A stretch of 64,000 nt of DNA, taken from Candidatus Nezhaarchaeales archaeon (lineage in GTDB: Archaea; Thermoproteota; Methanomethylicia; Nezhaarchaeales; WYZ-LMO8). Position 1 is the first letter of the stretch. Every line of letters starts with the position of its first letter. Of this stretch, positions 1 to 64,000 are shown piece after piece. Location of the stretch: contig JAWAKK010000001.1 of assembly GCA_038887515.1 (NCBI GenBank), positions 390,205 through 454,204 of the forward strand. Reading direction: 5' to 3'. The position numbers were made by a program, and so were the translations under genes. The notes beneath the pieces were generated by a model. The model had not been told where the DNA came from, ran no database searches, and saw only the letters and a list, made by a program, of their open reading frames with translations.

Positions 1-1
1 C

Positions 2-208
2 AACTTAAAGCCGAGCATGAGGACTAGAGCTGCTCTAATAATCACCCACTTAGGGTACATCTTGAATTACGTTAAGGCTGATAGAGCCCACGTGCTCTTC
101 AATGGCAAGATAGCTTGCTCTGGAAAACCTAACGAGATACTGAAGCAGATAATGGAGCACGGATTTGAGAGGTGCCATGAATGCCTTCAGGAACAAGGAG
201 TCAAATAG
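2..208 (+). CDS. sufC: Fe-S cluster assembly ATPase SufC, C-terminal end (gene begins upstream of window)
   Basis: Frame is open from nt 2. Translation '...[47 protein letters not shown]' matches the SufC C-terminus. It overlaps the next gene in an ATGA-type junction. Confidence 0.7.
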
Positions 209-1401
209 AGCAATTAAAGAAGAAGGCTGAAGAAACTTTAACCAAACCCCCTGCTTTCGGGCCAGACTTAGACCTCTCCAAGTACAGGTATGAAGTCGAG
301 AAGCCGAAAGACTGGCTCACAGAAGATCTTATAGAAAGAGCTGAGACCGTTGGAATCGACTTACGCGAGAGGGAGAGATCAGGAACCTACCTACAGCTTG
401 ACCACTACTCAATAATCGAAAAGGCTACAGCAGGCGGCGTAGAAGTCATGAGCATAAGCAAGGCACTTGAAAGTTACGACTGGCTCCTCGACTACTACTG
501 GAAGGCACTAAGCGTCGACATGGACAAGTTCACAGCACTAGCAGAAGTTAAGAGAACTGAGGGTTACTTCATAAGGGCTAAAAAGGGGGTTAAGATAGAC
601 CTCCCAATACAAGCATGCTTATACTTGAAGACTCCAAGGATAGCTCAGAACGTTCACAACATAATAATCGTAGAAGAAGGAGCTGAGCTTCACGTAATAA
701 CTGGTTGCGTTACACCAAAGAAGGCTGAAGGGCTCCACGTAGGAGTTTCAGAGTTCTACGTTAAGAAGGGCGGTAAGCTGACCTTCACTATGATTCACGG
801 ATGGACTGAAGAAGTTGACGTAAGGCCGAGAACAGGTGTGATACTTGAAGATGATGCCTCTTACACCTCAATTTACGTAAACTTAAACCCTGTAAGGACG
901 TTTCAGATGATGCCTAAAGTGTACTTGGAGGGCAGGAATGCGAGGTGCTACTTAGCCTCAATAATAGCAGCCTCAAAGAGCTCCTATTTTGATGTAGGTG
1001 GAGCTACTTATTTAAGAGCCGAGAACACGAAGGCAGAGATAGTCTCAAAGACTGTGGCCAAAGATGAAGCTTACGTTGCTGCTCGGGGCTTCATCGTCGG
1101 CGAGAGGGATGGAGTTAAAGGACATTTAGAGTGTAGAGGGATGCTCCTTTCACCTAAATCAGTGATACTAGCTATTCCAGAACTTGAAGCTAGAGCTAGG
1201 GATGTAGAGTTATCACACGAAGCTGCTGTTGGAAAGATAGCGGAGGAGGAGATATACTACCTTATGGCTAGGGGCTTCAGTGAGGAAGAGGCAACCTCAA
1301 TAATAATAAGAGGCTTCATGAACGTGGATGTGAAAGGCTTACCGCCAGCACTTGCACTACAAATTAAGAAGGCCTTGGACATTAGCGCAAAGAGTCTCTA
1401 G
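181..1401 (+). CDS. sufB: SufB/SufD-family Fe-S cluster assembly protein (406 aa)
   Basis: Directly follows sufC. The C-terminal '[22 protein letters not shown]' is typical of the SufBD beta-helix family. Its length fits the short archaeal SufB/D. Confidence 0.8.
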
Positions 1402-2029
1402 ACATTTTCCTCCCCTCTATCATGGCCTGTGCGAGAAGAGTGTACGCCATCTTGGCAGCTCTCTCAGGCATATAGCAATTGGGAACAAGCCCCTTACCTA
1501 GTATTTCAAGTGCTTGCTCAAACTCTTGCATTCTAACGCCCAAAGGAAGAGTCCAAGCCACAATTATCGGCTTTCCATATCGCCTGCTAGATTCAACGAT
1601 TGCCCTCGAAATGTTGATGGGCGAAGGTGCATGGATTATTGGTGGTGAGATTATCATGTCTATATTAGGGTCTCGGCACATTATTTCAAGAGCCTCTCTA
1701 TACATGTCTATATTTTCAAGAATAGAACCCGTAGTATCTACAGGGTTCGTAACTGAAGCTATTGGTGGTAGAATTGCTTTCAACTTCTCAATGCTCTCCT
1801 TAGTCAGTGAGGGGACTTTAAGGCCATACCTTTCACAAGCTATGACAGCAGGTCCTCCTAGAACCGATATTATTCCAACCCTGTTGCCCTTTGGTCTTAA
1901 GGAGCAGGCAAGGGTCATGGAGAGCTCGTAGAGCTCCTCGAAACTTTCAGCCTGATCTTCAAAGGCCCCTCTGCAATATAGTGTCCGAGGAGGTTCTCGA
2001 TTTTCACTAGACGTTCCATTGACTTGCCC
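1382..2029 (-). pseudogene. C-terminal fragment of an NDP-forming acyl-CoA synthetase (succinyl-CoA-ligase-like flavodoxin domain); N-terminal ~300 codons absent
   Basis: The 178-aa ORF '...GKPIIVAWTLPLG...AQAMIEGRK' resembles only the C-terminal domain of ADP-forming acetyl-CoA synthetase alpha. The frame is open upstream to a stop at 2030-2032 with no further ATG. It is followed by about 300 nt of AT-rich non-coding DNA. Confidence 0.45.
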
Positions 2030-2335
2030 TCAAATGTAATCATCGAGACTTATATATTAAGGATATCCAAAGCCTTGAAAATTAATTTGATGACATAAGA
2101 ACGTTGTAAGCTCAAGAAGCGCTAAGCTCTTCTTTGGGACGTCGAGGCTCCGCATCGTAATAGCTTCTCAAGATAGCATCAATATAGTTGATGACAATTT
2201 ATGAAATGGATAGTCAAATGAATTCGATGTGGCATTTTGATGCTTAAAGGAAAGAGGAGTTGAAGCTTTAAGTGATTTGCGCATCAAGCTTCATTTAGAA
2301 GAAATTTTTAAACTTCCTTCGATTAGCCGCTCATC

Positions 2336-3523
2336 GTGTGGTGGCTAAGCTTCGTCCTTCACGAAGCAGGGTTTAACCTGCTGTTGATATTGCTGCCACT
2401 CTACGTGGTCTCCATTGGTGGATCGCTCACTGATGTAGGCATTATGTGTATGATAGGGCAGCTCGTAGCCATTCCAGCTTCAATGTTTTGGGGCTACATC
2501 TGCGATAAAGCGAGGAGTTACAAGCCCTTCATCATCTTATCCTTCTCATCCCTCTCAATAGCTATATACTCCTTAGTAGTGGTAACTAAAGTAAGTCATC
2601 TGATCTTCCTTTATGCTATATTATCAATATTTCATTCAGCTCACGGTCCTCCACGAAATGTGCTGATAGCAGAACTACACACATATGAAGAATGGAAAAG
2701 GAGCTTTGCAGTATTTGGAGGGTTCGCGGAGATCGGGCGGCTTATAGGATTGCTCATGGGCGCCTACATTTCATTTAGCGGGGCAAGTACCATCTCTCTG
2801 ATATCCTTATGTGGTAGCCTACACATAGCTGCCCTCCTCTTATCCATCATCCTTATTAGAGATCCCATTTTGATTCTAGAGCGCCGTTTAGTATACATAA
2901 AGAGGATGGTGGACTTAGTAGATAGAGGGACTTATGCTTTCTGTAAAGCTCTCGATGGGTTCTCTAGAGTTTGTAACCTTAAGGAGGTGAATGTAAAAGC
3001 TTTTTATGCTGGATTAACCTTCTTCCAAGCAGCATCAACCATGCTCTTCACTCCATTGCCTATATTTCTCTCACGTGAACTAGCCCTCCAACAAGGCCTA
3101 GTCTTCACTATATATACCTTAAACTCCTTGGGTGTTGTTCTAGGTTACTTACACCTAATTTATCGATCTAGCGAAAATGTTGAGAAGACCTCTTTGCTTA
3201 AAGTCGTGCTACTAAGAAGTGTAACGGTCTTCTTAATGTTCATTGCACTATCATCGACCTTTAATGTAGTGATAATTACAGCGTTGCTAACCCTGCTAGG
3301 CTATCTCTATGCGCTATTCTACGTCTATGTGTTGACTATTTCTATGGAGCTTTTACCTCCTAAGAAAGTGGGGTTAATTGACGCCATAATAAACCTGGGC
3401 TCGGTTTATGGAGCCTTTATTGGACAGCTTATAGCCGATAAGGTGGGCTTTAACTACGTGTTCCTATTGAGTGGGCTAACATTCTTCGCTTCATTCATAG
3501 CGTTTAAAGTCTTCAATAGATAG
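2336..3523 (+). CDS. MFS-type transporter, paralog A (GTG start)
   Basis: About 12 predicted TM helices. MFS loop motif 'GYICDKARSYK' lies between TM2 and TM3. It is about 80% identical to the ORF at 33824..35011. Confidence 0.6.
   Translation: MWWLSFVLHEAGFNLLLILLPLYVVSIGGSLTDVGIMCMIGQLVAIPASMFWGYICDKARSYKPFIILSFSSLSIAIYSLVVVTKVSHLIFLYAILSIFHSAHGPPRNVLIAELHTYEEWKRSFAVFGGFAEIGRLIGLLMGAYISFSGASTISLISLCGSLHIAALLLSIILIRDPILILERRLVYIKRMVDLVDRGTYAFCKALDGFSRVCNLKEVNVKAFYAGLTFFQAASTMLFTPLPIFLSRELALQQGLVFTIYTLNSLGVVLGYLHLIYRSSENVEKTSLLKVVLLRSVTVFLMFIALSSTFNVVIITALLTLLGYLYALFYVYVLTISMELLPPKKVGLIDAIINLGSVYGAFIGQLIADKVGFNYVFLLSGLTFFASFIAFKVFNR
2704..2786. repeat. 83-nt tract perfectly identical to 34193..34275 inside otherwise ~78%-identical paralogs
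   Basis: Found by direct comparison of the two MFS copies. Identity drops to about 75-80% immediately on both flanks. Confidence 0.8.
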
Positions 3524-3650
3524 TTGTTTGACCATAAAGCTACTAGCCTAGAAATATGTGTCTTTGATGTAAAATGCTGCTTTAAGAGAAGACCTGAGCA
3601 ACTCTAACTGTTCACACGGCAGTAAGCAACATTAATTAATGTACGCTTCC

Positions 3651-4751
3651 TCAAACTTCAAAATGCTTCGCAAGCACTTTAACTCTTGAGGCTTTAATTT
3701 GCACAAAAACCGTGGCTCCGGGTTTAACATTGAAATCGTCAAGATAATCCGGGTTAATCTCAGCTTTTAGGTTAACATTGCCTAAATCGACGTCAACCTT
3801 AACAACTGATCCTTCCATATACATGCCTTTTACCCTTCCCACCAAGATGTTGCATTGGCAGCCTTTCCACTTCGGCTTGACGATCTCCCTCGTAGGCGAT
3901 AAAATGATATCTTGAGGTTTTATGACAACTATAACATCTTTAACTTTTTCTGGGAAGTTTCCACAACCCTCAGCATTCAAGATAGTGTCTCCAACATCGA
4001 CAGAGACGCGTCCATCCTCGATTGAAATGACATGTCCATCAAGGACATTATAGCCTAAAAATTCTGCGATGAATTTTGAACTTGGATTTTCAAATATAGT
4101 CTCAATAGAGCCTACCTGCTCAATCCTTCCATCACTCATTATGGCTATTTTATCACCGACTGCTCTCGCTTCCAACAGGTCGTGAGTTGTATGTATGACT
4201 GAAGTGCCAAATTGACGGAAGACCTCCTTAAGCATACCGCAGATTTCTCTTCTAAAAACTTCTCTTGTAGGTGGGTCCAGCGCTGAGCACGGTTCATCTA
4301 ACAATAAAACGTCAGGTTTAGCTGCTAAGGCTCTCGCAATAGCCACCCTCTGTTTCTGCCCAGAACTCAGGGACTCGACACTTTTATTCATTAAATTCTC
4401 AATTTGAAGTAGGCGTACGATCCTTTGAAGATCATTTAATCCCATGCCCTTCGATTTCTTAAATGCAAGCTGAATATTCCGCTCAACAGTCATATTCGGG
4501 AACAACACGTAATCAGCTGGTACATACCCGACTCTCCTCTTTTCTGGTGGAAGATCCGTGACGTCAATTCCGTTAATTATTATCTTTCCGGAATCGATCT
4601 TCTGAAGACCGGCTATGCATTCAAGCAGCGTCGTCTTTCCACATCCATTGGGGCCCATTAACGTAAGAATTGTGCCGCACTGAACTTCAAAGCTAATATC
4701 TGTTAAGAAGAAGGAGCCTCGTTGTGCATGCAAATTTAAAACAGTTATCAT
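3651..4751 (-). CDS. ABC transporter ATP-binding protein with C-terminal TOBE/Mop domain (ModC/WtpC-like)
   Basis: Walker A 'GPNGCGKTT' and signature 'LSSGQKQRVAIARAL' are present. A roughly 130-aa C-terminal extension is typical of molybdate/tungstate/sulfate importer ATPases. Confidence 0.75.
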   Translation of the reverse strand: MITVLNLHAQRGSFFLTDISFEVQCGTILTLMGPNGCGKTTLLECIAGLQKIDSGKIIINGIDVTDLPPEKRRVGYVPADYVLFPNMTVERNIQLAFKKSKGMGLNDLQRIVRLLQIENLMNKSVESLSSGQKQRVAIARALAAKPDVLLLDEPCSALDPPTREVFRREICGMLKEVFRQFGTSVIHTTHDLLEARAVGDKIAIMSDGRIEQVGSIETIFENPSSKFIAEFLGYNVLDGHVISIEDGRVSVDVGDTILNAEGCGNFPEKVKDVIVVIKPQDIILSPTREIVKPKWKGCQCNILVGRVKGMYMEGSVVKVDVDLGNVNLKAEINPDYLDDFNVKPGATVFVQIKASRVKVLAKHFEV

Positions 4752-5554
4752 ATAGCGAGCCCCCCGTACAAGAGCTTTCTAGTAGCTATTAATGCTAGGC
4801 AAGCTGTGAAGAGGAGAATAAATGACAAAGCAGCCACATTTCCTAAGTCTGCTGCAACGAGATTAAGATAGAGCGCGATGGGTAAGGTTTCAGTCTTGAA
4901 TCTAGTAGCACCGGCAAGCATGAGTGTTGCGCCAAACTCTCCCAACGCTTTAGCCCAAGATATGAGGGCTGCTCCAAGAATGCATCGCTTAGCAGCTGGC
5001 AACGTTACATATAGGAAAGTCTCCAACTCCGTGTATCCAAATGTCCGAGCAACTCTTTCATAGCGAGCAGGTACTCCATCGAAAGTCTCTTTTAGGAGCT
5101 TTATTGTTAAAGCGCTTATTACAGCTAATTGGGCTACGATGATCCCCGGGACTTCGAAGACAATCCTTACAACACTTTCATTTATGAACATACCTAGAGG
5201 ATTTCTCGCGAAGAAAATAAGTAGCATAACTCCTAGTGCGACTGGAGGAACTGCTATAGGTACGTCTAGGAAGCCTTCAATCACGGTTTTCCCCCGAAAT
5301 TCGAGACGAGATAGAGCGTAAGCTACTGGAATGCCGATGACTAGAGAGATTAAAGTTGAACATGTAGCGGTAAAGATTGAGAGGGAGAGAGCGAACCTTA
5401 CTTCATCAGAGATAAAAGCATATGCGAGCTGCCAAGGATCAACAAAGATTGCTGGCGATGTAAAGACGCATAAGAAGAATATCAAAATGAGTATTAAGAA
5501 GGAGAACACTACGACTCTGAACACATTGGGCTTCATGCTACCCAAGCTCCTCAA
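4748..5554 (-). CDS. ABC transporter permease (ModB/WtpB-like)
   Basis: Six-TM permease with an EAA-like loop. It overlaps the ATPase by 4 nt. Confidence 0.75.
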   Translation of the reverse strand: MRSLGSMKPNVFRVVVFSFLILILIFFLCVFTSPAIFVDPWQLAYAFISDEVRFALSLSIFTATCSTLISLVIGIPVAYALSRLEFRGKTVIEGFLDVPIAVPPVALGVMLLIFFARNPLGMFINESVVRIVFEVPGIIVAQLAVISALTIKLLKETFDGVPARYERVARTFGYTELETFLYVTLPAAKRCILGAALISWAKALGEFGATLMLAGATRFKTETLPIALYLNLVAADLGNVAALSFILLFTACLALIATRKLLYGGLAI

Positions 5555-6401
5555 TTATTGCATTTGGAGCATAGGCTCTAGCTTCCTCTAATGTCGAGAA
5601 GTATCCATACTTTGCCCAAACGCCATGCATGTCCTGTGAAGTTAAGAAGTCTAGAAACTTCTCGGCAAGAACTTTATTTTTACTATATGTTGACACTGCT
5701 CCAGCTATGTAGCCTATCTTCAGGATCTTATTCGGTTCGATCCACACGATGTCAGTCTTCTCGGGGCTCCAATAATGGAAAACGTGCCACCCGATTACGG
5801 CATCCACAGTACCAATGTAGATTAGCTGAGCCGTCGCCTCGCAGCTAGCCGCGTAAACAGCAATATTCTTACTAACAGCTTCCCAAAGCCCATTTATCTC
5901 TAAAAGCTCCTTAGCGTAAAGACCGACACAAACAGATTTAGGATCAGCTATTCCAACATGGATTCCAGGTCTTGCAAGATCCTCAATTGACGTGATGTTC
6001 TTCGGATTTCCTTTCTGAACAATGATTGCTGGAACTAGATAAGCAAGTATTTTTGCTGGGTGCTCAGTAAGGTTAACAACATTCCTCTCATTTGCCAAAA
6101 TAAGATATTCTGGCGAACCCGGAATATAGACGTCGCCTGTTCTTGCAATTTCCATAGACGACAGCAAACTCCCTGAGCCACCAAGCTTCAACTCAACTTT
6201 AATGCCATACTTCGATTCAAAAATGCTAGCAGCTTCTCTATAAACGGGAGCGGCGGCTGCACCAGCGAATACGACGATCGATTGATCTGCTGGGTTGCTA
6301 CCATAGAACGTATAAATGACTACTCCAAGTGCAACTAATATGAGACCAATCAGAGAAGATATGTTCAAAAGTCTCAAATGAGACCTGCTTGGCTTCATCA
6401 A
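5538..6401 (-). CDS. Molybdate/tungstate-type periplasmic substrate-binding protein (ModA/WtpA family)
   Basis: N-terminal signal anchor. 'GGSGSLLSSMEIARTGDVYIPGS' is similar to the ModA 'GSSG...AD.F.SA' region. It is the first gene of the three-gene transporter operon. Confidence 0.65.
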   Translation of the reverse strand: MMKPSRSHLRLLNISSLIGLILVALGVVIYTFYGSNPADQSIVVFAGAAAAPVYREAASIFESKYGIKVELKLGGSGSLLSSMEIARTGDVYIPGSPEYLILANERNVVNLTEHPAKILAYLVPAIIVQKGNPKNITSIEDLARPGIHVGIADPKSVCVGLYAKELLEINGLWEAVSKNIAVYAASCEATAQLIYIGTVDAVIGWHVFHYWSPEKTDIVWIEPNKILKIGYIAGAVSTYSKNKVLAEKFLDFLTSQDMHGVWAKYGYFSTLEEARAYAPNAIIEELG

Positions 6402-6598
6402 TTATCGTCCTTTTATTGCTGGGAAGAGATGGTTATATCTTCAACCTTATAAGACCTACTGAAAACTAGTTTTAACTTTCTATAGTTAACAATTTAATTT
6501 AAATTCATAGTAATGGCGTAGAGCTTATGGTTTCTGGAGTAATGTTTATAAGCAAATTCATATCATTAGTGTTACGAACTGATAGTTAAGGTGTTACC

Positions 6599-7252
6599 AT
6601 GCATATACCAGATGGTTTTCTAGATTTTACCACAGCTACCTTAACATATCTCGTAACCATCGGCTATGGCTATGTAGCTTGGAGGAGGTTCAAGGTCTCC
6701 TTTGCTCCTGAAAGAGTATCGCTTCTAGTTATCCTCTCAGTAGCAATATTTGTGGCTCAAATGTTGAATTGGCCTTTACCTGGAGGTACTAGCCTGCACT
6801 TTGTTGGTGGAGCATTAGCTGGAATGCTGCTTGGCCCTTTACTTGGCTTCATATCGTTAGCGCTAGTTGTTGGCGTTCAATGCATCATCTTCCATGACGG
6901 TGGAGTAACTACGCTTGGAGCCAACCTCTTAAACATGGCGATAATCGCGGTACTAGTGGGTTACGCAACATTCAAGATTACCATCAAGCTCATAGGAAAT
7001 AAGCGAAGCTCAAGAGCTATAGGTGCATTTATAGGTGGATGGCTGAGTATCGTGCTAGCTGGTCTTGCGTGTGGTCTTGAGATAGGTTTGTCGCCGGCAT
7101 TTGGCTTTTACATTGACGTCACAGTCCCAGTAATGGTTGGGTGGCATGCGATATTAGGTGTAGTAGAGGGTGTGATAACTTCCCTCGTGGTTGACTTTAT
7201 CTACACGAGATTACCTATGGCGACCTATAAGGGTGAGGGGGTAAAAGCATGA
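6599..7252 (+). CDS. cbiM: Cobalt ECF transporter substrate-capture component CbiM
   Basis: N-terminus 'MHIPDGFL' is the characteristic CbiM start. It is a multi-TM protein. Confidence 0.8.
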   Translation: MHIPDGFLDFTTATLTYLVTIGYGYVAWRRFKVSFAPERVSLLVILSVAIFVAQMLNWPLPGGTSLHFVGGALAGMLLGPLLGFISLALVVGVQCIIFHDGGVTTLGANLLNMAIIAVLVGYATFKITIKLIGNKRSSRAIGAFIGGWLSIVLAGLACGLEIGLSPAFGFYIDVTVPVMVGWHAILGVVEGVITSLVVDFIYTRLPMATYKGEGVKA

Positions 7253-7560
7253 GCAACCTCATCAAGAGCAAGAAGGCTTGGACAACAATAATAGTACTAC
7301 TAATTCTAAGCCCAATATTTGGTGTAGTACTAGCTGATATCGTCGGCTATCATGAGCCTCTCGATCTAGCAGCTGAAGCTATAGGTCTTCGTGATGTGAG
7401 CGAGGAAATAACTTGGACTCCATTCTTCGACTACAACGTTCCTGGCTTGCCAGCTGAGATCGGCTACATCATTAGTGGAGCTATAGGGGTCATTGCTATC
7501 ACGATGATAGGTTATGGAATCTTAAAATTGGCTGAGAAGAGAGTGAGGAGAAAGGTGTAA
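7249..7560 (+). CDS. cbiN: Cobalt transport protein CbiN
   Basis: 103-aa two-TM protein in 4-nt overlap with cbiM. This matches the canonical cbiMN arrangement. Confidence 0.7.
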   Translation: MSNLIKSKKAWTTIIVLLILSPIFGVVLADIVGYHEPLDLAAEAIGLRDVSEEITWTPFFDYNVPGLPAEIGYIISGAIGVIAITMIGYGILKLAEKRVRRKV

Positions 7561-7563
7561 TCT

Positions 7564-8355
7564 TTGTCTAAGAGCCTCTTATCATCGTTTTTAAACGGCA
7601 TAGCCGATGTGTTGGAGGTCTTCTCGTTTGAGAGGAAAGAAGATGTAAAGCTCTTTGACGACAGATCTATTTCTATTTCACTCTTAACGCTAGCTATCGC
7701 TGTCTCTTTCTCTAAGACCGTATATTCACCTCTAATAGTGCTCTTACTAATAGCCATACTAGCAAGGCTATTCAAAGTAGATGTTAGATACACGCTGAAA
7801 GTAGCAAGCGTAGTGGCTATCTTTGTTATGGGAGTAACGCTCCCAATGGCTTTGTACCAAGCATACATCAGCTACGATGTTAAAGGAGGCTTACTCGCAA
7901 GCTTAATGCCAATAGCGAGCAGCGTCACCATCCCACTAATATTAAGAGCTGTTGCAGCAGCTACTGCCGTAACGCTTATGGTTCAATGCTTGGGGTTAAC
8001 AAGATTAATGAAGGTGCTTAGAAGTCTAAGGTTTCCTCCAAAGCTCCTCTTCGTATTAACGTTATACATTAGGTACATACCCATAATGCTAAGACGGTTA
8101 GTAAGATTATTTTCAGCTCGTGAAGCGCGTTTACTGAGCAAAAGTAAATCGAAGAATTCTTGGTTTATGCTGTCAACGGTAGCAGGGAGCTTACTCATAA
8201 TTGGGTTTGAAAAAGCTCTTAGATTACAAATGGCTCTTAAAGCCAGGGGACTCCACTATGATTTGATCCCAACATATTCAGGAAAAATTAGCTTACAGGA
8301 TTCAATATTCATGGCATTAATGCTTGGATTAGCTTTCATGTTGGTGTTGATGTGA
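7564..8355 (+). CDS. cbiQ: ECF transporter transmembrane (T) component CbiQ (TTG start)
   Basis: Polytopic protein positioned between cbiN and cbiO. Confidence 0.7.
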   Translation: MSKSLLSSFLNGIADVLEVFSFERKEDVKLFDDRSISISLLTLAIAVSFSKTVYSPLIVLLLIAILARLFKVDVRYTLKVASVVAIFVMGVTLPMALYQAYISYDVKGGLLASLMPIASSVTIPLILRAVAAATAVTLMVQCLGLTRLMKVLRSLRFPPKLLFVLTLYIRYIPIMLRRLVRLFSAREARLLSKSKSKNSWFMLSTVAGSLLIIGFEKALRLQMALKARGLHYDLIPTYSGKISLQDSIFMALMLGLAFMLVLM

Positions 8356-8356
8356 A

Positions 8357-9289
8357 ATGAGTGAAAATGAGCCCCTAAAGCCACTAATAGAGCTTGAGAA
8401 TGTGTCATACACATATCCTGATGGAACTTGCGCACTTAAGAAGATTAGCGTTAAAATACCAGAGAAGAGCATTATTGCGATAACAGGGGCTAATGGATCC
8501 GGTAAGAGCACCTTGCTTCTGATAATGGCCGGCTTATTAGATCCTCAAGAGGGCTGCGTTAGGTTTAGAGGCATAGACATGAAGAAGCTTGGACACAAAG
8601 TAAGGCGCGAAATAGGAGTAGTCTTTCAAGACCCCGATGATCAGCTCTTCGCACCAACAGTCTACGACGACATAGCCTTTGGCTTAAGGCTTCTGAAGTT
8701 AAGTGAGAAAGAAGTTAGAGCGCGCGTCTATGAGATAGCGCGCGAGCTGGGCATCGAGAACTTGCTGAATAGACCTCCACATAGGCTTAGTGGTGGCGAG
8801 AAGCGTAGAGTAGCTCTCGCCACAACTCTGATCTTAAATCCATCAGTACTACTCCTAGACGAACCCTTCTCAGACTTAACTCCTTACGCAGTCGAGTACT
8901 TAATGGACTTTATCATGAAGCTTAGAGGCTCTGGGAGGACCATAGTGTTCACGAGTCACGATATAGACATCGTCGCTGAGTTATCCGATTACGTCTACGT
9001 CTTAGCCAAAGGTCAGTTAATAGCTCAAGGAAAGCCTAACGAGGTTCTGTGCAACGATGAGCTGTTGAGCAAAGCCGAGATGAGACCTCCAACAGTGACG
9101 ATCATATATAGAGAGCTTATGGGCTATAGTGATAGATGTCCCATTAAGATGTCAGAACTTTTATCAATACTAAGAAGTAGAATCGTAGCCCCTCATTCGC
9201 ATGATGGTGTGGCATGCAATAAGTTTGCCTTAAGTGAGGAGAAAATCAGCTATCTAACAAAATCACCACAATATGATGGGAGTTTCTGA
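8357..9289 (+). CDS. cbiO: ECF transporter ATPase CbiO
   Basis: Walker A 'GANGSGKST', signature 'LSGGEKRRVALA', and the Q and H loops are present. Confidence 0.8.
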   Translation: MSENEPLKPLIELENVSYTYPDGTCALKKISVKIPEKSIIAITGANGSGKSTLLLIMAGLLDPQEGCVRFRGIDMKKLGHKVRREIGVVFQDPDDQLFAPTVYDDIAFGLRLLKLSEKEVRARVYEIARELGIENLLNRPPHRLSGGEKRRVALATTLILNPSVLLLDEPFSDLTPYAVEYLMDFIMKLRGSGRTIVFTSHDIDIVAELSDYVYVLAKGQLIAQGKPNEVLCNDELLSKAEMRPPTVTIIYRELMGYSDRCPIKMSELLSILRSRIVAPHSHDGVACNKFALSEEKISYLTKSPQYDGSF

Positions 9290-9514
9290 CGGCGATGACG
9301 ATCACCATGGCATAATGACATCAACATGCGATGAGAGGGCTGTAGATTATTAATGTCATAACCTAAATGATGAGATTCATCTCGTATTATCGTCACGTGA
9401 CTAAAGTCAACAGCTATGATAGGATAGGAGAAAGGCTACGGATGGATTATTCATCCAAAGTCTTTATAACTCTGAATTTAAGAGACAGCGAGGGGTGTCG
9501 GTGGTTTTTAGGAG

Positions 9515-9841
9515 ATGAAGGCTATCATTATAATCGGTGATGGAATGGCTGATCGACCGTTAGAGGAGCTCAACTTCATGACTCCATTGGAAGCTACTAG
9601 AGTAAACAACATGAACTGGCTTGCCTCAAATGGCATTTCAGGGCTTCTCTGTTCAACAGTTCCTGAAAGTGATGTAGCGAACTTAGCCGTCTTCGGCTAT
9701 GATCCCTCTAGCGTTTACACTGGTAGAGGGGGGTTCGAAGCTGTTGGAGCTGGAGTCCAACTTTTGGATGAAGATTTAGCTTTTAGATGCGACTTCGCCA
9801 CTATTCTTACAGCTCTATCAAGGAGCTCTACGAGGTTGTAG
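9515..9841 (+). pseudogene. apgM: N-terminal ~100-codon remnant of archaeal cofactor-independent phosphoglycerate mutase (ApgM)
   Basis: 'MKAIIIIGDGMADRP...TPLE...GISGLL.TVPE...SDVANLAVFGYDP...YTGRGGFEAVGAGV...AFRCDF' matches the ApgM N-terminus. The ORF stops after 108 aa, whereas the full protein is about 410 aa. Confidence 0.55.
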
Positions 9842-10182
9842 AACGTGTCCCTAAATATCCCGCATATCGTGACCACTACATCTATTCTAGGTCTACCGAG
9901 CTCTGAGAGAGGTATTACTTCGAGGTCCCTAATGTACAGGCCTCTCCAAACAGGTTTTACACCTAGAAGGTGGAATATTGCTGCTAGCGTCTCTCCACCG
10001 GTCTTCATGGTCTCAAAGGCCCATAAAACAACGCCAACGGCCTTCGGGTACCTCCCATTCTTCTGGTAGAACCTCTTAAGATATTCTTCAGCTATCTTCT
10101 TACCTCTCTCCTCCTTCTTGCAATCTTCACTACGCCTACTATCAAAAATGGTATCGCAATGGCGAACCAAACTGCTACCCAT
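9715..10182 (-). pseudogene. cobN: Internal fragment of cobaltochelatase CobN / Mg-chelatase H family
   Basis: 'YPKAVGVVLWAFETMKTGGETLAAIFHLLGVKPVW...LEVIPLSELGRPRIDVVVTICGIFRDTF' matches a conserved CobN block. The ORF is 155 aa, whereas CobN is over 1000 aa. It overlaps the apgM remnant. Confidence 0.55.
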
Positions 10183-10220
10183 AATGGAGAAAGAAAACCA
10201 TCCATTATATGCATAGGAAT

Positions 10221-10237
10221 CACTAGCTGGATAGATT
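10221..10237. promoter_or_regulatory. Perfect 7-bp inverted repeat CTGGATA-gat-TATCCAG in the intergenic region upstream of cbiC
   Basis: Read directly from the sequence. Candidate operator or hairpin. Confidence 0.3.
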
Positions 10238-10445
10238 ATCCAGCCAACTCATATAAAACTTACCATCAACGTAATTACTGTTGGGAAGAGATGTCTTAAA
10301 GCAAGATGTTGGCTTCTCTGTTTATGAAGTCGTGACCGCACTTAGCCTATATTAAGGTTAGATGGTCAACTTACTTAGCCATTTAAGGACGAGGTCTAGA
10401 GTGAAGTTTAAATTGTTGGTTAGCTTCACCTATCCTTAAGGCTGG

Positions 10446-11129
10446 ATGGGTTATCCAACCATGGATCAACATCACGATCCTGATGACATTCAAGCTTCGA
10501 GGGCACTTCTATCCATGAGCATCAATAAGGTTAGAGAGCTTATTGGAGATTACTTAAGAAGTTTGCCAGCAAGCCATGCGAGAATCGTTGAGCGAGTCGT
10601 GCATGCTACTGCGGATCCAGAGTTTGCTAAACTAGTAGTTATAAGTAATGGAGCTGTCGAAAGTGGGATCAAAGCCATAAGGGCTGGCGCAAAGGTCGTG
10701 ACCGACGTTAAGATGGTTAAAGCCGGGTTGAGAGAAGTAGGGCTTAGAAGGTTTGGAGGAAGAGTTGAGTGCTACGTGGATGATGAAAGAGCCATTAAGG
10801 TAGCTCGAGAAGAAGGAATAACTAGAACTGCAGCGGCAATGCGAGTCGCCGTCGAGATGGGGTTAAACGGAGCGATAGTCCTGATCGGGATATCTCCCAG
10901 TGCAACACTTGAGCTGGTTTCAGCTATTAAGAGAGGAGAAGCAAAGCCAGCTCTGATAGTTGCAACACCAGTTGGTTTCATAGGGGCTAGAGAGTCTAAA
11001 GAGGAGGTCATGAAGCTACCAATCCCCTACATAGTCGTAACAGGTTCAAAGGGTGGTAGCCCCGTAGCTGTAGCAATATTCAATGCGCTATTAACGTTAG
11101 CAGAAGAGGGTATGGAGGGCTTCACTTGA
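10446..11129 (+). CDS. cbiC: Cobalt-precorrin-8 methylmutase CbiC
   Basis: 'HATADPEFAKLVVISNGAVESGIKAIRAGAKVVTDVKMVKAGL' matches the CbiC/CobH core. Its size is about 210-230 aa. Confidence 0.75.
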   Translation: MGYPTMDQHHDPDDIQASRALLSMSINKVRELIGDYLRSLPASHARIVERVVHATADPEFAKLVVISNGAVESGIKAIRAGAKVVTDVKMVKAGLREVGLRRFGGRVECYVDDERAIKVAREEGITRTAAAMRVAVEMGLNGAIVLIGISPSATLELVSAIKRGEAKPALIVATPVGFIGARESKEEVMKLPIPYIVVTGSKGGSPVAVAIFNALLTLAEEGMEGFT

Positions 11130-12214
11130 AGTTTCTAAAGTACGGGATTTCGACAGGTGCATGTGCAGCTGCTGCAGCTAAAGCTGCTGCTCTAGCCTTG
11201 ATGGGGGTCAAGACTGATAAAGTCAGCATTCCAACACCTATTGGACTACGACTTGAAGTACCTGTTGAAGGGTGTCGAAGAATCGACGATGAGAGGGCAG
11301 TGGCTTGGGTGGTAAAGGATCCTGGAGATGACGTTGACGTAACTAGGGGGCTTAAAATACATGCTACTGTTAGGCTTACTAGAGATGGAGAGATCGTCAT
11401 AAAAGGTGGAGAAGGCATCGGAGTAGTCACCAAGCCTGGATTACCAGTCCCCGTAGGAGAGGCGGCTATAAACCCCGTGCCCAGAATGATGATCAAACAA
11501 GCTCTTCAAGAAGTACTGCCTCCAGGCATTGGCGCCGAGGTCTTGATAGAGGTCCCCGGCGGTGATGAGGTAGCAAAGAGGACCCTCAACCCAAAGCTTG
11601 GCATCATTGGAGGAATATCGATTCTAGGCACCACCGGAATCGTGAAACCACACTCTACTTCAGCATATAAGCGTTCGCTCTCAGTTCAAGTAGACGTAGC
11701 TTTGGCTAATGGGCATGATAGAATAGTCATAGTTCCTGGGAACGTTGGTGCGAGGGTTGCCAGACAGCTCCTCAAAATCCCAGATGAGGCTATAGTGCAA
11801 GCAGGCGACTTCATCGGCTACATGCTTCGTAAAGCAGTAGAGAAGGGGGTGAAAGAAATCCTGCTAGTTGGACATGCAGGTAAGCTTGTGAAGATCGCAG
11901 CAGGCATCTTCAATACTCATCATAAAGTTGCTGATGCTAGAATGGAGGTCATTGCAGCATATGCTGCTGCAGCAGGAGCTGATAATCATCTAGTTAAGAG
12001 AATCTTAGAAGCTAACACAACGGAGGAGGCTATTAAGCTCCTTCAACTTCATGGAATCCTTAAGCAAACCTTCAACATGATTGCTGATAGAGCCAGGTCT
12101 AGGTGCATTGACCTAATCGATGGAAGGGCAAACGTAGGCATCATAATAGTGTCGCTTGAAGGTGAGGTTTTAGGAGTTAGTGGCGTTGATAGGTGGTTGT
12201 CAGCACATGGCTAA
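11126..12214 (+). CDS. cbiD: Cobalt-precorrin-5B (C1)-methyltransferase CbiD
   Basis: 'GISTGACAAAAAKAAALAL' is the CbiD signature. Length is 362 aa. Confidence 0.85.
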   Translation: MKFLKYGISTGACAAAAAKAAALALMGVKTDKVSIPTPIGLRLEVPVEGCRRIDDERAVAWVVKDPGDDVDVTRGLKIHATVRLTRDGEIVIKGGEGIGVVTKPGLPVPVGEAAINPVPRMMIKQALQEVLPPGIGAEVLIEVPGGDEVAKRTLNPKLGIIGGISILGTTGIVKPHSTSAYKRSLSVQVDVALANGHDRIVIVPGNVGARVARQLLKIPDEAIVQAGDFIGYMLRKAVEKGVKEILLVGHAGKLVKIAAGIFNTHHKVADARMEVIAAYAAAAGADNHLVKRILEANTTEEAIKLLQLHGILKQTFNMIADRARSRCIDLIDGRANVGIIIVSLEGEVLGVSGVDRWLSAHG

Positions 12215-12887
12215 GATCTACATTGTCGGCGCTGGTCCAGGAGATCCTGACTACGTGACTCCAATTGCCAGGAAGATGGTTAGGCAGGCGGAGTTGGTAA
12301 TAGGCTCAGAGAGAGCAGTTAAGCTCTTCAATAACGACGTAAGAGGAGAGGTCATCATTCTCGATTCGAGGAATTTTAGGGAGGTAATGGTTTACGCTGT
12401 AGAACGAGCAAGAAGTGGAGCAAACGTAGTAATGGTATCCACAGGAGATCCTGGCTTCGCTGGTCTACTTGGAACATTCATAAAGAGTTTTGGAACAAAA
12501 TTGGACGTGGAGGTTGACGTCATCCCTGGAGTAAGCGTCATTCAAGTATGCGCTGCTAAACTCAAGATCTGTTGGGATGATGCTGTCCTAATTAGTCTTC
12601 ATGAGGGCGCAACCGAAGAAAAGAGGAGGAGACTGGCTGGAGCTGTTAAGTCGGGTAAGACGGTAATCCTCTTGCCAAACACTAGGTCTTTCACTGTCAG
12701 GGATGTCGTGAAGTACCTCTTGAGCGAGGGAGTAGACGAGGAGACAATCGCGTACGTGTGCGAGGACTTAACTCTTAGTAGTGAGAGGATCGTTAAAGCC
12801 ACTTTAAGAGAATTAATGTCCTACGAGGGTAGCTCTCTATGCGTTATGGTGATCACTCCAAGGAGGGGTAATTGTGTGGAGCTATAA
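12207..12887 (+). CDS. cbiE: Cobalt-precorrin-7 (C5)-methyltransferase CbiE
   Basis: 'MAKIYIVGAGPGDPDYVT' is a tetrapyrrole-methylase N-terminus. The likely start is the ATG at 12207, within the ORF that is open from 12180. Confidence 0.75.
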   Translation: MAKIYIVGAGPGDPDYVTPIARKMVRQAELVIGSERAVKLFNNDVRGEVIILDSRNFREVMVYAVERARSGANVVMVSTGDPGFAGLLGTFIKSFGTKLDVEVDVIPGVSVIQVCAAKLKICWDDAVLISLHEGATEEKRRRLAGAVKSGKTVILLPNTRSFTVRDVVKYLLSEGVDEETIAYVCEDLTLSSERIVKATLRELMSYEGSSLCVMVITPRRGNCVEL

Positions 12888-13467
12888 AACACCTGGAATA
12901 CCGGATGAGCTCTTCATAACTAGCGATAAGGTTCCTGGACCAACCAAAGAAGAGGTAAGAGTTGTGACCATATCGAAGGCAAGGCTTAAGGAGGGATGTC
13001 GCGTTGCTGATGTTGGTTGTGGTGTTGGAAGCATAACTGTCGAAGCTGCATTAATTGTTGGCTCTACGGGGAAAGTATACGCTATTGATAAAGATGAAGA
13101 GGCTATTAGAATCACGAAGCTGAACGTGGCTAAATTTGGCGTTCAAGATCGCGTTCAGGTAATACTTGGGAAAGCTTCTAAGGTTCTTGAGCTAATCCCG
13201 GAGGTCGATAGCATAATAATAGGAGGTGGAAGGCCCTTATCCAAGGTCCTTGAAGCTGCTGTTAAGAGACTGAAGTTTGGTGGACGCATCGTAATCAATG
13301 CGGTCACTGTTGAAACGGCGAGTAGAGCTATCAAGATGCTCAAGAAGATGAAGTTCGGTGAGCTGGAAGTAGTTAACGTATCTATCGCTAAAGGCAAGCT
13401 TACCAACGCGGGAACTATCATGCTGGCTAGGAACCCTGTTTTCGTAATATCTGCGTCAAAATCTTGA
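12874..13467 (+). CDS. cbiT: Cobalt-precorrin-6B (C15)-methyltransferase (decarboxylating) CbiT (GTG start)
   Basis: 'VADVGCGVGSITVEAA...VYAIDKDEEAI' is a class I SAM-binding motif. Position after cbiE matches the cbiET pairing. Confidence 0.75.
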   Translation: MWSYKTPGIPDELFITSDKVPGPTKEEVRVVTISKARLKEGCRVADVGCGVGSITVEAALIVGSTGKVYAIDKDEEAIRITKLNVAKFGVQDRVQVILGKASKVLELIPEVDSIIIGGGRPLSKVLEAAVKRLKFGGRIVINAVTVETASRAIKMLKKMKFGELEVVNVSIAKGKLTNAGTIMLARNPVFVISASKS

Positions 13468-13477
13468 GGGAGCTATA

Positions 13478-13996
13478 TTGCTAGGCAAGTTATATGGTGT
13501 GGGTGTTGGTCCAGGCGACCCTGACTTACTGACTTTGAAGGCTGTAAAGGTTTTGGGTGATGTGGACGTAATATTCGCTCCAAAACCCAGCACTGACAAG
13601 CCTAGCTTAGCACTGACGATTGTTAAGCCAATGCTTAGAGACCATCAGGAAGTGGTAGAACTTGTCTACCCGATGACTAAGGAAAGAGAGGTCTTAGAAG
13701 CTTGTTGGGAAAAGAATGCTGACCTGATAATCTCAAAGCTCATGACAGGAAAGAACGCAGCCTTCATAACGTTAGGAGACCCCATGCTCTACAGCACCTT
13801 CATATATACTTGCAGGAAGATTGTAGCTAAAGCTCCTGACGTGGAGATAGAGATAGTCCCAGGAGTTACATCGATAACGGAATGTGCTGCAATCTCAAGG
13901 ACGTCCATAGCAGAAGGAGATGAAGTAGTGGTGATAATCCCTTCACTGAGTGATCGCGAAAAAATTAGAGGTCTAGCGAAGAAGCTACATCAATAA
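13478..13996 (+). CDS. cbiL: Cobalt-factor II C20-methyltransferase CbiL, C-terminally truncated (172 aa vs ~220-240 expected)
   Basis: 'MLGKLYGVGVGPGDPDLLTLKA' is the CbiL/CobI N-terminus. The protein ends shortly after '...VVVIIPSLSD' and lacks the last roughly 60 residues. Confidence 0.65.
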   Translation: MLGKLYGVGVGPGDPDLLTLKAVKVLGDVDVIFAPKPSTDKPSLALTIVKPMLRDHQEVVELVYPMTKEREVLEACWEKNADLIISKLMTGKNAAFITLGDPMLYSTFIYTCRKIVAKAPDVEIEIVPGVTSITECAAISRTSIAEGDEVVVIIPSLSDREKIRGLAKKLHQ

Positions 13997-14061
13997 TCAT
14001 AAGGGGCTTCATGGAGATAGACGTTAAAGGCTTACCGCCACTATTAGCTTCTCTCAGATAA
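13975..14061 (+). pseudogene. Relic of the 3' end of a SufB/SufD-family gene
   Basis: An alternate frame reads '[27 protein letters not shown]'. The intact sufB at 1290-1401 reads '[30 protein letters not shown]'. The frame is closed by a TAG just upstream at 13966-13968. Confidence 0.5.
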
Positions 14062-14111
14062 AGAGGGCATTAGATGTAGCGACCAAAGGCGTCCAGACAA
14101 CCTCCTTTCAC

Positions 14112-14135
14112 TTTCAGCTAAAAGCTAAAAGCTAA
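14112..14135. repeat. Tandem heptamer (GCTAAAA)x3
   Basis: 'agctaaaagctaaaagctaaaag'. Confidence 0.6.
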
Positions 14136-14249
14136 AAGAATTTAATCAATAATTTATAGAAAGTCCACATACAAAACTGAAAAATTAAAACATAGTTGAA
14201 AAGATGAATGAAGTACGTCTTGGGGTGTTAGTGAAGTACATGCCATTGC

Positions 14250-15179
14250 TTGCTGGTGTCGTGTATGAGGTTAAGGTATCGCCTGCAGAAGAGTCGGGAA
14301 GCGCTCATAATCTCTGTTTCGCTAAGCTCTCTAGGCGCAATTGTTGAAGGTGTGGCACTAACATTTTATGGGAGCATTATTCTCGCCACTGACTTTTTTC
14401 ACTGGGTCTTGGATACAATAGTTGAGGTTATGTTCCTATTTTCGATTTATTACGCTAGTAGAGTAGGAAAGAGGTTTCCTTGGAGTATAATAGCGCTTGA
14501 GTTCTTGACAAGCATAATAGTGATGATCGTTGTCTTAGGCTTCTATGGCTTCTACTTCTTCAATTACGTTAACAGCCTCATGCAACAGTATAGTGTATCA
14601 ACGGTATCGCCGCTGGCTGCAATAGCTACAGCTATTGGAGGAATAATTACTTTAACAGTGTTCGTGCTTCAAAGAAGGAACTACAGGAAATATTCGTTAG
14701 AGATCTTAAGAATTGATAGTAACCATGCACTGATAGATACCGCATCGTCTTTTTTCGCTACCTTTGGAATAATCCTTACAGCTTGGTTGGGAGACCCAAC
14801 GATAGAGATTTTTGCTACACTAATCATCATGATGTTCATAATTCATAGCATCTTTGAGATATTTAAAGATACCTTTAAGGTATTATCGGGAAGCAATTTA
14901 GATCACGAGATAACGGATAGAGTGAGAAGAGCCATCGAAGAGAGATTGTTCGATGCTAAATTAAAGAACGTGGAGGCTAGGAAGGTCGGATCGTTTTACA
15001 TAGTGTCTACCGATATATTTTTGGATCCAAACACCACCATTTCAAAAGCACATTCTTTACGCAGGAAGATCGTAAATTTAGTTAAAGAAGTCTCCGACCT
15101 CATTTACCATGTCGACGTTAAGTTCTATCCCTCGCTCGAATACAGGAGAGTTTTGAAAAAGCAAAAGAGGAGGAGTTAA
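14250..15179 (+). CDS. Cation diffusion facilitator (CDF) family metal efflux protein
   Basis: Six TM helices carry H..D pairs in TM2 ('FFHWVLDT') and TM5 ('NHALIDT'). The C-terminal cytoplasmic domain is '...VGSFYIVSTDIFLDP'. The true start may be an internal Met. Confidence 0.65.
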   Translation: MLVSCMRLRYRLQKSREALIISVSLSSLGAIVEGVALTFYGSIILATDFFHWVLDTIVEVMFLFSIYYASRVGKRFPWSIIALEFLTSIIVMIVVLGFYGFYFFNYVNSLMQQYSVSTVSPLAAIATAIGGIITLTVFVLQRRNYRKYSLEILRIDSNHALIDTASSFFATFGIILTAWLGDPTIEIFATLIIMMFIIHSIFEIFKDTFKVLSGSNLDHEITDRVRRAIEERLFDAKLKNVEARKVGSFYIVSTDIFLDPNTTISKAHSLRRKIVNLVKEVSDLIYHVDVKFYPSLEYRRVLKKQKRRS

Positions 15180-15260
15180 AGGTTTAAGTTTAAACCCCAA
15201 TTATACAGACTAAGGTATGTGGACGCTGTTGCGATGAAACCATTTGCGACTATTGATTGG

Positions 15261-16511
15261 CTACTCCTCTCTTCGCATAGGCTCTTTGATCAACGTTCCA
15301 ATCATTACCATTAACGGTATGCTAAGGGTCATTGCCAAGTAGAAAGGCGCCTTGGGCGATACATGTTCGTAGAGAGAGCCTCCTGCAAGATTTCCAAGAG
15401 CCATAAATATGACGCTAAGGAAGTTGGAAAGGGCATTAATCTTTCCTCTCTCGTCCCTAGGTGTGAGATCTGCGATAAGTGAGCTCGCCCCTGCGTACAT
15501 CATTACTTGGCCAGCTCCTACAAGTATCAAGGAGATTACTACTAAGAACGTGCTTCCATTTACGAAGAACCATATAGAGAAAGTAAAGAGTACGTAGGCT
15601 ACTATCAAGGATATCTTTCTGCTGGCCTTGTCGATTAACTTTCCTATCGGTATAGAGAAGACGACTGTAGTAACCGGTACAATTGTTAAGAGAAGCCCCC
15701 ATAGAGTCTCGTTTATCAATAATTCTCTCACCGCGTATACCGGGAGAAATGGTGTTATTGCGGAGAAACCCGATTGTCCGATAGCAACCGCTAAAACGAG
15801 GTATAAGAGAGACCTCGACGCTTTCTTGTACGCTGTTAAACATTCCCTAACCGCAATCGGGTAGTTCCTCCAGAGATTCGATACGCTAGGCTTCTCGGAA
15901 CCCCTAAAAGTCTCCTTTAAGTAGAACAATCTGAGGAAAGCCGCGGCGAGAAAGAAGGTGACCACTAACCCGTAACCCATCCTCATCCCCATCATCAACC
16001 CAAAGGTTCCACATAAATAAGCGGCGATTATAGGGCCTGGAGTCGTCGAGGCGTTACCTATTAGCGAAACTATACCGAAGCCCATGCCCCTCTTTTCGGG
16101 CGGTAGAGAGTCGGCCAGCATAGCCATGAGGGCTGGCTGATACATAGAGTTAAATACGGCCATTAGTACACTGCCCACTAAGATGAAGTGCCAGGAGGGG
16201 GCTAGGGCGAAGAATAGGTAACTTAAAGCCACCCCGAATGTCATGGTACATATTATCCACTTTCTCCCAAACTTATCGGCAATATAGCCTCCGGGAAACT
16301 GCATTGAAGCTAAAGCAATGAAGTGACAAAACCCTATTAGCCCTACTATAGTCTCGCTAGCCCCTAGACCGATTACGTATAGAGCATAGTAGACGGCTGG
16401 TATCTCCATCGCAAAATCCATGAGTAGCCAACTTACAACCAAGACGGCATAGTTTCCTTTAACGAAAGCTAGGTCTTCTCTGATATGCTGAATAAACCGT
16501 GCAACCATCAA
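15261..16511 (-). CDS. MFS transporter (416 aa)
   Basis: Twelve-TM topology with 'GGYIADKFGRKW' as the MFS motif A. Confidence 0.65.
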   Translation of the reverse strand: MMVARFIQHIREDLAFVKGNYAVLVVSWLLMDFAMEIPAVYYALYVIGLGASETIVGLIGFCHFIALASMQFPGGYIADKFGRKWIICTMTFGVALSYLFFALAPSWHFILVGSVLMAVFNSMYQPALMAMLADSLPPEKRGMGFGIVSLIGNASTTPGPIIAAYLCGTFGLMMGMRMGYGLVVTFFLAAAFLRLFYLKETFRGSEKPSVSNLWRNYPIAVRECLTAYKKASRSLLYLVLAVAIGQSGFSAITPFLPVYAVRELLINETLWGLLLTIVPVTTVVFSIPIGKLIDKASRKISLIVAYVLFTFSIWFFVNGSTFLVVISLILVGAGQVMMYAGASSLIADLTPRDERGKINALSNFLSVIFMALGNLAGGSLYEHVSPKAPFYLAMTLSIPLMVMIGTLIKEPMRREE

Positions 16512-16659
16512 CGGCTCGCCTCAAACACTCGCCGGAATAAACGCTAATTACTACTCAACGCTGAGGCTTCTACCTATAACTATAGATTTGCTTTAAACTT
16601 TATGTCTAATAGGCCTTCAAAATGATTGGTTTAGCAGGTCTCTATCGACCTTTTCATGT

Positions 16660-17721
16660 TTAATTAATATCCTTCGATTTTCTTTGTATCATGTATTGAT
16701 ACTTTACTTCTCCATCCATTATATAGTACACTAAACATTCACCATCTTCGGCTTTTAGTATCGGCTTTGTTAAGACTTCCGCTATTTTTACGAGGTCCCC
16801 AAGACTCTTCACGTCTATTGTTGTCCACGTCTCGGGAGGTAATCTCGTTGCCTCAATTATCAAGTCTTTATATTCTTCAGCCACTTTTTCGGTCTTTGCT
16901 ATTTCGCTAGACTCTTTCTTGGCCTTCCTTGAACCCTTAAAGTATAGGGCTGTCGATACGACTAATCCTGAAATCATAACTGCGGTCACAGCATAAGACG
17001 CATCTTTCTGTAGTTCGACGTCGGGGTACCCTACTTCAATAGTTTCCCTAATTTCTTTATTTTCAGTCTGGTTTAGGCCCTCCAGCGATATGTAGCTACC
17101 CTTATCGGTTGTCGATTTAAAAACTACGGTCAGCTGAGGGGTAAACTTTTCCCCTACTTCTCTCCCAGCAAGAACGGCTTCTATGTTTATGTTTGGCATC
17201 ACGTAGATACTATAGGAGGAGGAGTACATTCCCAACTCTTTGTCTATCGCATGAGCGATATTCCTTATTGCTGGACAGTTTATTTCAAGTGTAAAGTTTA
17301 GCGACCCCCTAAAATTCAATAACTCCACAAGTTCTGTCTCCTGCAGGTACTTTACCCATCTACCTGGCGATTCTATTTTTGCAGCCACACTCTCCATTGT
17401 TACGTTAAGCTTCTCTGGACTTGGGTTTGAAGCGAATACGTACGTAAATGTTACGTTAATCCTGTTCGTTAGAGATGTATACAAGATCCCTTCGTCGGGT
17501 CTCAATACGGTCTTATTATAAATGACGTTCGGCTTCAACTCTGCTACGCAATCGTAAAATGCTTTATGCATATATGAAGCTAAGGTTACCGTTCGCCTCT
17601 CAAACGTTGGCCTCTGTTGTACATAGTAAAGGTTTACGAGTGAGAAAACAGTTAGCGCAATGAAAGAAATGACCAATATTTTCTTAATTAACTCCTTGTC
17701 TTTCTTCATGCCTTTCATCAC
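16660..17721 (-). CDS. Hypothetical membrane protein (N-terminal TM, large extracytoplasmic domain, second TM near C-terminus)
   Basis: Long ORF with no recognisable motif. Confidence 0.4.
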   Translation of the reverse strand: MMKGMKKDKELIKKILVISFIALTVFSLVNLYYVQQRPTFERRTVTLASYMHKAFYDCVAELKPNVIYNKTVLRPDEGILYTSLTNRINVTFTYVFASNPSPEKLNVTMESVAAKIESPGRWVKYLQETELVELLNFRGSLNFTLEINCPAIRNIAHAIDKELGMYSSSYSIYVMPNINIEAVLAGREVGEKFTPQLTVVFKSTTDKGSYISLEGLNQTENKEIRETIEVGYPDVELQKDASYAVTAVMISGLVVSTALYFKGSRKAKKESSEIAKTEKVAEEYKDLIIEATRLPPETWTTIDVKSLGDLVKIAEVLTKPILKAEDGECLVYYIMDGEVKYQYMIQRKSKDIN

Positions 17722-18010
17722 TAGCCGTTTTCCTTATAATATTAATTTGACACATATTTTAGCCTTTACCATGTTTTTCCTTACGGCCATAAACGGATTA
17801 ATTCTTCTTTCTCGCAATAAGCGGGGTTGCCCCACGTGGGCTATATTGCCCCCTTTAAATTTTTTATTTACTATAATTCTTCATTATTTGCTGCGTTCTC
17901 AACGCCTTTCTATATCTATTAGATCTTTAAATGTGAGGAAATGACTACACGTAGTCGCCCAACTACAAAACTTAGAAAGTTCCGCTTCTGATAGACGTTC
18001 TCGACAAACC

Positions 18011-19786
18011 ATGAGGCCCCCAAGCGTTAGGCTTGTGGGCGCTTTATTGATCGCATTACCTCTAATCATAGCTATTTCTTCTATGTGCATGATGGCTTCT
18101 CAGCCCACCGTCCAATTATTGCTAAGGTTTAGGCCGGGCGTTCCCGAGGACTTTAAGAAGGAGTTCCTAGAGTCTCACGGTCTACAGACGGTAGACTACA
18201 TAAAGCAAATAGATGTTTTCGTTGTTTCAGCTCCAGTACAAAGACTTCCATCAATTAAATCGGCATTGGCTGAGAGCCCTATAATAGACTTTGTTGAAGT
18301 AGACTCGATTATAGCCTACTCGCAGGTGCCCAACGATCCATATTATCCAGTCCAATGGTATTTGGCTAAAATTAATTGTCCTAGCGCTTGGGATATTTCG
18401 ACTGGAAGAAGCAACATTATAATAGCAGTGATCGACAGCGGGGTTGACCCCACACACCCTGATTTAGCCGGTAAACTCATTCAAGGATGGAACTTCTACG
18501 ATAACAATGACGATACCTCCGACGCCTTTGGACACGGTACAAGGGTTGCAGGTATAATAGCTGCAGTAACTAATAACAATGTAGGCATAGCCGGCGTGAC
18601 CTGGAACTGTCTGATACTACCTATTAAGGTCACAAACCCAAGCGGTTACACTACCACCTCGCTATTAAGCAAGGGTCTAGTTTACGCCGCCGATAGAGGT
18701 GCCAAGGTCGCAGTGATAAGTTATCAAATATTTGGTGGCTCCTCTATTTCGAGTGCGGCTAAGTACTTTGTGGACAAGGGAGGAGTAGTTGTAGCAGCAG
18801 CAGGCAACACCGGGAAGTACGAGAGCTATAACGATAATCCATACATAATCTCCGTCAGCGCTACGACTAGTAGCGATACGTTAGCAAGTTACTCGTCCTA
18901 TGGACCGTACGTGGACCTTTCAGCTCCAGGTTCAGGCATATACACTACGACTAGAGGTGGCGGTTACGGTGCAGTTTCAGGAACATCGTTCTCGGCTCCC
19001 ATTGTTGCTGGGGTTGCTGCATTGATGCTCTCAATTAATCCCTCTCTAACACCATCGCAAATCGAGCAAGTACTAGAGTCCACCGCCGTCGACTTAGGTG
19101 CGCCCGGCTACGACGTCTATTATGGTTGGGGAAGAATCGACGCTTATGCTGCCCTCAAAGCGGCTTTAGAGATGACGAGCAGAAGTACCAGCCCTCCAAC
19201 AATAATAGACACTACCCCACCAAGTGTTAGGATAGTCTATCCAGCTAGTGGAGAGGTTGTTTCAGGCTCGGTGACAGTCAAGGTTGAAGCGAGCGACAAC
19301 ATCGGAGTAGCTAAGGTAGAGCTATACAAGAATGGCAATTTACTCGCTGTAGATTATGATGCGCCCTACGAGTTCTACTGGGATAGTGCGGCAGATCCAA
19401 ACGGAGTGTACCTCTTAGTAGCTAGAGCCTACGACTCTTACGGTAACGTTGGTGAGTCGAACGCAATCGCGGTCAACGTCGTTAACAGTCTTGTAAGCAA
19501 CCCTTCCGACACTAATCCTCCAACAGTTAAAATAGTTAAGCCCTTGAACAGACAGGTGGTGTCAAAAGCTGTAGATATAGTTGTTTCAGCATCGGACGAT
19601 TCAGGGATAGGGAGGATCGAGATTTACGTGAATGGCAACTTAATAGCTACAATTAATGCTGAACCGTACACCTATAATTGGAATACAAGGTCTGTCAAAA
19701 ATGGTTGGCATACTATAACTGCTAAAGTCTACGATATCTACGACAATTACGCCGAGACTTCGATAAGCGTTTACGTGTACAATTAA
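18011..19786 (+). CDS. Secreted subtilisin-like serine protease (S8) with N-terminal propeptide and two C-terminal ~90-aa Ig-like repeats
   Basis: Signal peptide is present. Catalytic motifs are 'VIDSGVDPTHPDL', 'HGTRVAGIIAA' and 'GTSFSAPIVAGVAALM'. The C-terminal repeats are 'PPSVRIVYPASGEVVSGSVTVKV...' and 'PPTVKIVKPLNRQVVSKAVDIVV...'. Confidence 0.85.
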   Translation: MRPPSVRLVGALLIALPLIIAISSMCMMASQPTVQLLLRFRPGVPEDFKKEFLESHGLQTVDYIKQIDVFVVSAPVQRLPSIKSALAESPIIDFVEVDSIIAYSQVPNDPYYPVQWYLAKINCPSAWDISTGRSNIIIAVIDSGVDPTHPDLAGKLIQGWNFYDNNDDTSDAFGHGTRVAGIIAAVTNNNVGIAGVTWNCLILPIKVTNPSGYTTTSLLSKGLVYAADRGAKVAVISYQIFGGSSISSAAKYFVDKGGVVVAAAGNTGKYESYNDNPYIISVSATTSSDTLASYSSYGPYVDLSAPGSGIYTTTRGGGYGAVSGTSFSAPIVAGVAALMLSINPSLTPSQIEQVLESTAVDLGAPGYDVYYGWGRIDAYAALKAALEMTSRSTSPPTIIDTTPPSVRIVYPASGEVVSGSVTVKVEASDNIGVAKVELYKNGNLLAVDYDAPYEFYWDSAADPNGVYLLVARAYDSYGNVGESNAIAVNVVNSLVSNPSDTNPPTVKIVKPLNRQVVSKAVDIVVSASDDSGIGRIEIYVNGNLIATINAEPYTYNWNTRSVKNGWHTITAKVYDIYDNYAETSISVYVYN

Positions 19787-19844
19787 AGGTGGTTGGCAAG
19801 GTAGCAAAGTAGCCAGCGAAATCCACCAACACCCTAACATTTTA

Positions 19845-20414
19845 TTAGGGCGCGCTGTATCGCAATGTTACATAAATTATCATGTAATCTCTCTCCTCTT
19901 GTCCGCATTCCATTCTAATCCACACGATTGCTTTCTCTCCTGGATTCAGAACCACCATTCCAAAGTGATTTAAACCGTCGAGCGGCGGATCGCCAACCTC
20001 ATATTCTCCACAGCCATCTCCACTATACGGACCATAAAAGTACGTTTGCACAGTATTGCCGTCATAGTCTGCGCCGTTTACCCATACCATAGGGCTCTCT
20101 AGAACTGAAGGCACAGTTCCATCGTTTCGCACTAGAAGCCCCACCCAGATGTACCATCCGCTCGACACGTTGGTGCATTCAATTATAAGCGTCTGTCCGC
20201 CACCTATCACGTTACTAACTATTGTCCCATCGTATCCCATTGAGCTGACTATCTTGCTTAAACAAATAGTCTGTCTAAACACTGCAGTTTCAACTCTTCC
20301 AACGACGTATAGGTTGTCCTGCAACAATGTGTGGGTCAGGCCGACTACAGCTAAAGCTACTATTGGGATTAGCGCCATCACGAACATTCTATTAAGAAAA
20401 CTGCTCCTCCTCAC
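19845..20414 (-). CDS. Small secreted protein, divergent paralog of the TasA-like subunits (TapA-like position)
   Basis: Signal anchor followed by 'HTLLQDNLYVVGRVETAVF'. This parallels 'YALWSTNLYVSGTINTGTV' of the downstream paralogs. Confidence 0.35.
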   Translation of the reverse strand: MRRSSFLNRMFVMALIPIVALAVVGLTHTLLQDNLYVVGRVETAVFRQTICLSKIVSSMGYDGTIVSNVIGGGQTLIIECTNVSSGWYIWVGLLVRNDGTVPSVLESPMVWVNGADYDGNTVQTYFYGPYSGDGCGEYEVGDPPLDGLNHFGMVVLNPGEKAIVWIRMECGQEERDYMIIYVTLRYSAP

Positions 20415-20423
20415 TTCACCTCT

Positions 20424-21752
20424 TCACCTCCTAACGATTTTTCTAGAGCCATTCACGTGCTTGTACGCGTATATTATGGATGCGTTAATAACAGCAGTTA
20501 ATAGTACGTATGCGATCAATGGGTTTTCAGTCAGATATACTGCAACGGTGCCAACCATGTTCTTTAAGAATATGCTGGCCCAGCCTATCTTCGGCACTGC
20601 GAAGACAAGCTTCCATAATTTTTGGCTAGGTATTACAACTATTGGTTCGTCGGGTACGTTGTTAGCATCACCCTTAGTCACTATTACTATTACGCCTCCA
20701 GACCTGCTTACTTCCACGACCCTATGTGCTATTGGGGAATCGATCCCGCTTCTCAAGTATTGTATTACATCGCCCACGTGAACCTTTTCTGCCGATGTTT
20801 GTACGGTTACGATTATGTCGCCTACATCAAGCATTGGCCTCATACTTCCACTTACGACTACGCTAGCTTGATACCCCAGTAGCCCACTCGTACCCCAGAC
20901 CATTGCTACCATAATCAAAGCCGCAACAAGACCTACCAGCTCTACGGACCTTGAAGCCTTACGCCCCCTCAATTTTATTTGCTTGATGTCCTTCTTGTTC
21001 ATGATTCCTACAGCGATTAACTTCATGGGCGAGAGAGCTTCATTTATCATTATCACTCCAATAGCAGGTGTAAGCGTAGTTATCAACGATTCTACCCCCC
21101 ACGGTGGTTTTGGTAGTATAGGTGCTAACCAATTGTATGCTTCTATGGTCCATACGTAGGTAATCGATGCTAGTGGCCCGCCTATTAGAGCTAGGTAAGT
21201 TGACAATAGACTCTGTGCGCCGGCCGGTAGTACTTTCGAAGCTAAAAACTTTACTGAATCAGCTAAGCTATTCTGGGCAATAAAGCTGAAAGCTGAAAGT
21301 TTAAGGAACATAAAAAATACTGTTACCAGGATTAGTCCAGTATACTTTCTACTTCTGGGTACAGACTTGACTACGTATGCTCTTGCAGTCTCCTGAGCTA
21401 AGATCGGAGCTGTAAAGTATACTATGTTTGTAATCATTCCTATTAGCGTGAACGAGTAGGGACTTCTCCCGAACTCCGTAAACAATGCTACAAGGTTTAA
21501 GCTTACGATTTGCAGTAAAGCCGTTAAAAACGCTATTATAATTACGAATCTATGGGTCTCCAACTTAAACCGTCTTAGACCTCCAATAAGATAAAGCGAG
21601 ATTAAAAACGATAACGTCCACAATAGTGATGGAATCACGTAAGCCAATAATCCAGTAAAATTAAAGGAGTTCAAAACGACATATATACCGATAATTAAGG
21701 TTAGCGTTGAGACCTGCCCTTTGTATTGGGCAAACGTGTCTTTCAAGCGCAT
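20424..21752 (-). CDS. Fusion protein: N-terminal ~270-aa polytopic membrane domain (about 7 TM, unknown function) fused to a type I signal peptidase (S26B, SipW/archaeal type) catalytic domain
   Basis: SPase boxes are 'VVSGSMRPMLDVGDII' (catalytic Ser), 'IAHRVV' (His) and 'TKGDANNVPDEP' (box D). A TM anchor precedes the boxes and a C-terminal TM follows them. Confidence 0.6.
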   Translation of the reverse strand: MRLKDTFAQYKGQVSTLTLIIGIYVVLNSFNFTGLLAYVIPSLLWTLSFLISLYLIGGLRRFKLETHRFVIIIAFLTALLQIVSLNLVALFTEFGRSPYSFTLIGMITNIVYFTAPILAQETARAYVVKSVPRSRKYTGLILVTVFFMFLKLSAFSFIAQNSLADSVKFLASKVLPAGAQSLLSTYLALIGGPLASITYVWTIEAYNWLAPILPKPPWGVESLITTLTPAIGVIMINEALSPMKLIAVGIMNKKDIKQIKLRGRKASRSVELVGLVAALIMVAMVWGTSGLLGYQASVVVSGSMRPMLDVGDIIVTVQTSAEKVHVGDVIQYLRSGIDSPIAHRVVEVSRSGGVIVIVTKGDANNVPDEPIVVIPSQKLWKLVFAVPKIGWASIFLKNMVGTVAVYLTENPLIAYVLLTAVINASIIYAYKHVNGSRKIVRR

Positions 21753-21839
21753 CCATGGCGACCTCCAACATTATCGTTAGCATAAAAAAAGAGGGGTTTA
21801 TTCGGACTCTAACTTAACGTAAGGCTTAGTTAGCTGTCT

Positions 21840-22883
21840 CTACGGTGTGTACGTGTACTTTACTTCAACTACCGCTAAATCGTGGTAAGTGTATGCGCCC
21901 CATCCGTCGGTTGCCTGGAAGCGTACCTTTAAGTCGTTAATTTCAGCAACTGTATCTACACCGAGCGCCTTTAAGTCTATAACCTCGGTACGATCTTGTC
22001 CAGGCGCAGGTAGGGGCGACAAGTTAATCGTACCCATCAACGTCGGCCCAACGTACACTCTTATCCTTGCATTATCTACGTGTGATGGTCTGTTCCACTC
22101 GAAGTACAATACAACACTGTCTATCGATGCTCCAGCAGGTAGGGTTACCTTTTCAAACCATATATCTAGGTACTCAAACTCACTATAGCACTCACTCCAC
22201 GTACTCTTAGTGCGATACCTATCATCATCACTTTGTTTAAGCCTGTTTAGATCTTGGCTCTTTAGCTGGTACCCAAAGTCTGTAGTGTCACAGCCTTTAT
22301 TCGGATTCAAACGCACTGTCTCCGTTATCGCTTGAGCTGGCGGTACATACTCATTCCACTGTATCAATTCCATCTCTAGAGCAAACGGGTAGGATGCATC
22401 TTGGTCGGCACACTGCTCAACATGCACCTTAATTACGACGGTTATTTCATCTCCTTGATGTAATTGTCTCCCTACAGGGGCATCGTGCGTAATCTGTAAC
22501 CAGACAGGTCCATCATTTGCTCCATATCCGCTCGACGGTGTCCAACCAATAGTGGTTATAACGGTTTCATTAACTATTGCTGGGACCGTTCCAGTATATC
22601 TATACACGGCAGTTATTGTTGCGTTGTAGCATGGATACGTATTGTCTACGACTACAATAAGTGTATCTGTCCCCAAGCCGTCGAATATAACTCCTCCAAC
22701 ATCCTTATCGTAACCAGGATCTACACCTTCATCGTTAGATACCGCAGATACCCACATTCCTTCAACAGTACCAGTTTCAATAGTACCACTTACCAAGACG
22801 TTCGTGCTCCATAACGTGTACACTAAACCTATCAATAACATGACAGCTACGAGGGCTGAAAGTACATACGCAAGTTTTTTCAC
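21840..22883 (-). CDS. TasA/camelysin-like secreted fibre subunit with ~165-aa C-terminal extension (347 aa)
   Basis: Signal plus 'YTLWSTNVLVSGTIETGTV', which is SipW-cognate-like. The core ends in 'ELIQWNEY', compared with TasA '...EATQWNG'. Confidence 0.5.
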   Translation of the reverse strand: MKKLAYVLSALVAVMLLIGLVYTLWSTNVLVSGTIETGTVEGMWVSAVSNDEGVDPGYDKDVGGVIFDGLGTDTLIVVVDNTYPCYNATITAVYRYTGTVPAIVNETVITTIGWTPSSGYGANDGPVWLQITHDAPVGRQLHQGDEITVVIKVHVEQCADQDASYPFALEMELIQWNEYVPPAQAITETVRLNPNKGCDTTDFGYQLKSQDLNRLKQSDDDRYRTKSTWSECYSEFEYLDIWFEKVTLPAGASIDSVVLYFEWNRPSHVDNARIRVYVGPTLMGTINLSPLPAPGQDRTEVIDLKALGVDTVAEINDLKVRFQATDGWGAYTYHDLAVVEVKYTYTP

Positions 22884-22909
22884 AGCAGATACCCCGCTAA
22901 TTGCTTAAA

Positions 22910-23419
22910 CTACTCTGGTGCTTGGAATTCGTTCCACTGTACGAGCATTATATCAATCGTGAACGTGTATGTCGCGCCCTGTAGAGCATCATTTGTTAAG
23001 TGGACAGTTAACAGACAGTTGACCTCTTGCCCTGGCTCTATTTGGTCTCCCACAGCTATCCCGCTAACCACGACCCATACAGACGCGTTACCGTTAATAG
23101 CTATGCTTTGAACTTTGACAGGAATTGTCCCAGTATTCTTTACCTTAAACTCTTGGAAGTAGTCTATGCTCGGATAGGCGTTTGTAATCGTAACCACCAA
23201 CGTATTTCCATCAACAAGAGCAGATATTTCGCTAACGTCTTTTCCAGGAACATCATCATCTCCATCGTAGCTGGCGCCTGCTATTATTTCTGCAGAGACC
23301 GTTCCAGTATTTATAGTACCGCTTACGTAGAGGTTCGTGGACCACAACGCGTAGCTTACTCCTAAGGCCAGCATAACTACGAGTAGTGATGCAACAATAC
23401 CGACAATCTTGGTCTTCAC
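22910..23419 (-). CDS. TasA/camelysin-like secreted fibre subunit (169 aa)
   Basis: Signal plus 'YALWSTNLYVSGTINTGTV'. The C-terminus is 'IMLVQWNEFQAPE'. Confidence 0.55.
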   Translation of the reverse strand: MKTKIVGIVASLLVVMLALGVSYALWSTNLYVSGTINTGTVSAEIIAGASYDGDDDVPGKDVSEISALVDGNTLVVTITNAYPSIDYFQEFKVKNTGTIPVKVQSIAINGNASVWVVVSGIAVGDQIEPGQEVNCLLTVHLTNDALQGATYTFTIDIMLVQWNEFQAPE

Positions 23420-23479
23420 TCAAGCCACCTCCATATTTCATACATATTCTTGGGATCTATCATCGCCTTACGGCTTTAA

Positions 23480-23527
23480 CGGGGGCCACCCCACATTAGT
23501 CCCCCGGGAAGTACGTTTCATACGTAC
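23480..23527. promoter_or_regulatory. Two palindromic elements 60-110 nt upstream of the TasA-like operon start
   Basis: 'cggggg'...'cccccg' (6-bp inverted repeat, 15-nt spacer) and 'GTACGTttcatACGTAC'. Confidence 0.3.
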
Positions 23528-23736
23528 TCCGTAGGTAGGAGTTATCATGGAAAATGGTTTTTAAACATGTGAAACTTTCAGTAAGAATGAGCTGGTAGTT
23601 ATCTAGGGGTATGTATCTGCTCGACCACACTTAATGCAGTTCAATCTACATGTAGAAGCATAGCGTAAATCAAAGGCCTACTTTCTATTATAAGCTTAAA
23701 TCCAAAGGGCTTTAGGCCTTAAGGAGTTTTAGGTAC

Positions 23737-23973
23737 TTACTCTTCTACTAGCAGTTTAAGAAAAAGTCTTCCCTTATCGGTTGTTCGATAAATTTTTGGG
23801 CCGCTCGGTACTTCAACGATTTCTAGCAACTCTTTGCCGACGAGGTACTGGAGGTACGCTTGAAAGCGTTTAAAGTTTAAATTAGATTTATAGATGATAT
23901 GGGTTATTTTCTCGCCCTTAAGGCATAACCTAAGTATCTCCATAATTATATTAACTTGGTTTCTACGCATCAC
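23737..23973 (-). CDS. Small winged-helix DNA-binding protein (COG3432-like)
   Basis: 78 aa: 'IIMEILRLCLKGEKITHIIYKSNLNFKRFQAYLQYLVGKELLE'. It has the same pattern as the ORF at 24376..24699. Confidence 0.5.
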   Translation of the reverse strand: MMRRNQVNIIMEILRLCLKGEKITHIIYKSNLNFKRFQAYLQYLVGKELLEIVEVPSGPKIYRTTDKGRLFLKLLVEE

Positions 23974-24164
23974 GAATCTACCATCTTCGTATTAAAACTT
24001 TAATTAACCAGTGTTGCGCGTCTAGTAGTAGACGTTTACGTCCTTTGCTTTTAAAAGTATGTGAACTTTTTCAAGGTGAGGGGTATTAATCTACTCCAAG
24101 ATATGGTCTATTAATTAAGGAACTGATAGTCCATAACGTCTATAAGTATCATCAATGATATCTC

Positions 24165-24410
24165 ATGTGTAGGCATTTTAAAAGAGGCGGCTCGATTGAG
24201 AGGATGAAGAAAAACATTAGGCGTTTTCTTAGAGCACTGGAAGACGGGGAGTTTCACAACCTCGAGGACCTATCTAGGAAATTGAATATGCCGCTTGAAT
24301 TATTGGTAGCCTTCTCAAACTTCTTGAAGAAATGGGACTTCGCGGATTTCGATGAGGAGGGTCGAAGGGTAAGACTTAAGCCTGACTTTCTTGAACTCCC
24401 CCGAGACTAA
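24165..24410 (+). CDS. Hypothetical small protein (81 aa)
   Basis: ORF only. It is basic and lies between two wHTH genes. Confidence 0.3.
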   Translation: MCRHFKRGGSIERMKKNIRRFLRALEDGEFHNLEDLSRKLNMPLELLVAFSNFLKKWDFADFDEEGRRVRLKPDFLELPRD

Positions 24411-24699
24411 GGTGTCTCTCGAGCTTCTTAAGAGCTTGGAAAAGTTTTTCTTCAGCTTCTTTGAGTTTCATAAATTCTTCAACGAAGTCCAGACCATTCT
24501 TGGTAATCGCTATCTTTGAAGAACTACCATTTAAGGAAACGAGCTTCCTAGAAAGAAGGAAGGATAAGTACTTATTAGTCCTATTTAAGTTCAAGTTGAC
24601 CTTGCGCATAATCATGGTCTTACTTTGTTTTCCTTCCTTAAGTAGAAGGAGGATGTCTGATAGGATGTCCAAGCCACTCCTTCTCTTCCTTTTAATCAT
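24376..24699 (-). CDS. Small winged-helix DNA-binding protein (COG3432-like), paralog of 23737..23973
   Basis: 'ILSDILLLLKEGKQSKTMIMRKVNLNLNRTNKYLSFLLSRKLV'. Confidence 0.5.
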   Translation of the reverse strand: MIKRKRRSGLDILSDILLLLKEGKQSKTMIMRKVNLNLNRTNKYLSFLLSRKLVSLNGSSSKIAITKNGLDFVEEFMKLKEAEEKLFQALKKLERHLSLGGVQESQA

Positions 24700-25094
24700 G
24701 GCTCTAGCAAGTACGATGACTTATATCCCCCTTAATAGATCTTCCCCCAACGCAAAAAGGGCAGCGGGCCCTACTAGGCCGCCACCCTACAACCGGCCAG
24801 GTTAGTTAACTAGTAATACTTCAGTTAAGTATATAATTGTTTCTATAAAATTCTTCTTATTTAAGCGAAGATTCTTTTAATCAATAAATGCAATGGTGGT
24901 TTTTATTTAATTTAAGCGTTGAAAATAAACGATATAAATACGTTAAAAATGTGCAAGCGTAAAAGTTTATGATTATAAAAGGGCTTCAACCATGTCACGT
25001 TTACTGACATACCTTTTCTTTAGTTGAAGCGATTTCGTGAAGTCAAAAAAGCTTGTTTCATATTTAGGGAGACAAATTTGGATTTGACGTAAAG

Positions 25095-25127
25095 GATAGC
25101 AGTTGTCAATATATGGATTCTGCTATC
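25095..25127. promoter_or_regulatory. 8-bp inverted repeat GATAGCAG-(17 nt)-CTGCTATC in the 475-nt AT-rich intergenic region
   Basis: Read directly from the sequence. Confidence 0.3.
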
Positions 25128-25279
25128 CTGAAGTTACGATTTTCGATGTAGTCTTCAAGAACTTTAAGGCAAGGTAAAGGCGTTTTGACGTTGAAATGTT
25201 TTAGAAGTCAACTTCTTAGCTTGAAAGTTCCTTAAATTTATTTGGAGCCAATAACTATTTTAAATTATTAAGGATACAT

Positions 25280-26089
25280 GTGCTAACTAGTTTTTTAGGA
25301 GTCGAATGGGGTTTGAAGGAGAATAATTGCGGCTCTTCTCTAATTCATGAATTTAAGGTTTACGTTGGTACTTCTGGTTGGCTTTACGATTGGAACGTCG
25401 ATGGAAGCTTTGACTGGTATGTGAGCTACTCTGAACTTAACGCTGTTGAGCTAAATGCCTCTTTCTACAGATTCCCATTTCCGAGCCAAGTGTCTTCTTG
25501 GGCTAAGAAGGGAAGTAAGCTTAAGTGGGCTATTAAGGTTAACAGACTCATAACTCACGTCAAGAGACTGAAAGAGGACTCTCTAAACATTTGGATGAGG
25601 TTTAGGACTCTCTTGAAGCCAATGGATCACCTAGTAGACTTCTATTTGTTCCAGCTCCCACCAAACTTCAAGAGGACTAGCGAGAACGTTAGGAGGTTAA
25701 AGACCTACGCTGAGGAGACTGACTTGGGCTCTAGGTTTGCAGTAGAATTTAGAGACGTTTCTTGGTTTAACGATGAGACCGTCGATGTATGTGAAAAGCT
25801 TGGAATAACTGTAGTATCGATAGACGCCCCCATAGGTACCTGGATAGCTAGAAGCAGCGATGCCATATGTCTTAGAATGCATGGACGAGACATCTGGTAC
25901 GCATACGATTACGAGGAGAATGAGCTTAGAGAGTTGGCCGTAAGAGTTCTAATGCTCAAGCCGAAAAGGGTGTACGTCTTCTTCAACAACGATCACTGGA
26001 TGCTTGACGACGCAAGAGCTATGCTTCACATCCTAAAAGCTACACCAAACCATCATCTCCAAGACTTGACGTATAATGCACACTTCTAG
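25280..26089 (+). CDS. DUF72 (YecE-like) family protein
   Basis: 'VGTSGWLYDWN', 'LNAVELNASFYRFP' and 'FAVEFRDVSWF' match the DUF72 signature blocks. Confidence 0.7.
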   Translation: MLTSFLGVEWGLKENNCGSSLIHEFKVYVGTSGWLYDWNVDGSFDWYVSYSELNAVELNASFYRFPFPSQVSSWAKKGSKLKWAIKVNRLITHVKRLKEDSLNIWMRFRTLLKPMDHLVDFYLFQLPPNFKRTSENVRRLKTYAEETDLGSRFAVEFRDVSWFNDETVDVCEKLGITVVSIDAPIGTWIARSSDAICLRMHGRDIWYAYDYEENELRELAVRVLMLKPKRVYVFFNNDHWMLDDARAMLHILKATPNHHLQDLTYNAHF

Positions 26090-26138
26090 GCGGAAGCCTC
26101 AGGAAGTTTTTTCTACGATTTTCGCTTAACAGTGAATT

Positions 26139-26942
26139 GTGCATGGTGGTCTCTTCATGGGGCTCGACGTGATAATATTGGCGGGCGGCTTTGCAAAGAG
26201 GTTGAGACCCATATCGGACGTCATGCCCAAGCCGCTACTCCACATAGATGGAGTACCGTTGTTAAATCACGTTTTAGAGAAAGTATTAGAGATAGACTAC
26301 GATAGGATAATAGTTTCAACGAACAAGAAGTTCGAGAGCTCATTTAGGTACTGGATGAAAACTCTTGAAGCAACTTACGAAAACGTCAAGATCTTCTTGT
26401 CCGTCGAACCTTCACAAACAGAAGAAGAGAAATTTGGCGCTATAGGAGGTCTCTCTTATACTATAAAATTATTTAACGTGGACAAGGCTGGAAACGACCT
26501 TTTAGTTATTTTGGGAGATAATCTATTCGACTTTGATTTGAAGGGATTTGTAAGTTATGGAGCGAGGTTAAATCGGATAGTTATAGGAGCTTACAACGTA
26601 AAAAACGTCGATTTAGCAAAGAGATATGGTGTTATAGTGGCCGATGAGAAAAATAAGGTCCTATCCTTCATAGAGAAGCCAGAGAAGCCTCCTTCAACGC
26701 TGATATCTGTAGGAATATATTACATACCGAGCGGCTTTATTCAGAAAATTGAGGAATTCTTAGGAATGCAGAAGTACAAGGATGCAGTAGGCAAGTTCTT
26801 TGAATGGCTCTCTAAGAATGCAGATGTGTATGTGTACGGGTTTACAGGTTATTGGACTGACATAGGGACCCCGGAGTCCTATTTAGAGGCGAATAAATGG
26901 GCTAGCGAGAGGAACTTAGGGAGAAGATGGCAGTGGCCTTAA
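26139..26942 (+). CDS. Sugar-phosphate nucleotidyltransferase (NTP-transferase superfamily)
   Basis: 'VIILAGGFAKRLRPISDVMPKPLL' is a G-rich nucleotide-binding loop. The true start is probably the ATG at 26157. Confidence 0.7.
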   Translation: MHGGLFMGLDVIILAGGFAKRLRPISDVMPKPLLHIDGVPLLNHVLEKVLEIDYDRIIVSTNKKFESSFRYWMKTLEATYENVKIFLSVEPSQTEEEKFGAIGGLSYTIKLFNVDKAGNDLLVILGDNLFDFDLKGFVSYGARLNRIVIGAYNVKNVDLAKRYGVIVADEKNKVLSFIEKPEKPPSTLISVGIYYIPSGFIQKIEEFLGMQKYKDAVGKFFEWLSKNADVYVYGFTGYWTDIGTPESYLEANKWASERNLGRRWQWP

Positions 26943-26957
26943 CTTAAGCTCCAATAA

Positions 26958-27743
26958 TTATGGGAAAATGCACTTAAGCTTACCAAGCTCTGGAAACTCG
27001 TAGACTCCGGCTTCGGGCTCAACGACTATTGGCTTAAACGAGTCTATGTCGACTTGACTCTCCAAGATAGGAGAGAGTAAAAGGTTCTTAGGGGTTTCAT
27101 TCATCGTAGAACCGCTTGCTAACGGCGAGAGCGCTGGAAGTACTATTACCATAACATTTTTCCAGAATCCCTTCAGGAAGCACTTGAACTTTCTCTTAAC
27201 TCCAAAGCTATCTCTGACAGCTAGGGCTGGATGCTCGTGGCCCATAAGTAAGACTTCAACCTCTCTAGGTAGCTCTTCTAACAATTTATGCCCGTGAACC
27301 ATTAAGTATCGACCTCTAATCATCATTGGATCATGGAGTTCTGCTCCATACTTCTTTAGTATGGTTATTATGTAGTTGTCGTGGTTCCCTCTGACGACGT
27401 GGACTTTTAGGTTGCTATCTGTAAGGTGCTTGAGCATGTCTTTGACTTCTACCCATTCTTGACTTGTTGGAATCCCAAATTCGTGCTTAACGTCGCCGAG
27501 CATGACTATGCTTTCAGGCTTAATCTTTTCTACCATGTCGCTTATGGCTTGCTTCATTTTAGGGTAGGTAGATCTAGGCACATATATGCCCTGCTTTTGA
27601 AGGGCTTGCTCGTAACCTATGTGTAAATCTGTGACCACGAGTATCCCTACATCTTTCAAGTAGAGCCCCGGCAGCATACGATCAATCTCTATGTTCTTTG
27701 AGACTTCAAAGTTCACAGTAAAGGCACCCATGCCACTATACAA
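26958..27743 (-). CDS. Metallophosphoesterase (MPE-like nuclease) encoded downstream of lhr
   Basis: 'VVTDLHIG', 'GDVKHE', 'RGNHDN' and 'MGHEHP' are calcineurin-like phosphoesterase motifs. Confidence 0.65.
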   Translation of the reverse strand: MYSGMGAFTVNFEVSKNIEIDRMLPGLYLKDVGILVVTDLHIGYEQALQKQGIYVPRSTYPKMKQAISDMVEKIKPESIVMLGDVKHEFGIPTSQEWVEVKDMLKHLTDSNLKVHVVRGNHDNYIITILKKYGAELHDPMMIRGRYLMVHGHKLLEELPREVEVLLMGHEHPALAVRDSFGVKRKFKCFLKGFWKNVMVIVLPALSPLASGSTMNETPKNLLLSPILESQVDIDSFKPIVVEPEAGVYEFPELGKLKCIFP

Positions 27744-27799
27744 ACTAACCTCCTTAACCTTATTATATGTTAGCGAAAATTAGCCCAGTAAAAAAATGT

Positions 27800-30433
27800 C
27801 TAGCTGTTAATCGATAGGCTCCTCTGAACCCTTTCAATAACTTGGTCGTAGAGATGCTGGAGCAAGGCTCTCCTATCGTCCATTAACACTACGTCGCTTA
27901 ACCCTTGTAGTACTAAGCCGTGGGCAAACGGCGAAGGTAAGTCGTAGATGGGCATAACATAGAAATTCCTAAGACCCATTTCTATCTCTTTAAGGACGTT
28001 CTCTGCCGTCTTAACGTCCATGAGGTCTTCGAGTACTTCTCTATAGGTTTCTTCGAGTACCGGAAATCCCTCTATGTCCTCGACAACGTCCATTAATATT
28101 TGTGCGTTAATAATCTGCCTGCTGACCTTTACCTCTCTACCCTTATAGTTCCTTAGAATCATAAATGATCGTGTAGCACAGTGTCTAAACCTTCTTTTAA
28201 CCATCTCCGTATGTTTAACTGCATCTCGAAGTAGTCTTCTTAAATTATCGTGGCTCACAGCGTTAAGTAACACGTTTACGTCGCGAAGCAACCTTCTAGG
28301 TAGAGTTAAGATGAAGCCTGTATCCCCCACCGTTACCGCGACGTTTACTCCAAGCATCTTCATTAAAGCATAGGCGTAAGCCCTTGAAAGCGCATCGTTA
28401 ACTCTTCTACCGAAGACACAGTGGAATATTATGTTTTGCCTTCCTTCCGGGTCTAAGTAGTTCTCGACTAGGATTACCTTATTATTCGGTCTAGCTTTAA
28501 TCCCAAGCATCTTCAAGAAGGATAGCATCGAAGCAAAATACATGTATATAGAGTTCGCGGCTTTTCTATCGCACCTGTACTCTACCATTAAGTACTTTAC
28601 TACCTTGGTTTTCGACTCCTCCTCAACGAGCTTAAACATTTCTTCCCTGAACTTACCTATAGCTTCACCTAAATCGAAGCTTAACGGCAACATCTCTGAA
28701 AACCACGAGGGAACTGTAGGTTTAACGCCTTCCTTAGGGGTAACGTAGGCTCTCAGTCCAACTGCATACCTAAATTCATAGGGCTTACCGCCTAGTATGA
28801 AGATGTCGCCTGGGCTAAGCCTTTCGAGAAACTCTTCCTCTATCGAACCAACCCATCTACCATCGAGTGTGAAGACTTTAACTGCAACTTCATCAGGTAT
28901 GGTCCCTACATTCGTTGAATATATGAGCCTAAGTAGAGGTCCCCTTCTACCGAAAACTCCCTCCTTATCATCACACCATATCTTTCCATATACCTTGTAT
29001 ACTTCAAGCGTCGAGTACCAACCGCTTAAGTACTTTAAGATCGACTCGAAACTTTCATAAGACAAATTCTTATAGCAGAAACTTCTCTTGACGAGTTTGT
29101 ATGCCTCCTTAACCGACCACTTCCTCTCAAGAGCCATTCCCACTACGTGTTGAGCTAGTACATCAAGGCAGTTTTCAGGTATATATACTCTATCGAGCTT
29201 GCCCTTGTACGCCTCGGAAACCATTACTGCGTCTTCAACCAAGTCGTCCATTTCTAGGCCTATAAGTATGCCTTTAGAAACTTTATCTAAAGCATGACCT
29301 GACCTGCCTATTCTCTGCAAGCAGCGCGAAATGGACTTTGGAGAACCTATCTGTACGACTAGGTCTATGTAGCCTATGTCTATGCCGAGCTCAAGCGATG
29401 TGCTACAAACAACGGCTTTCATCTTTCCTTCCTTAAGCCTATCTTCAACGTTTCTCCTAATCTCTCTTGAGAGGCTACTGTGGTGGGCTGCAAGTTCATC
29501 ACCGTCGACTACCTTAAGTTTAGATAGGTGGTACACTACCCTCTCGGTTCCACTCCGAGTATTAGTGAAGACAAGCGTCGTCGTGTGGGACCTTATCAGC
29601 TTCTTGAGGGCTCTATACATCTTCTCGCTCGTAATCGACGCTGGAGTGTGCACTAAATCGTCTACGGGGCACGTGACCCTTAGATCTATTGATTTTACAA
29701 ACCTTGTATCAACTACAACGCAATCCCTCGGGGTCCCGTCATCGTTGCAACCCACAAGAAACTCTGCTACAGTCTCAAGTGGATGTATTGTCGCCGAGAG
29801 ACCGATCCTTACGAACGGTCTACCGACAAGTTCTTGAAGCCTTTCAAGGCTCAACGTCAAGTGGACGCCTCTCTTCGAACTACAGAGTTCGTGTATCTCG
29901 TCTACTATTACCCACTTGACAGTTTTGAGTTTCTGCCTAAACTTGGGAGCGCAGAGTATTATCGCTAAGCTTTCAGGGGTTGTAATTAGTATGTGAGGTG
30001 GCTTTCTAAGCATCGAAGCTCTTTCCGACTGAGTCGTATCGCCGGTTCTAACTGCAACTCTTATCTCGCCTACATTAATTCCCTCGGACTTAGCAAGCTC
30101 TTGAATTTCCTCTAAGGGTTTCTTAAGATTCTTGTATATGTCGTAGTTAAGAGATCTAAGAGGGGAGACGTATACACAATATACGCTATCTTGAAGCTCT
30201 CCGTTCCTTGACATTTTAAATAACTCGCTTATGATACTTATGAAGGCTGCTAAGGTCTTACCGCTACCAGTCGGTGACGCTATGAGAACGTTCTTGCCTT
30301 CGTATATGTGAGCTATGGCATAGCGCTGAGGCGGCGTTATATCTGGAAAACGCGAAAACCACTTAGCAACGATAGGGTCGAGTAGCTTAAGGACCTCTTC
30401 TTTACTAAAACTTTTATCGGCTCTTATAATCAA
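27800..30433 (-). CDS. lhr: ATP-dependent helicase Lhr (Lhr-core, 877 aa)
   Basis: 'ASPTGSGKTLAAF' is motif I and a DEIH box is present. The N-terminal 'PPQRYAIAHIYEGKNVL' and a large C-terminal WH/beta-barrel region are typical of Lhr. Confidence 0.8.
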   Translation of the reverse strand: MIIRADKSFSKEEVLKLLDPIVAKWFSRFPDITPPQRYAIAHIYEGKNVLIASPTGSGKTLAAFISIISELFKMSRNGELQDSVYCVYVSPLRSLNYDIYKNLKKPLEEIQELAKSEGINVGEIRVAVRTGDTTQSERASMLRKPPHILITTPESLAIILCAPKFRQKLKTVKWVIVDEIHELCSSKRGVHLTLSLERLQELVGRPFVRIGLSATIHPLETVAEFLVGCNDDGTPRDCVVVDTRFVKSIDLRVTCPVDDLVHTPASITSEKMYRALKKLIRSHTTTLVFTNTRSGTERVVYHLSKLKVVDGDELAAHHSSLSREIRRNVEDRLKEGKMKAVVCSTSLELGIDIGYIDLVVQIGSPKSISRCLQRIGRSGHALDKVSKGILIGLEMDDLVEDAVMVSEAYKGKLDRVYIPENCLDVLAQHVVGMALERKWSVKEAYKLVKRSFCYKNLSYESFESILKYLSGWYSTLEVYKVYGKIWCDDKEGVFGRRGPLLRLIYSTNVGTIPDEVAVKVFTLDGRWVGSIEEEFLERLSPGDIFILGGKPYEFRYAVGLRAYVTPKEGVKPTVPSWFSEMLPLSFDLGEAIGKFREEMFKLVEEESKTKVVKYLMVEYRCDRKAANSIYMYFASMLSFLKMLGIKARPNNKVILVENYLDPEGRQNIIFHCVFGRRVNDALSRAYAYALMKMLGVNVAVTVGDTGFILTLPRRLLRDVNVLLNAVSHDNLRRLLRDAVKHTEMVKRRFRHCATRSFMILRNYKGREVKVSRQIINAQILMDVVEDIEGFPVLEETYREVLEDLMDVKTAENVLKEIEMGLRNFYVMPIYDLPSPFAHGLVLQGLSDVVLMDDRRALLQHLYDQVIERVQRSLSINS

Positions 30434-30988
30434 CTTTCGCTCCCAAACCCAACCCTAGGTTAGGGGTAGGACTCTCTTAATCTTGCCGTACATGCCCTAC
30501 GATAGTTGCCAAGAGTTAAGCATTGAAACCTTCATTTCCATTGGAGAGCTCTGTGATATAAGAATCAAAAAATTTACCGAACGAAAGACTTTTACTTTAA
30601 ACGCTGAAATTATATTGATAGACGTGGAAAGTTAAGCGCCCCATTCATTGCCTAAGTGGTCTTTAAGTATTTTGAGGAAAAGGTTTTTAAGTTCGCCCCT
30701 GCCCTTTCTAGGGCATTCCTCGAAACGGGGTCACCGTGTGAGCTACAACGATAATATATTGAAGGTTGTTAAGGAGGCCGTAAGCTGCTTAAGCGCAACC
30801 GTAAACAACGGTATGAACGGTAGATGTAATCAGTGTTGCAGGAAGGAACTATGCGATTTACTTTACGAACTCGTCTCCTGCGGATATCGCATGTGTAGTG
30901 ACTTGATGCATGGAGCGGTAATGCACACCATACTAGAAGTGGAGAGAACTGAGAGAGATATGGAAAGGGACGCTACGACGTAGGAAAG

Positions 30989-32086
30989 CTAAGTTCGGAG
31001 AGCCCTCTCAATTCCATGAGCTATAACTTTGGCCGCTGACTCTATATCCCTCACGTCCACAAGCTCAACAGTTGTATGCATATACTTTAGCGGTATCGAA
31101 ATTAACATAGATTTTAGACCAGTCCTCGCTAACTGTACGACATCCATATCTGTCCTAGTTTTTCCAGCTTCAGAACCTATCTGGTAGGGGATGCCTGTCT
31201 TTTTAGCTTCATCTTCGAAGATCGCAGGCAGAGTTGATGGCACTGGCGGACCCCTCGCTATTACCGGACCTAGCCCGAGCTTTATCGGGCAGTCTTTCTC
31301 TTCAAAGCCAGGATATCCTCCTGCATGCGTAACGTCGACTGCTATTGCAAGTCTAACGCCTTCTTGATGCAATTTGTATCCAGCAACTGTAGCACCTCGA
31401 GCACCAACCTCTTCTTGAACCGTGAAGACTGCGTAGTGTTCAATGTCCAACTCATTCAGAAGCTTTGATGCCAAGATTGTTGCTGCACAGCCAGCCCTAT
31501 CATCAAAGCCCCTTGATGCTATTATCGTTGAATTGCTTCTAGGTATTGGCGTGAAGTTCTTGTAGAGGTGGGCCAAATCCCCTATTCTAATGAGGTTCTC
31601 CACCTCGTCTCTGCTCTTCAAGCCTACGTCTACAAACATTTCTTGGATCTTAGGTGCTTTATCCCTCTCTTCGGGTCTTAAGTGGTGTATAGGCTTTGAG
31701 CCGATAACACCTAGAACTACTCTATCTCTCAAGTCCAGTCCGTCAAGGTCTCTTCCGCTACCATAGATGACTACTACCTCGCCGAGTAACACCCTATCAT
31801 CCCATCCGCCGATGGGCTCTATGTACACCAAGCCGTTCTCCACAATGCTCTTGACTGTAAAGCCCAGCTCATCCATGTGTGCTATAAGTGCTACCTTAGG
31901 CCTATCGCCAACCTTAACGTATAGATTTCCAAGCTCATCGACACTAAATGATGCTTGAGGTAGCGTAGTTCTAAGAAGCCCTTCTATTTCATCCTTGACA
32001 GGGTCCTCCCAACCAGATACTCCGGGAGTTAAGGTTAAGGTGCGCAATATGCTCATGAGTTCCAAGTCTATCACCGAGATGCTCAA
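30989..32086 (-). CDS. M42-family metallo-aminopeptidase (TET/FrvX-like)
   Basis: 'LTPGVSGWEDPV' and the overall M42 length and pattern. Confidence 0.75.
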   Translation of the reverse strand: MSISVIDLELMSILRTLTLTPGVSGWEDPVKDEIEGLLRTTLPQASFSVDELGNLYVKVGDRPKVALIAHMDELGFTVKSIVENGLVYIEPIGGWDDRVLLGEVVVIYGSGRDLDGLDLRDRVVLGVIGSKPIHHLRPEERDKAPKIQEMFVDVGLKSRDEVENLIRIGDLAHLYKNFTPIPRSNSTIIASRGFDDRAGCAATILASKLLNELDIEHYAVFTVQEEVGARGATVAGYKLHQEGVRLAIAVDVTHAGGYPGFEEKDCPIKLGLGPVIARGPPVPSTLPAIFEDEAKKTGIPYQIGSEAGKTRTDMDVVQLARTGLKSMLISIPLKYMHTTVELVDVRDIESAAKVIAHGIERALRT

Positions 32087-32159
32087 TTTGGTGTCAGAAA
32101 TCCCTCTTCAATAACTTAAATGTTTTTATAAAGACAGTTATTAGAAGCCTAGCTAGAGA

Positions 32160-33443
32160 TTAAATGAAGCCCGGCTCTAGCTTCTCGACTTCTCGACACT
32201 CCTCCAACTTAACGTATCCCAGTTTTACAGCTCTGACCCGTTCAACGCTCCTTAAAGGAGTCGATATCAACGCTTTCGCAGATTTAAAGTCTATGTTCTT
32301 CAGTATTCCTAAATCTAGGAAGACGCCTCTCTCGCCCATTAACCCTACAACGAGCCCACGTTCAAACCCCTTTATCAAGGTCCTGATAGCTCTATCGGCG
32401 AATGCGTTTCTAATGTCTCTGTAAAACTCTTTGTTTTCCGGAGGCTTCTCTAAAACTATTACTACCGAGTCGCAGGAGAGCTCACAATATTCAACTTTAC
32501 AGCCAGCCATTGACTCTATTGCTTGGACAACTTCTGGAGGAGCTTTATATCCGCTGCCCATGAACGAACCTACTATAGCCACCCTATCCAAGCTTAAGGT
32601 ATGGTCTACCAACCCCCTCTTAGTAAAGTAGTTATAGAAGGCTCTTTCGCGCAATGCCTTACGATCATTGCGATTACGTTGTCTAACCCAAGGAGAAGCT
32701 GGTAGCTCAACTACGCTGTATCCTAGAGCTTTAAACTGCTTTGTTAGATGCTTGAGCTCATTGTTTCTCTGGAGAGCAACTATGACGCTGGGATTTAAAG
32801 TCTCGACGGTGTAGAGCTGGTAAGCTCTTGCGGGTCCTCCGTAAACCATGCCTGGCGTATCTATCAAGACCGCTCCTCCAGCCTTTACTGCCTCGTTCAC
32901 TAGTTTTAAGGTCCCCGTAACCATTGGCAGTAGGTGGCCAGCAGGAGAGGTCGAGCCTACAAAGTAGGCAGAAGTTAGGGGGGCTTCTTCGAGAAATGCT
33001 ATTTGCCTATCTAAAACGCTTAATCCTATTGTCGTGGGAGGGCCTATATCTGATTGACCTACATCACAGTCAACTACTGAAACCCTAAAACCCTTGGCGA
33101 GAAGCTTGTTCGCAGTGTAAGTGACGAAGAAGGTCTTGCCAGAGTCTATGTAGCCCAGCGTAAATATTATGGAGTCTTTAGACAGCGAGTCTATTAGGTT
33201 AACCCACTCTTTAGGTACCGTTGAGGTTTCGAGCTTGGTTATAGAGCCGCTTCCTCTAAGCTCTATTTTAGCTTCAGCAGGCGCCTCTATGAGTGTGGCT
33301 TTGGACATTGGTATGATGACTTCTTCACTTGCATTAAGGCTTTTGCCCGTAACCTCCATAAAACCTTCAATTAACTTGATCTTTAAAGGTCCTTCCGCGA
33401 TATAGTAGCCTGCAATTCTCTCAATTTTCCCCGGAAGCACCAT
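32160..33443 (-). CDS. Clp1/Grc3-family polynucleotide 5'-hydroxyl kinase
   Basis: P-loop 'GYIDSGKTFFVTYTANKL' and downstream 'VVDCDVGQSDIGPP'. Its length of 427 aa is typical of archaeal Clp1. Confidence 0.6.
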   Translation of the reverse strand: MVLPGKIERIAGYYIAEGPLKIKLIEGFMEVTGKSLNASEEVIIPMSKATLIEAPAEAKIELRGSGSITKLETSTVPKEWVNLIDSLSKDSIIFTLGYIDSGKTFFVTYTANKLLAKGFRVSVVDCDVGQSDIGPPTTIGLSVLDRQIAFLEEAPLTSAYFVGSTSPAGHLLPMVTGTLKLVNEAVKAGGAVLIDTPGMVYGGPARAYQLYTVETLNPSVIVALQRNNELKHLTKQFKALGYSVVELPASPWVRQRNRNDRKALRERAFYNYFTKRGLVDHTLSLDRVAIVGSFMGSGYKAPPEVVQAIESMAGCKVEYCELSCDSVVIVLEKPPENKEFYRDIRNAFADRAIRTLIKGFERGLVVGLMGERGVFLDLGILKNIDFKSAKALISTPLRSVERVRAVKLGYVKLEECREVEKLEPGFI

Positions 33444-33823
33444 CGCTTCGACCTCCGACTGTAGCTCTCGAAGTTTATATTGAAAAGTAACAAAACGACT
33501 TTGAAAAGTTAACCAATATCAAAATCGAAAGAATGTTATAAAGTAAGCCAGCGACCTATCCTGGACTCCTTTTATTTTAAATGTTCGTTTAGCATTTAAC
33601 ATTCTCTTAGTTATATCTGAAGACGAGGGGTCTAAAGCAACTTTTACATCTTAAGGCCTCGGCTGCGTTGGCTTGATTTACGATATTCCATGTAATATAA
33701 ACAGAGCGAGTTTAACGTAGTATTTTGGTATCCAAAGGAAAAGGGAGATTAAAGCTTAAGGTGAACGATACGTCCGATCCTGCTTAGAGAGTTTTTCTAT
33801 TTCTTTCTTATTAGCCGTTCATC

Positions 33824-35011
33824 ATGTGGTGGTTAAGTTTCGTCTTCCACGAAGCTGGGTTTAACTTACTATTGATATTCTTACCGCTCTACGTAGTTGC
33901 TATTGGTGGATCACTTATCGATGTCGGCATTATGTGTATGATCGGTCAACTCTTAGTTATTCCAACCTCGATGTTTTGGGGTTACGCTTGCGATAAGACT
34001 AGAAGTTACAAGTTCTTTATCCTCCTGTCATTTCTATCCCTCTCGGTAATAATTTACTCCTTTATGATAGCCACGAAGGTAAGCCACCTAATAATCCTAT
34101 ATGCTGCATTATTTATTTTCCATTCAGCTCACGGTCCTCCGAGAAACGTGTTGATAGCAGAGCTATATACCTACGAAGAGTGGAAAAGGAACTTTGCAGT
34201 ATTTGGAGGGTTCGCGGAGATCGGGCGGCTTATAGGATTGCTCATGGGCGCCTACATTTCATTTAGCGGGGCAAATACTGCCTCCCTAATAACCCTATGT
34301 GGTAGCCTACACATAGTTGCTTTCATTTCATCTATCGTCCTTATTAAAGATCCCATAGTAATATTGGAGCGTCGTTTAGTAACTATAAGAAAGGTCGTAG
34401 ACTTCATAAATAGTGGAGTATCTACCCTTTGTAAAGCCCTCGACGGTCTCTCTAGAACCCCTACTTATAGAGGGGAAAACATAAAGGCTTTTTGTAGCGG
34501 CTTAACTTTTTTTCAAATGGCATCGTCCATGCTTTTTACCCCTATGCCCATATTTCTTTCACGTAAACTAGCTCTTCAACAAGGCATGATCTTTGCAGTG
34601 TACGCCCTAAATTCTCTGGCTGTGATTTTAGGTTACCTATACTTAATTCATAGACCGAGCGAAACTGTTGATAAGACTTCTCTGCTTAAAATAGTATTAT
34701 TAAGAGGCGTGTTAGCCTTCTCAATGATCGCCGCATTATCATCAACATTCAGCATAGAAGCAATTACAGCCTTATTAGCTCTACTAGGCTACCTCTACGC
34801 GCTGTTTGACGTCTACGTATTGACTATCTCTATGGAGTTTCTACCGCCTAAAAAAGTGGGGCTTATTGATGCTACAATAAACTTAGGCTCAGTCTGCGGA
34901 GCATTTATTGGGCCTCTCATCGCTGATATTATGGGCTTCAATTACGTTTTCCTGTTAAGTGGCATAACGTTCTTTGCTTCATTCGTAGCTTTTAAAGCCT
35001 TCAACAAGTAG
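33824..35011 (+). CDS. MFS-type transporter, paralog B (ATG start)
   Basis: About 80% amino-acid identity to the ORF at 2336..3523. About 100 nt upstream are also similar. Confidence 0.6.
   Translation: MWWLSFVFHEAGFNLLLIFLPLYVVAIGGSLIDVGIMCMIGQLLVIPTSMFWGYACDKTRSYKFFILLSFLSLSVIIYSFMIATKVSHLIILYAALFIFHSAHGPPRNVLIAELYTYEEWKRNFAVFGGFAEIGRLIGLLMGAYISFSGANTASLITLCGSLHIVAFISSIVLIKDPIVILERRLVTIRKVVDFINSGVSTLCKALDGLSRTPTYRGENIKAFCSGLTFFQMASSMLFTPMPIFLSRKLALQQGMIFAVYALNSLAVILGYLYLIHRPSETVDKTSLLKIVLLRGVLAFSMIAALSSTFSIEAITALLALLGYLYALFDVYVLTISMEFLPPKKVGLIDATINLGSVCGAFIGPLIADIMGFNYVFLLSGITFFASFVAFKAFNK
34193..34275. repeat. 83-nt tract identical to 2704..2786
   Basis: See the partner repeat. Confidence 0.8.
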
Positions 35012-35178
35012 TTTCTCGATTGATGCGATTCGTGCCGCATAGCTTCGTATAGACTGACGAGCCAGAGATTCATGGAGAAATACTACAGAATAACGTAAAG
35101 TTCGACACAAAGTCTCAACCAATTTTCGTAGAAGATTAGTGACAGTGCTAGTTTTATAATAGCAAGGGTTGAAGCTAT

Positions 35179-36072
35179 ATGATACCTAATAGGATGAAGA
35201 ATGTAGTATTCTCGGCTATATTTATCATCCTCATCTTTACGTCGAGCATCCTAGCTTATGAAAATTACATACTACAAGGGGCTACAACTTCCCTTCGACA
35301 AGAATTAAATGATGTGACTCTAAACTTTAAAGCCATCGAAGATAGATATGAACAGTTATTAAAAGAATACGAAAAACTCTCCTCAACGCATCAACATTTC
35401 TTCGAGAGGTACCTTTCCCTCAACGAATCATATAACGCACTAAAGATGGAGCACTTTATAATCCTCAAAAACTACGAGAAGCTTATGGCGGACTACCTAG
35501 AATTAACTACAGCTTATTTGCTACTCAACAATTCTTATACAGCTCTCCTTCAAAGATACGAAGAACAGGTTAAAAGTTACTTGGAACTTCAAGGTACTTA
35601 CGAGCTCATTTCTAACAAGTTCGAAGCACTACAAGCTAACTTTTCGCTCTTAAAGAAGGCTTATGATGATGTCTGCTTTGCGATGTATCGCCCGCTTCTA
35701 TCGAGTGATATTATTACTCCAACAATCAGCGAACTCGATGACTGGCTTAGACAAGACACTACAGATCTTATACCTTACTCAAAGTGGGACTTCATTTGTG
35801 GGGACTATGCAGTAATGTTGTCGATGCATGCCAAGCTAAATCGCTGGGACATGGGTATAGTGCTGGTCATTGGCAGAGATTCTCAAGGAAACACTTTCAA
35901 TCACGTATTCAACGCTATAAAGTGTAGAGAAGGTTTAGTATACATTGAACCCCAAAACGACCAAATTTTCTACGGACCAATAACGGTAAGCGGTTGGTAT
36001 TACCATCCGGGATTTGGAATGATACATGTCGAAAACTTCATAATTGTAGTGCCCTACCAAATACCATTATAA
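35179..36072 (+). CDS. Membrane-anchored coiled-coil protein with C-terminal transglutaminase-like (papain-fold Cys-His-Asp) domain
   Basis: Signal anchor, then repeated 'Y..L...Y' heptad-like segments from about residue 40 to 170. The C-terminus 'FICGDYAVM...NTFNHVFN...IEPQND' matches the transglutaminase-core C/H/D spacing. Confidence 0.4.
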   Translation: MIPNRMKNVVFSAIFIILIFTSSILAYENYILQGATTSLRQELNDVTLNFKAIEDRYEQLLKEYEKLSSTHQHFFERYLSLNESYNALKMEHFIILKNYEKLMADYLELTTAYLLLNNSYTALLQRYEEQVKSYLELQGTYELISNKFEALQANFSLLKKAYDDVCFAMYRPLLSSDIITPTISELDDWLRQDTTDLIPYSKWDFICGDYAVMLSMHAKLNRWDMGIVLVIGRDSQGNTFNHVFNAIKCREGLVYIEPQNDQIFYGPITVSGWYYHPGFGMIHVENFIIVVPYQIPL

Positions 36073-36180
36073 GAGGCTAAAAATAAAGAAGAGAACAATG
36101 TTGTATGCTTCTATAGGATGAGGCTAATCAAATTAAGACGTAGATTCAAGTTTTAAAGCTAGATTTACATCAACCATCGC

Positions 36181-36507
36181 TTACCTTACTTTAGACCCGG
36201 GAGGAGCATCGCCGTCAACAGTTAACCAGATCGGCTTACCGTTAACGTCCGCTGCTAGTAGCATGCCTTTCGACTCAACCCCTGCAATTCTCTTCGGCTT
36301 CAAGTTCACTAAAACTACAAGGCGCTTACCTACGAAATAACTTGGATCGTAGTATTCAGCTCCTCCTGCAACTATCTCTCTCACTTCGTCTCCTACATCA
36401 ACCTTTAACTTTAAAAGCTTCTTTGACGTTGATATTCTTTCAGCTTCAAGTACGACTCCAATCCTAAGATCCAACAAGTTGAATTGATCTATAGTTACCT
36501 CGCCCAT
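36181..36507 (-). CDS. tRNA-binding domain protein (Trbp111/CsaA/MetRS-C-like)
   Basis: 'LDLRIGVVLEAE...KLKVDVG...RQIVAG...YFVGKRLVVLVNLKP' is OB-fold tRNA-binding domain conservation. Confidence 0.65.
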   Translation of the reverse strand: MGEVTIDQFNLLDLRIGVVLEAERISTSKKLLKLKVDVGDEVREIVAGGAEYYDPSYFVGKRLVVLVNLKPKRIAGVESKGMLLAADVNGKPIWLTVDGDAPPGSKVR

Positions 36508-36622
36508 AAATATCGCCGAAGAGATTATTAAGCTAGAATTTTAGGTTTTCGAGCGAATTTTTAACTGTCAGCTCAGCCGTCTTGAAGTCGTTGTACGAAT
36601 AAGACCTCGATGTAACCGCTAT

Positions 36623-37666
36623 TTACATGGTCTTGATGTGCTTTATCGGTATCTTAACGTAAATTTCATCCCCAACGTTGACTGGCGAAGATAGATATTC
36701 TTCTTCGGTTTGAACGGATACTAGCCTTAATCTATCTATAGAGACGGCTATTTTATATAGCGAACCGTTTCTAATTACTTGTTCGACAACCCCTCTAAAA
36801 GTGTTAAACCTTGTTTTGGGGTTTAACGTTTTCATTAATGCTATTCTCTCTGGCGGTATCGCTATTTTAGTTATTACACCGTCGTCGTGTGGCGCTAAAA
36901 GTTTAATGCCTCCACATTTGACTTCAGCCAACCCTTCGTGGATCAGCTTAAAGCTTTCACAACTTAAAATGTTATAGCTTCCAAGAACCTCTCTAACTAT
37001 GGGATCTGTAGTGTTAAAGAAAACTTCATTGAAAGAGCCTACACAACGTATTTCGCCTTTGACTAAGACTGCCACCCTATCGGCCAGCTGTTCTGCTTCA
37101 ATTATATCGTGAGTTACGAACATAGTCGTAAGTTTAAGCTTTTTCTGCAAAGCTTTTAGTTCCATTCTTAGGCTCCTCCTCAACGAAACATCGAGGTTAT
37201 TGAAAGGTTCGTCCATGAGTAAGACCTTGGGTTCAAGCACTATAGCCCTAGCTATTGCAACCCTCTGCTGTTCGCCGCCGCTAAGCGTTAACGGATATCG
37301 GTTTGCTAAGTATTTTATGTTGAGTGCATCCATGACCCTTTCGACTCTCTCATCTATGGTCTTCTCGCTCACCTCTCTCATCCTTAAGCCGAATGCTATG
37401 TTGTCCTTTACTGTTAGATGATTAAAGAGAGCTAAGTCTTGAGGTACATAGCCTATACCTCTTTCATAAGGCTTTAAGTGGTCGATAGGCTCTCCATCGA
37501 ATAAAACCGAGCCGTTGTAATCCACTAGGCCGGCTACAACGTTTAGGAGGGTCGTCTTACCAGAACCCGACGGCCCAAGTATTACCATAAGCTCTCCATC
37601 TTCAACTTCTAGATCGACTTTTCTTAACACGAAGTTTGAGACATTTCTAATACTTATTCTGGGCAT
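36623..37666 (-). CDS. ABC transporter ATP-binding protein (NitT/TauT-type importer)
   Basis: 'GPSGSGKTT', 'LSGGEQQRVAIARA' and a C-terminal regulatory extension. Confidence 0.75.
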   Translation of the reverse strand: MPRISIRNVSNFVLRKVDLEVEDGELMVILGPSGSGKTTLLNVVAGLVDYNGSVLFDGEPIDHLKPYERGIGYVPQDLALFNHLTVKDNIAFGLRMREVSEKTIDERVERVMDALNIKYLANRYPLTLSGGEQQRVAIARAIVLEPKVLLMDEPFNNLDVSLRRSLRMELKALQKKLKLTTMFVTHDIIEAEQLADRVAVLVKGEIRCVGSFNEVFFNTTDPIVREVLGSYNILSCESFKLIHEGLAEVKCGGIKLLAPHDDGVITKIAIPPERIALMKTLNPKTRFNTFRGVVEQVIRNGSLYKIAVSIDRLRLVSVQTEEEYLSSPVNVGDEIYVKIPIKHIKTM

Positions 37667-38431
37667 TTACTTAACATACCCCCATTTCTTAAGCATTTTA
37701 ATTTCAATTTTTTCGATAATCAACTGAAATACGTAGTTCGTAATGGTTAGTATCAATATTATTGCCAGTATTATGTCCACCCTAAGCACTGACTGGGCCT
37801 CCATTGCTAGCGACCCTAAGCCTGGCGAGATGGCAGTCATCTCGACGACGAAGCAGGATCTCCACGCCATACCAGATTCAACTTTAAGTCCAGAAAAAAT
37901 CGATGGAAGTACTTGAGGAAGTAGGACGTGAAGTATAGCCTTAAATCCCCTCGCACCCAAGGTCTGCGCTACTCTTATGACGTTCGGGCTTAAGCTTCTA
38001 ACTCCAGTAAGGGTTACGTAGACCATTGGAGCGAAACTACACATGAAGATCACAGCTATAGGTAAACCCTCGTTTAACCCTATCCATATTATGAATAGTG
38101 GGATCCAAGCGACAGCTGGTACAGTGTAGAGCAGAGTTACTATCGGGTATATAGCTCGATAGCTAAGCGTATGGTAAGCTACTACAAGACCTAAAAGTAT
38201 TCCAAGGCTTGAGCCCAGACCTAAACCTATGAGGACTCTAGTAAGAGTCGCTACGTAGCTTAAGCCGAGCTTACCCGTAACGGCTAAGTTGAAGAGCGAT
38301 TCCATAGTTTTACTAAAAGGTGGAAAAAGGTATGTTGGAAAAACTCCGGATCTAGCAACAATTTCCCAAATAACAAAGAGCAATATTAGCGATACCAGCT
38401 CAATTTTCAAGTATTTTTCGAGCGACTTCAT
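37667..38431 (-). CDS. ABC transporter permease (NitT/TauT family)
   Basis: Six-TM permease immediately upstream of the ATPase. Confidence 0.7.
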   Translation of the reverse strand: MKSLEKYLKIELVSLILLFVIWEIVARSGVFPTYLFPPFSKTMESLFNLAVTGKLGLSYVATLTRVLIGLGLGSSLGILLGLVVAYHTLSYRAIYPIVTLLYTVPAVAWIPLFIIWIGLNEGLPIAVIFMCSFAPMVYVTLTGVRSLSPNVIRVAQTLGARGFKAILHVLLPQVLPSIFSGLKVESGMAWRSCFVVEMTAISPGLGSLAMEAQSVLRVDIILAIILILTITNYVFQLIIEKIEIKMLKKWGYVK

Positions 38432-38441
38432 GGACCTAAGT

Positions 38442-39401
38442 CTACCTCCCCAATACGCTTGATAATATTGTAGTATTGATAAAGTCGCTAACGTTCACGG
38501 GCTTTTCTATTACCCCGTATTTAACCATTAAGTCGATGTACCTCGTTACTTGATTAACATCTATTTCGTTACGGTAGTCGAGCCACCTCATGGAATCAAG
38601 AGCCTCCTTGAAACTTATGTCAAGCTTATCGGCTACGATCCTCGCAGACTCCTCAAAGTGGTTGCGAATAAACTCCGTAGCCTTGACAGTAGCCTTCACT
38701 AGTCTCGCAGCCTTCTCAGGATCCTTCTCTAAAAAATCCTTCTTAACTACTAGGAAGCTTCCGGGCATTTCCGGCCATACGTCTTGGCTTCTTAAGAGGA
38801 TCTTACACTCTCCGCGTCTAACAGCTAATGTAGCGTAGTGCTCTGGCAAGGCTGCGGCATCTATTTGTCCTGTTACCAAGGCATTTACGATTGCTGGAGG
38901 CTTCATCGGCTTAAGCGTAACGTTGAGCTTGTACTCATCCATGAGCATTCTTATCAAAAGGTAGTTGGGGCTACCGACGCCTGGATGCGCGATGACCTTG
39001 CCGTTCAATTGATGTACGTCTTCTATATCTGACTTTACGACTAAAGCATAACCATGGAGGTGCGCTTGAGCTACTACTACTATGGGTACTCCAATACTGT
39101 ACGCTGACACTAGGGGTCCTAGGCAAGCCCATGCCACTTCTACGTCACCTTTAGTTAAGGCAGCAGCAAGCTCTACGCCCGTAACAAACGTTTGAAGGGA
39201 CGTCACGTTCAAGCCTTCTTCCATAAAGATTCCCTTATCAAGAGCGACCCACGCGGCGGCTGAATGTGTGTTAAACTCGACGGCCATGGATATAGACTCG
39301 ACCTTCGTTTTAAAGGTCGGCAAAGTTATGAAAAGAACCAATGCCAACAGCGATATTAGCATGACGCCCGTTATAACGCTTACAACTCTGCTCGGTTTCA
39401 T
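38442..39401 (-). CDS. NMT1/SsuA-like periplasmic substrate-binding protein
   Basis: N-terminal TM anchor. It is the first gene of the three-gene operon, with the length and pattern of this family. Confidence 0.6.
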   Translation of the reverse strand: MKPSRVVSVITGVMLISLLALVLFITLPTFKTKVESISMAVEFNTHSAAAWVALDKGIFMEEGLNVTSLQTFVTGVELAAALTKGDVEVAWACLGPLVSAYSIGVPIVVVAQAHLHGYALVVKSDIEDVHQLNGKVIAHPGVGSPNYLLIRMLMDEYKLNVTLKPMKPPAIVNALVTGQIDAAALPEHYATLAVRRGECKILLRSQDVWPEMPGSFLVVKKDFLEKDPEKAARLVKATVKATEFIRNHFEESARIVADKLDISFKEALDSMRWLDYRNEIDVNQVTRYIDLMVKYGVIEKPVNVSDFINTTILSSVLGR

Positions 39402-39575
39402 TAATTACCACTAAGAAGAAAGAAGAAGTTAAATTACTTATAAGACGTGCTAGAAAAAAATTTTAACTTTTTAAAGTTAACAAATGAATACATAAACAAA
39501 ACACTAAATTTACAAGAAGAATTTAATTATACTAGCCTGTTTTTGAACATTTAAATGCTTAAAACATGCACGTAA

Positions 39576-40325
39576 TTGGAGGATCTTCAGGTGATTATTG
39601 AAGAACTTAAGCGAAGATGGTGGTCGAGGGTCTTAGCAAACAATCTCGAGAGAATTGAGGTAAAAGTTGAGGCAAGAGGGCTAAGTCCTGAAGAGGCAAT
39701 TGGCAAGCCGCTTCGGATGGATTACCCGCTTTTTAAGGGGCGTGAAGTAATGATTCAGGCAGAGCTTTGTGGAGTGCCTGGACAGGCCTTTACGGACGAG
39801 CCTTGCTACTATAGAGGAAGCATAAAGGATGTTCAGCAGATGGAGCTACGTTCCAACAAGGATAGAGCGCTTTTTGTAGCTACTGCGAATGCCACCTACA
39901 AGTACTTGGGGTTAATTTCGAATACCGTACACTGCAAAAACAATGGACCCGAGCTATGTGGCAAGAAAATTGCGGAGTTTCTCGCTTCTTTCTTACCTGT
40001 GCGAACAAGAGTACTAATGATAGGCTTCCAACCTGCAATAGCACGCCATCTTTCAAGAATCTTCAAGGAGTTTCGAGTTACAGATATGGACCCTTCAAAC
40101 ATTGGACAGAAGAAGGAAGACGTATGTATTGAATCTTACGAAAATAATGCGGAGGCAATCGAATGGAGCGATGTGGTTTTAGCTACAGGTTCAACCATAG
40201 TTAACGGCTCCATAGACGAGATAGTGAAGTTGTGTGAAGGCAAGAAATTAATGTTCTATGGAGTAACTATAGCGTCGGCTGCTTACGAATTCGGCTTCGA
40301 AAGGTTGTGCTTCATGTCAACCTAA
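39576..40325 (+). CDS. DUF4213/DUF364-like protein (putative Rossmann-like 'heavy-metal chelation' domain)
   Basis: The C-terminal 'VVLATGSTIVNGSIDEIV...KKLMFYGVT' pattern matches. TTG start. Confidence 0.45.
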   Translation: MEDLQVIIEELKRRWWSRVLANNLERIEVKVEARGLSPEEAIGKPLRMDYPLFKGREVMIQAELCGVPGQAFTDEPCYYRGSIKDVQQMELRSNKDRALFVATANATYKYLGLISNTVHCKNNGPELCGKKIAEFLASFLPVRTRVLMIGFQPAIARHLSRIFKEFRVTDMDPSNIGQKKEDVCIESYENNAEAIEWSDVVLATGSTIVNGSIDEIVKLCEGKKLMFYGVTIASAAYEFGFERLCFMST

Positions 40326-40373
40326 GTCCCAGTACTAAGAGGTTTAATAAAACACACTATTGACGTTCCCTTT

Positions 40374-40862
40374 TCAACTAGATTCTCGGACTATAATAGT
40401 TATGCTAGTAGGAGGTACTGTCCCAGTGCTATACATTAAAGTAACCTTTTCGCTTTGACTAGTATCGCCGGTCTCGTCTTGTATCTCTATATTCTCAATT
40501 CTACTTCCGTCAACTACCAAAGTTACTAAAGCCTTCTTTGAGCTACCATAGTTTTTGTTTGCATATTCTCCGATCACGATTTTAACGATAAAGTCATTGA
40601 CACTTACATCGTTGAGGCGGTATACAGAGCCATCATTAAGAATATAGGGAGCCATCTGCCCTGAACCTGCCTCATTGCCGGTGGCTGAAGTAACGTTAAT
40701 CCAGTAAATCTTAGTATCAGTGGCATCTATTATCTTTACATAGGCAGTCTTCATGTACATGTTAATGTCTTGGTGCCAAGGAATGTTTGCACCTGCGATG
40801 AATGTACTGAAGGCAACTAAAATAAAGATTAACATTAGATATAAAATCCTTTTTCTCATCAA
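40374..40862 (-). CDS. Secreted hypothetical protein (signal peptide, 162 aa)
   Basis: ORF plus an N-terminal hydrophobic segment. Confidence 0.35.
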   Translation of the reverse strand: MMRKRILYLMLIFILVAFSTFIAGANIPWHQDINMYMKTAYVKIIDATDTKIYWINVTSATGNEAGSGQMAPYILNDGSVYRLNDVSVNDFIVKIVIGEYANKNYGSSKKALVTLVVDGSRIENIEIQDETGDTSQSEKVTLMYSTGTVPPTSITIIVRESS

Positions 40863-41264
40863 TATTTTACACCGAATGGTTCTAACATAGAATAAGCCGA
40901 TAAGGGTTACGAAGATGGGCGACTATGAGCCTTCTTCGTACGAAGGTTAAATATAAGAGGTATAAACTTATTAAGAGTTGCCTCTTCAGCAATGTTTCAT
41001 CGAAACCTTCGTAATTCGATTTAAAATCATAATTCTAAGCGAACGAACCTCTTTGTTCCAAGATTTATGCTAGGTCCTAACGCACTGTTTCAGGGCTTAC
41101 CGTCGTTACATATCAATCCCACCTTTAATTGCATCATTTAGCACAACGCCAGGTAAGCGTAAAAAGGACGTACTTACGATCAATTTATGAGAAAAACATA
41201 AATTCTCCTCTGTTTCAGCTAGAACGAACTTTGGCGCCATAAACAAAGGTGTAGGCGATGATCA

Positions 41265-42261
41265 ATGCTCGATTACAAATACTTCATTGGTCTAGGGACT
41301 CTAACGTTCTTAATAGTTTCTCTCTGTCTTCGAGGAAAGAGACCTAAAACTCCTATTTGGGGTATAATGGCTTTTGCATCTTTCATTACCGTGGTATCAG
41401 GCCTTGAACCCATCGAAGCCGTCGGCTACAGCATAGACCTTAACGTAATATTATTCCTCATAGGCTTCTTTAGTATTGCTAGTTTAGCTGAGAGTTCCGG
41501 CCTTTTGACGGCAATTGCCTATTGGGTTCTATCGAAAGCTAAGAGCGTTTATGCTCTCATGTATATTTCAGCATTCTTATTCGGCATTCATGGTTAACGA
41601 TACCGTTGCCCTAGTAGGTCCTCCAATAGCTTATGTTATATCTAGAGTTGCCGGTGTGGATCCAAGGGTAGCGTTCCTATTATTGATGTTCTCCATTACC
41701 GTAGGGTCAGTGATGACGCCCATAGGTAATCCTCAGAATATAGCTCATAGGGGCTTCATACCCTTAATAATAGCAACCGCCATGTATATAGTTACATCAG
41801 AACCTAGAAAAGTACTTGCAGGTGTCGACTGGGGAACCATAATATTCTTTATAACTATGTTCGTCACTATGGACGGAATATGGAAGAGTGGTGTATTGCA
41901 ACCTCTGCTAAGCGCTATACACCCGTATAAGTTCGGTTGTTTATTGGACATAGCATCAATAACAGTCCTTTCAGTGATAGTCAGCCAAGCATTAAGCAAT
42001 GTCCCCTTTACGAACATATACGTCGAATACATGAAAAGTCTCGGTTATACGGGGCTCGAAGTGAATTCTTGGCTTACACTAGCTTTTGTCTCTACAATAG
42101 CAGGGAATTTAACTCTCTTAGGGGCTGCGTCAAACATAATAGTAGTCGAGATGATGGAATCCAAGTACGGCTCAACTGTAACATTCAAGGAGTTCTTTAA
42201 AGTCGGTGTTGTAGTGACTAGCGCCAATATAGCTATCTACCTGGCCTTCCTATTAATTTAA
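41265..42261 (+). pseudogene. ArsB/NhaD-superfamily anion permease, interrupted by a frameshift near 41590
   Basis: ORF1 ends '...YISAFLFGIHG*'. The overlapping ORF2 continues with 'MVNDTVALVGPPIAYV...', which is the conserved 'AFL..NDT..L' permease motif split across frames. Confidence 0.5.
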
Positions 42262-42329
42262 GAGCGGTGGGCTTTGCTGGCATGAACATTAATTATTAAG
42301 ATGGGCTACATCTTCAAAACCTAGCGTTT

Positions 42330-42906
42330 AAGGCTAGCCAACTCTTTATGAATCGAGAGGGGTATTATGGAACTTACCACTATTAGAATGCCGGCTACCG
42401 TAAACACGGTCTCAAACCCATACTTTTCAGTCAGAGTTCCACCGACGGCGGCGGTCAATGCTTGACCTAAACTCGTTGACACAGCGACCATCCCCCATTC
42501 GAGGGATTCCCGGCCCTTATCTATGTAACGAGTAAAGAAGGCTCATGAATGGAGAGTAGCGTAGACCTATTCCTATACCATTTAACGTTTGGAGGAGGTA
42601 AACGTGCCATGGTAGCTTAGCTACGACGTATAAGAGGTATGAAAAGCCCGCTAGTACTGTGCCAAAGACTGAGAGGAGTATCTTCCCTCTCTCACTTAAC
42701 TTTTTGTCGACTACGTAAGCCGAAGATAGCCTTGCCACTGAAAATGAGGCCATATAAGCTGTCGACGCAAGACCTGCAACGAACGGTGTTCCCCCTACAA
42801 TTCTGTTGGTAATAAAGATCGCGAATATTGGAGTTACCAGGCCCATACCAGTTAGAACTACGAAGTCGAATGATATTAAACTCCTTATAACTTTATTAAC
42901 TTTCAT
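42330..42906 (-). pseudogene. MFS transporter remnant (N-terminal 129 codons, then a frame change, then more MFS-like sequence; far shorter than a full transporter)
   Basis: ORF at 42517..42906 reads '...ARLSSAYVVDKKLSERGK...'. The minus-strand alternate frame of 42330-42520 reads '...LEWGMVAVSTSLGQALTAAVGGTLTEKYGFETVFTVAGILIV'. Confidence 0.45.
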
Positions 42907-43150
42907 CGACCTTACACCCCAATTATCTTTATATTAAAATATCATCGATACATCTACTGACTTCTTCGTGCAGTCCTAAAATTGATTAACAGACTTATAA
43001 GCTTCTAATTTGAAGAGACCACAGTTTAACCCTTCGCCGTAAACTGTCATTGAAAAGATAGAGCATCACGTGTTTCCTAATCGTAAATTCATGGATTTAC
43101 AATAACGTTAAGCTAAACAAATATCCACAGTTATGCCTTTTCATAACCCT

Positions 43151-43759
43151 TTAAGCATCTAATATTGTTAGGACGTCTTTCATCGGTTTTCGGATCGGCA
43201 TTTCAGGTTTTTCAGCCGGATATCCTACTTCTACTATTGCTTGAGGTTCATAGTCCTCTGGTAAATTAAGTATCCTCTTCACCTCCTCTTGTGCGAAGAG
43301 GGGGGCGCACCTCCAACACCCAGCTAATCCTAAGGCATGTAGTGCTAACAAGAAGTTCTGTATCGCTGCTGCTACACTCTGAATTCCCATTATCCACTCA
43401 GCTCTCGACCTCTCTTCATCGGAGTAGTTTTCGAGGTCCCTCTTAGCTAAGCAGAACATCACTAGCAATGGAGCGTTCATGAACCTTTCACTTGAACTTG
43501 AAATTATGAGCTCGGCCTCACTTCGAGGAACCCTGTCTCTCAGCAAGTCAGCCATAAACTTCTTGGACATAGCTTCAACAAGCATTTTTCTCACACTCCC
43601 TCTACCAATAACTACGAACCTCCAAGGCTGAGAGTTGTGGGCAGATGGAGCCCAAGTAGCAGCTTCGAGCGCCTTAAGTACAAGGTTTAGTGGGACCTTA
43701 CGATCTTCAAATTCTCTCACAGTCCTCCTAGCTCTCAACAATTCAAGCAAGTCAACCAA
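43151..43759 (-). CDS. Nitroreductase-family flavoprotein
   Basis: 'RRTVREFEDRKVP...APSAHNSQPWRFVVI' is the nitroreductase N-terminal signature. Confidence 0.7.
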   Translation of the reverse strand: MVDLLELLRARRTVREFEDRKVPLNLVLKALEAATWAPSAHNSQPWRFVVIGRGSVRKMLVEAMSKKFMADLLRDRVPRSEAELIISSSSERFMNAPLLVMFCLAKRDLENYSDEERSRAEWIMGIQSVAAAIQNFLLALHALGLAGCWRCAPLFAQEEVKRILNLPEDYEPQAIVEVGYPAEKPEMPIRKPMKDVLTILDA

Positions 43760-43863
43760 AGCTCGTCACCAAGAAACGGTTATTTCTCGTCAAACTGCCC
43801 TTTCCCTTAAATCACAATTTTAGAAACTACCATTTTAAATGCTTACAAAAAGTTCTTAGGTTT

Positions 43864-45258
43864 TCAACTCTCAACCCTCTTAACCCTTATTACTTGTTCG
43901 CTCTCCCTAAGCCCGTACGTCAATACTACAAGATCTCCCAACTTAATTTCATTCAATCGTCTAAGAAGCTGAAAAGTTTCTTCAAGCCCTTCATCATAAC
44001 TCGACGCCTTGACCAAGTAACCCTTTATGCCCCAAAGTACGTTTAATTGCTTTAAGACCTTAGAGTCTGGCGTTCCAACATAGAAGTCTACAGCTGGTCT
44101 TAGCAACGAAGTAAGCCTTGCAGTATTGCCATGAACACTATATATTATCAGCTTAGCATTAAGGTGCTCAGCAAGAGAAATTACTCCTTTAGTGAAACTT
44201 GCCCATAGGCTCTTAGCTACTCGTTGTCTAGATACCACAAAGCTTTCTTCAGCGGCCTTAATTATCTTTTTGAGCCACTTTACTGCCTCAACTGGGTATT
44301 TGCCCACAGCAGTCTCTCCAGTTAACATTAGGGCATCAACTCCTTCAGCCACAGCTGTGTTTACGTCTACGACTTCAGCTCTAGTTGGTACTGGGTTCTC
44401 CATCATGGATTCTAAGAGTTGGGTCGCTATTATCATAGGCTTTTCTTTTTCCATTACCTTGTTAATTATGGCGTTCTGAAGGTGAGGAATTTTCTCCAAT
44501 CCCATAACCATTCCCAAGTCTCCTCGAGCAACTAATACTGCATCAGAGACCTCAATTACTTCGTCGAGATTGTCTACAGCCGCTTTGGTCTCTATTTTAG
44601 CTATTATCTTAATTTCTTCGTGGCCCCACTTTTTCAATAAACTCCGCAGGGACTCTATGTCGGCTGCAGTTCTCACACAACTTAAACCGATATAGTCTAC
44701 GTTATGTTCTAAAGCGAACTTCAAGTCCTCCAAATCTTTATTTGTCAATGGAGGTAGGTCGAAGTCCTTGTTAGGAATTGTTAAAGCCTTCCTTGACTTA
44801 ATAGTAGCATCGGTAAGGGCCATCAGTTCTATGTAGTTAGGGGTTACATCAATTACTTCCAATTTAGCCCTGCCGTCATCCATGACCATTACGTCCCCGA
44901 CTTCCAAGTTTTCGTAAACCTCCTTGATTGGTAATGGTAGTTCGAGATTATCAGGCAAGCACTTATCGCTAAGGATCAACCTAGCTCTATCACCCCTCCT
45001 AAGCTTGACGACCCCATTAATGTCTCCAAGCCTAACTGATGGACCTTGTAGGTCTCCTATGAAAGTCAAAGGCCTTTTTAAGAGCTCCTCCACTTTTGCT
45101 AGGTCATCTAGTATTGGCGACCAAAAATCATGGTCACCATGAGCAAAATTAACTCTGAAACCAGAGGCTCCTGCCTCAGCAAGTTCAAGTATCGTTTTGA
45201 ACTCGCTCGATGATGGTCCTAAAGAGACTATAATCTTAGTCTTGTTTTCTCTCGACAC
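43864..45258 (-). CDS. pyk: Pyruvate kinase
   Basis: 'KIIVSLGPSS...GASGFRVNFAHGD', 'MVARGDLG' and a length of 464 aa. Confidence 0.85.
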   Translation of the reverse strand: MSRENKTKIIVSLGPSSSEFKTILELAEAGASGFRVNFAHGDHDFWSPILDDLAKVEELLKRPLTFIGDLQGPSVRLGDINGVVKLRRGDRARLILSDKCLPDNLELPLPIKEVYENLEVGDVMVMDDGRAKLEVIDVTPNYIELMALTDATIKSRKALTIPNKDFDLPPLTNKDLEDLKFALEHNVDYIGLSCVRTAADIESLRSLLKKWGHEEIKIIAKIETKAAVDNLDEVIEVSDAVLVARGDLGMVMGLEKIPHLQNAIINKVMEKEKPMIIATQLLESMMENPVPTRAEVVDVNTAVAEGVDALMLTGETAVGKYPVEAVKWLKKIIKAAEESFVVSRQRVAKSLWASFTKGVISLAEHLNAKLIIYSVHGNTARLTSLLRPAVDFYVGTPDSKVLKQLNVLWGIKGYLVKASSYDEGLEETFQLLRRLNEIKLGDLVVLTYGLRESEQVIRVKRVES

Positions 45259-45469
45259 GTTTCATCCTTGTTTTCTGGGGTTGCTCTACTATAAATTAGT
45301 TATAGGTTGTTGGTTTTTTCTTTATGTGATCCATAGAAGCTTAAGGCTCCACAGCCTCCTACAACAAGAAAGGCTTGTAGTGATGCTTAGAAAGGTTTAT
45401 TTTCAGGCCTTAAAGGACCTTCAAGGGGTATAGACCCCCGGCGGGTTGAGCTCCGCCGTTACTCTAAAT

Positions 45470-45496
45470 GCGGCGAAGCCCCAATGAGGGCTAGCT
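45470..45496 (+). promoter_or_regulatory. Perfect 7-bp stem hairpin CTCCCAC-tgagag-GTGGGAG inside a GC-rich ~110-nt leader upstream of the yhhQ-like gene
   Basis: Read from the sequence. The surrounding region 45421-45535 is unusually GC-rich for an intergenic region here. Confidence 0.3.
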
Positions 45497-45534
45497 AAGG
45501 GAGAAATCAACCTCTCCCACTGAGAGGTGGGAGG

Positions 45535-46191
45535 TTGCCTGGTGAGGGTACTCGAATAATATTAACGTCAACATTTACCGCGGCTCTAGTAGTAGCCAAC
45601 ATAGCGGCCTCGAAGATTGTACAGTTTTGGTGGCTGACGTTTCCAGCCGGTACTTTAGCCTATTGTATCACTTTCCTCTGTACAGATTTGTACACAGAAT
45701 TTTTTGGCAAACGCGAAACTCAGTTTGTTGTTCTTGCAGGCTTTGTAGCGAACATCCTCATGACGGTCTTGATCCAAGCATCTATAATCGCTCCAATCGC
45801 TCAGTTCCAAGAAAGTTACCAAGAAATATACGGAAGAGTTCTAGGCTCTACATGGCGCATCGTGCTTGCAAGCATGGTAGCCTACATAATCTCGCAGAGC
45901 CACGACGTCTGGGCGTTCCACTTTTGGGGTAAGCTAACTAAAGGAAAGCATCTGTGGATACGTAACAATGCTTCAACAATGGTTAGCCAAGCTATGGATA
46001 CTTTGATATTCACGTTCATAGCGTTCTGGGGGGTCATTGATATAGCTAGCCTGTTTAGCATGGCATTCACGCTCTACATTGTCAAATGGGTTGTAGCAGT
46101 TCTGGATACACCCTTCTGTTATCTAGGCGTTTACTTGATCCGTAGGTTGACGGGTATGAAGCCCATATGGTTTAGAGGGGAGACGGTTTGA
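45535..46191 (+). CDS. YhhQ/Vut-family queuosine-precursor (preQ0/preQ1) transporter
   Basis: 'GTLAYCITFLCTDLYTEFFGKRE', 'VLAGFVANI' and about 6 TM in 218 aa match the DUF165/Vut_1 pattern. Confidence 0.7.
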   Translation: MPGEGTRIILTSTFTAALVVANIAASKIVQFWWLTFPAGTLAYCITFLCTDLYTEFFGKRETQFVVLAGFVANILMTVLIQASIIAPIAQFQESYQEIYGRVLGSTWRIVLASMVAYIISQSHDVWAFHFWGKLTKGKHLWIRNNASTMVSQAMDTLIFTFIAFWGVIDIASLFSMAFTLYIVKWVVAVLDTPFCYLGVYLIRRLTGMKPIWFRGETV

Positions 46192-46928
46192 AGAAAGTGG
46201 TATCCTTAGTCAGCGGAGGACTTGACAGTACGAGTTATGCAGCACTGTGGAAGCATAGAGGCTACGATGTTTACCCAGTAATATTTGATTACGGTCAAAA
46301 AGGACGTAGAGAGGTTGAGGTGGCAAAGAGGTTGAGCATGATTATAGGGTTTGAAGAACCCCTCGTTCTAAACGTTTCATCTCTCAAGAGTGTGTGGTTG
46401 AAAACGCAGCTCCTAGATGAGTTAGTAAAAGTCGAGGAGAACTATAGCCCCACGGTAGTGGTGCCCATTAGAAACGTGGTCTTCATAACGATAGCTTGCG
46501 CGTACGCTTTGTCCATTGGAGCTGATATCGTGGCCTATGGGGCACATCTTAACGATATCGCTACTCGGGCAGATACTGGTGAACCGCTTTATCCGGACTG
46601 TCATCCGAACGTTGCGTTGGCCTTAGAAGAAATAATAAGAATAGCTCATTTCCCCGTTGGAGCAAAGAAGTTAGAGGTGTGGAGTCCGGCGAGAGAAGGC
46701 TTTACTAAAACTCAGGTTCTGAAGAAGGGTTACGAGTTGCTAGGAGATTTAATATACGAAACTTGGAGTTGCTATCTCAGTGATTCGATCCACTGCGGTA
46801 CATGCGAGTCCTGTATTAATAGACATAAAGCATTCATAGAAGCTATGGTTCCAGACAAAACTCGTTATAAAGAACATTCAAAGATTCATGAAAAGTGTTT
46901 TAGTGGAGATTGTGGTGTTAATCCTTAG
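46188..46928 (+). CDS. queC: 7-cyano-7-deazaguanine synthase QueC
   Basis: 'VSLVSGGLDST' is the PP-loop. The zinc motif is 'CGTCESCINRHKAF'. Confidence 0.85.
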   Translation: MKKVVSLVSGGLDSTSYAALWKHRGYDVYPVIFDYGQKGRREVEVAKRLSMIIGFEEPLVLNVSSLKSVWLKTQLLDELVKVEENYSPTVVVPIRNVVFITIACAYALSIGADIVAYGAHLNDIATRADTGEPLYPDCHPNVALALEEIIRIAHFPVGAKKLEVWSPAREGFTKTQVLKKGYELLGDLIYETWSCYLSDSIHCGTCESCINRHKAFIEAMVPDKTRYKEHSKIHEKCFSGDCGVNP

Positions 46929-48085
46929 CTTGCTCTTTTCTTGATCTTCTCCTTTGCCCTCTCTTTTGCGTCCTCATCTTCACTTGCTACGATGCCTACA
47001 CCCATGAGCCTATTAAAAGCCGAGTTTAAGAATTTTATGTAAGAGCCTCTTTGACCTACAAATGCTCCGAACTCTCCCTTCACTTTTACCATTAAATTCG
47101 GCCCAGCAAAGTCCACATCGGTTATGTGCTTGTGAATCCATGAAACTGGATGTATAGCCCTTACGATGTCTGCAAAGTTCAGCGTAAGTTCTACTGCTCT
47201 GAGTTTAAGCTGAACCTCTCGCTCAATCTTACTTATCCTATCACCGCTTTTACCTATCAACCTGGCTAGGTACCCTTCTTTAACTACAACAAGGGCGTCG
47301 GGCACGTGCTCAGCAGCTATATCAAAAATCCTCTTGCACTCAATTAAGTCTAAGACAGTTACGATGTCAGCATCCGGTGCATGCATCTTGGCCACGTCTA
47401 TTATGTTTTTCTCTACATCGTTTAACGGTCTCTTCCTCATCTTCATTTCAAGAAGTAGCTTAATACCCCTTTTCGCCCCCGGCCTAATTATATCCTTTAA
47501 ACCTAAGTCTATTACCTTAGCATAATCTTCGCCCAAAAGTACCTCCCTCAATGTAACCACTCCACTGGGGCTCGTTTCTAAAACGCTTTGCAAAATAGGG
47601 TCTCCAGCAATTACCAGCTTGCTCTTATGACCAATCCTCATAAATGTCTCTACGACGCATTCAGGCATTATTGCTTGAGCATCGTCAACAAATATTAGGG
47701 TTTTATCAAACGTTCTACCCCTCAAGTAATGTGCATCAGCAAATAGCAACCTACCTTCTTTGGCTACCTTCTCCACGACTTGCCACTCGATGAGGCTAGT
47801 TAAAATGTCTTTAAGATAAGATGAAGCTATGTCGTAGTACAGTTCCCCGGCATCAATTGTTGTGACTTCTCTCCCTGTTACGATGTCTACAACTGGTTTC
47901 ACTATGACAAACCTCTGATACTTACCCTCCATAACGCTGTCAATGCCGTAGGTTATGCTCAACAAGCTTTTACCAGTACCTGTAGGACCGAAGACCCCTA
48001 TAACTTCGTAAGAGTCGCTTTTCAGAGCTTGAAGTAGTTCTTCTTGCCCTGAACTCTTGGGCTTTACTTTATCGAGCAGGCTCAT
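46925..48085 (-). CDS. PhoH-family P-loop ATPase with C-terminal KH domain
   Basis: 'GPTGTGKS', 'LVIAGDPILQ' and a C-terminal 'LIGKSGDRISKIERE' KH-like segment. Confidence 0.7.
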   Translation of the reverse strand: MSLLDKVKPKSSGQEELLQALKSDSYEVIGVFGPTGTGKSLLSITYGIDSVMEGKYQRFVIVKPVVDIVTGREVTTIDAGELYYDIASSYLKDILTSLIEWQVVEKVAKEGRLLFADAHYLRGRTFDKTLIFVDDAQAIMPECVVETFMRIGHKSKLVIAGDPILQSVLETSPSGVVTLREVLLGEDYAKVIDLGLKDIIRPGAKRGIKLLLEMKMRKRPLNDVEKNIIDVAKMHAPDADIVTVLDLIECKRIFDIAAEHVPDALVVVKEGYLARLIGKSGDRISKIEREVQLKLRAVELTLNFADIVRAIHPVSWIHKHITDVDFAGPNLMVKVKGEFGAFVGQRGSYIKFLNSAFNRLMGVGIVASEDEDAKERAKEKIKKRAS

Positions 48086-48410
48086 AATTGCTCCCTCCAG
48101 TCACTGGTGGTATTATTGTTGTTGGATTAGTGCTTAAATCTATGCAGATGCCAATGGAGGATTAGGTCTATGAAGGCAAAGCTTCATAGATGGAATATCA
48201 TTACTTAAAAAGTGATGCCTAAATCACGATGGAGATCTTCAACGAAACTTATAGAAGCTTAAGGAAGGAGCCTTAATCTAGGGTTGGCATGTGTGAAAAA
48301 CCTTTTTGAAGTTCATGCACGATAATGGCTTAGTAAATTTTGACATTAATGACCATTGGGAGTTGCGTTAACTTTCACAAGCTTTAATATCGTCCTTGCT
48401 AGAAATTTAG

Positions 48411-49799
48411 TTGGAGATGGTTAAGAAATTTAAAAAGTTCGTCAAAGTAGTTAAGACGAGAACTCCTTGGCTAGAGCATGTAATCGAAGACTTCAATGAC
48501 GCTTGCGACTTAAATCAGATAGATTTAGTTATTAGGACACCCTCTGGAAGCATGTGTGTCTACTGTAAGGGCTCTAAATTGCTATGCGGCAAAACTAGGT
48601 GCCCCATATTAGTAAAGGTATATAGCATAACGAAGCTTAGTTCATTTTTAAATTCGCTGGATGTTGTAGGATCATCACCTCCTGCGGCGTTCGTTGGTCG
48701 CCTCGGGTACCCCTACGTCTATGCTGGCCCTCTCGTACCACCCTTCACGGGGGATACCTATATCCTCGATACGCCTGAGCTTTGGCTTAAAGCAAGCCTA
48801 CAAGACGTAGTGGATTTCAGGGTGAAGCTTATACGTGGAAAAGCTAGGTTTCACGTGAATGATGCTAACGAATCTCCAAGACTTTTGAGCGACGTTCAAC
48901 TAATGGCCATGGGAGTGAGACCCGTTGATTCTGAAATGAAGCTCTTAAAGAAGCCGAGCGCAAGCATACTGCTTGACGACGAAGTACAACCTATGGGTCC
49001 CTCAGCACCTATAAAGGAGCTTAGGATAAGCAACATTAGTACTAACAAGTTAATTGAAAAAGTCGTTAACGACACAGACTTGAAGGCTAAAGATGCAATC
49101 CTTGAATTATATAGAAAGGGGGCACCAGTATCACAAATTCAAAGAGTATTAAGCGTCGGCCTTCTTGGAACTAAAGGAAGGAGGCGGCTTGTACCTACGA
49201 GGTGGAGCATAACCGCCGTAGATAGCACGATATCCAGAGTCTTGAGAGATGAGAAGGTTAAGGGGATGCCTGAGCTTAATGAATATAGGGTCTATAGCCT
49301 AGACTACATGGACAACAAGTTCGTCGTAATAATGTTCCCTGGGAAGTGGAGCTACGAATCTATAGAGGCTTGGTTTCCTGGAACGACTTGGAATCCTGAA
49401 GGAGGCTCCATAGCTTTCTGCGGTGATTGGGAAGGTTATTGGGGGAGGACTACCTACGCCAGTATGGGAGGATGTTATTATGCTGCGAGGCTAGCCGTCA
49501 CTGAGTATCTTGCTAAAATAGGTAGGCAAGCTTCAGTCTTAATTCTTCGAGAGTCTCATCCAGGCTACATAATGCCAGTAGGGGTCTGGATTGTAAGAGA
49601 ATGCGTTAGAAGCGCGCTTAGCCGAGGGTATGAGAAATTCGATAATTTAAAGGAAGCGCTTGAAAGAGCCTTCAACAAGCTTTACATAAATCCAAGGATT
49701 TGGATGCAAGTTGGTAAGTTGTTAAGCGATCAAATTAAACAGGAGAGGTTGACGAAGTTCATTAATGAGGGGCCTGAAAGTTCGCGTCGATATCTTTAA
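48411..49799 (+). CDS. Archaeal NreA-like protein (DUF650/DUF651), putative PCNA-associated DNA-repair factor
   Basis: The N-terminal 'CVYCKGSKLLCGKTRCP' Cys cluster and a length of 462 aa are reminiscent of the Nre family. This is recall only. Confidence 0.45.
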   Translation: MEMVKKFKKFVKVVKTRTPWLEHVIEDFNDACDLNQIDLVIRTPSGSMCVYCKGSKLLCGKTRCPILVKVYSITKLSSFLNSLDVVGSSPPAAFVGRLGYPYVYAGPLVPPFTGDTYILDTPELWLKASLQDVVDFRVKLIRGKARFHVNDANESPRLLSDVQLMAMGVRPVDSEMKLLKKPSASILLDDEVQPMGPSAPIKELRISNISTNKLIEKVVNDTDLKAKDAILELYRKGAPVSQIQRVLSVGLLGTKGRRRLVPTRWSITAVDSTISRVLRDEKVKGMPELNEYRVYSLDYMDNKFVVIMFPGKWSYESIEAWFPGTTWNPEGGSIAFCGDWEGYWGRTTYASMGGCYYAARLAVTEYLAKIGRQASVLILRESHPGYIMPVGVWIVRECVRSALSRGYEKFDNLKEALERAFNKLYINPRIWMQVGKLLSDQIKQERLTKFINEGPESSRRYL

Positions 49800-49834
49800 G
49801 CTCTTAAAAATATATTTATTGATGGGCTACAACC

Positions 49835-50257
49835 ATGCCTTATCGAGTCTCTGCAATCAATATTGAGAGGTGTATTGGCTGTTATAGTTGCATGTTCGCT
49901 TGCTCAAGGTTAAGGTTCGGCGAAGTTAGCTTAGCGAAGAGTGCAATTCAAGTTAGATCAGCGGGCGGTATTGAGAGGGGCTTTGTAGTTGTAGTCTGTA
50001 GGGCATGCATTGACCCTCCTTGTGCTAAGAATTGCCCTACAGGTGCTATAGCTCCTCGACCTGGTGGAGGGATAACTTACGATGACTCCAAGTGCATTTC
50101 GTGTAAGAATTGTTATGAGGCGTGCATAGTAAAGGCGATAGTATGGGATGATGAAAAAAATAAACCAATAATTTGTAGGTATTGCGGTTTTTGTATAAAA
50201 TTCTGCCCACACAACGTCATAGCTCTCGAACACATGGGGAGGGAAGTTTTGACATGA
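49835..50257 (+). CDS. Polyferredoxin (four [4Fe-4S]-type Cys motifs), AOR-associated electron-transfer subunit
   Basis: 'CIGCYSCMFAC', 'CRACIDPPCAKNCP', 'CISCKNCYEAC' and 'CRYCGFCIKFCP'. It overlaps the AOR start as ATGA. Confidence 0.75.
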   Translation: MPYRVSAINIERCIGCYSCMFACSRLRFGEVSLAKSAIQVRSAGGIERGFVVVVCRACIDPPCAKNCPTGAIAPRPGGGITYDDSKCISCKNCYEACIVKAIVWDDEKNKPIICRYCGFCIKFCPHNVIALEHMGREVLT

Positions 50258-52026
50258 TTGACTCGGGGCTATACAACGTCCTCCACATAGATTTAAGCGA
50301 AGGAAAGTATGAAGTTCATGAAAGAAGAGACCTCTTTGAGAAATACCTAGGTGGGGCGGGCGTTGCGATAAAACTTCTCGAAGAAGAGTGCCCTAGAAAT
50401 ACCGATCCTTTATCGCCCGATAACCCTATAGTATTTGCTGTAGGACCTTTGACATGTTTCTATCCACTAGCATCAAAAACCGTAGCTATGTTCAAGTCGC
50501 CGTTAACAGGAAATCTAGGTGAAAGCCATGCTGGCGGTAGATCGGCTGTAGCCATTAGATTTGCCGGTTACGGGGCGATAGTAATCAAAGGCGCCTCGAA
50601 AAGTCCAGTTTACATATCAATATTTAATGACAAGGTCAATATAAAGGACGCTACAACTCTTTGGGGGATGAAGTCTAGTTACGCTGTCGGTAGAGTTTTG
50701 AGGGAAGTTGAACCTGCAGCGGGCAAGAGGACAATAATGAGGATAGGGATTGCTGGAGAGAACTTAGTTAAGTACGCTAATGTTATCGTTGAGAGCTATA
50801 GGCACTTCGGAAGGCTTGGGCTTGGTGCGGTATTCGGAAGTAAGAAGCTTAAGGCAATAGTCATTGCTGGCACAAGGAGCATTAAGGTCAACAACGTCAA
50901 GGAGTACACGAAAGTCTACGAAGAAATATACAAGGAAATAACTAAGACCGACGTCATGAGTAAGTACCACATCCTTGGAACCGCTGAGAACGTCTTACCC
51001 CTAAACGCTATGGGGGCACTTCCAACGAGGAACCTTATGCAAACTAGATTCGAACAGGCTGAGAACATATCGGGCGAAGCGTTGGCGGAAAAGTACTTGG
51101 TTAGGAAGATAGCGTGTACCCACTGCCCAATAGGATGTATCCACTTGGCATCGCTTAGGATAGCTTTTGCTCCAGGATATGAGTACGAAACCCTCATAAT
51201 ACCGTACGACTACGAGCCCATATATTCCTTGGGTTCAATGTTGGGAGTGGGCTCTCCGGAAGGATTGCTTAGACTTATCGAGAAAGTTGATAGCTTAGGG
51301 CTTGATGCCATAAGCGTAGGGGTCGCGATGGCTTGGACAACGGAATCCTATCACCGAGGTATCATAACCGATAAGGAGACCATGGGGTTGAGACCGAATT
51401 GGGGCGAGGATGTTGAGGTCTACATAAGAATGGCCGAGAAGATAGCTAAGAGAGCAAACGAGTTCTACAGCGCCTTAGCTGATGGAGTCGAAGCCGTAGC
51501 GTTAAAGTATGGAGGTCTAGACTTTGCACTTACATGTGGAGGCAACGAAATGCCTGGATATCATACTGGACCAAGTGCCATAGTAGGTTTCTTGACGGGA
51601 GCGAGGCACTCCCACTTAGATAGTGCTGGATATAGCATCGATCAAAAAGCCTTGAGGACCTCAATGAATGACGAAGAAATGGTAAGACAGCTAGTTATAG
51701 AGGAGAGATTACGAAACGTCTTGACGAGCCTAGTCATATGTCTCTTCGCCAGAGGGTCGTACAGGCTTGAAAGAATCGTCGAGGCGCTTAGACCTTTAGG
51801 AATCGAAACCACGCCAGAAGAGCTTATGAAGATTGGAGCAGAGATTCAGAGAATGAAGGCTTCGTTTAAGGCTAGAGAGGGCTACAGCCCATATAAGCTT
51901 AGAATAGCGAAGAGGTTCCTTGAAACCCCCACACCTCACGGTAAGCTAACCAGAGAGAGGCTCGAGAGGATGATAGACGTGTACGTCGAGACGTCAGGGT
52001 TAAGAGATCTCTATGGAACTCGGTAG
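50254..52026 (+). CDS. aor: Tungsten-containing aldehyde:ferredoxin oxidoreductase (AOR family)
   Basis: About 590 aa. 'LHIDLSEGKYEV...KYLGGAGVAIKLL' is the AOR N-terminal domain and the pterin-binding middle and C-terminal domains follow. The ORF is open from 50182 but the likely start is the ATG at 50254. Confidence 0.85.
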   Translation: MIDSGLYNVLHIDLSEGKYEVHERRDLFEKYLGGAGVAIKLLEEECPRNTDPLSPDNPIVFAVGPLTCFYPLASKTVAMFKSPLTGNLGESHAGGRSAVAIRFAGYGAIVIKGASKSPVYISIFNDKVNIKDATTLWGMKSSYAVGRVLREVEPAAGKRTIMRIGIAGENLVKYANVIVESYRHFGRLGLGAVFGSKKLKAIVIAGTRSIKVNNVKEYTKVYEEIYKEITKTDVMSKYHILGTAENVLPLNAMGALPTRNLMQTRFEQAENISGEALAEKYLVRKIACTHCPIGCIHLASLRIAFAPGYEYETLIIPYDYEPIYSLGSMLGVGSPEGLLRLIEKVDSLGLDAISVGVAMAWTTESYHRGIITDKETMGLRPNWGEDVEVYIRMAEKIAKRANEFYSALADGVEAVALKYGGLDFALTCGGNEMPGYHTGPSAIVGFLTGARHSHLDSAGYSIDQKALRTSMNDEEMVRQLVIEERLRNVLTSLVICLFARGSYRLERIVEALRPLGIETTPEELMKIGAEIQRMKASFKAREGYSPYKLRIAKRFLETPTPHGKLTRERLERMIDVYVETSGLRDLYGTR

Positions 52027-52035
52027 AACAATTAT

Positions 52036-53070
52036 TTAGAAGCCAAGCTTCTCTACGACTGTCCTAAGCTCGCTAGCTGCCCTTTCAGGCGGAACGGTAT
52101 TTATGTACATTCCAGAAGTAAGCTCAAATCCGCCGGGTACCATAACTCTTGGGTGGACTTCTATATGCCAATGATAGCTTTCCCCCTTCCATCGTAGAGG
52201 GGCTACGTGAAAACCGTAATTGTAAGGGGGATCGTTTAAGACCTTCTTTAATGCAAGTAGCGTTGCCTTAAGGGCCCTTGAAAGGGCTCTTCTCTCTTTA
52301 GGATAAGTATTTAAGAAGGAAGGTTCGTGTCGCCTTGGTATTATCCAAAACTCATAGGGTAGCACGCTTGCCCAAGGTGCCACGACGACGTAGTGTTCAT
52401 CGGCATAAATAAGTCTTGGAGAACATATTTCAAGCTCTATTAAATCACAGTAGATACATCCGCCTCGCTCCCGATTATATCTTCTAGCGACGTCAACCTC
52501 TCTCTTTACAGTTGAAGGTACGACTGGTAGGGCTATCACTTGGCTGTGAGGATGAGATATTGAGGCACCGGCCTCTGGTTTATAGTTTCTGAAGAGGCAT
52601 ACATATTTTATACCTCTCTCATAGGACAACTTGGTCATAACTTCAAAGTACGCTTCTACAACTAGCTCAAGACCCCTTATACTATTGTTGTGTGGGTGAG
52701 CTCTATGATCTGGGGACTCGACTATAACTTCATGGTAACCGAACCCGCTATACGACGTAGTTGCAAAGAATAGAGCCTCACCAAGCTTTTCTTCAAATGG
52801 TAAGTCGCTCTTAAGCGCAGGGAACATGTTCTTAAAGCACCTGATAATCCACTTCTCAACCCTTCCATCTTCCTTATCGAATGTCTTAACTAATTCGCCG
52901 TTTTCGCTACGAGAGTAAACAAGCCATGCTGGAGGAGTTAAATTCTCATTTCCTGGACAAAAAGGACATGAACTTAAGTTCTTCCTATCCTTCGGTCTCT
53001 TCGCCCTATCCGGAGCAATAATTACCCAACGATCTGTAGTAGCATCATGCCTATATTCAGGTTCGCTCAA
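52036..53070 (-). CDS. galT: Galactose-1-phosphate uridylyltransferase (GalT, HIT family)
   Basis: 'CPFCPGNE' and 'SHPHSQV' are the zinc and HxHxQ motifs. Confidence 0.75.
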   Translation of the reverse strand: MSEPEYRHDATTDRWVIIAPDRAKRPKDRKNLSSCPFCPGNENLTPPAWLVYSRSENGELVKTFDKEDGRVEKWIIRCFKNMFPALKSDLPFEEKLGEALFFATTSYSGFGYHEVIVESPDHRAHPHNNSIRGLELVVEAYFEVMTKLSYERGIKYVCLFRNYKPEAGASISHPHSQVIALPVVPSTVKREVDVARRYNRERGGCIYCDLIELEICSPRLIYADEHYVVVAPWASVLPYEFWIIPRRHEPSFLNTYPKERRALSRALKATLLALKKVLNDPPYNYGFHVAPLRWKGESYHWHIEVHPRVMVPGGFELTSGMYINTVPPERAASELRTVVEKLGF

Positions 53071-53333
53071 GGTTTCCTCAATCCTCCCTCTTGTTATGCA
53101 ATTCCGTGCTCTTAGTGCGAAAAAGCTCCTCTGCCTTAGCTTCTATATCGAAGAGTAGCATTTCTCTTTCCTCATAGCCTTCGAAGCTCCTTAATTTGAC
53201 TTTTAGCTTTACGGCCCTCAAATCTATCAAAATAAATCATATGCACCTGCTATTAAATGCTTGTAGAAGAGGCAATAACTATGTATTCGGTAAGTTAAAG
53301 GTTCAGCCCCCTACTACTTAAGGGGGGAAAGCA

Positions 53334-53828
53334 GTGCTAATAGGTTTAATATCTGATACTCACGACAACTTACCAGCAATAACTGAAGCAGTAAAGCACT
53401 TTAACTCCATGAGGGTTGGATTAGTTCTCCACGCCGGAGACTACGTTGCCCCCTTCACATTTAATGCCTATCGAGAGCTTAAATGCAGACTTGTAGGGGT
53501 CTTCGGTAATGTCGACGGTGATCGAAGGCTTCTACGTGAGAGATTTTCGAGCCTTAACTTCAAGGTTGAAAATGAATTTGAAGAAGTTGAAGTTGAAGGT
53601 ACCAAAATAGCGCTACTCCACGGCGTCCACCAACAGATAGTGGAAGCATTGGCTTTAAGCGGTAAATACGACGTCGTAGTTCATGGACATACTCATGTTA
53701 AGAGGCTTGAACGTATAGGAAAAACGCTCGTAGTAAATCCCGGCGAGACCTGCGGTTACCTATATGGAGTTAAGTCGATAGCTATTCTTGATACAGCAAC
53801 ACTTAAGGTTGAGTTTAAGGAACTATGA
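53334..53828 (+). CDS. YfcE/MJ0936-family metallophosphoesterase
   Basis: 'MLIGLISDTHDN', 'HAGDYV' and 'VVHGHTHV'. Confidence 0.7.
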   Translation: MLIGLISDTHDNLPAITEAVKHFNSMRVGLVLHAGDYVAPFTFNAYRELKCRLVGVFGNVDGDRRLLRERFSSLNFKVENEFEEVEVEGTKIALLHGVHQQIVEALALSGKYDVVVHGHTHVKRLERIGKTLVVNPGETCGYLYGVKSIAILDTATLKVEFKEL

Positions 53829-53847
53829 AAATGGGAGGATGAATTAG

Positions 53848-54222
53848 ATGAGCAGTGAAGATTTATGGTTAAAAATGAAGAAGCTAGAACTTCAGCGAAA
53901 ACTTCTAGCGTTGACGGCCAAGAAGGATGAGCCTAAGCCTAAAGACCCTTACGAAGTTATAAGACCTCTATTGGAAGAGAGAGCCGATGAAGTCCTTGAG
54001 GCGGCAAAAGCTCAGTTTCCGAGAGTTACAAATGTTGTTGTCGCAGAACTAGCAAAGTTGGTTGAAGCTGGTTTAATAAAGAAGATCACGGGTCCCTGGT
54101 TGATGGGTTTATTCGCAAAGCTAGGTTACAAACCTAGGCTTGAAACTAAGATATCGGTAATTTCTGATGGCAAGATTATGGATTTAAAGGAGAAGATATC
54201 TAGAACCCTTAAAGAATGGTGA
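53848..54222 (+). CDS. PDCD5/TFAR19-like dsDNA-binding protein (MTH1615 family)
   Basis: 124-aa helical protein with pattern '...LELQRKLL...KISVISDGKIMDL'. Confidence 0.5.
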   Translation: MSSEDLWLKMKKLELQRKLLALTAKKDEPKPKDPYEVIRPLLEERADEVLEAAKAQFPRVTNVVVAELAKLVEAGLIKKITGPWLMGLFAKLGYKPRLETKISVISDGKIMDLKEKISRTLKEW

Positions 54223-54246
54223 GAAACTTCATAGGCTTAAACAATT

Positions 54247-55650
54247 TCAACAAGCTTTTGCCACTTCTCTAACCTTCTTCAGTCCCCACTCAAGAAGCAT
54301 CTTGGCTTCTTCAAGACTTTCTGACTCGACGTAAACCCTCACTACGGGTTCGGTGCCTGAGGGCCTTATGAGAAGCCAGCCCTTCTTGGTTATGAACTTC
54401 ACTCCATCAACCTTCACTGTTCTCTCAACAGGTAGCCCGCCGACGTTATCGAGTTCTAGGTTCAGCAAGGTCTCTCTAACTTCATGAGATCTACCTATCT
54501 CCACCTTACCTCTTAAGCTGTATAGAAGTTTATACTCTTTACCCAATTCACGGATTAATTCTTCAAGCTTCTTCTTCCCAGATAAAGCCAAGCTCTCAAT
54601 TATGTATAGACAAGTTAAAACTCCATCCTTTTCTGGGATGTGCCACTTGTATCCGAAGCCTCCGCTCTCCTCGCCACCCATAATTGCCTCACCCATTAGT
54701 AGGTGAGGGGCTATGTTCTTGAAGCCTACCGGCACTTCATAAATTCTTATCCCGTTCTTAGATGCTATCTCGTCAACCATGTGAGTTGTAGCGACAGTCC
54801 TAACGACCCCACCTTTAATCCCTTTGTCAAGCATGTGTTTAAGAATTAGTGGAAATAACATGTTAGGCGAGATGTACGTATCGGAATAAGCTGATGCTCT
54901 ATCTCCATCGCCATCGGTTGCAAGACCTACATCCATATCATGCATGAAGAGCGGAATATCACTGACTGCTTCAGGCAACGTTGGGTCAGGTATGAGTCCT
55001 CCAAAACTGGGATCTTTATCGTACCGCATGCGTTTGACCTCACACCCAACCCTCATTAAGACCTCGTCTAAGAAGCCTATTGTGGAGCCGTGCATGTGAT
55101 TTACGAGTACCTTAAGCCTGGCTTTCCTAATAGCGTCCTTTTCTACTAGTGATAGCATCCAATCGATGTATTCTTCTTTAAAATCTACGTGCGCTATTAA
55201 ACCCTTCTTTTCAGCGTCCTTAATGCTCATAGTTCTAGTGCTCGACTTAAAAATCAACTTTTCGACTTCCTGCGTTATTTCAGATGAAGCAGGACCTCCA
55301 TAGTGAGGTATAAACTTTATCCCGTTGTATTCAGGAGGATTATGAGATGCAGTGATCATAACGGCTCCTCCAGCCCTAAGTTTGACGGTTGCAAAAGCGA
55401 CTAGAGGCGTTGGGACATCGCCTTCAACCATGTAAATCGGAATGCCATTCCCGGCGAAAACTTCAAGGCAAGCCTTAGCGTATGCCTTCGAATTCCTCCT
55501 AGAGTCATACCCTATAACTACGCCGTACTTAGCTAACCCTCTACTACTAATATAATCGGCTATCGCCTGAGCAACGACCTTGACCTTGTCAACAGTGAAA
55601 TCCCTATCCATAACCCCCCTCCAACCGTCGGTACCAAACTTTATGGTCAA
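54247..55650 (-). CDS. Phosphoglucomutase/phosphomannomutase
   Basis: 'GGAVMITASHNPPEYNGIKF' is the active-site Ser loop and 'GLATDGDGDR' is the metal loop. Confidence 0.85.
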   Translation of the reverse strand: MTIKFGTDGWRGVMDRDFTVDKVKVVAQAIADYISSRGLAKYGVVIGYDSRRNSKAYAKACLEVFAGNGIPIYMVEGDVPTPLVAFATVKLRAGGAVMITASHNPPEYNGIKFIPHYGGPASSEITQEVEKLIFKSSTRTMSIKDAEKKGLIAHVDFKEEYIDWMLSLVEKDAIRKARLKVLVNHMHGSTIGFLDEVLMRVGCEVKRMRYDKDPSFGGLIPDPTLPEAVSDIPLFMHDMDVGLATDGDGDRASAYSDTYISPNMLFPLILKHMLDKGIKGGVVRTVATTHMVDEIASKNGIRIYEVPVGFKNIAPHLLMGEAIMGGEESGGFGYKWHIPEKDGVLTCLYIIESLALSGKKKLEELIRELGKEYKLLYSLRGKVEIGRSHEVRETLLNLELDNVGGLPVERTVKVDGVKFITKKGWLLIRPSGTEPVVRVYVESESLEEAKMLLEWGLKKVREVAKAC

Positions 55651-55958
55651 AATCTCTCACCATTAAGATTGAGAATACTAAGGTCTCATAATAACTTAAG
55701 CTTGCAAAGAGATAAAATGTCTTGTGTTACCATTCAAATCATTAACGAATCCCGCTATTTCCCAAAGATGCTATTTTAAGCTCCACATAGCTAGCTATAA
55801 TGTCTTAGGCAACTAAATTATAGTCCATGCGATCAGCGACGTTACACGATAATAATTTAAAGCGTTCATAATTACAGATTTTTTGCGGTAAACTGCAAAA
55901 ATGTTATAAGTTTATCACCTTATTACTCCTTTAAAATACACAAAGCCTGTGTGTAAAT

Positions 55959-56774
55959 TTGGTCTATAGTGATATGGTTATGTATAAGGAGAAAAGTATT
56001 AAAGAGTTGCCCGTAATCATCTTTTCAAAAAATCGTGTTCTCGGAGAGTTTTGGGTTAAAGGATTTGCCAAGCCTTCGGTTTTGAGCGAAGTCGTAAAAA
56101 TCTTAAATGAGCATAACGTTCAGATAAAGAACCTTATTGCATATTCCATAAAGGGTGAAGAAGTGGCTTTCATCATAGTCGATCTAACGGACATTAAAGG
56201 CGATGTTAATGAGGTAATAAGTAAAATGAAGGCTTTGCCCAACGTTTCCGAAGTCGATTTTTTCAGCCCGAAACATTATGGCTGTGTGTATGAGGCTTTC
56301 GGTTTTCCAATTACTTCTTCCGGTTTCGACGAGAATATAATAATGAGGCTTAGGAGCTTTATCGATATGCTTGAGGGCATTAAAGCTTGCTTCGGCTCTG
56401 CTGGTGAAGCCTTCTTATGGTATCTGGCTAGGGATGGTGGATCTAGCACGGCTAAATGGTTTAATAGTAACCTTGAAAGTTTGGACGTAGAAGATAAAAT
56501 TAAGATTCACTTGGCTGCACTCTTTTCCGCTGGCTGGGGTAAGTTTGAGCTTAAAAGATTCGATTGGGTCGAAAAAGTCATAGAGATAGAAGCGATAGAT
56601 AACCTTGAAGTTAAACATAAGAAAGGTATAGCTAAAAATCCTCGATGCACCTTTATAAGAGGCTATTTGACCGGCTTATTAAGCGTTTATTTAGGCAAAA
56701 ACGTTAGAGTTGAGGAAGTAGAGTGTGAAGCCAAGAAGGATGGTCGTTGTCTATTTGTTTGTTATTTCGGTTAG
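55959..56774 (+). CDS. ACT-domain plus V4R (4-vinyl reductase) domain regulatory protein
   Basis: C-terminal 'CTFIRGYLTGLLSVYLGKNVRVEEVECEAKKDGRCLFV' matches the V4R pattern C.F..G...G....E..C.A.G...C.F. Confidence 0.5.
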   Translation: MVYSDMVMYKEKSIKELPVIIFSKNRVLGEFWVKGFAKPSVLSEVVKILNEHNVQIKNLIAYSIKGEEVAFIIVDLTDIKGDVNEVISKMKALPNVSEVDFFSPKHYGCVYEAFGFPITSSGFDENIIMRLRSFIDMLEGIKACFGSAGEAFLWYLARDGGSSTAKWFNSNLESLDVEDKIKIHLAALFSAGWGKFELKRFDWVEKVIEIEAIDNLEVKHKKGIAKNPRCTFIRGYLTGLLSVYLGKNVRVEEVECEAKKDGRCLFVCYFG

Positions 56775-56793
56775 TCTCGTTATTTAACAAAGT

Positions 56794-58176
56794 TCAACCA
56801 AATCTTTTCAATGTTACGTAGATTAATGGCGCTAGACAAGCTAACGACCATAACGATAGTACTACATAAGACTTCAGCATCGCAACGACTAAGGCTGACA
56901 GTGGTAAAATTGATAAGCCTAGTTCGAGCTTGGGTACAGCCTTTGAAGTCTTCTTTAAAGGACCTTTAGGCGTTACCCTCCACGTGCACGGTACTTTAAA
57001 GAGAGGTTTCAATGAGGATAGGAAAAGGTCGAAACTCATAGCTAAAGCTAGAGCAGCCGACCTTCCAAGCAACTTAATTCTCCGACTCAGGTTGCATTCT
57101 TCGATGGTATGTCTCATGAAGTTAAAGCTGTATATCATCGTTATAACAGCTCCAATAGTCATAAGAGGTAGCATCGGCAATAACGACGGCTCTCCGTTAA
57201 AGAACGTTAGTAACGGCAAGGCTATAATTGATAGACCCGCCAAAGCGAGGCCCCAATATTGGGTAAGGTAGATCAGGAGACTTACTTTTTCAAGCATCCT
57301 CAAGTTAGATTTAATAATTGCCTTACCGTGCTTCAATAAAACTTGGCTTATACCATATGCCCACCGCTTCTGTTGCCTTTTGAAGTCACTATAAGTCGAT
57401 GGATGCTCAACCCAAACGGGTACATCACTGTTATATACTATCCTGTAACCCTTAAGTCTAAGCCTAACGCCTAGCTCTACGTCTTCTAAGAGACACTTCT
57501 CATCCCACATACCAACTCTTAAGAGTGCATTCCTCCTTATCGCACACGCATTACCTAATAGTATTGAGCTTCCGAAGATGACTTGGAGTCCCTTGAATAG
57601 ACCATTAGTAAAGAATTTTTGTCCAAAGCCTATGGCTTCAGATACCGCACTCTCTCTTAAGTTAAGTGGTTCCCATCTGGCGACAACGGCTGCGACGTCG
57701 TTTGATTCATATAACGTTGTTAGAACCTTCATTAGAAAATCTGATGGTAATACGCTGTCTACATCCAGAACTACTATTACATCGCTTTGAACCTTTAAAG
57801 CCTCGTTTAGAGCTCCAGCTTTAAATCCCGTAGCGGTCCTCCTATGTATAAAGATGACCTCTAGATCCCTTCGAGCACGATTACATACCTCCTCCATCGG
57901 CTTAGGATCTTGGTCATCGCACACGATTACGACCTTGATCTTATCTCTAGGATATCTTTGCTGTCGGATCGAAGCAAGGACCCTTTCAAGAAGGGCCGGC
58001 GATTCTCCTCGAATAGGTATGTGAAAAGCGACAACAGGTGCACTCGAAATATATCCCTTGGGACTCAAATACCTAGAAGATGCGCTTGCTATACATACGT
58101 GGTAGCCTAGATAAACGAGTTCTGTTATCGCTATGACTAACAATAGTGTTAGAGATAGTATCGATGCTATCTCCAT
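56794..58176 (-). CDS. Membrane-embedded processive family-2 glycosyltransferase (cellulose/chitin/hyaluronan-synthase-like)
   Basis: 'VIVCDDQD', 'VLDVDSV' and 'QQKRWAYG' (QxxRW) motifs, with N- and C-terminal TM helices. Confidence 0.7.
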   Translation of the reverse strand: MEIASILSLTLLLVIAITELVYLGYHVCIASASSRYLSPKGYISSAPVVAFHIPIRGESPALLERVLASIRQQRYPRDKIKVVIVCDDQDPKPMEEVCNRARRDLEVIFIHRRTATGFKAGALNEALKVQSDVIVVLDVDSVLPSDFLMKVLTTLYESNDVAAVVARWEPLNLRESAVSEAIGFGQKFFTNGLFKGLQVIFGSSILLGNACAIRRNALLRVGMWDEKCLLEDVELGVRLRLKGYRIVYNSDVPVWVEHPSTYSDFKRQQKRWAYGISQVLLKHGKAIIKSNLRMLEKVSLLIYLTQYWGLALAGLSIIALPLLTFFNGEPSLLPMLPLMTIGAVITMIYSFNFMRHTIEECNLSRRIKLLGRSAALALAMSFDLFLSSLKPLFKVPCTWRVTPKGPLKKTSKAVPKLELGLSILPLSALVVAMLKSYVVLSLWSLACLAPLIYVTLKRFG

Positions 58177-58223
58177 GGCTTTATGCCTAATAGTAGTAGA
58201 TAAGCTTAGACTTAGCTATTTCT

Positions 58224-58502
58224 CTAGTCTTCCATAAACTTGCTCTTCCACGCACCCTTAAACTTACCTACCTTATCTACAAACCAGACGCTTCTACCAT
58301 CAACTACTTTATGGTAGAACTCGCTTTTGAAGCGCATTATCTCGTTTCTATATTCATCAAGCTTCTTAAAGACCCTAACCTCTGTTTCCCTCCTCCTCAC
58401 CCTATTCTTGCATACTGGGCATTGATATACCCTTGTTAAAGCAAAGAACTTTGAACCACAATTGCCACAGTTATATTCGTGAATTTTGATAACGTAATTC
58501 AC
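58224..58502 (-). CDS. Small zinc-ribbon protein
   Basis: 'CGNCGSKF...CPVCKN' is two CxxC pairs. Length 92 aa. Confidence 0.35.
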   Translation of the reverse strand: MNYVIKIHEYNCGNCGSKFFALTRVYQCPVCKNRVRRRETEVRVFKKLDEYRNEIMRFKSEFYHKVVDGRSVWFVDKVGKFKGAWKSKFMED

Positions 58503-58870
58503 AATACCACCTCGACAGAGGCACTAGAGTTAATTGAAACTATCTAATGAAAAGGTTTTTGGATTTACGTGAAAACTTTGTTTAAAAAGTTAAAGTTAAG
58601 AATGCACACCTCTAAATAAGATTCTGCAATAGTCGAAAAATAGTTATCGAGAGAAACTCACTGAGAAAGTATCTGAGATTCACGGACCCGAGCAGAAACC
58701 CCTTTTTAAGCTTCCGAGATACTTAGAAAGACAAAATTAATTATACCATAACTATGTGAAGAAAATCCAGAAATGTTTAAGATAGATGTACAACTTCTTC
58801 TGTTTGGACTTTAGTTGCATGCTTGTCTTAATCGACGTATTAAAACTTCAAAATTCTTTTTAGAGACCTG

Positions 58871-59077
58871 CTAGTAGTTGAAACTTCGACGCTTCGACGT
58901 AAAGTACAATGCTTTGTGAAAACTTTTGTCTTCAAGAGGTTTATGAAACTCTTTCGTTAAGAGATCTCTGAGGGCTGTCCTTATTGCTTCACTCCTCGAA
59001 GGGTAAATCCCTGACCTAACAAGCTCATCCAGCTCTCTTAAGTAGGCTTCAGGAATTTTGACCGTTATTATCCTCAT
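58871..59077 (-). CDS. Ribbon-helix-helix (CopG/Arc/MetJ-type) DNA-binding protein
   Basis: 'IITVKIPEAYLRELDELVRSGIYPSRSEAIRTALRDLL' is a beta-strand plus two helices. Confidence 0.55.
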   Translation of the reverse strand: MRIITVKIPEAYLRELDELVRSGIYPSRSEAIRTALRDLLTKEFHKPLEDKSFHKALYFTSKRRSFNY

Positions 59078-59376
59078 CCTATCACCTATAACGTAGGGAT
59101 AACACGTTCAATAAAAGGATAGGTTATATTCTTGAATTATACATCAAAATATGCTCTCTTATTAGAATTTAAACGACCATGGCAATGGTTTTTATCAAAA
59201 GTCATCAGTTAAAGGTCAAATCACGATAAGTGAATTATTGCGAGCTTAAACCCGTTACTTAAGAAAGTCCGGGCGACTTGAAAGTACAAATTAATTTACA
59301 GCTGACTTCTCACATAAAGCTTATATTAAATACAGTTTCAGGCTAACTTCGTGTCGAATTGTCTCGGTGATGAGTA

Positions 59377-60837
59377 TTGAAATTGATAAAGAGTACAAGG
59401 AGCCTATGCCCCGAATGCCTACAAGTTATCGATGCAAGCGTTTACGAAGAAAATGGGCGCGTATATATTTCTAAATCATGCCCTCAGCACGGAGAGTTCA
59501 CAGACGTCTATTGGAGCGACTACGAACTTTACTGCGAAGCCGAGAAGTGGAGTGTCGTAGGCACGGGTATATGGAACCCTCAAAAGAAGAAAGAGAAGGG
59601 TTGCCCTTACGATTGCGGATTATGCGAGAACCATAAGACCTGTACAGTGCTAGGAATCATAGATGTCACAAATAGATGCAACCTTAATTGCCCGATATGT
59701 TTTGCCCACGCAGGAGCTATCGGTTACCTCTATGAACCAAATAAGGATCAGATAAGACAAATGCTAAAGAACCTTAGAGGGCTTAAACCCATACCTCCTA
59801 CAGCTCTTCAATACTCAGGCGGGGAACCTACCATTAGAAAGGATTTACCAGAGCTAGTTGCCATGGCTAAGGAGGAGGGCTTTAGGCACGTAGAGGTCAA
59901 CAGCAACGGTATTGTTCTGGCAAAGAACATAGATTTCTATAAGGAGTTGCTTGATGCAGGCATGTCAACTATATACCTTCAGTTCGATGGCTTAACGGAT
60001 GACGTCTACATTAAGACAAGAGGGCTCCCGCTTCTTGACGTCAAGTTTAGAGTTATAGAAAACGCCAGAAAATTGAATCACGACTCCATAGTTCTAGTGG
60101 TGACCCTCGTCAAGGGGATTAACGATCATCAATTGGGCGATATAATAAGGTTTGCAGCCAAGAACTGCGATGTTGTTAGAGGGATAAACGTCCAGCCGGT
60201 CTCGATAACCGGAAGGATAAATAAAGCAGAGAGAGAAAAGATGAGGATAACTATACCAGACTTTATGAAGCTATGCGAAGAACAGACTGGAGGATCAATT
60301 AGGGTCTCTGATTTTAGGCCAGTACCTTGGCCTGTGGCTTTAGCTAGAGCTGTTGGAGCTCTTAAAGGCAAGAGCTATCCAGAGTTCACGGCTCACCCAC
60401 ATTGTGGTGTTGCCACGTTCTTCTTGGTAGAAGGCGATGATATCATTCCCGTGACAAGATACGTAAATGTAGATAAGGTAGCAGAGGACTTCTGGGAGGT
60501 CTATAAGCTTGCATCTGAAGGTAAAAGGTTTAGAGCATACATAAAACTTATGAAGACTAGTAGCCGAATTAAGGGAAGGCTTAGGAAGTACATGTTGAGC
60601 GTACTAGTTAAAGGATCTTATGATGCTCTCGGACAACTCATGAGAAAGATGGTGTTGCTGGGCTGCATGCACTTCATGGATCCTTACAACTTTGATACCC
60701 AAAGAGTTGAGAGGTGCTGCATTCACTACGCTCTACCTGATGGAACCATAAGGCCCTTCTGCACCTACAATAGCATCCATCGATCGTCAGTGGAAAAAGC
60801 CTTGAGTACCCCAATTTCGCTTAAAACTGAGAGTTGA
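59377..60837 (+). CDS. Radical SAM enzyme (486 aa) with N-terminal rubredoxin-like zinc ribbon and additional Cys clusters; possibly related to tetraether-lipid synthase (Tes/GDGT-MAS)-type enzymes
   Basis: TTG start. 'CPEC...SCPQHG', then 'CPYDCGLCENHKTC', then 'TNRCNLNCPICFA' (radical SAM CxxxCxxC). C-terminal 'RCCIHYALPDGTIRPFCTYN'. The family assignment is tentative. Confidence 0.6.
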   Translation: MKLIKSTRSLCPECLQVIDASVYEENGRVYISKSCPQHGEFTDVYWSDYELYCEAEKWSVVGTGIWNPQKKKEKGCPYDCGLCENHKTCTVLGIIDVTNRCNLNCPICFAHAGAIGYLYEPNKDQIRQMLKNLRGLKPIPPTALQYSGGEPTIRKDLPELVAMAKEEGFRHVEVNSNGIVLAKNIDFYKELLDAGMSTIYLQFDGLTDDVYIKTRGLPLLDVKFRVIENARKLNHDSIVLVVTLVKGINDHQLGDIIRFAAKNCDVVRGINVQPVSITGRINKAEREKMRITIPDFMKLCEEQTGGSIRVSDFRPVPWPVALARAVGALKGKSYPEFTAHPHCGVATFFLVEGDDIIPVTRYVNVDKVAEDFWEVYKLASEGKRFRAYIKLMKTSSRIKGRLRKYMLSVLVKGSYDALGQLMRKMVLLGCMHFMDPYNFDTQRVERCCIHYALPDGTIRPFCTYNSIHRSSVEKALSTPISLKTES

Positions 60838-60847
60838 CCTAGTAAAT

Positions 60848-61714
60848 ATGACTAGGAAAGGCCTACTAAGAGAGTTAACCAAAAAGATTGCACCGCCAAA
60901 TTTATTGGAGAAGGTACCTAAAGGATTTGAGATCATAGGGGACATAGCAATTCTAAACATACCAAGAGAGCTTGAAGAATATAGATTTAATGTGGCCGAA
61001 ACCCTCCTAAATTACTTAAAACCTAGAATTAGGCTCGTAGTCAGAAGGACATCACCTGCCAAGGATCCTGAAAGGGTTCATAATTATGAAATCTTGGCAG
61101 GGTCTGGAAGCTTTGAGACTTTACATAGAGAGAGCGGATGTGTTTTTAAGTTAGATATATCCAAGGTATTCTTTACGTCTAGACTTCAATACGAGAGGTA
61201 TAGGATAGCAAGTATCGTTAAGCCTGGCGAGCTTATAATAAACATGTTTGCGGGTGTAGGACCTTATTCGATAATCATAGCGAAGAGGGTTCCGGGCGTT
61301 AAAGTTTACTCCATAGATGTAAACCCTGAAGCTTACAGGTTCATGGTGGAGAATATAAAGTTGAATAATGTTGAAGACAAAGTCGTACCGCTTTTAGGCG
61401 ACGCATCAGAAGTCATAGATACTCACGATCTTAAAGGCATAGCGGACAGGGTTCTAATGCCATCGCCTGAACATGCAATTAACCACTTAGTTAAGGCTGT
61501 TAAGGCTTTGAAGAGAGAAGGATTCATCCATTACTATGATGTGGCTTGTCGAGTAGATGACTTGCAAGGTTACGTAGAAGATAAAGTATCGCCAATTCTA
61601 GACGACTTAAACTTGGAGTGGAAGATAAGCTTTGTTAGACCTATAAGATCTGTGGCCCCCTACAAGCGCTACGTTTGTGCCGATATTTACTTGAATAAGA
61701 AACGGGCTTGCTAA
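60848..61714 (+). CDS. Trm5/Taw2 (Met-10+)-family class I SAM-dependent tRNA methyltransferase or aminocarboxypropyltransferase
   Basis: 'INMFAGVGPYSIIIAK' is the SAM motif I. 'VYSIDVNPEAY' and 'DRVLMPSP' follow the Met-10+ pattern. Confidence 0.6.
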   Translation: MTRKGLLRELTKKIAPPNLLEKVPKGFEIIGDIAILNIPRELEEYRFNVAETLLNYLKPRIRLVVRRTSPAKDPERVHNYEILAGSGSFETLHRESGCVFKLDISKVFFTSRLQYERYRIASIVKPGELIINMFAGVGPYSIIIAKRVPGVKVYSIDVNPEAYRFMVENIKLNNVEDKVVPLLGDASEVIDTHDLKGIADRVLMPSPEHAINHLVKAVKALKREGFIHYYDVACRVDDLQGYVEDKVSPILDDLNLEWKISFVRPIRSVAPYKRYVCADIYLNKKRAC

Positions 61715-61992
61715 GTCACTCTCCTAACTTTACACACTATGACTTGATCAATGCTTCTTATGGCTGCACTGTTTTCAACTATTATTTTCGTTACCTCATC
61801 GAAATCTATGTTTGAACCAGTGATTGTTATTTTAACGGTTTCAGTTTTTGCGTCAACTTCCGTCACGATTACATCGACTTCTCTGACACCTTTAGCTGAG
61901 CATATTGCCCTAGATAGTTCTGTTATAGGTATCTCTCTCGGCTTTAACGCATCTATGAGGAGCTTCCTTATAACTATTGACATATGAAACAC
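61711..61992 (-). CDS. DUF211-family small protein
   Basis: 'RKLLIDALKPREIPITELSRAI...VREVDVIVTEVDAKTETVKITITGSNIDFDEV' matches recalled DUF211 sequences. Confidence 0.5.
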   Translation of the reverse strand: MFHMSIVIRKLLIDALKPREIPITELSRAICSAKGVREVDVIVTEVDAKTETVKITITGSNIDFDEVTKIIVENSAAIRSIDQVIVCKVRRVT

Positions 61993-62001
61993 CTAATACA
62001 C

Positions 62002-62655
62002 TTATACATAGATTCCGAGCAAGACTATAACCATTGCTGATGCAATTCCAGCCATTACCATATACAAGATGTACCCTACAGGCTTATTTCTAGCTATCCT
62101 ACCTAAGAAGAAGCCCAATAAGCCTAGCATCACAATGCTAATCACCATTGAAGTTATGACGCTCACGGTGAAGTCCAACATAAATACTTGAGAGGCTACG
62201 AAGGGCATCGATAGAATCGTGCACACTATGAGAGGCGAAATTCCATCAATTACTGAAACTATGAAGACCGCCAATCTCGATGACTTTTCAAATATAGATC
62301 CCTTCATTTCTTGAAACATAGTTTCTTCGAGTTCACGTACCTTTCTTTCTCTCTCAGCTTTCTCGGTCAAATAAGCCCCTAAAGATCCTGAAAAGAACAT
62401 CGCTAAACCGGCTGAAAGTATAGTCCTAACTATTATGCTCGGATTTTCAATGCCTGAAATCCACATGCCCATTATTATCCCTAACGCGGCTAAAGCACCG
62501 TCGAACATATTCATGACAAAGTATCTTCTACATATTTCGGTTACTCCACTTATTACTATCATTCTTTTAATGCTAGCACTAGGTTTACGCTTAAGTATAG
62601 TAGGCGTATGAACCTTATAACGCCGTTTCGACCCGTTACTACCATGTTCCTCCAT
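62002..62655 (-). CDS. VIT1/CCC1-family (DUF125) putative Fe/Mn transporter
   Basis: 'MFDGALAALGIIMG...GLAMFFSGSLGAYLTEKAERE' with a C-terminal TM bundle. Confidence 0.5.
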   Translation of the reverse strand: MEEHGSNGSKRRYKVHTPTILKRKPSASIKRMIVISGVTEICRRYFVMNMFDGALAALGIIMGMWISGIENPSIIVRTILSAGLAMFFSGSLGAYLTEKAERERKVRELEETMFQEMKGSIFEKSSRLAVFIVSVIDGISPLIVCTILSMPFVASQVFMLDFTVSVITSMVISIVMLGLLGFFLGRIARNKPVGYILYMVMAGIASAMVIVLLGIYV

Positions 62656-62788
62656 ATGCTCTAGCGCAAAGTGACACCCCTCTATTCGGGGGTTTAAGTT
62701 TTATGCTTTTATTACGTAAGACGTTGAGAAGTAAAACTTATTAGCCTTCTATAAAAAGTTGTAGGCTTGCGGAGGCTTCAGATCATGG

Positions 62789-64000
62789 GTGATCGTCAAA
62801 TCGAGGTTCATTGAGATATACGATACCACTCTAAGGGATGGAGCTCAAGGCGTTGGGATTAGCTTCTCGCTTCAAGACAAAATAAGTTTAACGTTAAAAC
62901 TCGACGAGTTCGGAATACCCTTCATTGAAGGGGGTTGGCCCTTCTCAAACCCCAAGGATGAAGAGTTCTTTAAAGCAATAAAGAATTATCACCTTAAGTA
63001 TGCTAAAATAACAGCTTTTGGAAGCACTAAGAGGAAAGACGTTAAACCTGAAAATGACGAAAACCTTAATGCTATAATCGACTGCGGCGTAGATTACGCA
63101 ACGATATTTGGTAAAGCGTGGACCCTTCATGTCAGGGAGGTTTTAAAAGTTAAGCTCCATGACAACCTAGATATGATATACGATTCGATAAGCTATCTAA
63201 GGGACCATGGAATAAAAGTGATATTTGATGTCGAACACTTCTACGATGGTTACAAGGAGGATCCCGAGTACGCTATAAAGGTACTCGAAGTTGCTTGGGA
63301 AGCCGGTGCCGAGAGACTTGTTCTATGCGATACCAATGGAGGTACCCTGACTCACGAGTTCTACGAAATAACGAAGAAAATATGCGAAAAGTTTGGCAGC
63401 AGTATAGGAGTCCACTGTCACAACGACTCTGGATTAGCCGTGGCCAATAGCTTAATGGCTGTAATAGCCGGGGCAGTTCATGTTCAAGGGACCATTAACG
63501 GTATTGGAGAAAGATGTGGTAATGCAGATCTCTGTCAAGTAATTCCTGCTTTGGAACTTAAAATGGGCCTTAAAGCTTTAAGGAAAGCTAATGGACTTCA
63601 AGAGCTTAAAACGCTTTCGACATTTGTATATGACCTCGTCGGGATGGATCCCAATCCGTATCAACCCTACACGGGACAATACGCGTTTGCTCATAAAGCT
63701 GGTGCGCATAGCGACGGAGTAATAAAAGTGTCGAGGGCATATGAGCATATAGACCCATCGCTTGTAGGTAATGAAAGGCTTATAACCGTCTCTGAGCTTT
63801 CGGGTAGATCCGCTATAGTCTACAAGGCTAGAAAGTTCGGGCTGAACCTTGATAGAAACGATTCTGTGGTCCTAAAGGTTTTGAGAACGGTCAAAGAACT
63901 CGAATCTTCCGGCAAGAGATACGAAGATGCTGATGGCTCGCTTTACCTTCTAATACTGAAGTCCATGGGTAAATATAGGCCTCACTTTGAAGTATTGTCG
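62789..64000 (+). CDS. 2-Isopropylmalate/citramalate synthase (LeuA/CimA family), 5' portion; continues past window end
   Basis: GTG start at 62789 with GGAGG 14 nt upstream. 'EIYDTTLRDGAQG' and 'VHCHNDSGLAVANSLMAVIAGAVHVQGTINGIGERCGNADL'. This ORF is not in the supplied track because it lacks an ATG and runs off the window. Confidence 0.8.
   Translation, partial: MIVKSRFIEIYDTTLRDGAQGVGISFSLQDKISLTLKLDEFGIPFIEGGWPFSNPKDEEFFKAIKNYHLKYAKITAFGSTKRKDVKPENDENLNAIIDCGVDYATIFGKAWTLHVREVLKVKLHDNLDMIYDSISYLRDHGIKVIFDVEHFYDGYKEDPEYAIKVLEVAWEAGAERLVLCDTNGGTLTHEFYEITKKICEKFGSSIGVHCHNDSGLAVANSLMAVIAGAVHVQGTINGIGERCGNADLCQVIPALELKMGLKALRKANGLQELKTLSTFVYDLVGMDPNPYQPYTGQYAFAHKAGAHSDGVIKVSRAYEHIDPSLVGNERLITVSELSGRSAIVYKARKFGLNLDRNDSVVLKVLRTVKELESSGKRYEDADGSLYLLILKSMGKYRPHFEVLS

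Follow-up and report, generated by a model that had tools for sequence, protein, structure and literature searches.

Homologous genes of one archaeal genome are known to exchange sequence: mtrA-1 and mtrA-2 of methanogens have been homogenised by ectopic gene conversion between paralogues (PMC4632066). In Sulfolobus acidocaldarius, mismatches in heteroduplex DNA are resolved in short patches and in an uncoordinated manner (Mao & Grogan 2012, PMC3367456). Gene flow between archaeal species, with integration of chromosomal DNA by homologous or illegitimate means, has been documented for Sulfolobus islandicus (PMC3283564) and for haloarchaea (PMC3542582).

The locus described here lies in a window of 64,000 nt (the whole stretch of DNA that was analysed) and contains two MFS transporter genes, A and B, carried by one 776,437-bp contig of a Candidatus Nezhaarchaeales metagenome-assembled genome (MAG). 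The host is an uncultivated hot-spring archaeon. We consider it very probable that A was acquired laterally, was inserted ectopically and then received a short patch of B by gene conversion. This kind of event is already known and the locus represents no new kind of system; what distinguishes it is the pairing of a xenologue with a native gene, the identity of only ~75% between the partners and the very short, clean tract.

As with mtrA-1 and mtrA-2, sequence was copied non-reciprocally within one genome, and the phylogeny of the tract conflicts with that of the rest of the gene. The methanogen genes, however, are old paralogues with long-lasting homogenisation, whereas here a native gene and a recent xenologue, ~75% identical, share a single 83-nt patch. 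With S. acidocaldarius the locus has in common the thermophilic Thermoproteota host, very short tracts, moderately diverged DNAs and a possible discontinuity of the tract. Those tracts were obtained experimentally by transformation with marked pyrE DNA, whereas the likeness of Nezhaarchaeales to them is one of inferred mechanism only. As in S. islandicus and haloarchaea, a nearly identical foreign segment of mosaic donor ancestry stands in a diverged backbone; unlike in those cases, the segment is ectopic, was apparently joined by microhomology and did not replace its homologue, and the second copy interacted with the resident one. One natural case thereby links recent transfer of a metal-uptake block, ectopic integration by microhomology and very short conversion between homeologues. 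By analogy with Sulfolobus, it suggests that recombination in Nezhaarchaeales, an order possibly engaged in methane or alkane metabolism, may tolerate high divergence and produce short patches.

The two MFS genes and their contexts

Gene A (2336..3523, plus strand; NCBI MEM4576240.1) starts with GTG and gene B (33824..35011, plus strand; NCBI MEM4576271.1) with ATG; each encodes 395 aa. Both open reading frames matched Pfam MFS_1 (PF07690), with E-values of 6e-26 for A and 6e-22 for B and scores of 91.6 and 78.5 bits, respectively (gathering threshold 33.4), over residues 3-346, and both are predicted on this basis to be members of the MFS_1 family. Over their whole length, start and stop codons included, they aligned without gaps, each position of B lying 31,488 nt after its counterpart in A. 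Their identity was 75.8% in nucleotide sequence and 75.8% in protein sequence (300/396 columns), with values of 79%, 89% and 60% at codon positions 1, 2 and 3. The initial annotation had given the coordinates, strands and starts of the two reading frames correctly, and its estimate of 75-80% overall nucleotide identity includes our value; its estimate of about 80% for the proteins was slightly high. It had also noticed that the leaders are similar, over about 100 nt. The similarity is real and reaches further, since homology with indels extends ~390 nt 5' of the genes, up to the relic of a CLP1 start (see below); 3' of the genes, homology ends at the stop codon. The different start codons, likewise noted from the beginning, turn out to be a lineage trait, the L001 orthologue of A also starting with GTG.

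Relatives were found by protein search, and the DNA of their loci was then fetched and compared. Thirteen nearly identical genes from independent assemblies of NCBI, JGI, ENA and Logan (L001, L002, L011-L019) are referred to as L001-type. The L003-type genes (L003-L006) encode proteins 84% identical to A. L007, from run SRR32459161, is the nearest relative of B (87% nucleotide identity) and L008-L010 are more distant. A was 94.1% identical to its L001-type orthologues over the whole gene and 99.6% identical over 3044-3523, while the identity of B to the same genes was 74.5%.

In all relatives whose loci extend far enough, a single MFS gene occupies a canonical order of Lhr helicase, peptidase M42, CLP1, MFS, ABC transporter (TOBE ATPase, permease, binding protein) and CbiMNQO. 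F430-synthesis genes are inserted before CbiM in the L003-type loci, and in the L001-type loci nitroreductase, methyltransferase, pyruvate kinase and Vut_1 come after CbiMNQO. In the window this context is split: the CLP1 side is found at B and the ABC side at A. The native CLP1-like gene (32160..33443, minus strand; Pfam CLP1_P) is syntenic with L001 and L003 at 73-75% nucleotide identity. The region before B, 26137-33429, which is the upstream half of the canonical order, is 73-78% identical to L001, and 43184-46045, a far downstream part of it, is 72-82% identical. Downstream of B follow genes for a 297-aa protein, a tRNA_bind protein and an NMT1-type ABC transporter. The order CLP1, MFS, 297-aa protein, tRNA_bind is also present in L007, and these downstream genes differ from the genes that accompany A.

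By position and sequence identity we assign B as the native positional orthologue and A as a laterally acquired xenologue. The background identity of ~76% is divergence between species and not divergence after a duplication, and the similar leaders are orthologous CLP1-MFS intergenic regions. The pair had at first been described as duplicated genes, that is, as the products of an MFS duplication within this genome that diverged to ~76% and recently acquired a conversion patch. Two copies on the same strand, 31.5 kb apart and with similar upstream regions, are what such a history would leave. We nevertheless reject an intragenomic duplication, because A shares 94% identity with L001-type genes, compared with 74.5% between B and these genes and 75.8% between B and A. 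Furthermore, the identity of A to the orthologues of another species (94-99.6%) exceeds that of the surrounding genome to that species (~75%), A is accompanied by 6 kb of neighbouring genes that are just as foreign and by the CLP1 relic of a donor, and the recovered loci of the relatives are single-copy in canonical context. A duplication is thus highly improbable. Instead, B stands in its native CLP1-MFS context, and A arrived laterally within a block of 7.26 kb. Pairs of genes that look like paralogues in a MAG can therefore be pairs of a native gene and a xenologue, which calls for caution.

The 83-nt identical tract

The two genes share only one long exact run, of 83 nt, at 2704-2786 in A and 34192-34274 in B (plus strand in both); after it in length come runs of 21, 20 and 17 nt. 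The run in A had been located exactly by the initial annotation, and its coordinates for B (34193-34275) were one base too high. The copy in B is of the B-lineage type and is the donor. In A the converted tract spans at most these 83 nt and, by informative sites, at least 2710-2785; it covers residues ~124-150. In 50-nt sliding windows of the pairwise alignment, the identity of A and B was 0.98-1.00 within the tract and 0.58-0.88 in the rest of the gene, so that the sharp drops reported at both flanks are seen. In the tract, A and B use the same codon at all 27 positions, whereas outside it they do so at 144 of 272 positions with the same amino acid (53%). When codon columns were shuffled 100,000 times, the longest run had a mean length of 21.9 nt and never exceeded 56 nt, which bears out the view that a run of 83 nt is extremely unlikely to arise by chance.

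Could the nucleotide sequence itself be kept identical by selection, for example on an embedded RNA, a binding site or an internal promoter? The perfect identity includes synonymous sites, and the GC content of the tract is 53% compared with 42.5% for the gene, both of which would suit such an element. However, an embedded element is excluded by the finding that synonymous sites of the tract vary freely among the orthologues, which differ from B at 9 to 25 positions. Nor was there any Rfam match within the window, and neither strand of the tract folded better than shuffled sequences (z = +0.37 and +0.55). We regard selection on the nucleotide sequence as the most improbable of the explanations considered.

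Gene conversion, by comparison, makes a specific prediction about the orthologues of A, and a comparison with them had been proposed at the outset. In the flanks of the tract, A is 91-99.6% identical to its orthologues and 69-76% identical to B. Within the tract, A differs from each of the 13 L001-type genes at 20 positions, the same sites in every case, and from B at none. The tract thus groups with B and the flanks with the orthologues of A. For A, and with it B, the number of differing sites in the tract is 17 against the L003-type, 9 against L007 and 25 against L008. The triplet A/L001/B contains 303 informative sites, at which A is of L001-type in 257 cases, of B-type in 39 and of neither in 7 (hence 296 usable sites). 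Twenty consecutive sites in A, at 2710-2785, are of B-type. The maximum-excursion statistic for this run was 21, compared with at most 8 in 200,000 permutations, and the union bound on the probability of a B-type run of 20 sites was 3 × 10^-18.

The same data give the direction. B contains no L001-type states in the tract, as befits a non-reciprocal transfer. L007 carries 11 of the 20 diagnostic B states, and three alleles that are private to B (2737G, 2758G and 2782G) are also present in A. Since A carries these private alleles, the donor was B itself or a sequence indistinguishable from it, and not merely a member of a B-like lineage. We conclude that the sequence comparison strongly supports gene conversion in the direction from B to A. 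The initial proposal of a recent gene-conversion patch was accordingly correct as to the event, to which a direction can now be given, and incorrect as to the partners, which are a native gene and a xenologue rather than paralogs. The tract in A is identical to B throughout and has accumulated 0 mutations since copying.

At the protein level, all A-lineage sequences read FEKFAEVGRLTGLLAGAY in the tract, and A and B read FGGFAEIGRLIGLLMGAY. The L001-type proteins read FAVFEKFAEVGRLTGLLAGAY, the L003-type proteins FEEFAEVGRLIGLLAGAY and L007 FGWFAEIGRLIGLLIGAY, to be compared with FGGFAEIGRLIGLLMGAY of A and B. The patch has changed five residues of A (E128G, K129G, V133I, T137I and A141M).

Between the main tract and two further B-type sites, 2699-2700, position 2703 is of A-type. 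These two sites may belong to the same event, in which case conversion would have been slightly discontinuous. Additional patches from B to A were considered and dismissed, most of the other B-like sites in A being ancestral states common to L003, L007 and L008.

The 7.26-kb block and its joints

A lies in a block of 7.26 kb (1947..9203) that is colinear with the CLP1'-MFS-ABC/BPD/SBP-CbiMNQO locus of other Nezhaarchaeales. Positions 9611-16836 of L001 match 1947-9173 of the window at 94.1%. The best-matching parts of the block reach 98-100% identity with two other Nezhaarchaeales species, whereas the flanking syntenic backbone is 72-82% identical. In 100-nt windows, the identity to L001 rises from ~35% to 90% at 1946/1947, amounts to 98-100% in most of 3044-6943 and collapses at ~9171-9203. 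The block is a mosaic: 1947-3043 is L001-like at ~90-96%, 3044-6900 is L001-like at 98-100%, and 6900-8250 is L003-like at 98.5-99.5%. The donor of the 5' kilobase (~91% L001-like) was probably an unsampled sister lineage. From these identities we interpret the block as a chromosomal segment transferred laterally from a different Nezhaarchaeales lineage.

At its left end, the block retains a piece of CLP1 from the donor, namely codons 1-24 (1947..2019, minus strand). In the alignment this relic corresponds to L001 9611-9683, where the CLP1_P gene (8400-9683) has its 5' end, and by tblastx it matches the N-terminus of the native CLP1 at 33372-33428. The MFS gene is followed by an ABC transporter (3651..6401, minus strand) that consists of an ATPase with a TOBE domain, a permease and an SBP_bac_11 protein according to Pfam, and that is 98-100% identical to the L001-type loci. 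Judged by domain content, it is predicted to be of the molybdate/tungstate type (ModABC-like); in the relatives, too, the MFS gene is conserved beside a ModABC-like transporter. The CbiM-(N)-Q-O genes for Ni/Co uptake (6599..9289, plus strand; Pfam) complete the block, all genes of which are transporter genes by Pfam.

The left joint lies in a native gene, the 5'-truncated ACD-like gene (1382..1918, minus strand; 178 aa), so called for its resemblance to the alpha subunit of ADP-forming acetyl-CoA synthetase, of which Pfam detects only the C-terminal Ligase_CoA_2 domain. Its homologues align up to ~1955-1975 (tblastn, P0129-P0131). The relative L025 has a full ACD-like gene of 483 aa that adjoins SufBD, as it does in the window, and the nucleotide homology of L025 with the window stops at 1955. 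At the joint the native gene and the donor share the 8 nt TCAGCCTG (1947-1954), which indicates illegitimate joining that was probably mediated by microhomology. The missing N-terminal part of the ACD-like gene was found nowhere else in the window. Either native DNA was lost at insertion, therefore, or the right joint was made at a different native site.

At the right joint the stop codon of CbiO has been lost, and the predicted protein has 310 aa compared with 283 aa in the relatives. A scar region of about 1.2 kb (9204..10445) adjoins the block on the right. It consists of fragments of genes, namely a phosphoglycerate-mutase-like N-terminus (9515-9841, plus strand), a CobN fragment (9715-10182, minus strand) and a CbiM N-terminal relic (10092-10223, minus strand). 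The fragment region 9150-10500 had no match in the locus of any relative. Since Pfam detected no integrase among the genes of the block, the window contains no tRNA gene, and no repeats flank the block, whose only shared sequence is the 8 nt of microhomology on the left, an integrative mobile element does not account for it. We also considered, and rejected, a primary event in which a circle integrated at the MFS gene by the Campbell mechanism, since A is of L001-type to the left and to the right of the tract and has a CLP1 relic of its own.

The history that we regard as very probable would have begun with a contiguous 7.26-kb piece, itself an L001-like/L003-like recombinant, that was inserted ~31.5 kb from native B. 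Insertion would have occurred by illegitimate recombination, in which the 8-nt microhomology on the left truncated the ACD-like gene and the joint on the right removed the stop codon of CbiO. Either later or, possibly, in the course of this insertion, the incoming A would have paired with the resident homeologue B despite an identity of only ~75%. Short non-reciprocal conversion of the heteroduplex would then have copied 76-83 nt of B into A. Partners of ~75% identity, with no run longer than ~20 nt at the edges of the tract, are unusual for canonical homologous recombination. The data show the tract with its donor and direction, the foreign origin and limits of the block and the sequences of its junctions; we infer the pathway (heteroduplex formation followed by short-patch repair), the order of the events and the neutrality of the patch.

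Assembly support and the pairing of the flanks

The observations on a MAG could in principle reflect the assembly. Logan contigs (k=31) of run SRR21619495 provided a second assembler, although they may derive from the same sequencing run as the MAG. Contig L020 corresponds to 1-2733 of the window without mismatch and ends 30 nt (k-1) into the tract of A. L021 starts at 2757, 30 nt before the end of that tract, and has 0 mismatches over the compared span 2757-19289; its total length of 31,465 bp corresponds exactly to 2757-34221, so that it ends 30 nt into the tract of B and connects the two copies of the tract on a single contig. L102 starts at 34245, 30 nt before the end of the B tract, again with 0 mismatches. 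Since the contigs break k-1 nt into the ends of the tract, they show the pattern of a genuine 83-nt repeat in a k=31 graph. The 31-mers that link the A-type flank to the B-type tract are present at both borders, and both junctions of the block are reproduced.

These contigs bear on whether the block, the patch or both are chimeras, made during assembly or polishing from co-occurring Nezhaarchaeales. Organisms of the L001-like and L003-like kinds do occur in the sister runs SRR21619489-92, the block is a mosaic of just these two kinds, and the patched allele was seen in one sample only. Searches elsewhere agree with this last point: exact-protein look-ups with A (M- and V-initial) and B matched no contig, a search of JGI metagenomes with the left border of the tract in its A-specific form returned 0 matches, and a scan of GTDB species genomes with protein A found no relative. 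The patched allele is thus known from one population, and A and B were not found in other samples. Against an artefact, the second assembler reproduced 1-2733 and 2757-19289 without mismatch, including the junctions and the borders of the tract on the A side. Moreover, switching of paths between an L001-type A and B requires shared k-mers, and the identity at the edges of the tract is at most ~6 nt (informative sites 2703/2710 and 2785/2787). Because B is present in the same assembly, reads of B would map better to B than to A. A chimera of either sort is very unlikely.

The k=31 graph fits either pairing of the flanks across the 83-nt node, and the pairing of the 5' flank of A with its 3' flank comes solely from the deposited MAG contig. 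This leaves room for a reading in which the 83 nt are the offset between two exchange points: the chromosome would carry A5'-tract-B3' and an excised circle of 31,488 bp B5'-tract-A3', or the population would be mixed. Direct repeats 31.5 kb apart can recombine and excise a circle, and the pairing B5'-A3' would restore the canonical order CLP1-MFS-ABC. Opposed to this, A5' is joined to A3' in the deposited contig of 776 kb, and a repeat of 83 nt is probably shorter than the reads and should hence be resolved by them. The circle would also have to hold Lhr, M42, CLP1, the cbi cluster and an S8 protease gene, ordinary genes of the chromosome that have syntenic counterparts in the relatives. As a primary state the colinear block of 7.26 kb is simpler; the alternative arrangement can be derived from it by one crossover, and the 83-nt B-type conversion tract is required under either topology. 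We therefore consider the alternative pairing unlikely and retain conversion of a laterally acquired A by B in the deposited arrangement.

It is similarly unlikely that the MFS copies act as direct repeats between which 31.5 kb excises and re-integrates, giving chromosomal and circular forms and hybrid MFS genes. If this were so, the patch would have been left by crossover that recurs and not by a one-off conversion, and the mobile 31.5 kb would hold the imported metal-uptake block together with cobalamin genes. A more general caution follows from the contig ends at this locus: short identical tracts break k-mer assemblies.

Ancestry of the imported block

The CbiM–CbiQ part of the foreign block (6900-8250) was 98.5-99.5% identical to the genomes of one relative species, the L003-type (L003:19447-21191), but just 81-93% identical to those of the other, the L001-type. 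The adjoining segment of the block, 3044-6900, gave the opposite pattern, with the L001-type closer than the L003-type. These identities show that the imported block is itself a recombinant between species.

The tract converted from the native MFS transporter gene (gene B) into the imported copy (gene A), 2704-2786, has a G+C content of 53%, compared with 42.5% in gene A as a whole and 43% across the window. The higher value may be due to conversion bias or simply to the codons that gene B uses in this stretch.

Gene fragments at the right joint

The right joint of the block is adjoined by a mosaic of gene fragments (9204-10445). It contains a PhosphMutase N-terminus (9515-9841, plus strand), a CobN/Mg-chelatase piece (9715-10182, minus strand; profile positions 731-838 of 1090) and an N-terminal relic of CbiM (10092-10223, minus strand) that faces the cbiC-led cluster. 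The fragments suggest that rearrangement happened repeatedly at this site, and a native cbiMNQO operon was possibly lost here.

Gene content of the related loci

Between the ModABC-like genes and cbiM, the L003-type loci (L003-L006) carry CbiA-like, Oxidored_nitro, Mur-ligase/CfbE_C and NifH-like genes (≈ 14600-19440 in locus coordinates), a set that resembles the genes for coenzyme F430 synthesis. The L001-type genomes and the window lack the set at this position. In genomes of both the L001-type and the L003-type, a DUF401 gene separates Metallophos from the Lhr helicase; the syntenic region of the window lacks such a gene (27731-27821, compared with L001:2125-3369).

Upstream of CLP1, the L003-type assemblies carry an aldehyde dehydrogenase gene. 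It is intact in L005 (6540-8045; 501 aa) and broken into two or three ORFs in L003, L004 and L006 (≈ 6534-8046), assemblies that are otherwise ≈ 99.9% identical. Either the gene is polymorphic, with pseudogene alleles in these three, or the breaks are frameshifts introduced by sequencing.

Short similar stretches within the window

Two intergenic stretches of 53 nt, 6446-6498 and 39437-39489, are 79% identical. The former lies upstream of the SBP_bac_11 binding-protein gene of the block and the latter upstream of a native NMT1-type binding-protein gene; beyond these stretches, the two genes are without other similarity at the DNA level. The match may represent a common regulatory site or may have arisen by chance.

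A direct repeat of 63 nt (1285-1347 and 13978-14040) is 83% identical. One copy, 1285-1347, codes for the C-terminus of SufBD. The other is located just beyond the end of a TP_methylase gene of the cbi cluster and may be what remains of a further SufB/D gene.

Follow-up and report, generated by a model that had tools for sequence, protein, structure and literature searches.

Gene stubs between a metal transporter and cbiC in a Nezhaarchaeales archaeon are very probably the leftovers of a cobamide biosynthesis array after two internal deletions

What are the gene fragments that lie between the transporter genes cbiM*N*Q*O* and the cbi biosynthetic genes of this Nezhaarchaeales genome, and how did they come to lie there? 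The window, which is the whole stretch of 64,000 nucleotides analyzed here, contains an interval at 9290-10445 that is bounded by the stop codon of cbiO* (9289) and the start codon of cbiC (10446). This is the gap in which a first-pass annotation, made from the sequence alone, had placed two fragments. In the ORF list, the main ORFs of the interval encode 108 aa (9515-9841, plus strand) and 155 aa (9715-10182, minus strand). The features of the interval and its flanks are listed below, with identities to the intact locus of sister MAGs.

6599-9289, plus strand: cbiM*N*Q*O*, intact ECF transporter genes, possibly for Ni or Co
8357-9289, plus strand: cbiO*, ABC ATPase gene whose stop codon forms the left edge of the interval
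9290-9514, plus strand: native cbiO*-apgM intergenic spacer, 92% identity to the sister
9515-9804, plus strand: ApgM-family stub, codons 1-97 of 401 (NCBIfam, Pfam and alignment to the sister)
9794-10111, minus strand: cobN stub of 318 nt, CobN residues 877-982 of 1247 (blastn, PF02514 and tblastn)
10103-10223, minus strand: cbiM2 stub, approximately the first 40 codons of a second, Bathyarchaeia-like cbiM (profile search and alignment)
10224-10445: native cbiM2/cbiC divergent intergenic region, 96.8% identity to the sister
10446-13467, plus strand: cbiC, cbiD, cbiE and cbiT, intact ORFs, 98-99% identity to the sister, now orphaned

The 108-aa ORF matches the apgM model TIGR00306 over positions 1-101 of 403 (E 1.3e-35) and PF10143 (E 1.4e-20). 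It is an apgM N-terminus, as had been proposed, limited to residues 1-97 of 401, which share 97.9% identity with the sister protein; the ORF then reads past 9804 to 9841 through antisense cobN. The N-terminal metal-binding Asp motif and the catalytic Ser region are present, with GDGMAD and ESDVANL conserved. The hallmarks of the full-length protein (approximately 400 residues; DxxxH, DH and the C-terminal His ligands) are absent from the stub and present in the full-length sister protein. The 155-aa ORF, which is identical to the NCBI protein MEM4576248.1 ("cobaltochelatase subunit CobN"), matches PF02514 (CobN-Mg_chel) over positions 731-838 of 1090 (E 4.6e-46). Both similarities are far beyond chance. 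The description of the 155-aa ORF as an internal piece of CobN holds for its domain but not for its extent: only 318 nt (9794-10111) derive from cobN, ungapped and at 98.7% nucleotide identity to sister cobN. The ORF is a composite: its first ~21 codons read the cbiM2 stub out of frame, its last ~25 codons are antisense apgM, and only residues ~22-129 are CobN. With 106 of 1247 residues, the piece falls far short of a full-length subunit of ~1100-1300 residues acting with partner ATPase subunits, and the chlID partner of CobN, present in the sisters, is absent from the window.

The first-pass annotation had recognized these two fragments, both of them real, but missed a third, the cbiM2 stub. 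Its ORF encodes 43 aa (10092-10223, minus strand, with the stop codon at 10092) and matches PF01891 over positions 1-34 of 205 (E 1.3e-7) and NF006184 (E 4e-10). Residues 1 to ~40 of the 217 of full-length CbiM2 are retained, including the MHIxDG motif and the first helix, and the rest of the ~205-residue membrane core is deleted. The stub shares 68-78% identity with the N-termini of Bathyarchaeia CbiM proteins, whereas the intact CbiM* of the window (6599-7252) shares only 25-31% with Bathyarchaeia CbiM, indicating two transporter types. The apgM and cobN fragments had been described as head-to-head, but they are tail-to-tail, i.e., convergent with overlapping 3' ends, and the real overlap between apgM-derived and cobN-derived DNA is confined to 11 nt (9794-9804). 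A sensitive tblastx search of the two spacers (9290-9514 and 10224-10445) found no gene remnants, and both are native intergenic regions. Neither Rfam matches nor tRNAs were found in the whole window.

Judged by sequence, the stubs in the interval 9290-10445 are non-functional. The earlier view that neither fragment can work is borne out by their truncation relative to full-length orthologues in collinear sister loci. The opposite proposal, that the stubs are useful, either as a new small protein (the 155-aa or 108-aa ORF) or through regulatory antisense RNA from convergent transcription at two preserved promoters, could point to the retained native upstream regions and start codons, to the ORFs being open, and to the PGAP call of the 155-aa ORF as a protein. 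We consider it extremely doubtful. The 155-aa ORF is an accident of reading frames around an internal CobN piece of 106 of 1247 residues, and no relatives of it were found outside its contig. Three of the metal-binding motifs in the full-length alignment are missing from the ApgM stub, and Rfam returned nothing. The divergence of the stubs is the same as that of neighboring genes, which is uninformative, yet gives no sign of special conservation. A conserved family of short CobN-like mini-proteins was also considered and rejected, the genomic contexts showing independently decayed, multi-frame cobN pseudogenes.

A search with the CbiC protein of the window found a 99%-identical CbiC on 15 contigs of Nezhaarchaeales MAGs, and an intact array accompanies such a CbiC in at least six NCBI assemblies and two Logan contigs. 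The first-pass annotation had suggested comparing syntenic loci, and it is in these sister MAGs that the intact, collinear array is found. As the reference we used JAVYOL010000001.1, where the intact locus spans 1070737-1110857, within a 40-kb sister composite whose overlap was verified to be identical, and the genes of the array were named by NCBIfam and precomputed Pfam matches. From left to right the sister array reads:

Left part: CLP1 (minus), MFS (plus), modCBA (minus), cfbB-like, cfbD-like and cfbE-like (minus), cfbC-like (plus)
Transporter and next genes: cbiM*N*Q*O* (plus), apgM-like (401 aa, plus), cobD (plus)
Following genes: cobY, cobS, cbiS and cbiB (minus), then cobT (plus)
Chelatase part, minus strand: dph6-like, fused chlI/D ("putative cobaltochelatase"), cobN (1247 aa)
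Second transporter, minus strand: frameshifted cbiQ2, cbiN2, cbiM2, with cbiO2 already missing
Right end, plus strand: cbiC, cbiD, cbiE, cbiT, cbiL (242 aa), cbiF, cbiG, cbiH, hemB, hemC, cobA, hemD

Sister DNA at this locus is 97-99% identical to the window. Three window segments were aligned by blastn to the composite, in the same order and orientation as on a single sister contig:

Window 6505-9804: composite 9905-13208, 96.6% identity
Window 9794-10111: composite 24202-24519, 98.7% identity, ungapped
Window 10103-13981: composite 29091-32974, 98.3% identity

Between these segments, 11,004 bp and 4,580 bp of the sister array are missing from the window. The larger deletion runs from codon 97 of the apgM-like gene to codon ~982 of cobN, and the smaller from codon ~877 of cobN to codon ~40 of cbiM2. 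Three-way alignment resolved both junctions to the base:

9794-9804: junction 1, 11-nt microhomology TTCGCCACTAT, one copy kept
10103-10111: junction 2, 9-nt microhomology CCTCTCTCC, one copy kept

At each junction the repeat is present at both sister endpoints and once in the window, and filler DNA is absent. In the 40-kb composite, TTCGCCACTAT occurs exactly twice, both copies being deletion endpoints, and CCTCTCTCC occurs three times, with the endpoints accounting for two. The calculated chance that a random junction has 9 or more matching bases is ~4e-5, and for 11 or more it is ~3e-6. A single retained copy of a short repeat at each junction is characteristic of microhomology-mediated deletion. 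With intact collinear sister loci and two microhomology junctions at base resolution, the suspicion that the region is a recombination scar is upheld. A deletion scar with pseudogene stubs is in itself a known kind of feature.

The scar very probably consists of the leftovers of an intact B12 array of the donor type after two internal deletions at short direct repeats. The precursor would have been a sister-like array, running from cbiM*N*Q*O* through the apgM-like gene and cobD to cobN, a damaged cbiQ2, cbiN2, cbiM2 and then cbiC to cbiH. Two internal blocks (11,004 bp and 4,580 bp) would have dropped out, each loss joining two copies of a direct repeat and keeping one, and the outcome would be three abutting stubs with native intergenic regions on either side. 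Most likely, DNA breaks would have been repaired by microhomology-mediated end joining (MMEJ), in which the ends are resected and anneal at the repeat, flaps are trimmed, and gaps are filled in and ligated. The junctions would fit equally well with a single replicative event in which the template was switched twice in succession, and this would account for the short 318-nt piece left between the deletions; two MMEJ events and one template-switching event would leave the same product.

A different origin for the three pieces would be patchwork capture, in which an apgM 5' end, an internal cobN piece and a cbiM 5' end were taken up separately as filler during repair of one break. The pieces are indeed short (~290, 318 and ~120 nt) and abut without spacers. 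However, the apgM and cbiM2 stubs are continuous with kilobases of donor-type flank (6505-9804 and 10103-13981), and three randomly captured pieces would retain the sister order and orientation in only ~1 in 24 to 1 in 48 cases, with continuity not counted. Because the outer stubs are continuous with donor DNA and order and orientation are kept, we regard separate capture as highly improbable. Two further models were dropped. A circularized fragment or tandem duplication that placed cbiM upstream of cbiC predicts the wrong orientation and is needless given the sister layout. An ancestor of the Bathyarchaeia type was also examined; in Bathyarchaeia the CbiC identity is at most 67-69% (GTDB and JGI), and the apgM-like gene and cbiM lie at opposite ends of a ~19-kb hem/cbi supercluster:

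Minus strand: apgM-like, hemD, cobA, hemC, hemL, hemB, sirC, cbiA
Plus strand: hemA, cbiX-cbiC, cbiD, cbiE, cbiT, cbiL, cbiF, cbiG, cbiH
Far end, minus strand: cbiO, cbiQ, cbiN, cbiM

Such layouts would need inversions, and the model was abandoned once the 99%-identical sisters were found. In one Bathyarchaeia lineage, the slot after cbiH is occupied by cobN-cbiZ-ABC.

Microhomology-mediated deletion is documented in archaea. Repeats of 4-20 nt are quoted for MMEJ in general; observed lengths range from >2 to <50 nt, and the Haloferax parent strain averages 11 nt (PMC12281630). MMEJ deletions of kilobase size are documented in Haloferax (PMC12281630; see also PMC5435918, PMC12019639). In Haloferax volcanii survivors of CRISPR self-targeting, kilobase deletions likewise keep one repeat copy (PMC5435918, PMC12281630). 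The present deletions, of 11.0 and 4.6 kb, have repeats of 11 and 9 nt and lack filler; unlike the Haloferax case, the event is a natural one in a MAG of an uncultured thermophilic member of the Thermoproteota, and the two deletions lie 318 nt apart. As in the FoSTeS/MMBIR model of template switching, two microhomology junctions bracket a short segment in its original order and orientation. That model was built mainly on human and yeast rearrangements, and we know of no demonstration of it in archaea.

The loss is recent, the stubs being as similar to the sisters (98.9% for apgM, 98.7% for cobN and 98.2% for cbiM2) as are the intact neighboring genes cbiC, cbiD, cbiE and cbiT (98.1-99.0%); too little time has passed for the stubs to degrade more. 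The deletions also appear specific to the genome of the window: the spacing between the NCBI protein accessions of CbiM* and CbiC is 17-19 in other comparable MAGs and 5 in this one, and the protein cluster of the 155-aa ORF has no other member beyond its own contig.

The scar lies within a larger mosaic segment of approximately 12 kb, both ends of which fall inside genes:

1948-13981: mosaic segment with the scar inside (blastn and sliding identity)
1948-2019, minus strand: CLP1_P' stub at the left end of the segment, first 24 codons of a CLP1-like gene (alignment; translation MERLVKIENLLGHYIAEGPLKIRL, then unrelated sequence)
13478-13981, plus strand: cbiL' stub at the right end, residues 1-168 of 242 (profile and breakpoint alignment)
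32160-33443, minus strand: CLP1, intact native copy (Pfam)

Positions 2947-6950 share 97-99% identity with one Nezhaarchaeales group, group 2 (JAWBRN010000006.1), in which modA directly abuts cbiM*, and positions 7005-13981 share 97-99% identity with group 1 (JAVYOL010000001). The crossover between group-2-like and group-1-like DNA lies inside cbiM*, at ~6950-7005. In contrast, the backbone of the window is only 72-79% identical to group 2. This backbone includes, at 28.6-49.3 kb, a native syntenic copy of Lhr-M42-CLP1-MFS ... nitroreductase-PK-Vut1-QueC-PhoH (72-79% to group 2), and the CLP1'-MFS pair in the segment thus duplicates the native CLP1-MFS pair elsewhere in the window. At the right end, cbiL' covers positions 1-158 of 212 of the TP_methylase profile, its 168 of 242 residues are 99.4% identical to the sister, and its ORF ends at a stop codon at 13996. 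The genes that follow cbiL in the sisters (cbiF, cbiG, cbiH and the hem genes) are absent from the window, and no relatives of at least 90% identity were found for the proteins immediately to the right of 13981. The contrast in similarity between the segment (97-99%) and the backbone (72-79%) is what would be expected of a horizontally exchanged segment. A search for flanking repeats or a target-site duplication around the 12-kb segment gave only 9-mers at chance level, and no integrase was present among the ORFs scanned, nor any tRNA in the window. An empty target site was likewise not found, the collections searched containing no relative of the backbone.

On these alignments, the simplest reading of the 12-kb segment would be a recent DNA exchange between related, co-occurring lineages. 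A more specific scenario would combine inter-lineage transfer with illegitimate integration at the ends in CLP1 and cbiL, homologous recombination in cbiM*, and one-step trimming by serial template switching; taken as a whole, we think this chain of events unlikely. If it did occur, the locus would be a natural snapshot of foreign-DNA processing by a hyperthermophilic archaeon, and the trimming would have just removed a B12-dedicated ApgM-family enzyme, a candidate for the missing archaeal step that forms threonine phosphate.

The same mosaic structure raises the possibility of an assembly or library artefact, i.e., a chimera of co-occurring Nezhaarchaeales populations with junctions that exist in no cell. 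The segment 1948-13981 switches from group-2-like to group-1-like inside a conserved gene, the DNA on either side of it belongs to a third lineage, group-2 DNA is also present in the sibling run SRR21619498, and template switching by polymerases in vitro can use microhomology as well. Nevertheless, assembler k-mers are far longer than the 9-11-nt repeats, the sequence at the outer ends is unique and not shared, and all three group-1 pieces keep the donor order and orientation. Window 2757-21129 is moreover 100.000% identical over 18,373 bp to a Logan contig of run SRR21619495, which may share reads with the NCBI contig; of the junctions, only the left one at 1948 falls outside this match. With junctions in unique sequence or at short repeats and an exact second assembly, an assembly chimera is very unlikely. 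Logan contigs are built by a conservative assembler that stops at branches; with the pipeline behaving in this way, a contig free of branches speaks against intact paths competing in the sample. Very probable, then, remains the loss of two blocks from a donor-type array.

Lost with the 11-kb deletion were cobD, cobY, cobS, cbiS, cbiB, cobT, the dph6-like gene and the fused ChlI/D subunit, together with the 3' three-quarters of the apgM-like gene and the 3' fifth of cobN. The sister cobD product (threonine-phosphate decarboxylase/HisC-like) scores 317 with TIGR01140 (cut-off 290.55). No second copies of the lost genes, or of cbiF, cbiG, cbiH or the hem genes, were found in the 64-kb window. In Bathyarchaeia, CbiC is fused to the CbiX chelatase domain; Nezhaarchaeales CbiC lacks this domain, and CobN with ChlID thus plausibly serves as cobalt chelatase in a pathway that is otherwise anaerobic in type. 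The sisters encode CobN and a fused ChlI/D inside a cbi cluster that is otherwise of the anaerobic type (cbiD, cbiG). The earlier proposal that an ancestral aerobic-type chelatase had been lost is therefore right as to the loss of cobN; the loss is, however, recent and looks genome-specific (stubs 98-99% identical to the sisters) rather than ancestral, and the label "aerobic-type" is misleading in such a cluster. At this locus at least, the class-I cobalt chelatase (CobN and ChlID), the whole nucleotide-loop branch and a putative threonine-phosphate-forming ApgM paralogue appear to have been lost, leaving cbiC, cbiD, cbiE and cbiT stranded. The organism would then have to import corrinoids or use genes located beyond the 64-kb window. 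Relatives in the class are reported to depend on corrinoid uptake (10.1101/2025.06.25.661132). As in other cases of reductive loss of cobamide synthesis with salvage, truncated biosynthetic genes adjoin retained transporters; here the loss is very recent, with stubs ~99% identical to functional orthologues, and lies inside an apparently exchanged segment.

For annotation, the 108-aa "ApgM", the 155-aa NCBI "CobN" and the 172-aa "CbiL" ORFs are best treated as pseudogene remnants and excluded from estimates of pathway completeness; otherwise, the MAG would be scored with a chelatase and cbi genes that it cannot use. The locus also provides base-resolved natural deletions at 9-11-nt microhomologies in an uncultured Thermoproteota lineage, and a loss of cobamide biosynthesis, very recent and apparently confined to this genome, beside a retained metal transporter, neither of which would surprise specialists. 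Its main value lies in annotation hygiene and in being a clean natural example.

The identity of the truncated apgM-like gene bears on what was lost. The intact sister protein scores 411 with TIGR00306, above the cut-off of 320, and 440 with the PGM equivalog model NF003104, below the cut-off of 489, and cobD directly follows its gene on the same strand. A Lys-to-Glu change of this kind is reported to separate homoserine phosphotransferases from PGMs (2026 preprint, 10.1101/2024.10.14.618325), and cobD-adjacent homologues in Bathycorpusculaceae have been speculated to make L-threonine-O-3-phosphate (GapMind, 10.1101/2024.10.14.618325). The ligand numbering quoted in that preprint is internally inconsistent. 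Bathyarchaeia homologues have Glu in HVE(G/A)PDE at the position of the Lys in HFKPTD of P. horikoshii PGM (2ZKT), the column being assigned by alignment to 2ZKT only and its equivalence to E299 of the preprint being inferred; these Glu-containing homologues sit at the ends of hem/cbi clusters. From gene context and profile scores, the stub is probably the remnant of a B12-pathway paralogue rather than of a glycolytic mutase. Like the cobD-adjacent homologues, which have a putative function only, the sister gene lies next to cobD. At the Lys/Glu column, however, the Nezhaarchaeales sister has Gly, i.e., neither Lys nor Glu.

The left boundary of the 12-kb mosaic segment (window 1948-13981), which contains the scar of apgM-like, cobN and cbiM2 stubs, is itself a gene stub, and at the right end of the segment cbiL is cut short:

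Window 1948-2019, minus strand: CLP1-like stub of 24 codons, the left boundary.
Window 13478-13996: cbiL (precorrin-2 C20-methyltransferase), truncated past residue 168 of 242, with the breakpoint at nt 13981.

A complete native CLP1-like copy is found at window 32160-33443, and the MFS genes are also duplicated, the copy at 2336-3523 being 76% identical to the native one at 33824-35011. The DNA 3′ of the cbiL breakpoint is unrelated, with a cation-efflux gene at 14265, and cbiF, cbiG, cbiH, hemB, hemC, cobA and hemD, which come next after cbiL in the sister genomes, are missing from the window.

Within cbiM* of the intact transporter cbiM*N*Q*O* (window 6599-9289), ancestry changes abruptly at window 6950-7005, from 97-99% identity with group 2 (e.g., JAWBRN010000006) to 97-99% identity with group 1, both groups being Nezhaarchaeales. 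The switch looks like a homologous-recombination crossover. Compared with the sisters, cbiO* in the window has a 1-nt deletion at approximately 9229 that frameshifts the final codons, and the product is 310 aa rather than 293, with an unrelated extra tail. The second transporter operon, cbiM2, is degenerating even in intact sister genomes (L151 7933-8831, an intact sister locus), where a frameshift divides cbiQ2 and there is no cbiO2, and therefore the operon was probably dispensable already before the deletion in the window.

Between modA and cbiM*, sister genomes possess four genes that both the window and group 2 lack at this position:

L155 5077-9897 (group 1 sister locus, JAVYOL010000001.1): genes for a CbiA/CobQ-type amidase-like protein, a nitrogenase-like Oxidored_nitro protein, a CfbE_C-containing Mur-ligase, and a NifH-like protein.

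These look like a coenzyme F430 biosynthesis set, cfbB/D/E/C. Since this F430-like set lies beside cbiM* in the sisters, the retained "cbiMNQO" may be a nickel rather than a cobalt transporter.

The B12 clusters include ApgM-family genes in both Nezhaarchaeales and Bathyarchaeia:

L155 12919-14124: Nezhaarchaeales ApgM-family gene, with cobD directly downstream.
Near 700-1200 in L003, L004, L008, L063, L066, L067, L069 and L071: ApgM-family genes of the Bathyarchaeia clusters.

In the H-x-K-x-x-D motif, the column of the Lys in the P. horikoshii phosphoglycerate mutase (2ZKT) is occupied by Glu in Bathyarchaeia and Gly in Nezhaarchaeales. L-threonine-O-3-phosphate has been proposed, as speculation, as the product of such proteins (10.1101/2024.10.14.618325), and the residue change and, in Nezhaarchaeales, the cobD adjacency fit that proposal.

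In Bathyarchaeia, an N-terminal CbiX/CbiK chelatase domain is fused to CbiC in proteins of approximately 350 aa (L003 9533-10630 and CbiC protein matches), frequently labelled sirohydrochlorin nickelochelatase. The Nezhaarchaeales CbiC is 227 aa, without the CbiX/CbiK domain, and is found together with CobN and ChlID. An independent cobN remnant is present in other hot-spring contigs:

L055 9550-10480 (JGI 3300005099), also in L056-L058: cobN remnant, strongly decayed by in-frame stops and frameshifts, with a Nitro_FeMo-Co-family gene upstream.

The L055 remnant is 72.6% identical in nucleotide sequence to the cobN stub of the window, and cobN decay seems to be recurrent among these archaea.

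The approximately 1.9 kb at window 23419-25280 contains no ORF of at least 120 aa on either strand, and several ORFs in the flanking 19845-23419 have no Pfam match. Two further genes, both in the window's native DNA, are probably truncated:

Within window 41515-42906: 248-aa ORF whose match to the CitMHS transporter profile is confined to its final third, positions 228-336 of 336.
Within window 41515-42906: 129-aa ORF with an MFS_1 match limited to positions 6-110 of 347.

Follow-up and report, generated by a model that had tools for sequence, protein, structure and literature searches.

The locus considered here raises the question of how a cbiL gene that stops after 172 codons came to lie directly against the remains of a sufB gene in the genome of a member of the Nezhaarchaeales (the group described in PMC6783470). 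The window, meaning the whole 64,000-nt stretch that was analysed, comes from a MAG whose genome is called G_w below, and its features are listed in Table 1; related loci are numbered L and their proteins P. The first-pass annotation had taken the two remnants for the outcome of one deletion or recombination event, which would have removed the end of cbiL and most of a second SufBD-family gene, possibly sufD, with the homologous sufB about 12.6 kb upstream promoting the rearrangement.

The truncated cbiL and the sufB relic beside it

The 172-aa product of the cbiL ORF belongs to the precorrin-2/cobalt-factor-II C20-methyltransferase family, scoring 189.4 bits against the NCBIfam model TIGR01467 (cobI_cbiL), whose cut-off is 163.25, and its best-matching solved structure is the precorrin-2 methyltransferase 2qbu (232 aa). 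Coverage of the profiles stops early: the match to Pfam PF00590 (TP_methylase; E-value 1.3e-42) extends over positions 1-158 of 212, and that to TIGR01467 over positions 1-161 of 230, the latter profile being covered from 1 to 230 by the full-length relative P0001, so that the ORF falls short of the complete two-domain tetrapyrrole-methylase fold (about 230-250 aa, full profile). P0001, a 242-aa CbiL found in Nezhaarchaeota MAGs, is the best match and is 100% identical to the ORF over its residues 1-168; the last four codons of the ORF are sufB-derived DNA read in another frame. The 3' truncation that the first-pass annotation had reported is therefore genuine, its size having been underestimated, as 74 genuine residues are missing by comparison with P0001 instead of the about 60 proposed. 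A clade of uniformly short CbiLs would have spoken against truncation, and the CbiL homologues among the matches listed are almost all about 240-260 aa long. The missing C-terminus is absent from the whole 64-kb window and, with roughly half of the C-terminal domain gone, the product is presumably inactive. Another full-length CbiL, P0002 (76% identical), comes from SRR32459162, the sister sample of that of locus L022 described below and not the run of the window, and speaks neither for nor against a second cbiL in G_w.

At the stop codon of cbiL, the 27-letter SufB-like peptide reported earlier is present in the frame named for it, and its resemblance to sufB extends to the nucleotide level, as had also been claimed: between 13978-14099 and the tail of the resident sufB (1285-1404), 92 of the 117 aligned bases are identical, with a local score of 75 against 18.7 +/- 2.4 (maximum 30) when one of the sequences is shuffled, the real score being about 24 s.d. 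above. The relic does not end at 14061, where it had been placed, since the sufB reading, interrupted at 14050-14055 by 2 nt inserted into the TCTCTC run, resumes (QIKRALDVATKG..) and continues to the former stop position at 14094-14096, where TAG has become CAG. Homology to the C-terminus of SufB/SufD (PF01458, SUFBD_core family) is thus evident in both protein and DNA, and the relic contains no intact ORF with a SUFBD core domain, which makes it a pseudogene fragment.

The identity of the gene that left this fragment is indicated by its relatives. The relic is 78.6-80% identical to the resident sufB and to those of L017, L021 and L023, and 87% to that of L022; of 120 SufB homologues compared, it is P0159, the L022 SufB, and not the resident SufB, whose C-terminus comes nearest to the relic peptide. 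L022 is a 5.3-kb Logan contig (SRR32459161) with the order IF-2B (minus strand), sufC, sufB (407 aa), CDF (305 aa) and MFS (minus strand), and window positions 13974-16229 are collinear with its positions 3096-5327 at 83.6% identity, from the sufB tail through the intergenic region and the CDF gene into the MFS gene. This collinearity identifies the relic as the tail of the original sufB directly upstream of the CDF gene; it is neither sufD nor a copy of the intact sufB upstream. By both flanks, the L022 lineage is the closest backbone relative among the loci recovered (82-85% nt), the designation of L022-type sequence as native resting on two short flanks of a 5.3-kb contig at about 83% identity. 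The suggestion that the lost gene was sufD finds no counterpart in the suf loci of relatives, which consist of sufC and one SUFBD gene of 405-407 aa (L017/L018/L020, L021, L022, L023), the relic being the syntenic orthologue of that single gene. No sufD lies 3' of sufB in L017/L018/L020, L022 or L023-L025, and the L021 contig ends 150 nt into ACS; the gene 3' of the single SUFBD gene in relatives is an ACS, a CDF or a CDP-OH transferase gene. The resident SUFBD protein has its best scores with sufB/SmsB models, yet these are below the cut-offs of the models.

The intergenic region that follows the relic contains three copies of GCTAAAA (14117-14137), of which L022 has two, and an invariant ATCAATAATTTATAGAAA at 14145-14162 that may serve the CDF gene as a TATA-type promoter. 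Proximity to this conserved upstream region is probably the sole reason for the survival of the relic. The weak resemblance 3' of 14096 corresponds to L022-type intergenic sequence and not to ACS, and the idea that the relic runs into an ACS 3' end, in the manner of the sufB/ACS overlap at 1382-1401, was dropped, L022 having CDF and no ACS downstream. In another relative, L015, with a CDF 66% identical, an ACS gene on the minus strand adjoins the CDF gene on the plus strand and no sufB is found there, which makes it less informative than L022. In the protein collection, the CDF protein has, besides itself, one close relative, P0122 (66% identical), and a contig scan of the species-representative genomes with CDF recovered only Desulfurococcaceae loci at 43-44% identity, without synteny information, this set of genomes evidently including neither the genome of the window nor any close relative. 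No exact-sequence match is on record for the MFS protein encoded at 15261-16511, probably owing to a differing called start.

Sources of the pieces between the two sufB sequences

The intact sufB (181-1401) and the sufC' cut by the edge of the window resemble those of a lineage other than L022. In L017/L018/L020 the order is sufC, sufB, ACS-alpha, ACS-beta, MFS (minus strand), DUF5305 (minus strand) and S8 peptidase, the 489-aa ACS-alpha being encoded on the minus strand and overlapping the end of sufB. The homology of window positions 1-1955 to L017 ends inside the ACS (ADP-forming acyl-CoA synthetase) gene, of which a 3' remnant is left at 1382-1955 on the minus strand, with about 195 of 489 codons kept and a longest ORF of 178 aa (1382-1918); beyond the right border of the block, the MFS, DUF5305 and S8 genes are only 69-74% identical to L017. 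The Logan contig L011 is identical to window positions 1-2733 and reaches 9.8 kb further left, and in it the affinity switches sharply at positions 8077-8086, inside the IF-2B gene and about 1.74 kb left of the window start: of the informative sites, 133 are L022-like and 33 L017-like to the left of the switch, and 10 are L022-like and 132 L017-like to the right. Judged from these affinities, the left border of the block is a homologous (homeologous) crossover inside the IF-2B gene, and the intact sufC and sufB appear to be the incoming, xenologous copies. The block, which extends from about -1.74 kb to 13981 (about 15.7 kb), stands in place of about 2.5 kb of L022-type sequence, the absent part comprising a portion of IF-2B, sufC, and sufB except for its last ~38 codons.

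The next segment, whose closest relative is L026, carries an MFS-like gene at 2336-3523 and cbiM-N-Q-O at 6599-9289, with an ABC transporter of the molybdate/tungstate type on the minus strand between them (3651-6401); it also includes a 5' stub of an adjacent gene. From 9173 onwards the 3' end of cbiO is replaced, and for the cbiN-like ORF at about 7249-7560 the precomputed record lists only a weak PDGLE match. In 200-nt windows the match to L026 ranges between 79 and 100% and is itself mosaic, which suggests that the donor lineages may be recombinants in their own right. The flanks of L026 are syntenic with the window at 26-46 kb (73-78% identity), and this synteny, together with the native MFS-like copy located there, points to the L026-like segment as a xenologous second copy of a locus that lies about 30 kb away on the backbone map.

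Beyond the apgM' stub, the remaining pieces are closest to the lineage carrying P0001, here called G_1, which is represented by more than 20 contigs from about ten MAGs (loci L001-L010). The G_1 cluster has Mg-chelatase, cobN, cbiQ, two small ORFs and cbiM on the minus strand and cbiC, cbiD, cbiE, cbiT and cbiL on the plus strand, followed 3' of cbiL by a methylase, cbiG, a methylase, hemB, hemC, a methylase, hemD and further tetrapyrrole genes. Similarity to this cluster ends at 13981, after ...GGTCTAGCGAAG, and of cbiM only the first ~32-37 codons are present. In tblastn searches of the 64-kb window with the G_1 proteins, no counterparts of CbiG, HemB, HemC or HemD were found, and the other G_1 methylases match only cbiE and cbiL' at 26-34% identity; homologues of cbiH, cbiG and cbiF, which belong to the ring-contraction and methylation part of the corrin pathway, are likewise absent from the window. 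The loss of half of the C-terminal domain, combined with this absence of cbiH, cbiG and cbiF, indicates that the cbiL fragment is very probably a dead passenger in a cob remnant. The remnant still has cbiC, cbiD, cbiE and cbiT intact, and the divergence between the window and G_1 from cbiC through cbiL' has a pN/pS of about 0.14 (34 synonymous and 15 non-synonymous differences), suggesting that most of this divergence arose under selection and that the truncation is recent relative to it. A comparison of the cbiM at 6599-7252 with G_1 cbiM, considered as a gauge of genome-wide divergence, was dropped, the two being paralogues of 25% identity.

Every piece of the block is cut off mid-gene. A scan of ten block ORFs and of the cob genes, a set made up of transporters, cob genes and gene fragments, gave no integrase or transposase domain; no tRNA genes or Rfam matches occur in the window, and no repeat is common to both borders of the block. 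An integrative mobile element or genomic island was rejected as an explanation on the lack of an integrase or transposase, of a tRNA/att target and of flanking direct repeats. No change of composition is visible in the GC and skew profile at either border, which is unsurprising if the donors are related.

Table 1. Features of the locus, in window coordinates, with their closest sequences; origins given as imported or native are the assignments favoured here
Feature	Position	Strand	Remarks
sufC', sufB, ACS', putatively imported	1..1955		93% to L017, 96-98% to L021, 75% to L022
Junction J1	1947-1955		overlap TCAGC(C/T)TGA
L026-like segment, putatively imported	1947..9173		L026 (JGI contig) 94% overall, ~99% over 3100-6950, 79-93% on the sides
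Gene-conversion tract, 83 nt, in the imported-type MFS-like gene	2704..2786	+	100% to native paralogue 34192-34274, 77% to L026
apgM' stub	9515..9841	+	N-terminal ~95 codons of cofactor-independent phosphoglycerate mutase; ends at the cobN' junction near 9794
Internal cobN fragment, 318 nt	9794..10111	-	98.7% identical to G_1
Junction J3, 9-nt microhomology CCTCTCTCC	10103-10111		joins cobN' to cbiM'
cob fragment, putatively imported	10103..13981	+	cbiM' (minus strand), cbiC, cbiD, cbiE, cbiT, cbiL'; 98.3-98.4% nt to G_1
Truncated cbiL	13478..13996	+	172 codons: 168 genuine residues and KLHQ* from sufB-derived DNA
Junction J4, 8-nt microhomology TAGCGAAG	13974..13981		G_1 similarity ends at 13981, L022 sufB similarity starts at 13974
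sufB relic, last ~38 codons of the presumed native gene	13974..14096	+	frameshifted; 87% nt to L022 sufB tail, 78.6% to resident sufB
sufB-CDF intergenic region, native type	14097..14264	+	collinear with L022
CDF (cation diffusion facilitator), native-type backbone	14265..15179	+	93% aa to the CDF 3' of L022 sufB
MFS transporter, native-type backbone	15261..16511	-	collinear with L022; 68.8% nt to L017 lineage
MFS-like gene, native type	33824..35011	+	paralogue of 2336-3523 (76% nt); region syntenic with L026 flanks

Junctions and routes to the present order

At the joins for which both partners are known, adjacent pieces share microhomologies of 5-9 nt. J3 is certainly a microhomology deletion, amounting to 4.57 kb relative to the G_1-type cluster, and J1 is plausibly another. 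At J4, codon 168 of cbiL is joined to the native sufB tail within TAGCGAAG, an octamer common to G_1 cbiL and to the native-type sufB of L022, so that the homology at the join is one shared with cbiL and not one between two sufB genes, as the first-pass annotation had supposed. Its model, in which cbiL and sufD were ancestral neighbours brought to their present state by one deletion promoted by the upstream sufB, accounts for the fact that two remnants abut at a single junction and would accommodate a later deletion step within an already inserted block; as a simple ancestral deletion it fails, however, in that no relative has a sufD after sufB or a cbiL adjoining a suf gene, cbiL lying inside the cob cluster in G_1, and the relic is a syntenic sufB orthologue preceding CDF, closer to the sufB of L022 (87%) than to the upstream one (78.6%), which itself is apparently imported. 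The model as a whole is scarcely credible, even though the words "one deletion" could prove literally correct for a late step that followed a larger insertion.

The junction is known from one sequencing run or sample, which has been assembled twice. Both borders and all the internal junctions recur in an independent Logan assembly of SRR21619495 (L011, L014, L028), and at each junction the sequences of the two different assemblies agree exactly; an exact match of the 172-aa product is found only in this run, and the junction 30-mer has 0 matches in JGI metagenomes. Observation in a single run, the origin of the MAG from a community with several related lineages and the matching of the block to at least three of them are what would be expected if the contig were an assembly or binning chimera of co-occurring Nezhaarchaeota genomes and the junction existed in no cell. 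The agreement of the two assemblies at every junction argues against such an artefact, and the 5-9-nt overlaps are far below the k-mer of any assembler, which excludes a de Bruijn path crossing as their source; six consecutive chimeric joins within 16 kb of a 776-kb contig, with the operons intact between them, would also be odd. The Logan contigs do break at window positions 2733/2757, but this is where the 83-nt exact repeat of the two MFS-like copies lies, a point that L026 spans collinearly, so that no misjoin is indicated there. The same 83 nt provide a further argument. Outside the tract, the identity of the imported-type MFS-like gene is 92-100% with L026 and 60-83% with its native paralogue, whereas within it the bases are of native type. 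Such a gene-conversion tract requires recombination between the imported and native copies, which argues strongly that both reside in one genome. An artefact is on this evidence very improbable.

The alignments show directly which lineage each segment resembles, where the breakpoints lie, which microhomologies join the pieces and that the relic is collinear with sufB-CDF of a relative; the direction and order of events are a reconstruction. The probable history is that a patchwork of about 15.7 kb derived from co-occurring Nezhaarchaeota replaced about 2.5 kb of G_w, the cbiL/sufB junction being its right border. The ancestral order in G_w would have been L022-like, namely IF-2B (minus strand), sufC, sufB, CDF and MFS (minus strand). 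Into this order would have come an IF-2B'-sufC-sufB-ACS' piece from an L017/L021-like lineage (93-98%), a piece with the MFS-like gene, the molybdate/tungstate-type ABC transporter and cbiMNQO from an L026-like lineage (94-99%), the apgM stub, and a piece with cobN', cbiM', cbiC, cbiD, cbiE, cbiT and cbiL' from a G_1-like lineage (98.4%). The process favoured for the integration is homology-facilitated illegitimate recombination (HFIR), in which the left end would have been anchored homologously in IF-2B and the right end joined illegitimately at TAGCGAAG, followed by internal microhomology deletions; the native sufB would thereby have been left as a decaying 3' stub upstream of the CDF upstream region. 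G_w would have retained a working but xenologous sufCB pair, and it is plausible that the intact transporters were the selected cargo of the block.

A larger collinear donor segment that integrated and was later whittled by deletions fits equally well. The corresponding route without HFIR would start with a large collinear segment of one donor, which might, for instance, have entered when cells exchanged chromosomal DNA, or through circularisation with one crossover in IF-2B, and would proceed through a transient duplication of the region and successive microhomology deletions of redundant and useless DNA, including that at 13974-13981. In its favour, J3 can be shown to be a loss of 4.57 kb from within a G_1-type cluster at a 9-nt repeat, J1 is the remnant expected from a deletion of about 30 kb, from ACS to the gene upstream of the MFS-like gene, in a G_w/L026-like gene order, and the strand orientations of all the pieces are compatible with collinearity. 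Nevertheless, the sufCB, transporter and cob pieces have their best matches in three different known lineages, L026 has no cob cluster after cbiO, no known donor has the gene order required, and the apgM stub has no placed counterpart; this stepwise route is best regarded as a tentative one, with an appreciable chance of being correct that remains short of even. At the other extreme, the block could have been built in one step, by end-joining of several unrelated chromosomal fragments of at least three neighbouring lineages at microhomologies with a single homologous anchor, which seems unlikely. If true, this one-step assembly would imply that these uncultured TACK archaea of hot springs acquire DNA from the environment or by cell contact and handle it in an HFIR- or MMEJ-like manner, a transformation-like pathway not described for this group, and that the exchange of essential genes such as sufCB can be a by-product.

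Known counterparts and significance

The original work on HFIR was reportedly carried out in Acinetobacter. The locus resembles its products in having a homologous anchor at one end (the IF-2B switch) and an illegitimate 8-nt join at the other, with the recipient DNA between the two points lost (about 2.5 kb) and foreign DNA in its place. HFIR has been described for bacteria with natural competence and for conjugation in E. coli (PMC3240628). The present case differs in that the host, an archaeon not yet cultured, has no known route of DNA uptake, that the insert of about 15.7 kb is a patchwork with four internal illegitimate joins, and that the process is reconstructed from its end-state.

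In situ xenologous displacement through homeologous recombination offers a second parallel, the housekeeping pair sufCB being replaced at its own locus by copies 93-98% identical to L017/L021, compared with about 75-84% for the backbone; the case departs from clean allele swapping, however, in that homology is confined to the left crossover, 12 kb of unrelated cargo was brought in and part of the old gene persists as a stub. The effector/immunity arrays of the Vibrio cholerae T6SS reportedly contain orphan remnants left by sequential cassette displacement (PMC5361080), and the likeness is that incoming DNA displaces the resident and leaves an old piece beside a conserved downstream gene, with the difference that the immunity genes retained in V. 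cholerae are intact and useful, whereas the sufB stub is frameshifted and has no plausible function. The mid-gene truncations of cbiL', cobN', cbiM', apgM' and ACS' at short direct repeats, and a cob remnant without the remaining pathway genes in the window, also recall microhomology deletion in decaying clusters, although cbiC, cbiD, cbiE and cbiT are intact in this case and the pN/pS is 0.14, which suggests that the decay is recent or that most of the divergence predates the truncation. In summary, the locus adds one more instance to an already familiar class of events, in which illegitimate recombination is combined with xenologous displacement, and no new system needs to be invoked.

For annotation, these results mean that the cbiL ORF is a pseudogene, that the adjoining cob genes are not evidence of corrinoid synthesis by the MAG, and that the apparent second suf gene is a scar and not sufD. 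For the biology of these organisms, the locus shows gene flow between co-occurring archaeal lineages at base-pair level, with one homologous anchor and microhomology joins, and it also presents an essential Fe-S assembly operon apparently replaced by a xenologue, together with hitch-hiking metal transporters and later gene conversion.

Gene ends and remnants in the imported block

Similarity of cbiO to the corresponding gene of L026, the JGI contig matching this part of the window, ends 35 nt short of that gene's stop; past the junction, the imported cbiO runs on for 116 nt in unrelated sequence (310 aa versus 283 aa), and its product may be a C-terminally altered ATPase. In the case of the ADP-forming acyl-CoA synthetase, the 5′ part of the alpha gene and the beta-subunit gene are both absent from the locus, and the alpha stop overlaps the sufB stop region, an arrangement found also in L017, a relative carrying sufC, sufB and the synthetase. 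For the apgM stub, no source turned up among the relatives' loci compared.

Coordinates of the features discussed (window positions)
Feature	Position	Strand	Remarks
Acyl-CoA synthetase alpha gene, 3′ remnant	1382-1955	minus	~195 of 489 codons
Longest ORF of this remnant	1382-1918		178 aa
Identical tract, imported MFS-like gene	2704-2786		83 nt
Identical tract, native MFS-like gene	34192-34274		83 nt
cbiO, imported ECF transporter	8357-9289		junction at 9173
apgM (phosphoglycerate mutase) 5′ stub	9515-9841		~95 codons, own upstream region retained
Chimeric ORF	9715-10182	opposite to apgM stub	155 aa; truncated cbiM start, internal piece of cobN, apgM antisense
cbiE	12207-12887
GCTAAAA heptamer repeat	14117-14137		3 tandem copies
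ORF upstream of CDF gene	14204-14347		47 codons

Substitutions in cbiE and the region upstream of the CDF gene

Compared with the copy in G_1, a MAG lineage with a cob cluster, cbiE shows a pN close to its pS, unlike cbiC, cbiD, cbiT and the truncated cbiL, where pN is far below pS; the constraint on cbiE may thus be relaxed, although the counts are small (9 non-synonymous and 3 synonymous changes). Just 3′ of the former sufB stop codon, the GCTAAAA repeat has one more copy than in L022, the closest backbone relative among the loci recovered, which has 2. The 47-codon ORF lies 5′ of the start of the cation diffusion facilitator (CDF) gene and overlaps that start, and its conservation in L022 is at about the general nucleotide level; it may encode a leader peptide or simply be part of a conserved 5′ UTR.

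The MFS-like gene pair and identity to L026

The imported and native MFS-like genes share a tract of 100% identity, whereas the rest of both genes is ~76% identical; within it, the imported gene has the bases of the native one, and its identity to the L026 relative is 77%, versus 92–100% outside. The tract is a short product of gene conversion. A boundary between two Logan contigs, from an independent assembly of run SRR21619495, coincides with it. On a larger scale, the identity between window positions 1947-9173 and L026 positions 9611-16836 is strongly mosaic, being ~99% at 3100-6950, 86–94% to the left and 79–95% to the right, a pattern suggesting that these hot-spring lineages have repeatedly undergone homologous exchange with one another.

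Follow-up and report, generated by a model that had tools for sequence, protein, structure and literature searches.

Organization of the locus

The window analysed here, 64,000 nucleotides in length, comes from an uncultured hot-spring archaeon of the Candidatus Nezhaarchaeales that is known from a metagenome-assembled genome (MAG) only. Four minus-strand genes, all in the same orientation, occupy positions 19845-23419 exactly in the open reading frame listing, with a short oligo-T feature between the second and third:

22910-23419, minus strand: gene A, 169 aa with a GTG start, candidate major AbpX-like fibre subunit
21840-22883, minus strand: gene B, 347 aa, AbpX paralog with an extra C-terminal domain
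21784-21790, minus strand: T7 run, about 50 nt past the B stop codon and before C, read from the sequence
20424-21752, minus strand: gene C, 442 aa, polytopic fusion with a signal peptidase I domain
19845-20414, minus strand: gene D, 189 aa, divergent AbpX-like protein, putative minor subunit

The order of two subunits (A and B), a peptidase (C) and a divergent small subunit (D) is that given in the original prediction, as is the archaeal host: B and D have 100% identity to proteins of a Candidatus Nezhaarchaeales MAG. A Shine-Dalgarno-like GGAGGTG lies immediately 5' of the GTG start of A, and D starts 9 nt past the C stop codon, which is itself overlapped by a GGAGGTGA motif. The T7 run could serve as an oligo-T terminator or attenuator of the archaeal type.

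Three paralogous secreted proteins

A basic n-region and, by hydropathy, a single hydrophobic segment stand at the start of each of A, B and D, and the claim that they are secreted paralogs is well founded. BLASTP gave E 1e-28 and 34% identity for A against B (residues 1-182), E 2e-6 for A against D and E 3e-5 for B against D, whilst hhalign of the D family (six orthologs) against the A family (41 homologs), with signal peptides removed from both, gave a probability of 97% and E 1e-10 over 126 columns. An A-family HMM matched the N-terminal half of B with E 4e-41, and A, B and D were its only matches among the 305 open frames of the whole window (six-frame, stop-to-stop, at least 50 residues). 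Judged by these alignments, the paralogy is well beyond chance. All of the motifs originally quoted are present: SYALWSTNLYVSGTINTGTV in A, VYTLWSTNVLVSGTIETGTV in B and THTLLQDNLYVVGRVETAVF in D. A ends in LVQWNEFQAPE and the first domain of B closes with LIQWNEY; the QWNE motif is absent from D, the hallmark of whose family is YFYGPY.

An identity as archaeal type IV pilins, with processing by a prepilin peptidase and assembly via the N-terminal hydrophobic helix, is very unlikely for these proteins. None has a [KR]-[GA] class III cleavage motif ahead of the hydrophobic stretch, and the match to the UpsA model (28.6 bits; cutoff 130) leaves out the N-terminus. Neither the locus nor the syntenic loci contain genes for a pilus ATPase, a platform or a prepilin peptidase; the locus encodes a signal peptidase I instead. 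The homolog AbpX, moreover, loses its hydrophobic segment, the mature protein beginning beside a Trp.

Relationship of A to AbpX

AbpX of Pyrodictium abyssi (PDB 9SJ2) was the top PDB sequence match for A as a single sequence (E 6e-5), and the A-family profile (41 sequences, from a total of 53 homologs) reached it with E 1.8e-17, in an alignment starting at the donor-strand Trp. AbpX is a member of the TasA superfamily, and its fibre is built by donor-strand complementation (PMC12518558; bioRxiv 10.64898/2026.01.04.697558). The prediction of a TasA-superfamily fibre locus with three distinct subunits thus gains support from this profile match. The N-terminal features of A are as follows:

23348-23419, minus strand: signal peptide of A, residues 1-24 (MKTK, hydrophobic core, SYA), Sec/SPase I-type
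23306-23347, minus strand: predicted N-terminal donor strand of A, L25-T38, LWSTNLYVSGTINT

A24 and L25 flank the predicted cleavage site, where S at -3 and A at -1 are consistent with the signal peptidase I rule. A or G is held at -1 across the A-family alignment, and the mature N-terminus of AbpX in 9SJ2 likewise lies one residue ahead of the aligned Trp. Residues W2, L6, L8, A10 and I12 of the AbpX donor strand align without gaps with W26, L30, V32, G34 and I36 of A, and the Trp is invariant in 41/41 A homologs. Invariance in the A family extends to Y82-P83, G97, P100, Q126, H140 and W162-N163. A and AbpX thus have in common a Sec/SPase I signal, an amphipathic donor strand whose second residue is Trp and whose positions 6, 8, 10 and 12 are hydrophobic, the core motifs ...NaYP... 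and ...N(T/V)GTIP..., an adjacent TIGR02228 signal peptidase I gene, and an acidic mature protein with a pI of about 4. For mature A, predicted to be 145 aa, the computed pI is 4.05, within a mature-protein range of 4.05-4.35; similar acidic values are reported for AbpX homologs (bioRxiv 10.64898/2026.01.04.697558). They differ in that A ends in VQWNEF, HMMER leaving its C-terminal part unaligned to AbpX.

A second difference may affect assembly. In AbpX, assembly is driven by calcium-site residues. The calcium ligands E4, D18, D46, D48 and E52 map in A to T, S, D70, a gap and N or no counterpart, so that four of the five are missing and only D46 (D70 in A) is kept; donor-strand position 4, acidic in AbpX, is the T. 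Since A lacks most of these ligands, its assembly trigger may differ from the calcium-driven one of AbpX.

The link to TasA and camelysin proposed originally is seen repeatedly in profile searches, but weakly. Weak matches to Peptidase_M73 (best E 7e-5) and to the SipW-cognate model TIGR04088 were each given by 9 of the 41 A homologs, and to TIGR04090 BsaA by 7/41, but A itself falls below the Pfam Peptidase_M73 cutoff. An hhalign comparison of A1 with a TasA sequence gave a probability of 77% and E 2e-5, spanning the signal peptide, the donor strand and the first core strands and stopping short of the C-terminal QWNE region. A PDB search with a 42-residue C-terminal query found nothing, leaving the likening of QWNE to the TasA C-terminus without statistical support.

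The matches to TIGR04088, and the JGI automatic name of the two homologs P0046 and P0049 ('predicted ribosomally synthesized peptide with SipW-like signal peptide'), would suit peptide precursors that are made ribosomally and carry SipW-like leaders. Such an identity seems scarcely credible for A, B and D, which form folded beta domains of 145-324 aa and share homology with a solved fibre subunit, in a locus with no modification enzymes; the JGI name mirrors the signal-peptide model alone.

Structure of B and D

B is divided into two parts:

22338-22883, minus strand: N-terminal half of B, residues 1-182, with signal peptide, donor strand LWSTNVLVSGTIET and AbpX-like core
21840-22337, minus strand: C-terminal domain of B, residues 183-347 and stop codon, a beta domain of about 160 aa

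The AF2 model of B (mean pLDDT 89.5) has an all-beta core at 42-175, preceded by an unstructured donor segment at 24-41, and, with high pLDDT, another beta domain at 186-345. That of D (pLDDT 79.6) is also all-beta, and in both monomer models the donor segment is left unpaired. Structure prediction, put forward originally as a check, gave all-beta models of B and D with a free donor segment; fold searches returned generic beta-sandwich matches only. The donor-strand Trp is lost in D: its orthologs have W at donor-strand position 2, whereas D of the present genome has L, no 'Trp clamp', and T at the cleavage-site -1.

The C-terminal domain of B has no Pfam or NCBIfam match. Domains of this type are carried by at least 150 representative proteins, multidomain surface proteins in which the partners are TasA-type N-termini or Peptidase_M73 cores, VWA, SpaA_2, PKD, Big, dockerin and Flg_new. 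Foldseek with the whole of B, both domains serving as the query, gave carbohydrate-binding modules and BcsB. From these associations and the model, the domain is probably an adhesin or glycan-binding module.

Such features raise the question of whether A, B and D polymerise at all, or are secreted surface or glycan-binding proteins, or camelysin-like proteases, in a secretion cassette sharing a SipW-type signal. The fold-search results, mostly carbohydrate-binding modules and Ig-like domains, the occurrence of the extra domain of B in many multidomain adhesins and enzymes, and the Pfam title of the TasA family ('camelysin metallo-endopeptidase') all lean this way. We nevertheless regard it as unlikely. 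A motif scan of A, B and D found no HExxH or other metalloprotease motif. The strictly conserved amphipathic strand with its invariant Trp is the neighbour-docking element in the AbpX cryo-EM structure, and AF2 leaves this N-terminal strand unpaired in the monomer. Several paralogs with a dedicated peptidase and DUF5305 form an architecture that is tied to fibres in the AbpX, TasA and Tafi systems.

The signal peptidase

The type I signal peptidase predicted to lie among the subunits is the product of gene C, which has two parts:

20958-21752, minus strand: N-terminal polytopic membrane domain of C, residues 1-265, about 7-8 hydrophobic segments (hydropathy)
20424-20957, minus strand: catalytic domain of C, residues 266-442, with membrane anchor, signal peptidase I and C-terminal transmembrane segment

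Residues ~278-407 match the archaeal signal peptidase I model TIGR02228 with 80.8 bits (cutoff 51.85), and also match human SEC11A/C with E 3e-12, the SGSM (S303), HR (H343) and GD (D362) motifs aligning with SEC11C. By these alignments C is a Ser-His-Asp signal peptidase I of the ER/archaeal, SipW-like type, although its score against the SipW equivalog model (67.9 bits) fails the cutoff of 190. The N-terminal domain has no relative in Pfam or the PDB; it is kept in five orthologs, with Q81, E121, R124, Y126, PILP211-214 and W218 invariant. Whole C has about 9-10 hydrophobic segments, and by this count fits the AbpX-associated signal peptidase I described as a 'ten TM helix' protein (bioRxiv 10.64898/2026.01.04.697558). 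In 5/5 loci of the same type the peptidase gene is followed directly by a D-like gene.

Flanking genes and conservation of the module

A to D do fill the interval first proposed, but the module reaches beyond it in both directions:

16660-17721, minus strand: DUF5305 protein, 353 aa with two hydrophobic segments (about 10-35 and 241-261), putative accessory subunit of the signal peptidase
18011-19786, plus strand: S8 subtilase, secreted, carrying two Ig-like Big_7 domains; gene convergent with D
23737-23973, minus strand: winged-helix gene, HTH_45/Sso10a family, adjoining A upstream, candidate regulator
24376-24699, minus strand: second HTH_45/Sso10a-like winged-helix gene (Pfam HTH_45 E 3e-17)

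The order A-B-C-D-S8-DUF5305 is kept in two further MAGs, the genomic context of one being different, and the core order A-(subunit)-peptidase-D-like recurs in L006 and L008. The DUF5305 protein (Pfam DUF5305 E 2e-21, above cutoff) accompanies the module in L002, L003 and L008; DUF5305 is described as a signal peptidase I accessory in abpX and Tafi loci (bioRxiv 10.64898/2026.01.04.697558; PMC12337348). The winged-helix protein next to A matches Pfam HTH_45 (E 9e-19) and NCBIfam Sso10a_fam (73 bits). HTH_45 genes flank the homologous loci L002, L007 and L008 too, in L002 likewise as a pair.

The subtilase (Pfam Peptidase_S8 E 2e-53, Big_7 E 4e-38) has intact D142/H175/S326 motifs and a hydrophobic segment at its N-terminus. 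Its gene is equally placed in L002 and in L003, where the flanks differ. The position between D and DUF5305 is conserved in the clade of this locus only, the gene being missing from the more distant abpX-like loci examined. Such conservation suggests that the subtilase may have a role in the fibre system.

A proposed model for fibre assembly

We consider it very probable that the locus is of the abpX type and belongs to the AbpX clade within the TasA superfamily. Sec would export A, B and D, and C would remove their signal peptides one residue before the conserved Trp, probably assisted by the DUF5305 membrane protein. The freed amphipathic strand could then enter the open groove in the beta-sandwich of the neighbouring subunit by donor-strand complementation, to give thin extracellular fibres that bundle and may form a biofilm or cell-cell matrix. 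A is likely to be the major subunit. B, with its adhesin- or CBM-like C-terminal domain, may be a 'tip' or decorated subunit, whilst D would be a low-abundance minor subunit that could act as initiator, terminator or anchor.

Comparison with known systems

By sequence similarity, the closest characterised relative is AbpX (PDB 9SJ2, 9RHP; PMC12518558; bioRxiv 10.64898/2026.01.04.697558), the best solved-structure match for A, rather than AbpA or TasA itself. The P. abyssi locus is minimal, consisting of abpX and a peptidase gene, whereas in the Nezhaarchaeales locus three subunits are accompanied by DUF5305, an S8 protease and winged-helix genes. Multi-gene archaeal abpX loci are known, for example, from Zestosphaera tikiterensis, Methanosuratincola, Ignisphaera and Desulfurococcus (Fig. 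5B and Table S3 of bioRxiv 10.64898/2026.01.04.697558). As described in that preprint, a major AbpX is accompanied by an AbpX-like minor subunit and by a tip protein whose additional fold is lineage-specific; a polytopic signal peptidase I, a DUF5305 accessory and, occasionally, transcription factors are encoded as well (bioRxiv 10.64898/2026.01.04.697558). The present locus holds this full inventory, compared by gene description rather than by protein sequence. Because the architecture was described in the January 2026 preprint, it is not new: the locus is a further example of a known AbpX/TasA-type biofilm-fibre cluster, not a new kind of system, and adds one more to the archaeal clusters described in 2025-2026. 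Nezhaarchaeales are not among the lineages listed in the preprint, and its text mentions no subtilase.

The homology to the Bacillus subtilis TasA system is at the superfamily level. The proposal that the locus mirrors tapA-sipW-tasA holds by position, a dedicated Ser-His type signal peptidase gene likewise lying between genes for secreted proteins. It does not hold for the components: no TapA homolog was detected, B and D being TasA-like paralogs, and C, besides missing the SipW cutoff, adds a polytopic domain of ~265 aa that SipW lacks. Both systems have a SipW-cognate style N-terminus, with an aromatic residue at mature position 2 and an ...SGT.. motif. TasA is a secreted fibre subunit that polymerises by donor-strand exchange, as is proposed for the Nezhaarchaeales subunits. 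As far as the cited papers state, the B. subtilis operon has no DUF5305 partner.

The 2022 report of Pyrobaculum 'bundling pili', mentioned in the original prediction, is PMC9245690. AbpA of Pyrobaculum calidifontis forms an archaeal, TasA-related, donor-strand-complemented bundling fibre and belongs to a separate, more divergent clade; PDB sequence searches with A and the A-family profile gave no AbpA chain among their matches. The AbpA operon has a TapA-like AbpB and no dedicated signal peptidase (PMC9245690), whereas here the peptidase C is encoded. The Tafi pili of haloarchaea (TafA/E, the TafD signal peptidase and the DUF5305 protein TafG; PMC12337348) have in common with the present locus the pairing of signal peptidase and DUF5305 and, by the roles proposed here, strand donation, a tip protein, a regulator and both major and minor pilins. 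They are set apart by description, since many Tafi pilins use Tat and form a separate sequence cluster inside the superfamily (PMC12337348; bioRxiv 10.64898/2026.01.04.697558).

Gene arrangement of the locus

The original prediction placed three co-oriented genes for secreted paralogues, together with their own signal peptidase, at 19845-23419. This observation is confirmed: in the ORF listing the interval is covered exactly by four co-oriented minus-strand ORFs, here called A to D.

22910-23419, minus strand: A, AbpX-like secreted protein, 169 aa
21840-22883, minus strand: B, AbpX-like secreted protein, 347 aa
20424-21752, minus strand: C, signal peptidase, 442 aa
19845-20414, minus strand: D, AbpX-like secreted protein, 189 aa

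The genes are separated by 26 nt (A-B), 87 nt (B-C) and 9 nt (C-D), and GGAGGT Shine-Dalgarno-like motifs lie upstream of A, C and D. B and D match QW701_02215 and QW701_02205, respectively, with 100% identity; both are hypothetical proteins from the MAG of a Candidatus Nezhaarchaeales archaeon. By hydropathy, a short basic stretch opens each of A, B and D and is followed by a single hydrophobic segment. Every one of the motifs originally noted is present in these proteins. No tRNA genes, Rfam families at gathering score or tandem repeats were found across the 64-kb window.

A run of seven T residues (21784-21790, minus strand) lies some 50 nt past the B stop codon and ahead of the Shine-Dalgarno motif of C. 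This T7 run could be an oligo-T terminator or attenuator of the archaeal kind, setting a highly expressed A-B pair apart from C-D.

The secreted proteins belong to the AbpX family

The best PDB match of A is AbpX (9SJ2), a TasA-superfamily fibre subunit of Pyrodictium abyssi (phmmer, E 6.2e-5), with the alignment starting at the mature N-terminus (AbpX, WSETLSLSATISTG; A, WSTNLYVSGTINTG). A profile of the A family (41 homologues) matches AbpX residues 2-139 with E 1.8e-17, and the TasA chains 5OF1 and 8AUR in the PDB reach only E ~0.5 with this profile. The PDB sequence search is decisive for placing A in the AbpX family, an assignment that rests on sequence profiles. The fibre interpretation is supported, with the amendment that the nearest family is AbpX and not AbpA or TasA proper.

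The expected similarity to TasA/camelysin and SipW-cognate signal profiles is fainter. A scores 15.7 bits against Peptidase_M73 (E 0.014), below the gathering threshold of 22.5 bits, and B and D have no match in Pfam or NCBIfam, Peptidase_M73 included; against PDB sequences B and D alone give chance-level matches only. Weak matches do appear among the 41 A homologues, nine of which match Peptidase_M73 at E<=0.1 (best E 7e-5), nine TIGR04088 (cognate_SipW) and seven TIGR04090 (BsaA). The pattern argues for a relationship at the superfamily level only. When the A profile was aligned by hhalign with a provisional sequence of B. subtilis TasA, the probability was 77% (E 2e-5), and the aligned part comprised the signal peptide, the donor strand and the first strands of the core. 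The proposed likeness between QWNE and the QWNG of TasA yielded nothing in the PDB with a 42-residue C-terminal query.

Judged by their sequences, A, B and D are paralogues. A aligns with B residues 1-182 at 34% identity (E 1e-28), and D matches A and B with E 2e-6 and 3e-5, respectively. With signal peptides removed, hhalign joins the D family (D and five orthologues, including three from related loci and the database protein P0061) to the A family across 126 columns, which reach from the donor strand as far as the penultimate strand (probability 97%, E 1e-10). An HMM of the A family run against the six-frame translation of the window matches the A, B and D ORFs and nothing further. B and D, for which database models are silent, are in this way accounted for as probable AbpX paralogues.

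Two other readings of the secreted proteins are rejected. One is that they are type IV pilins: the match of A to UpsA scores 28.6 bits against a cutoff of 130 and is confined to the beta domain. No class III signal-peptide motif is visible in the sequences, and neither this locus nor the syntenic loci contain a pilus assembly ATPase or platform gene. The other reading, that A, B and D are RiPP precursors, derives from an automatic name that rests on a signal-peptide model.

Donor strand and calcium site

AbpX belongs to the TasA superfamily and, as seen by cryo-EM, polymerises by N-terminal donor-strand complementation, with W2, L6, L8, A10 and I12 buried in the groove of the neighbouring subunit and three Ca2+ ions bound at the interface (PMC12518558; bioRxiv 10.64898/2026.01.04.697558). 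The donor strand is retained in A, B and D. Mature A and B would start L-W-S-T-N-(L/V), and the Trp is invariant in 41/41 homologues; cleavage of their Sec/type I signal is predicted by alignment with the N-terminus of mature AbpX. D has Leu at mature position 2, where its five orthologues have Trp, and Thr at position -1 of the predicted cleavage site. Its orthologues have a YFYGPY insertion in common and lack QWNE.

Could the proteins instead be non-polymerising secreted proteins, or proteases of the camelysin type? This reading is rejected: the HExxH motif is absent from A, B and D, and the invariant donor strand argues against it.

The predicted structures are compatible with a strand that is free in the monomer. 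The AF2 model of B (mean pLDDT 89.5) has a signal helix, a beta core (residues 42-175) and a further beta domain (186-345), with residues 24-41, the donor strand, unstructured; that of D (pLDDT 79.6) likewise combines a signal helix with a beta core and leaves the donor segment unstructured. The mature proteins are acidic, with 11-14% Asp plus Glu. Their pI is 4.05 for A, 4.35 for B and 4.26 for D, in line with the low value (about 4) typical of the AbpX family.

The calcium site is less well kept. AbpX uses E4, D18, D46, D48, E52 and E142 as ligands, and the first five were mapped onto A. In this mapping, which is alignment-dependent, E4 corresponds to T28, D18 to S42, D46 to D70, D48 to a gap and E52 to N72 or to no counterpart. 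Only one of the five positions is therefore acidic in A, which departs from AbpX in this feature, and the calcium switch may not operate in the Nezhaarchaeales-type clade. Position 4 of the donor strand varies among the 41 A homologues (Lys in 19, Glu in 9, Thr in 6); D has Asp there and its orthologues keep Glu or Asp. Since calcium coordination is frequent but not universal among AbpX homologues (bioRxiv 10.64898/2026.01.04.697558), loss of the ligands is better regarded as a clade trait than as a strict criterion.

The signal peptidase and its possible coupling to D

Against TIGR02228, the model for signal peptidase I of archaea, residues ~278-407 of C score 80.8 bits and so pass its cutoff of 51.85. 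The same protein fails that of the Bacillus SipW equivalog NF046067 (67.9 bits against 190). C also matches human SEC11A/C (E 3e-12) with the SGSM (Ser303), HR (His343) and GD (Asp362) motifs in register, which identifies it as the ER/archaeal Ser-His-Asp type. By these comparisons C is SipW-like in catalytic type and not a SipW equivalog. The proposed resemblance to tapA-sipW-tasA is one of gene position, not orthology.

Hydropathy gives C about 9-10 hydrophobic segments: 7-8 in an N-terminal polytopic domain of ~265 aa, and one TM segment C-terminal of the catalytic domain. This count agrees with the signal peptidases of about ten TM helices that are associated with AbpX (bioRxiv 10.64898/2026.01.04.697558). 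In five orthologues the N-terminal domain (residues 1-265; window 20958-21752, minus strand) has invariant Q81, E121, R124, Y126, PILP211-214 and W218; profile and Pfam searches found no relative of it in Pfam or the PDB.

At each of the five loci of this kind examined, a D-like gene lies directly 3' of the peptidase gene, with an overlap of 4-8 nt in three and a gap of 9-11 nt in two. Four of these genes are as follows.

Window, 19845-20414: D
L002, locus of a second Nezhaarchaeales MAG, 12979-13587: D-like gene
L006, more distant locus, 9925-10512: D-like gene
L008, more distant locus, 10468-11058: D-like gene

The close or overlapping junction suggests that translation of the putative minor subunit is coupled to that of the peptidase.

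The C-terminal domain of B

B has an added beta domain of ~160 aa (residues 183-347; window 21843-22337, minus strand) for which neither Pfam nor NCBIfam has a model. By exhaustive HMMER search it is present in at least 150 representative proteins. In two of these, P0062 and P0063, two copies separate a donor strand of TasA type from a bona fide Peptidase_M73 core, and in P0069 and P0081 the domain accompanies a TasA-type N-terminus, VWA and SpaA_2. Other carriers are adhesin-like proteins with PKD, Big, dockerin or Flg_new domains. The domain seems to represent an extracellular family, adhesin or CBM-like, that has yet to be described, and the company it keeps favours a putative role of B as an adhesin or 'tip' protein.

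Neighbouring genes and comparison with described loci

The predicted extent of the locus holds for the four genes, which fill the interval, but not for its boundaries, since the module is larger. The following genes flank it.

16660-17721, minus strand: DUF5305 protein (PF17231, E 2e-21, 76.8 bits against a cutoff of 29)
18011-19786, plus strand: secreted S8 subtilase with two Big_7 domains, D142/H175/S326 intact
23737-23973: HTH_45/Sso10a-like gene
24376-24699: second HTH_45/Sso10a-like gene

The whole neighbourhood is common to the window and L002. In L003, from a MAG labelled Bathyarchaeia, the same A-B-C-D-S8-DUF5305 block has different flanks, which argues that the six genes travel together. 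The DUF5305 gene is syntenic in L002, L003 and L008, and its product has no solved relative detectable by sequence. L006 and L008 have A, an optional second subunit, a peptidase of 432-443 aa and, overlapping or abutting the peptidase gene, one for a D-like protein of ~195 aa; in L008 they are accompanied by DUF5305 and HTH_45 genes.

The S8 subtilase gene sits between D and the DUF5305 gene, and keeps this position in L002 and L003 despite the different flanks of the latter. It is absent from the more distant abpX-like loci examined; those of Aeropyrum and the Desulfurococcales differ in their accessory genes and lack S8.

The archaeal abpX loci in Fig. 5B of bioRxiv 10.64898/2026.01.04.697558 have the same gene inventory as the window locus. 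The adjacent polytopic signal peptidase I (about 10 TM) corresponds to C, the DUF5305 accessory to the ORF at 16660-17721, and the minor subunit and tip protein would correspond to D, a divergent paralogue, and B, a paralogue with the additional ~160-aa domain. A pairing of DUF5305 with a signal peptidase is also known from the loci of Tafi, the haloarchaeal pili. The preprint makes no mention of a subtilase for abpX loci, and Nezhaarchaeales are absent from the lineages that it lists as examples. The locus type is thus one already described, and the window locus extends it to an uncultured lineage.

A proposed model for fibre assembly and a possible variant

A, B and D are homologues of a donor-strand-complemented fibre subunit whose donor strand they keep, and the locus encodes a signal peptidase with its Ser-His-Asp catalytic residues intact, together with a DUF5305 partner. 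After Sec export, C, probably with DUF5305, would cleave one residue ahead of the Trp, and the freed strand would dock into the next subunit. A would form the body of the fibre and B supply an adhesive module, and D, encoded directly after the peptidase, may be a minor initiator, terminator or anchor. The T7 run past B may reduce expression of C-D relative to A-B. The fibre would serve in aggregation or biofilm formation.

It is also conceivable, though we consider it unlikely, that the Nezhaarchaeales-type module is a functionally distinct AbpX variant, combining calcium-free assembly, a membrane platform and a role for the S8 protease. A, with four of the five mapped ligands gone, may not need the calcium switch of AbpX in order to polymerise. 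The conserved N-terminal domain of C, polytopic and with invariant E121 and R124, may form with D a membrane assembly or anchoring platform, which may link signal-peptide removal to donor-strand exchange. Finally, the subtilase embedded in the module may mature or remodel the fibre.

With the window locus, the recently defined AbpX/TasA-type matrix-fibre system is extended to Candidatus Nezhaarchaeota, an uncultured thermophilic lineage. No published surface-structure or biofilm information for this lineage was found in the literature, and the locus is therefore a concrete candidate for attachment or aggregation in these archaea. It provides natural variants for the proposed model of calcium-triggered assembly, in A without most of the ligands and D without the Trp clamp. 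It also draws attention to an extracellular domain that lacks annotation and recurs in combination with TasA-like modules. This adhesin-like domain, the S8 protease embedded in the module and the loss of calcium ligands are testable variations. The current picture of the family is unchanged; the value lies in annotation and test cases, not in a new system.

More distant loci

The pattern scan with the close A alignment recovered a single species-representative genome, which is bacterial: in L001, from an Anaerolineae bacterium (Chloroflexota; DAOTYP010000079.1), the protein encoded at 10001-10453 is 37% identical to A. Such a match fits the report that AbpX occurs in both domains (bioRxiv 10.64898/2026.01.04.697558).

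In Aeropyrum and the Desulfurococcales, the abpX-like loci include a gene for a protein of ~190-200 aa (L005, 11585-12160; L007, 9408-10016). This protein carries a signal and a donor strand of AbpX type (LWSEDLNI or LWYEKLHT); the domain that follows is unlike the AbpX core in sequence and is Cys/His-rich in L007. It could serve as a cap or tip that contributes a donor strand only.
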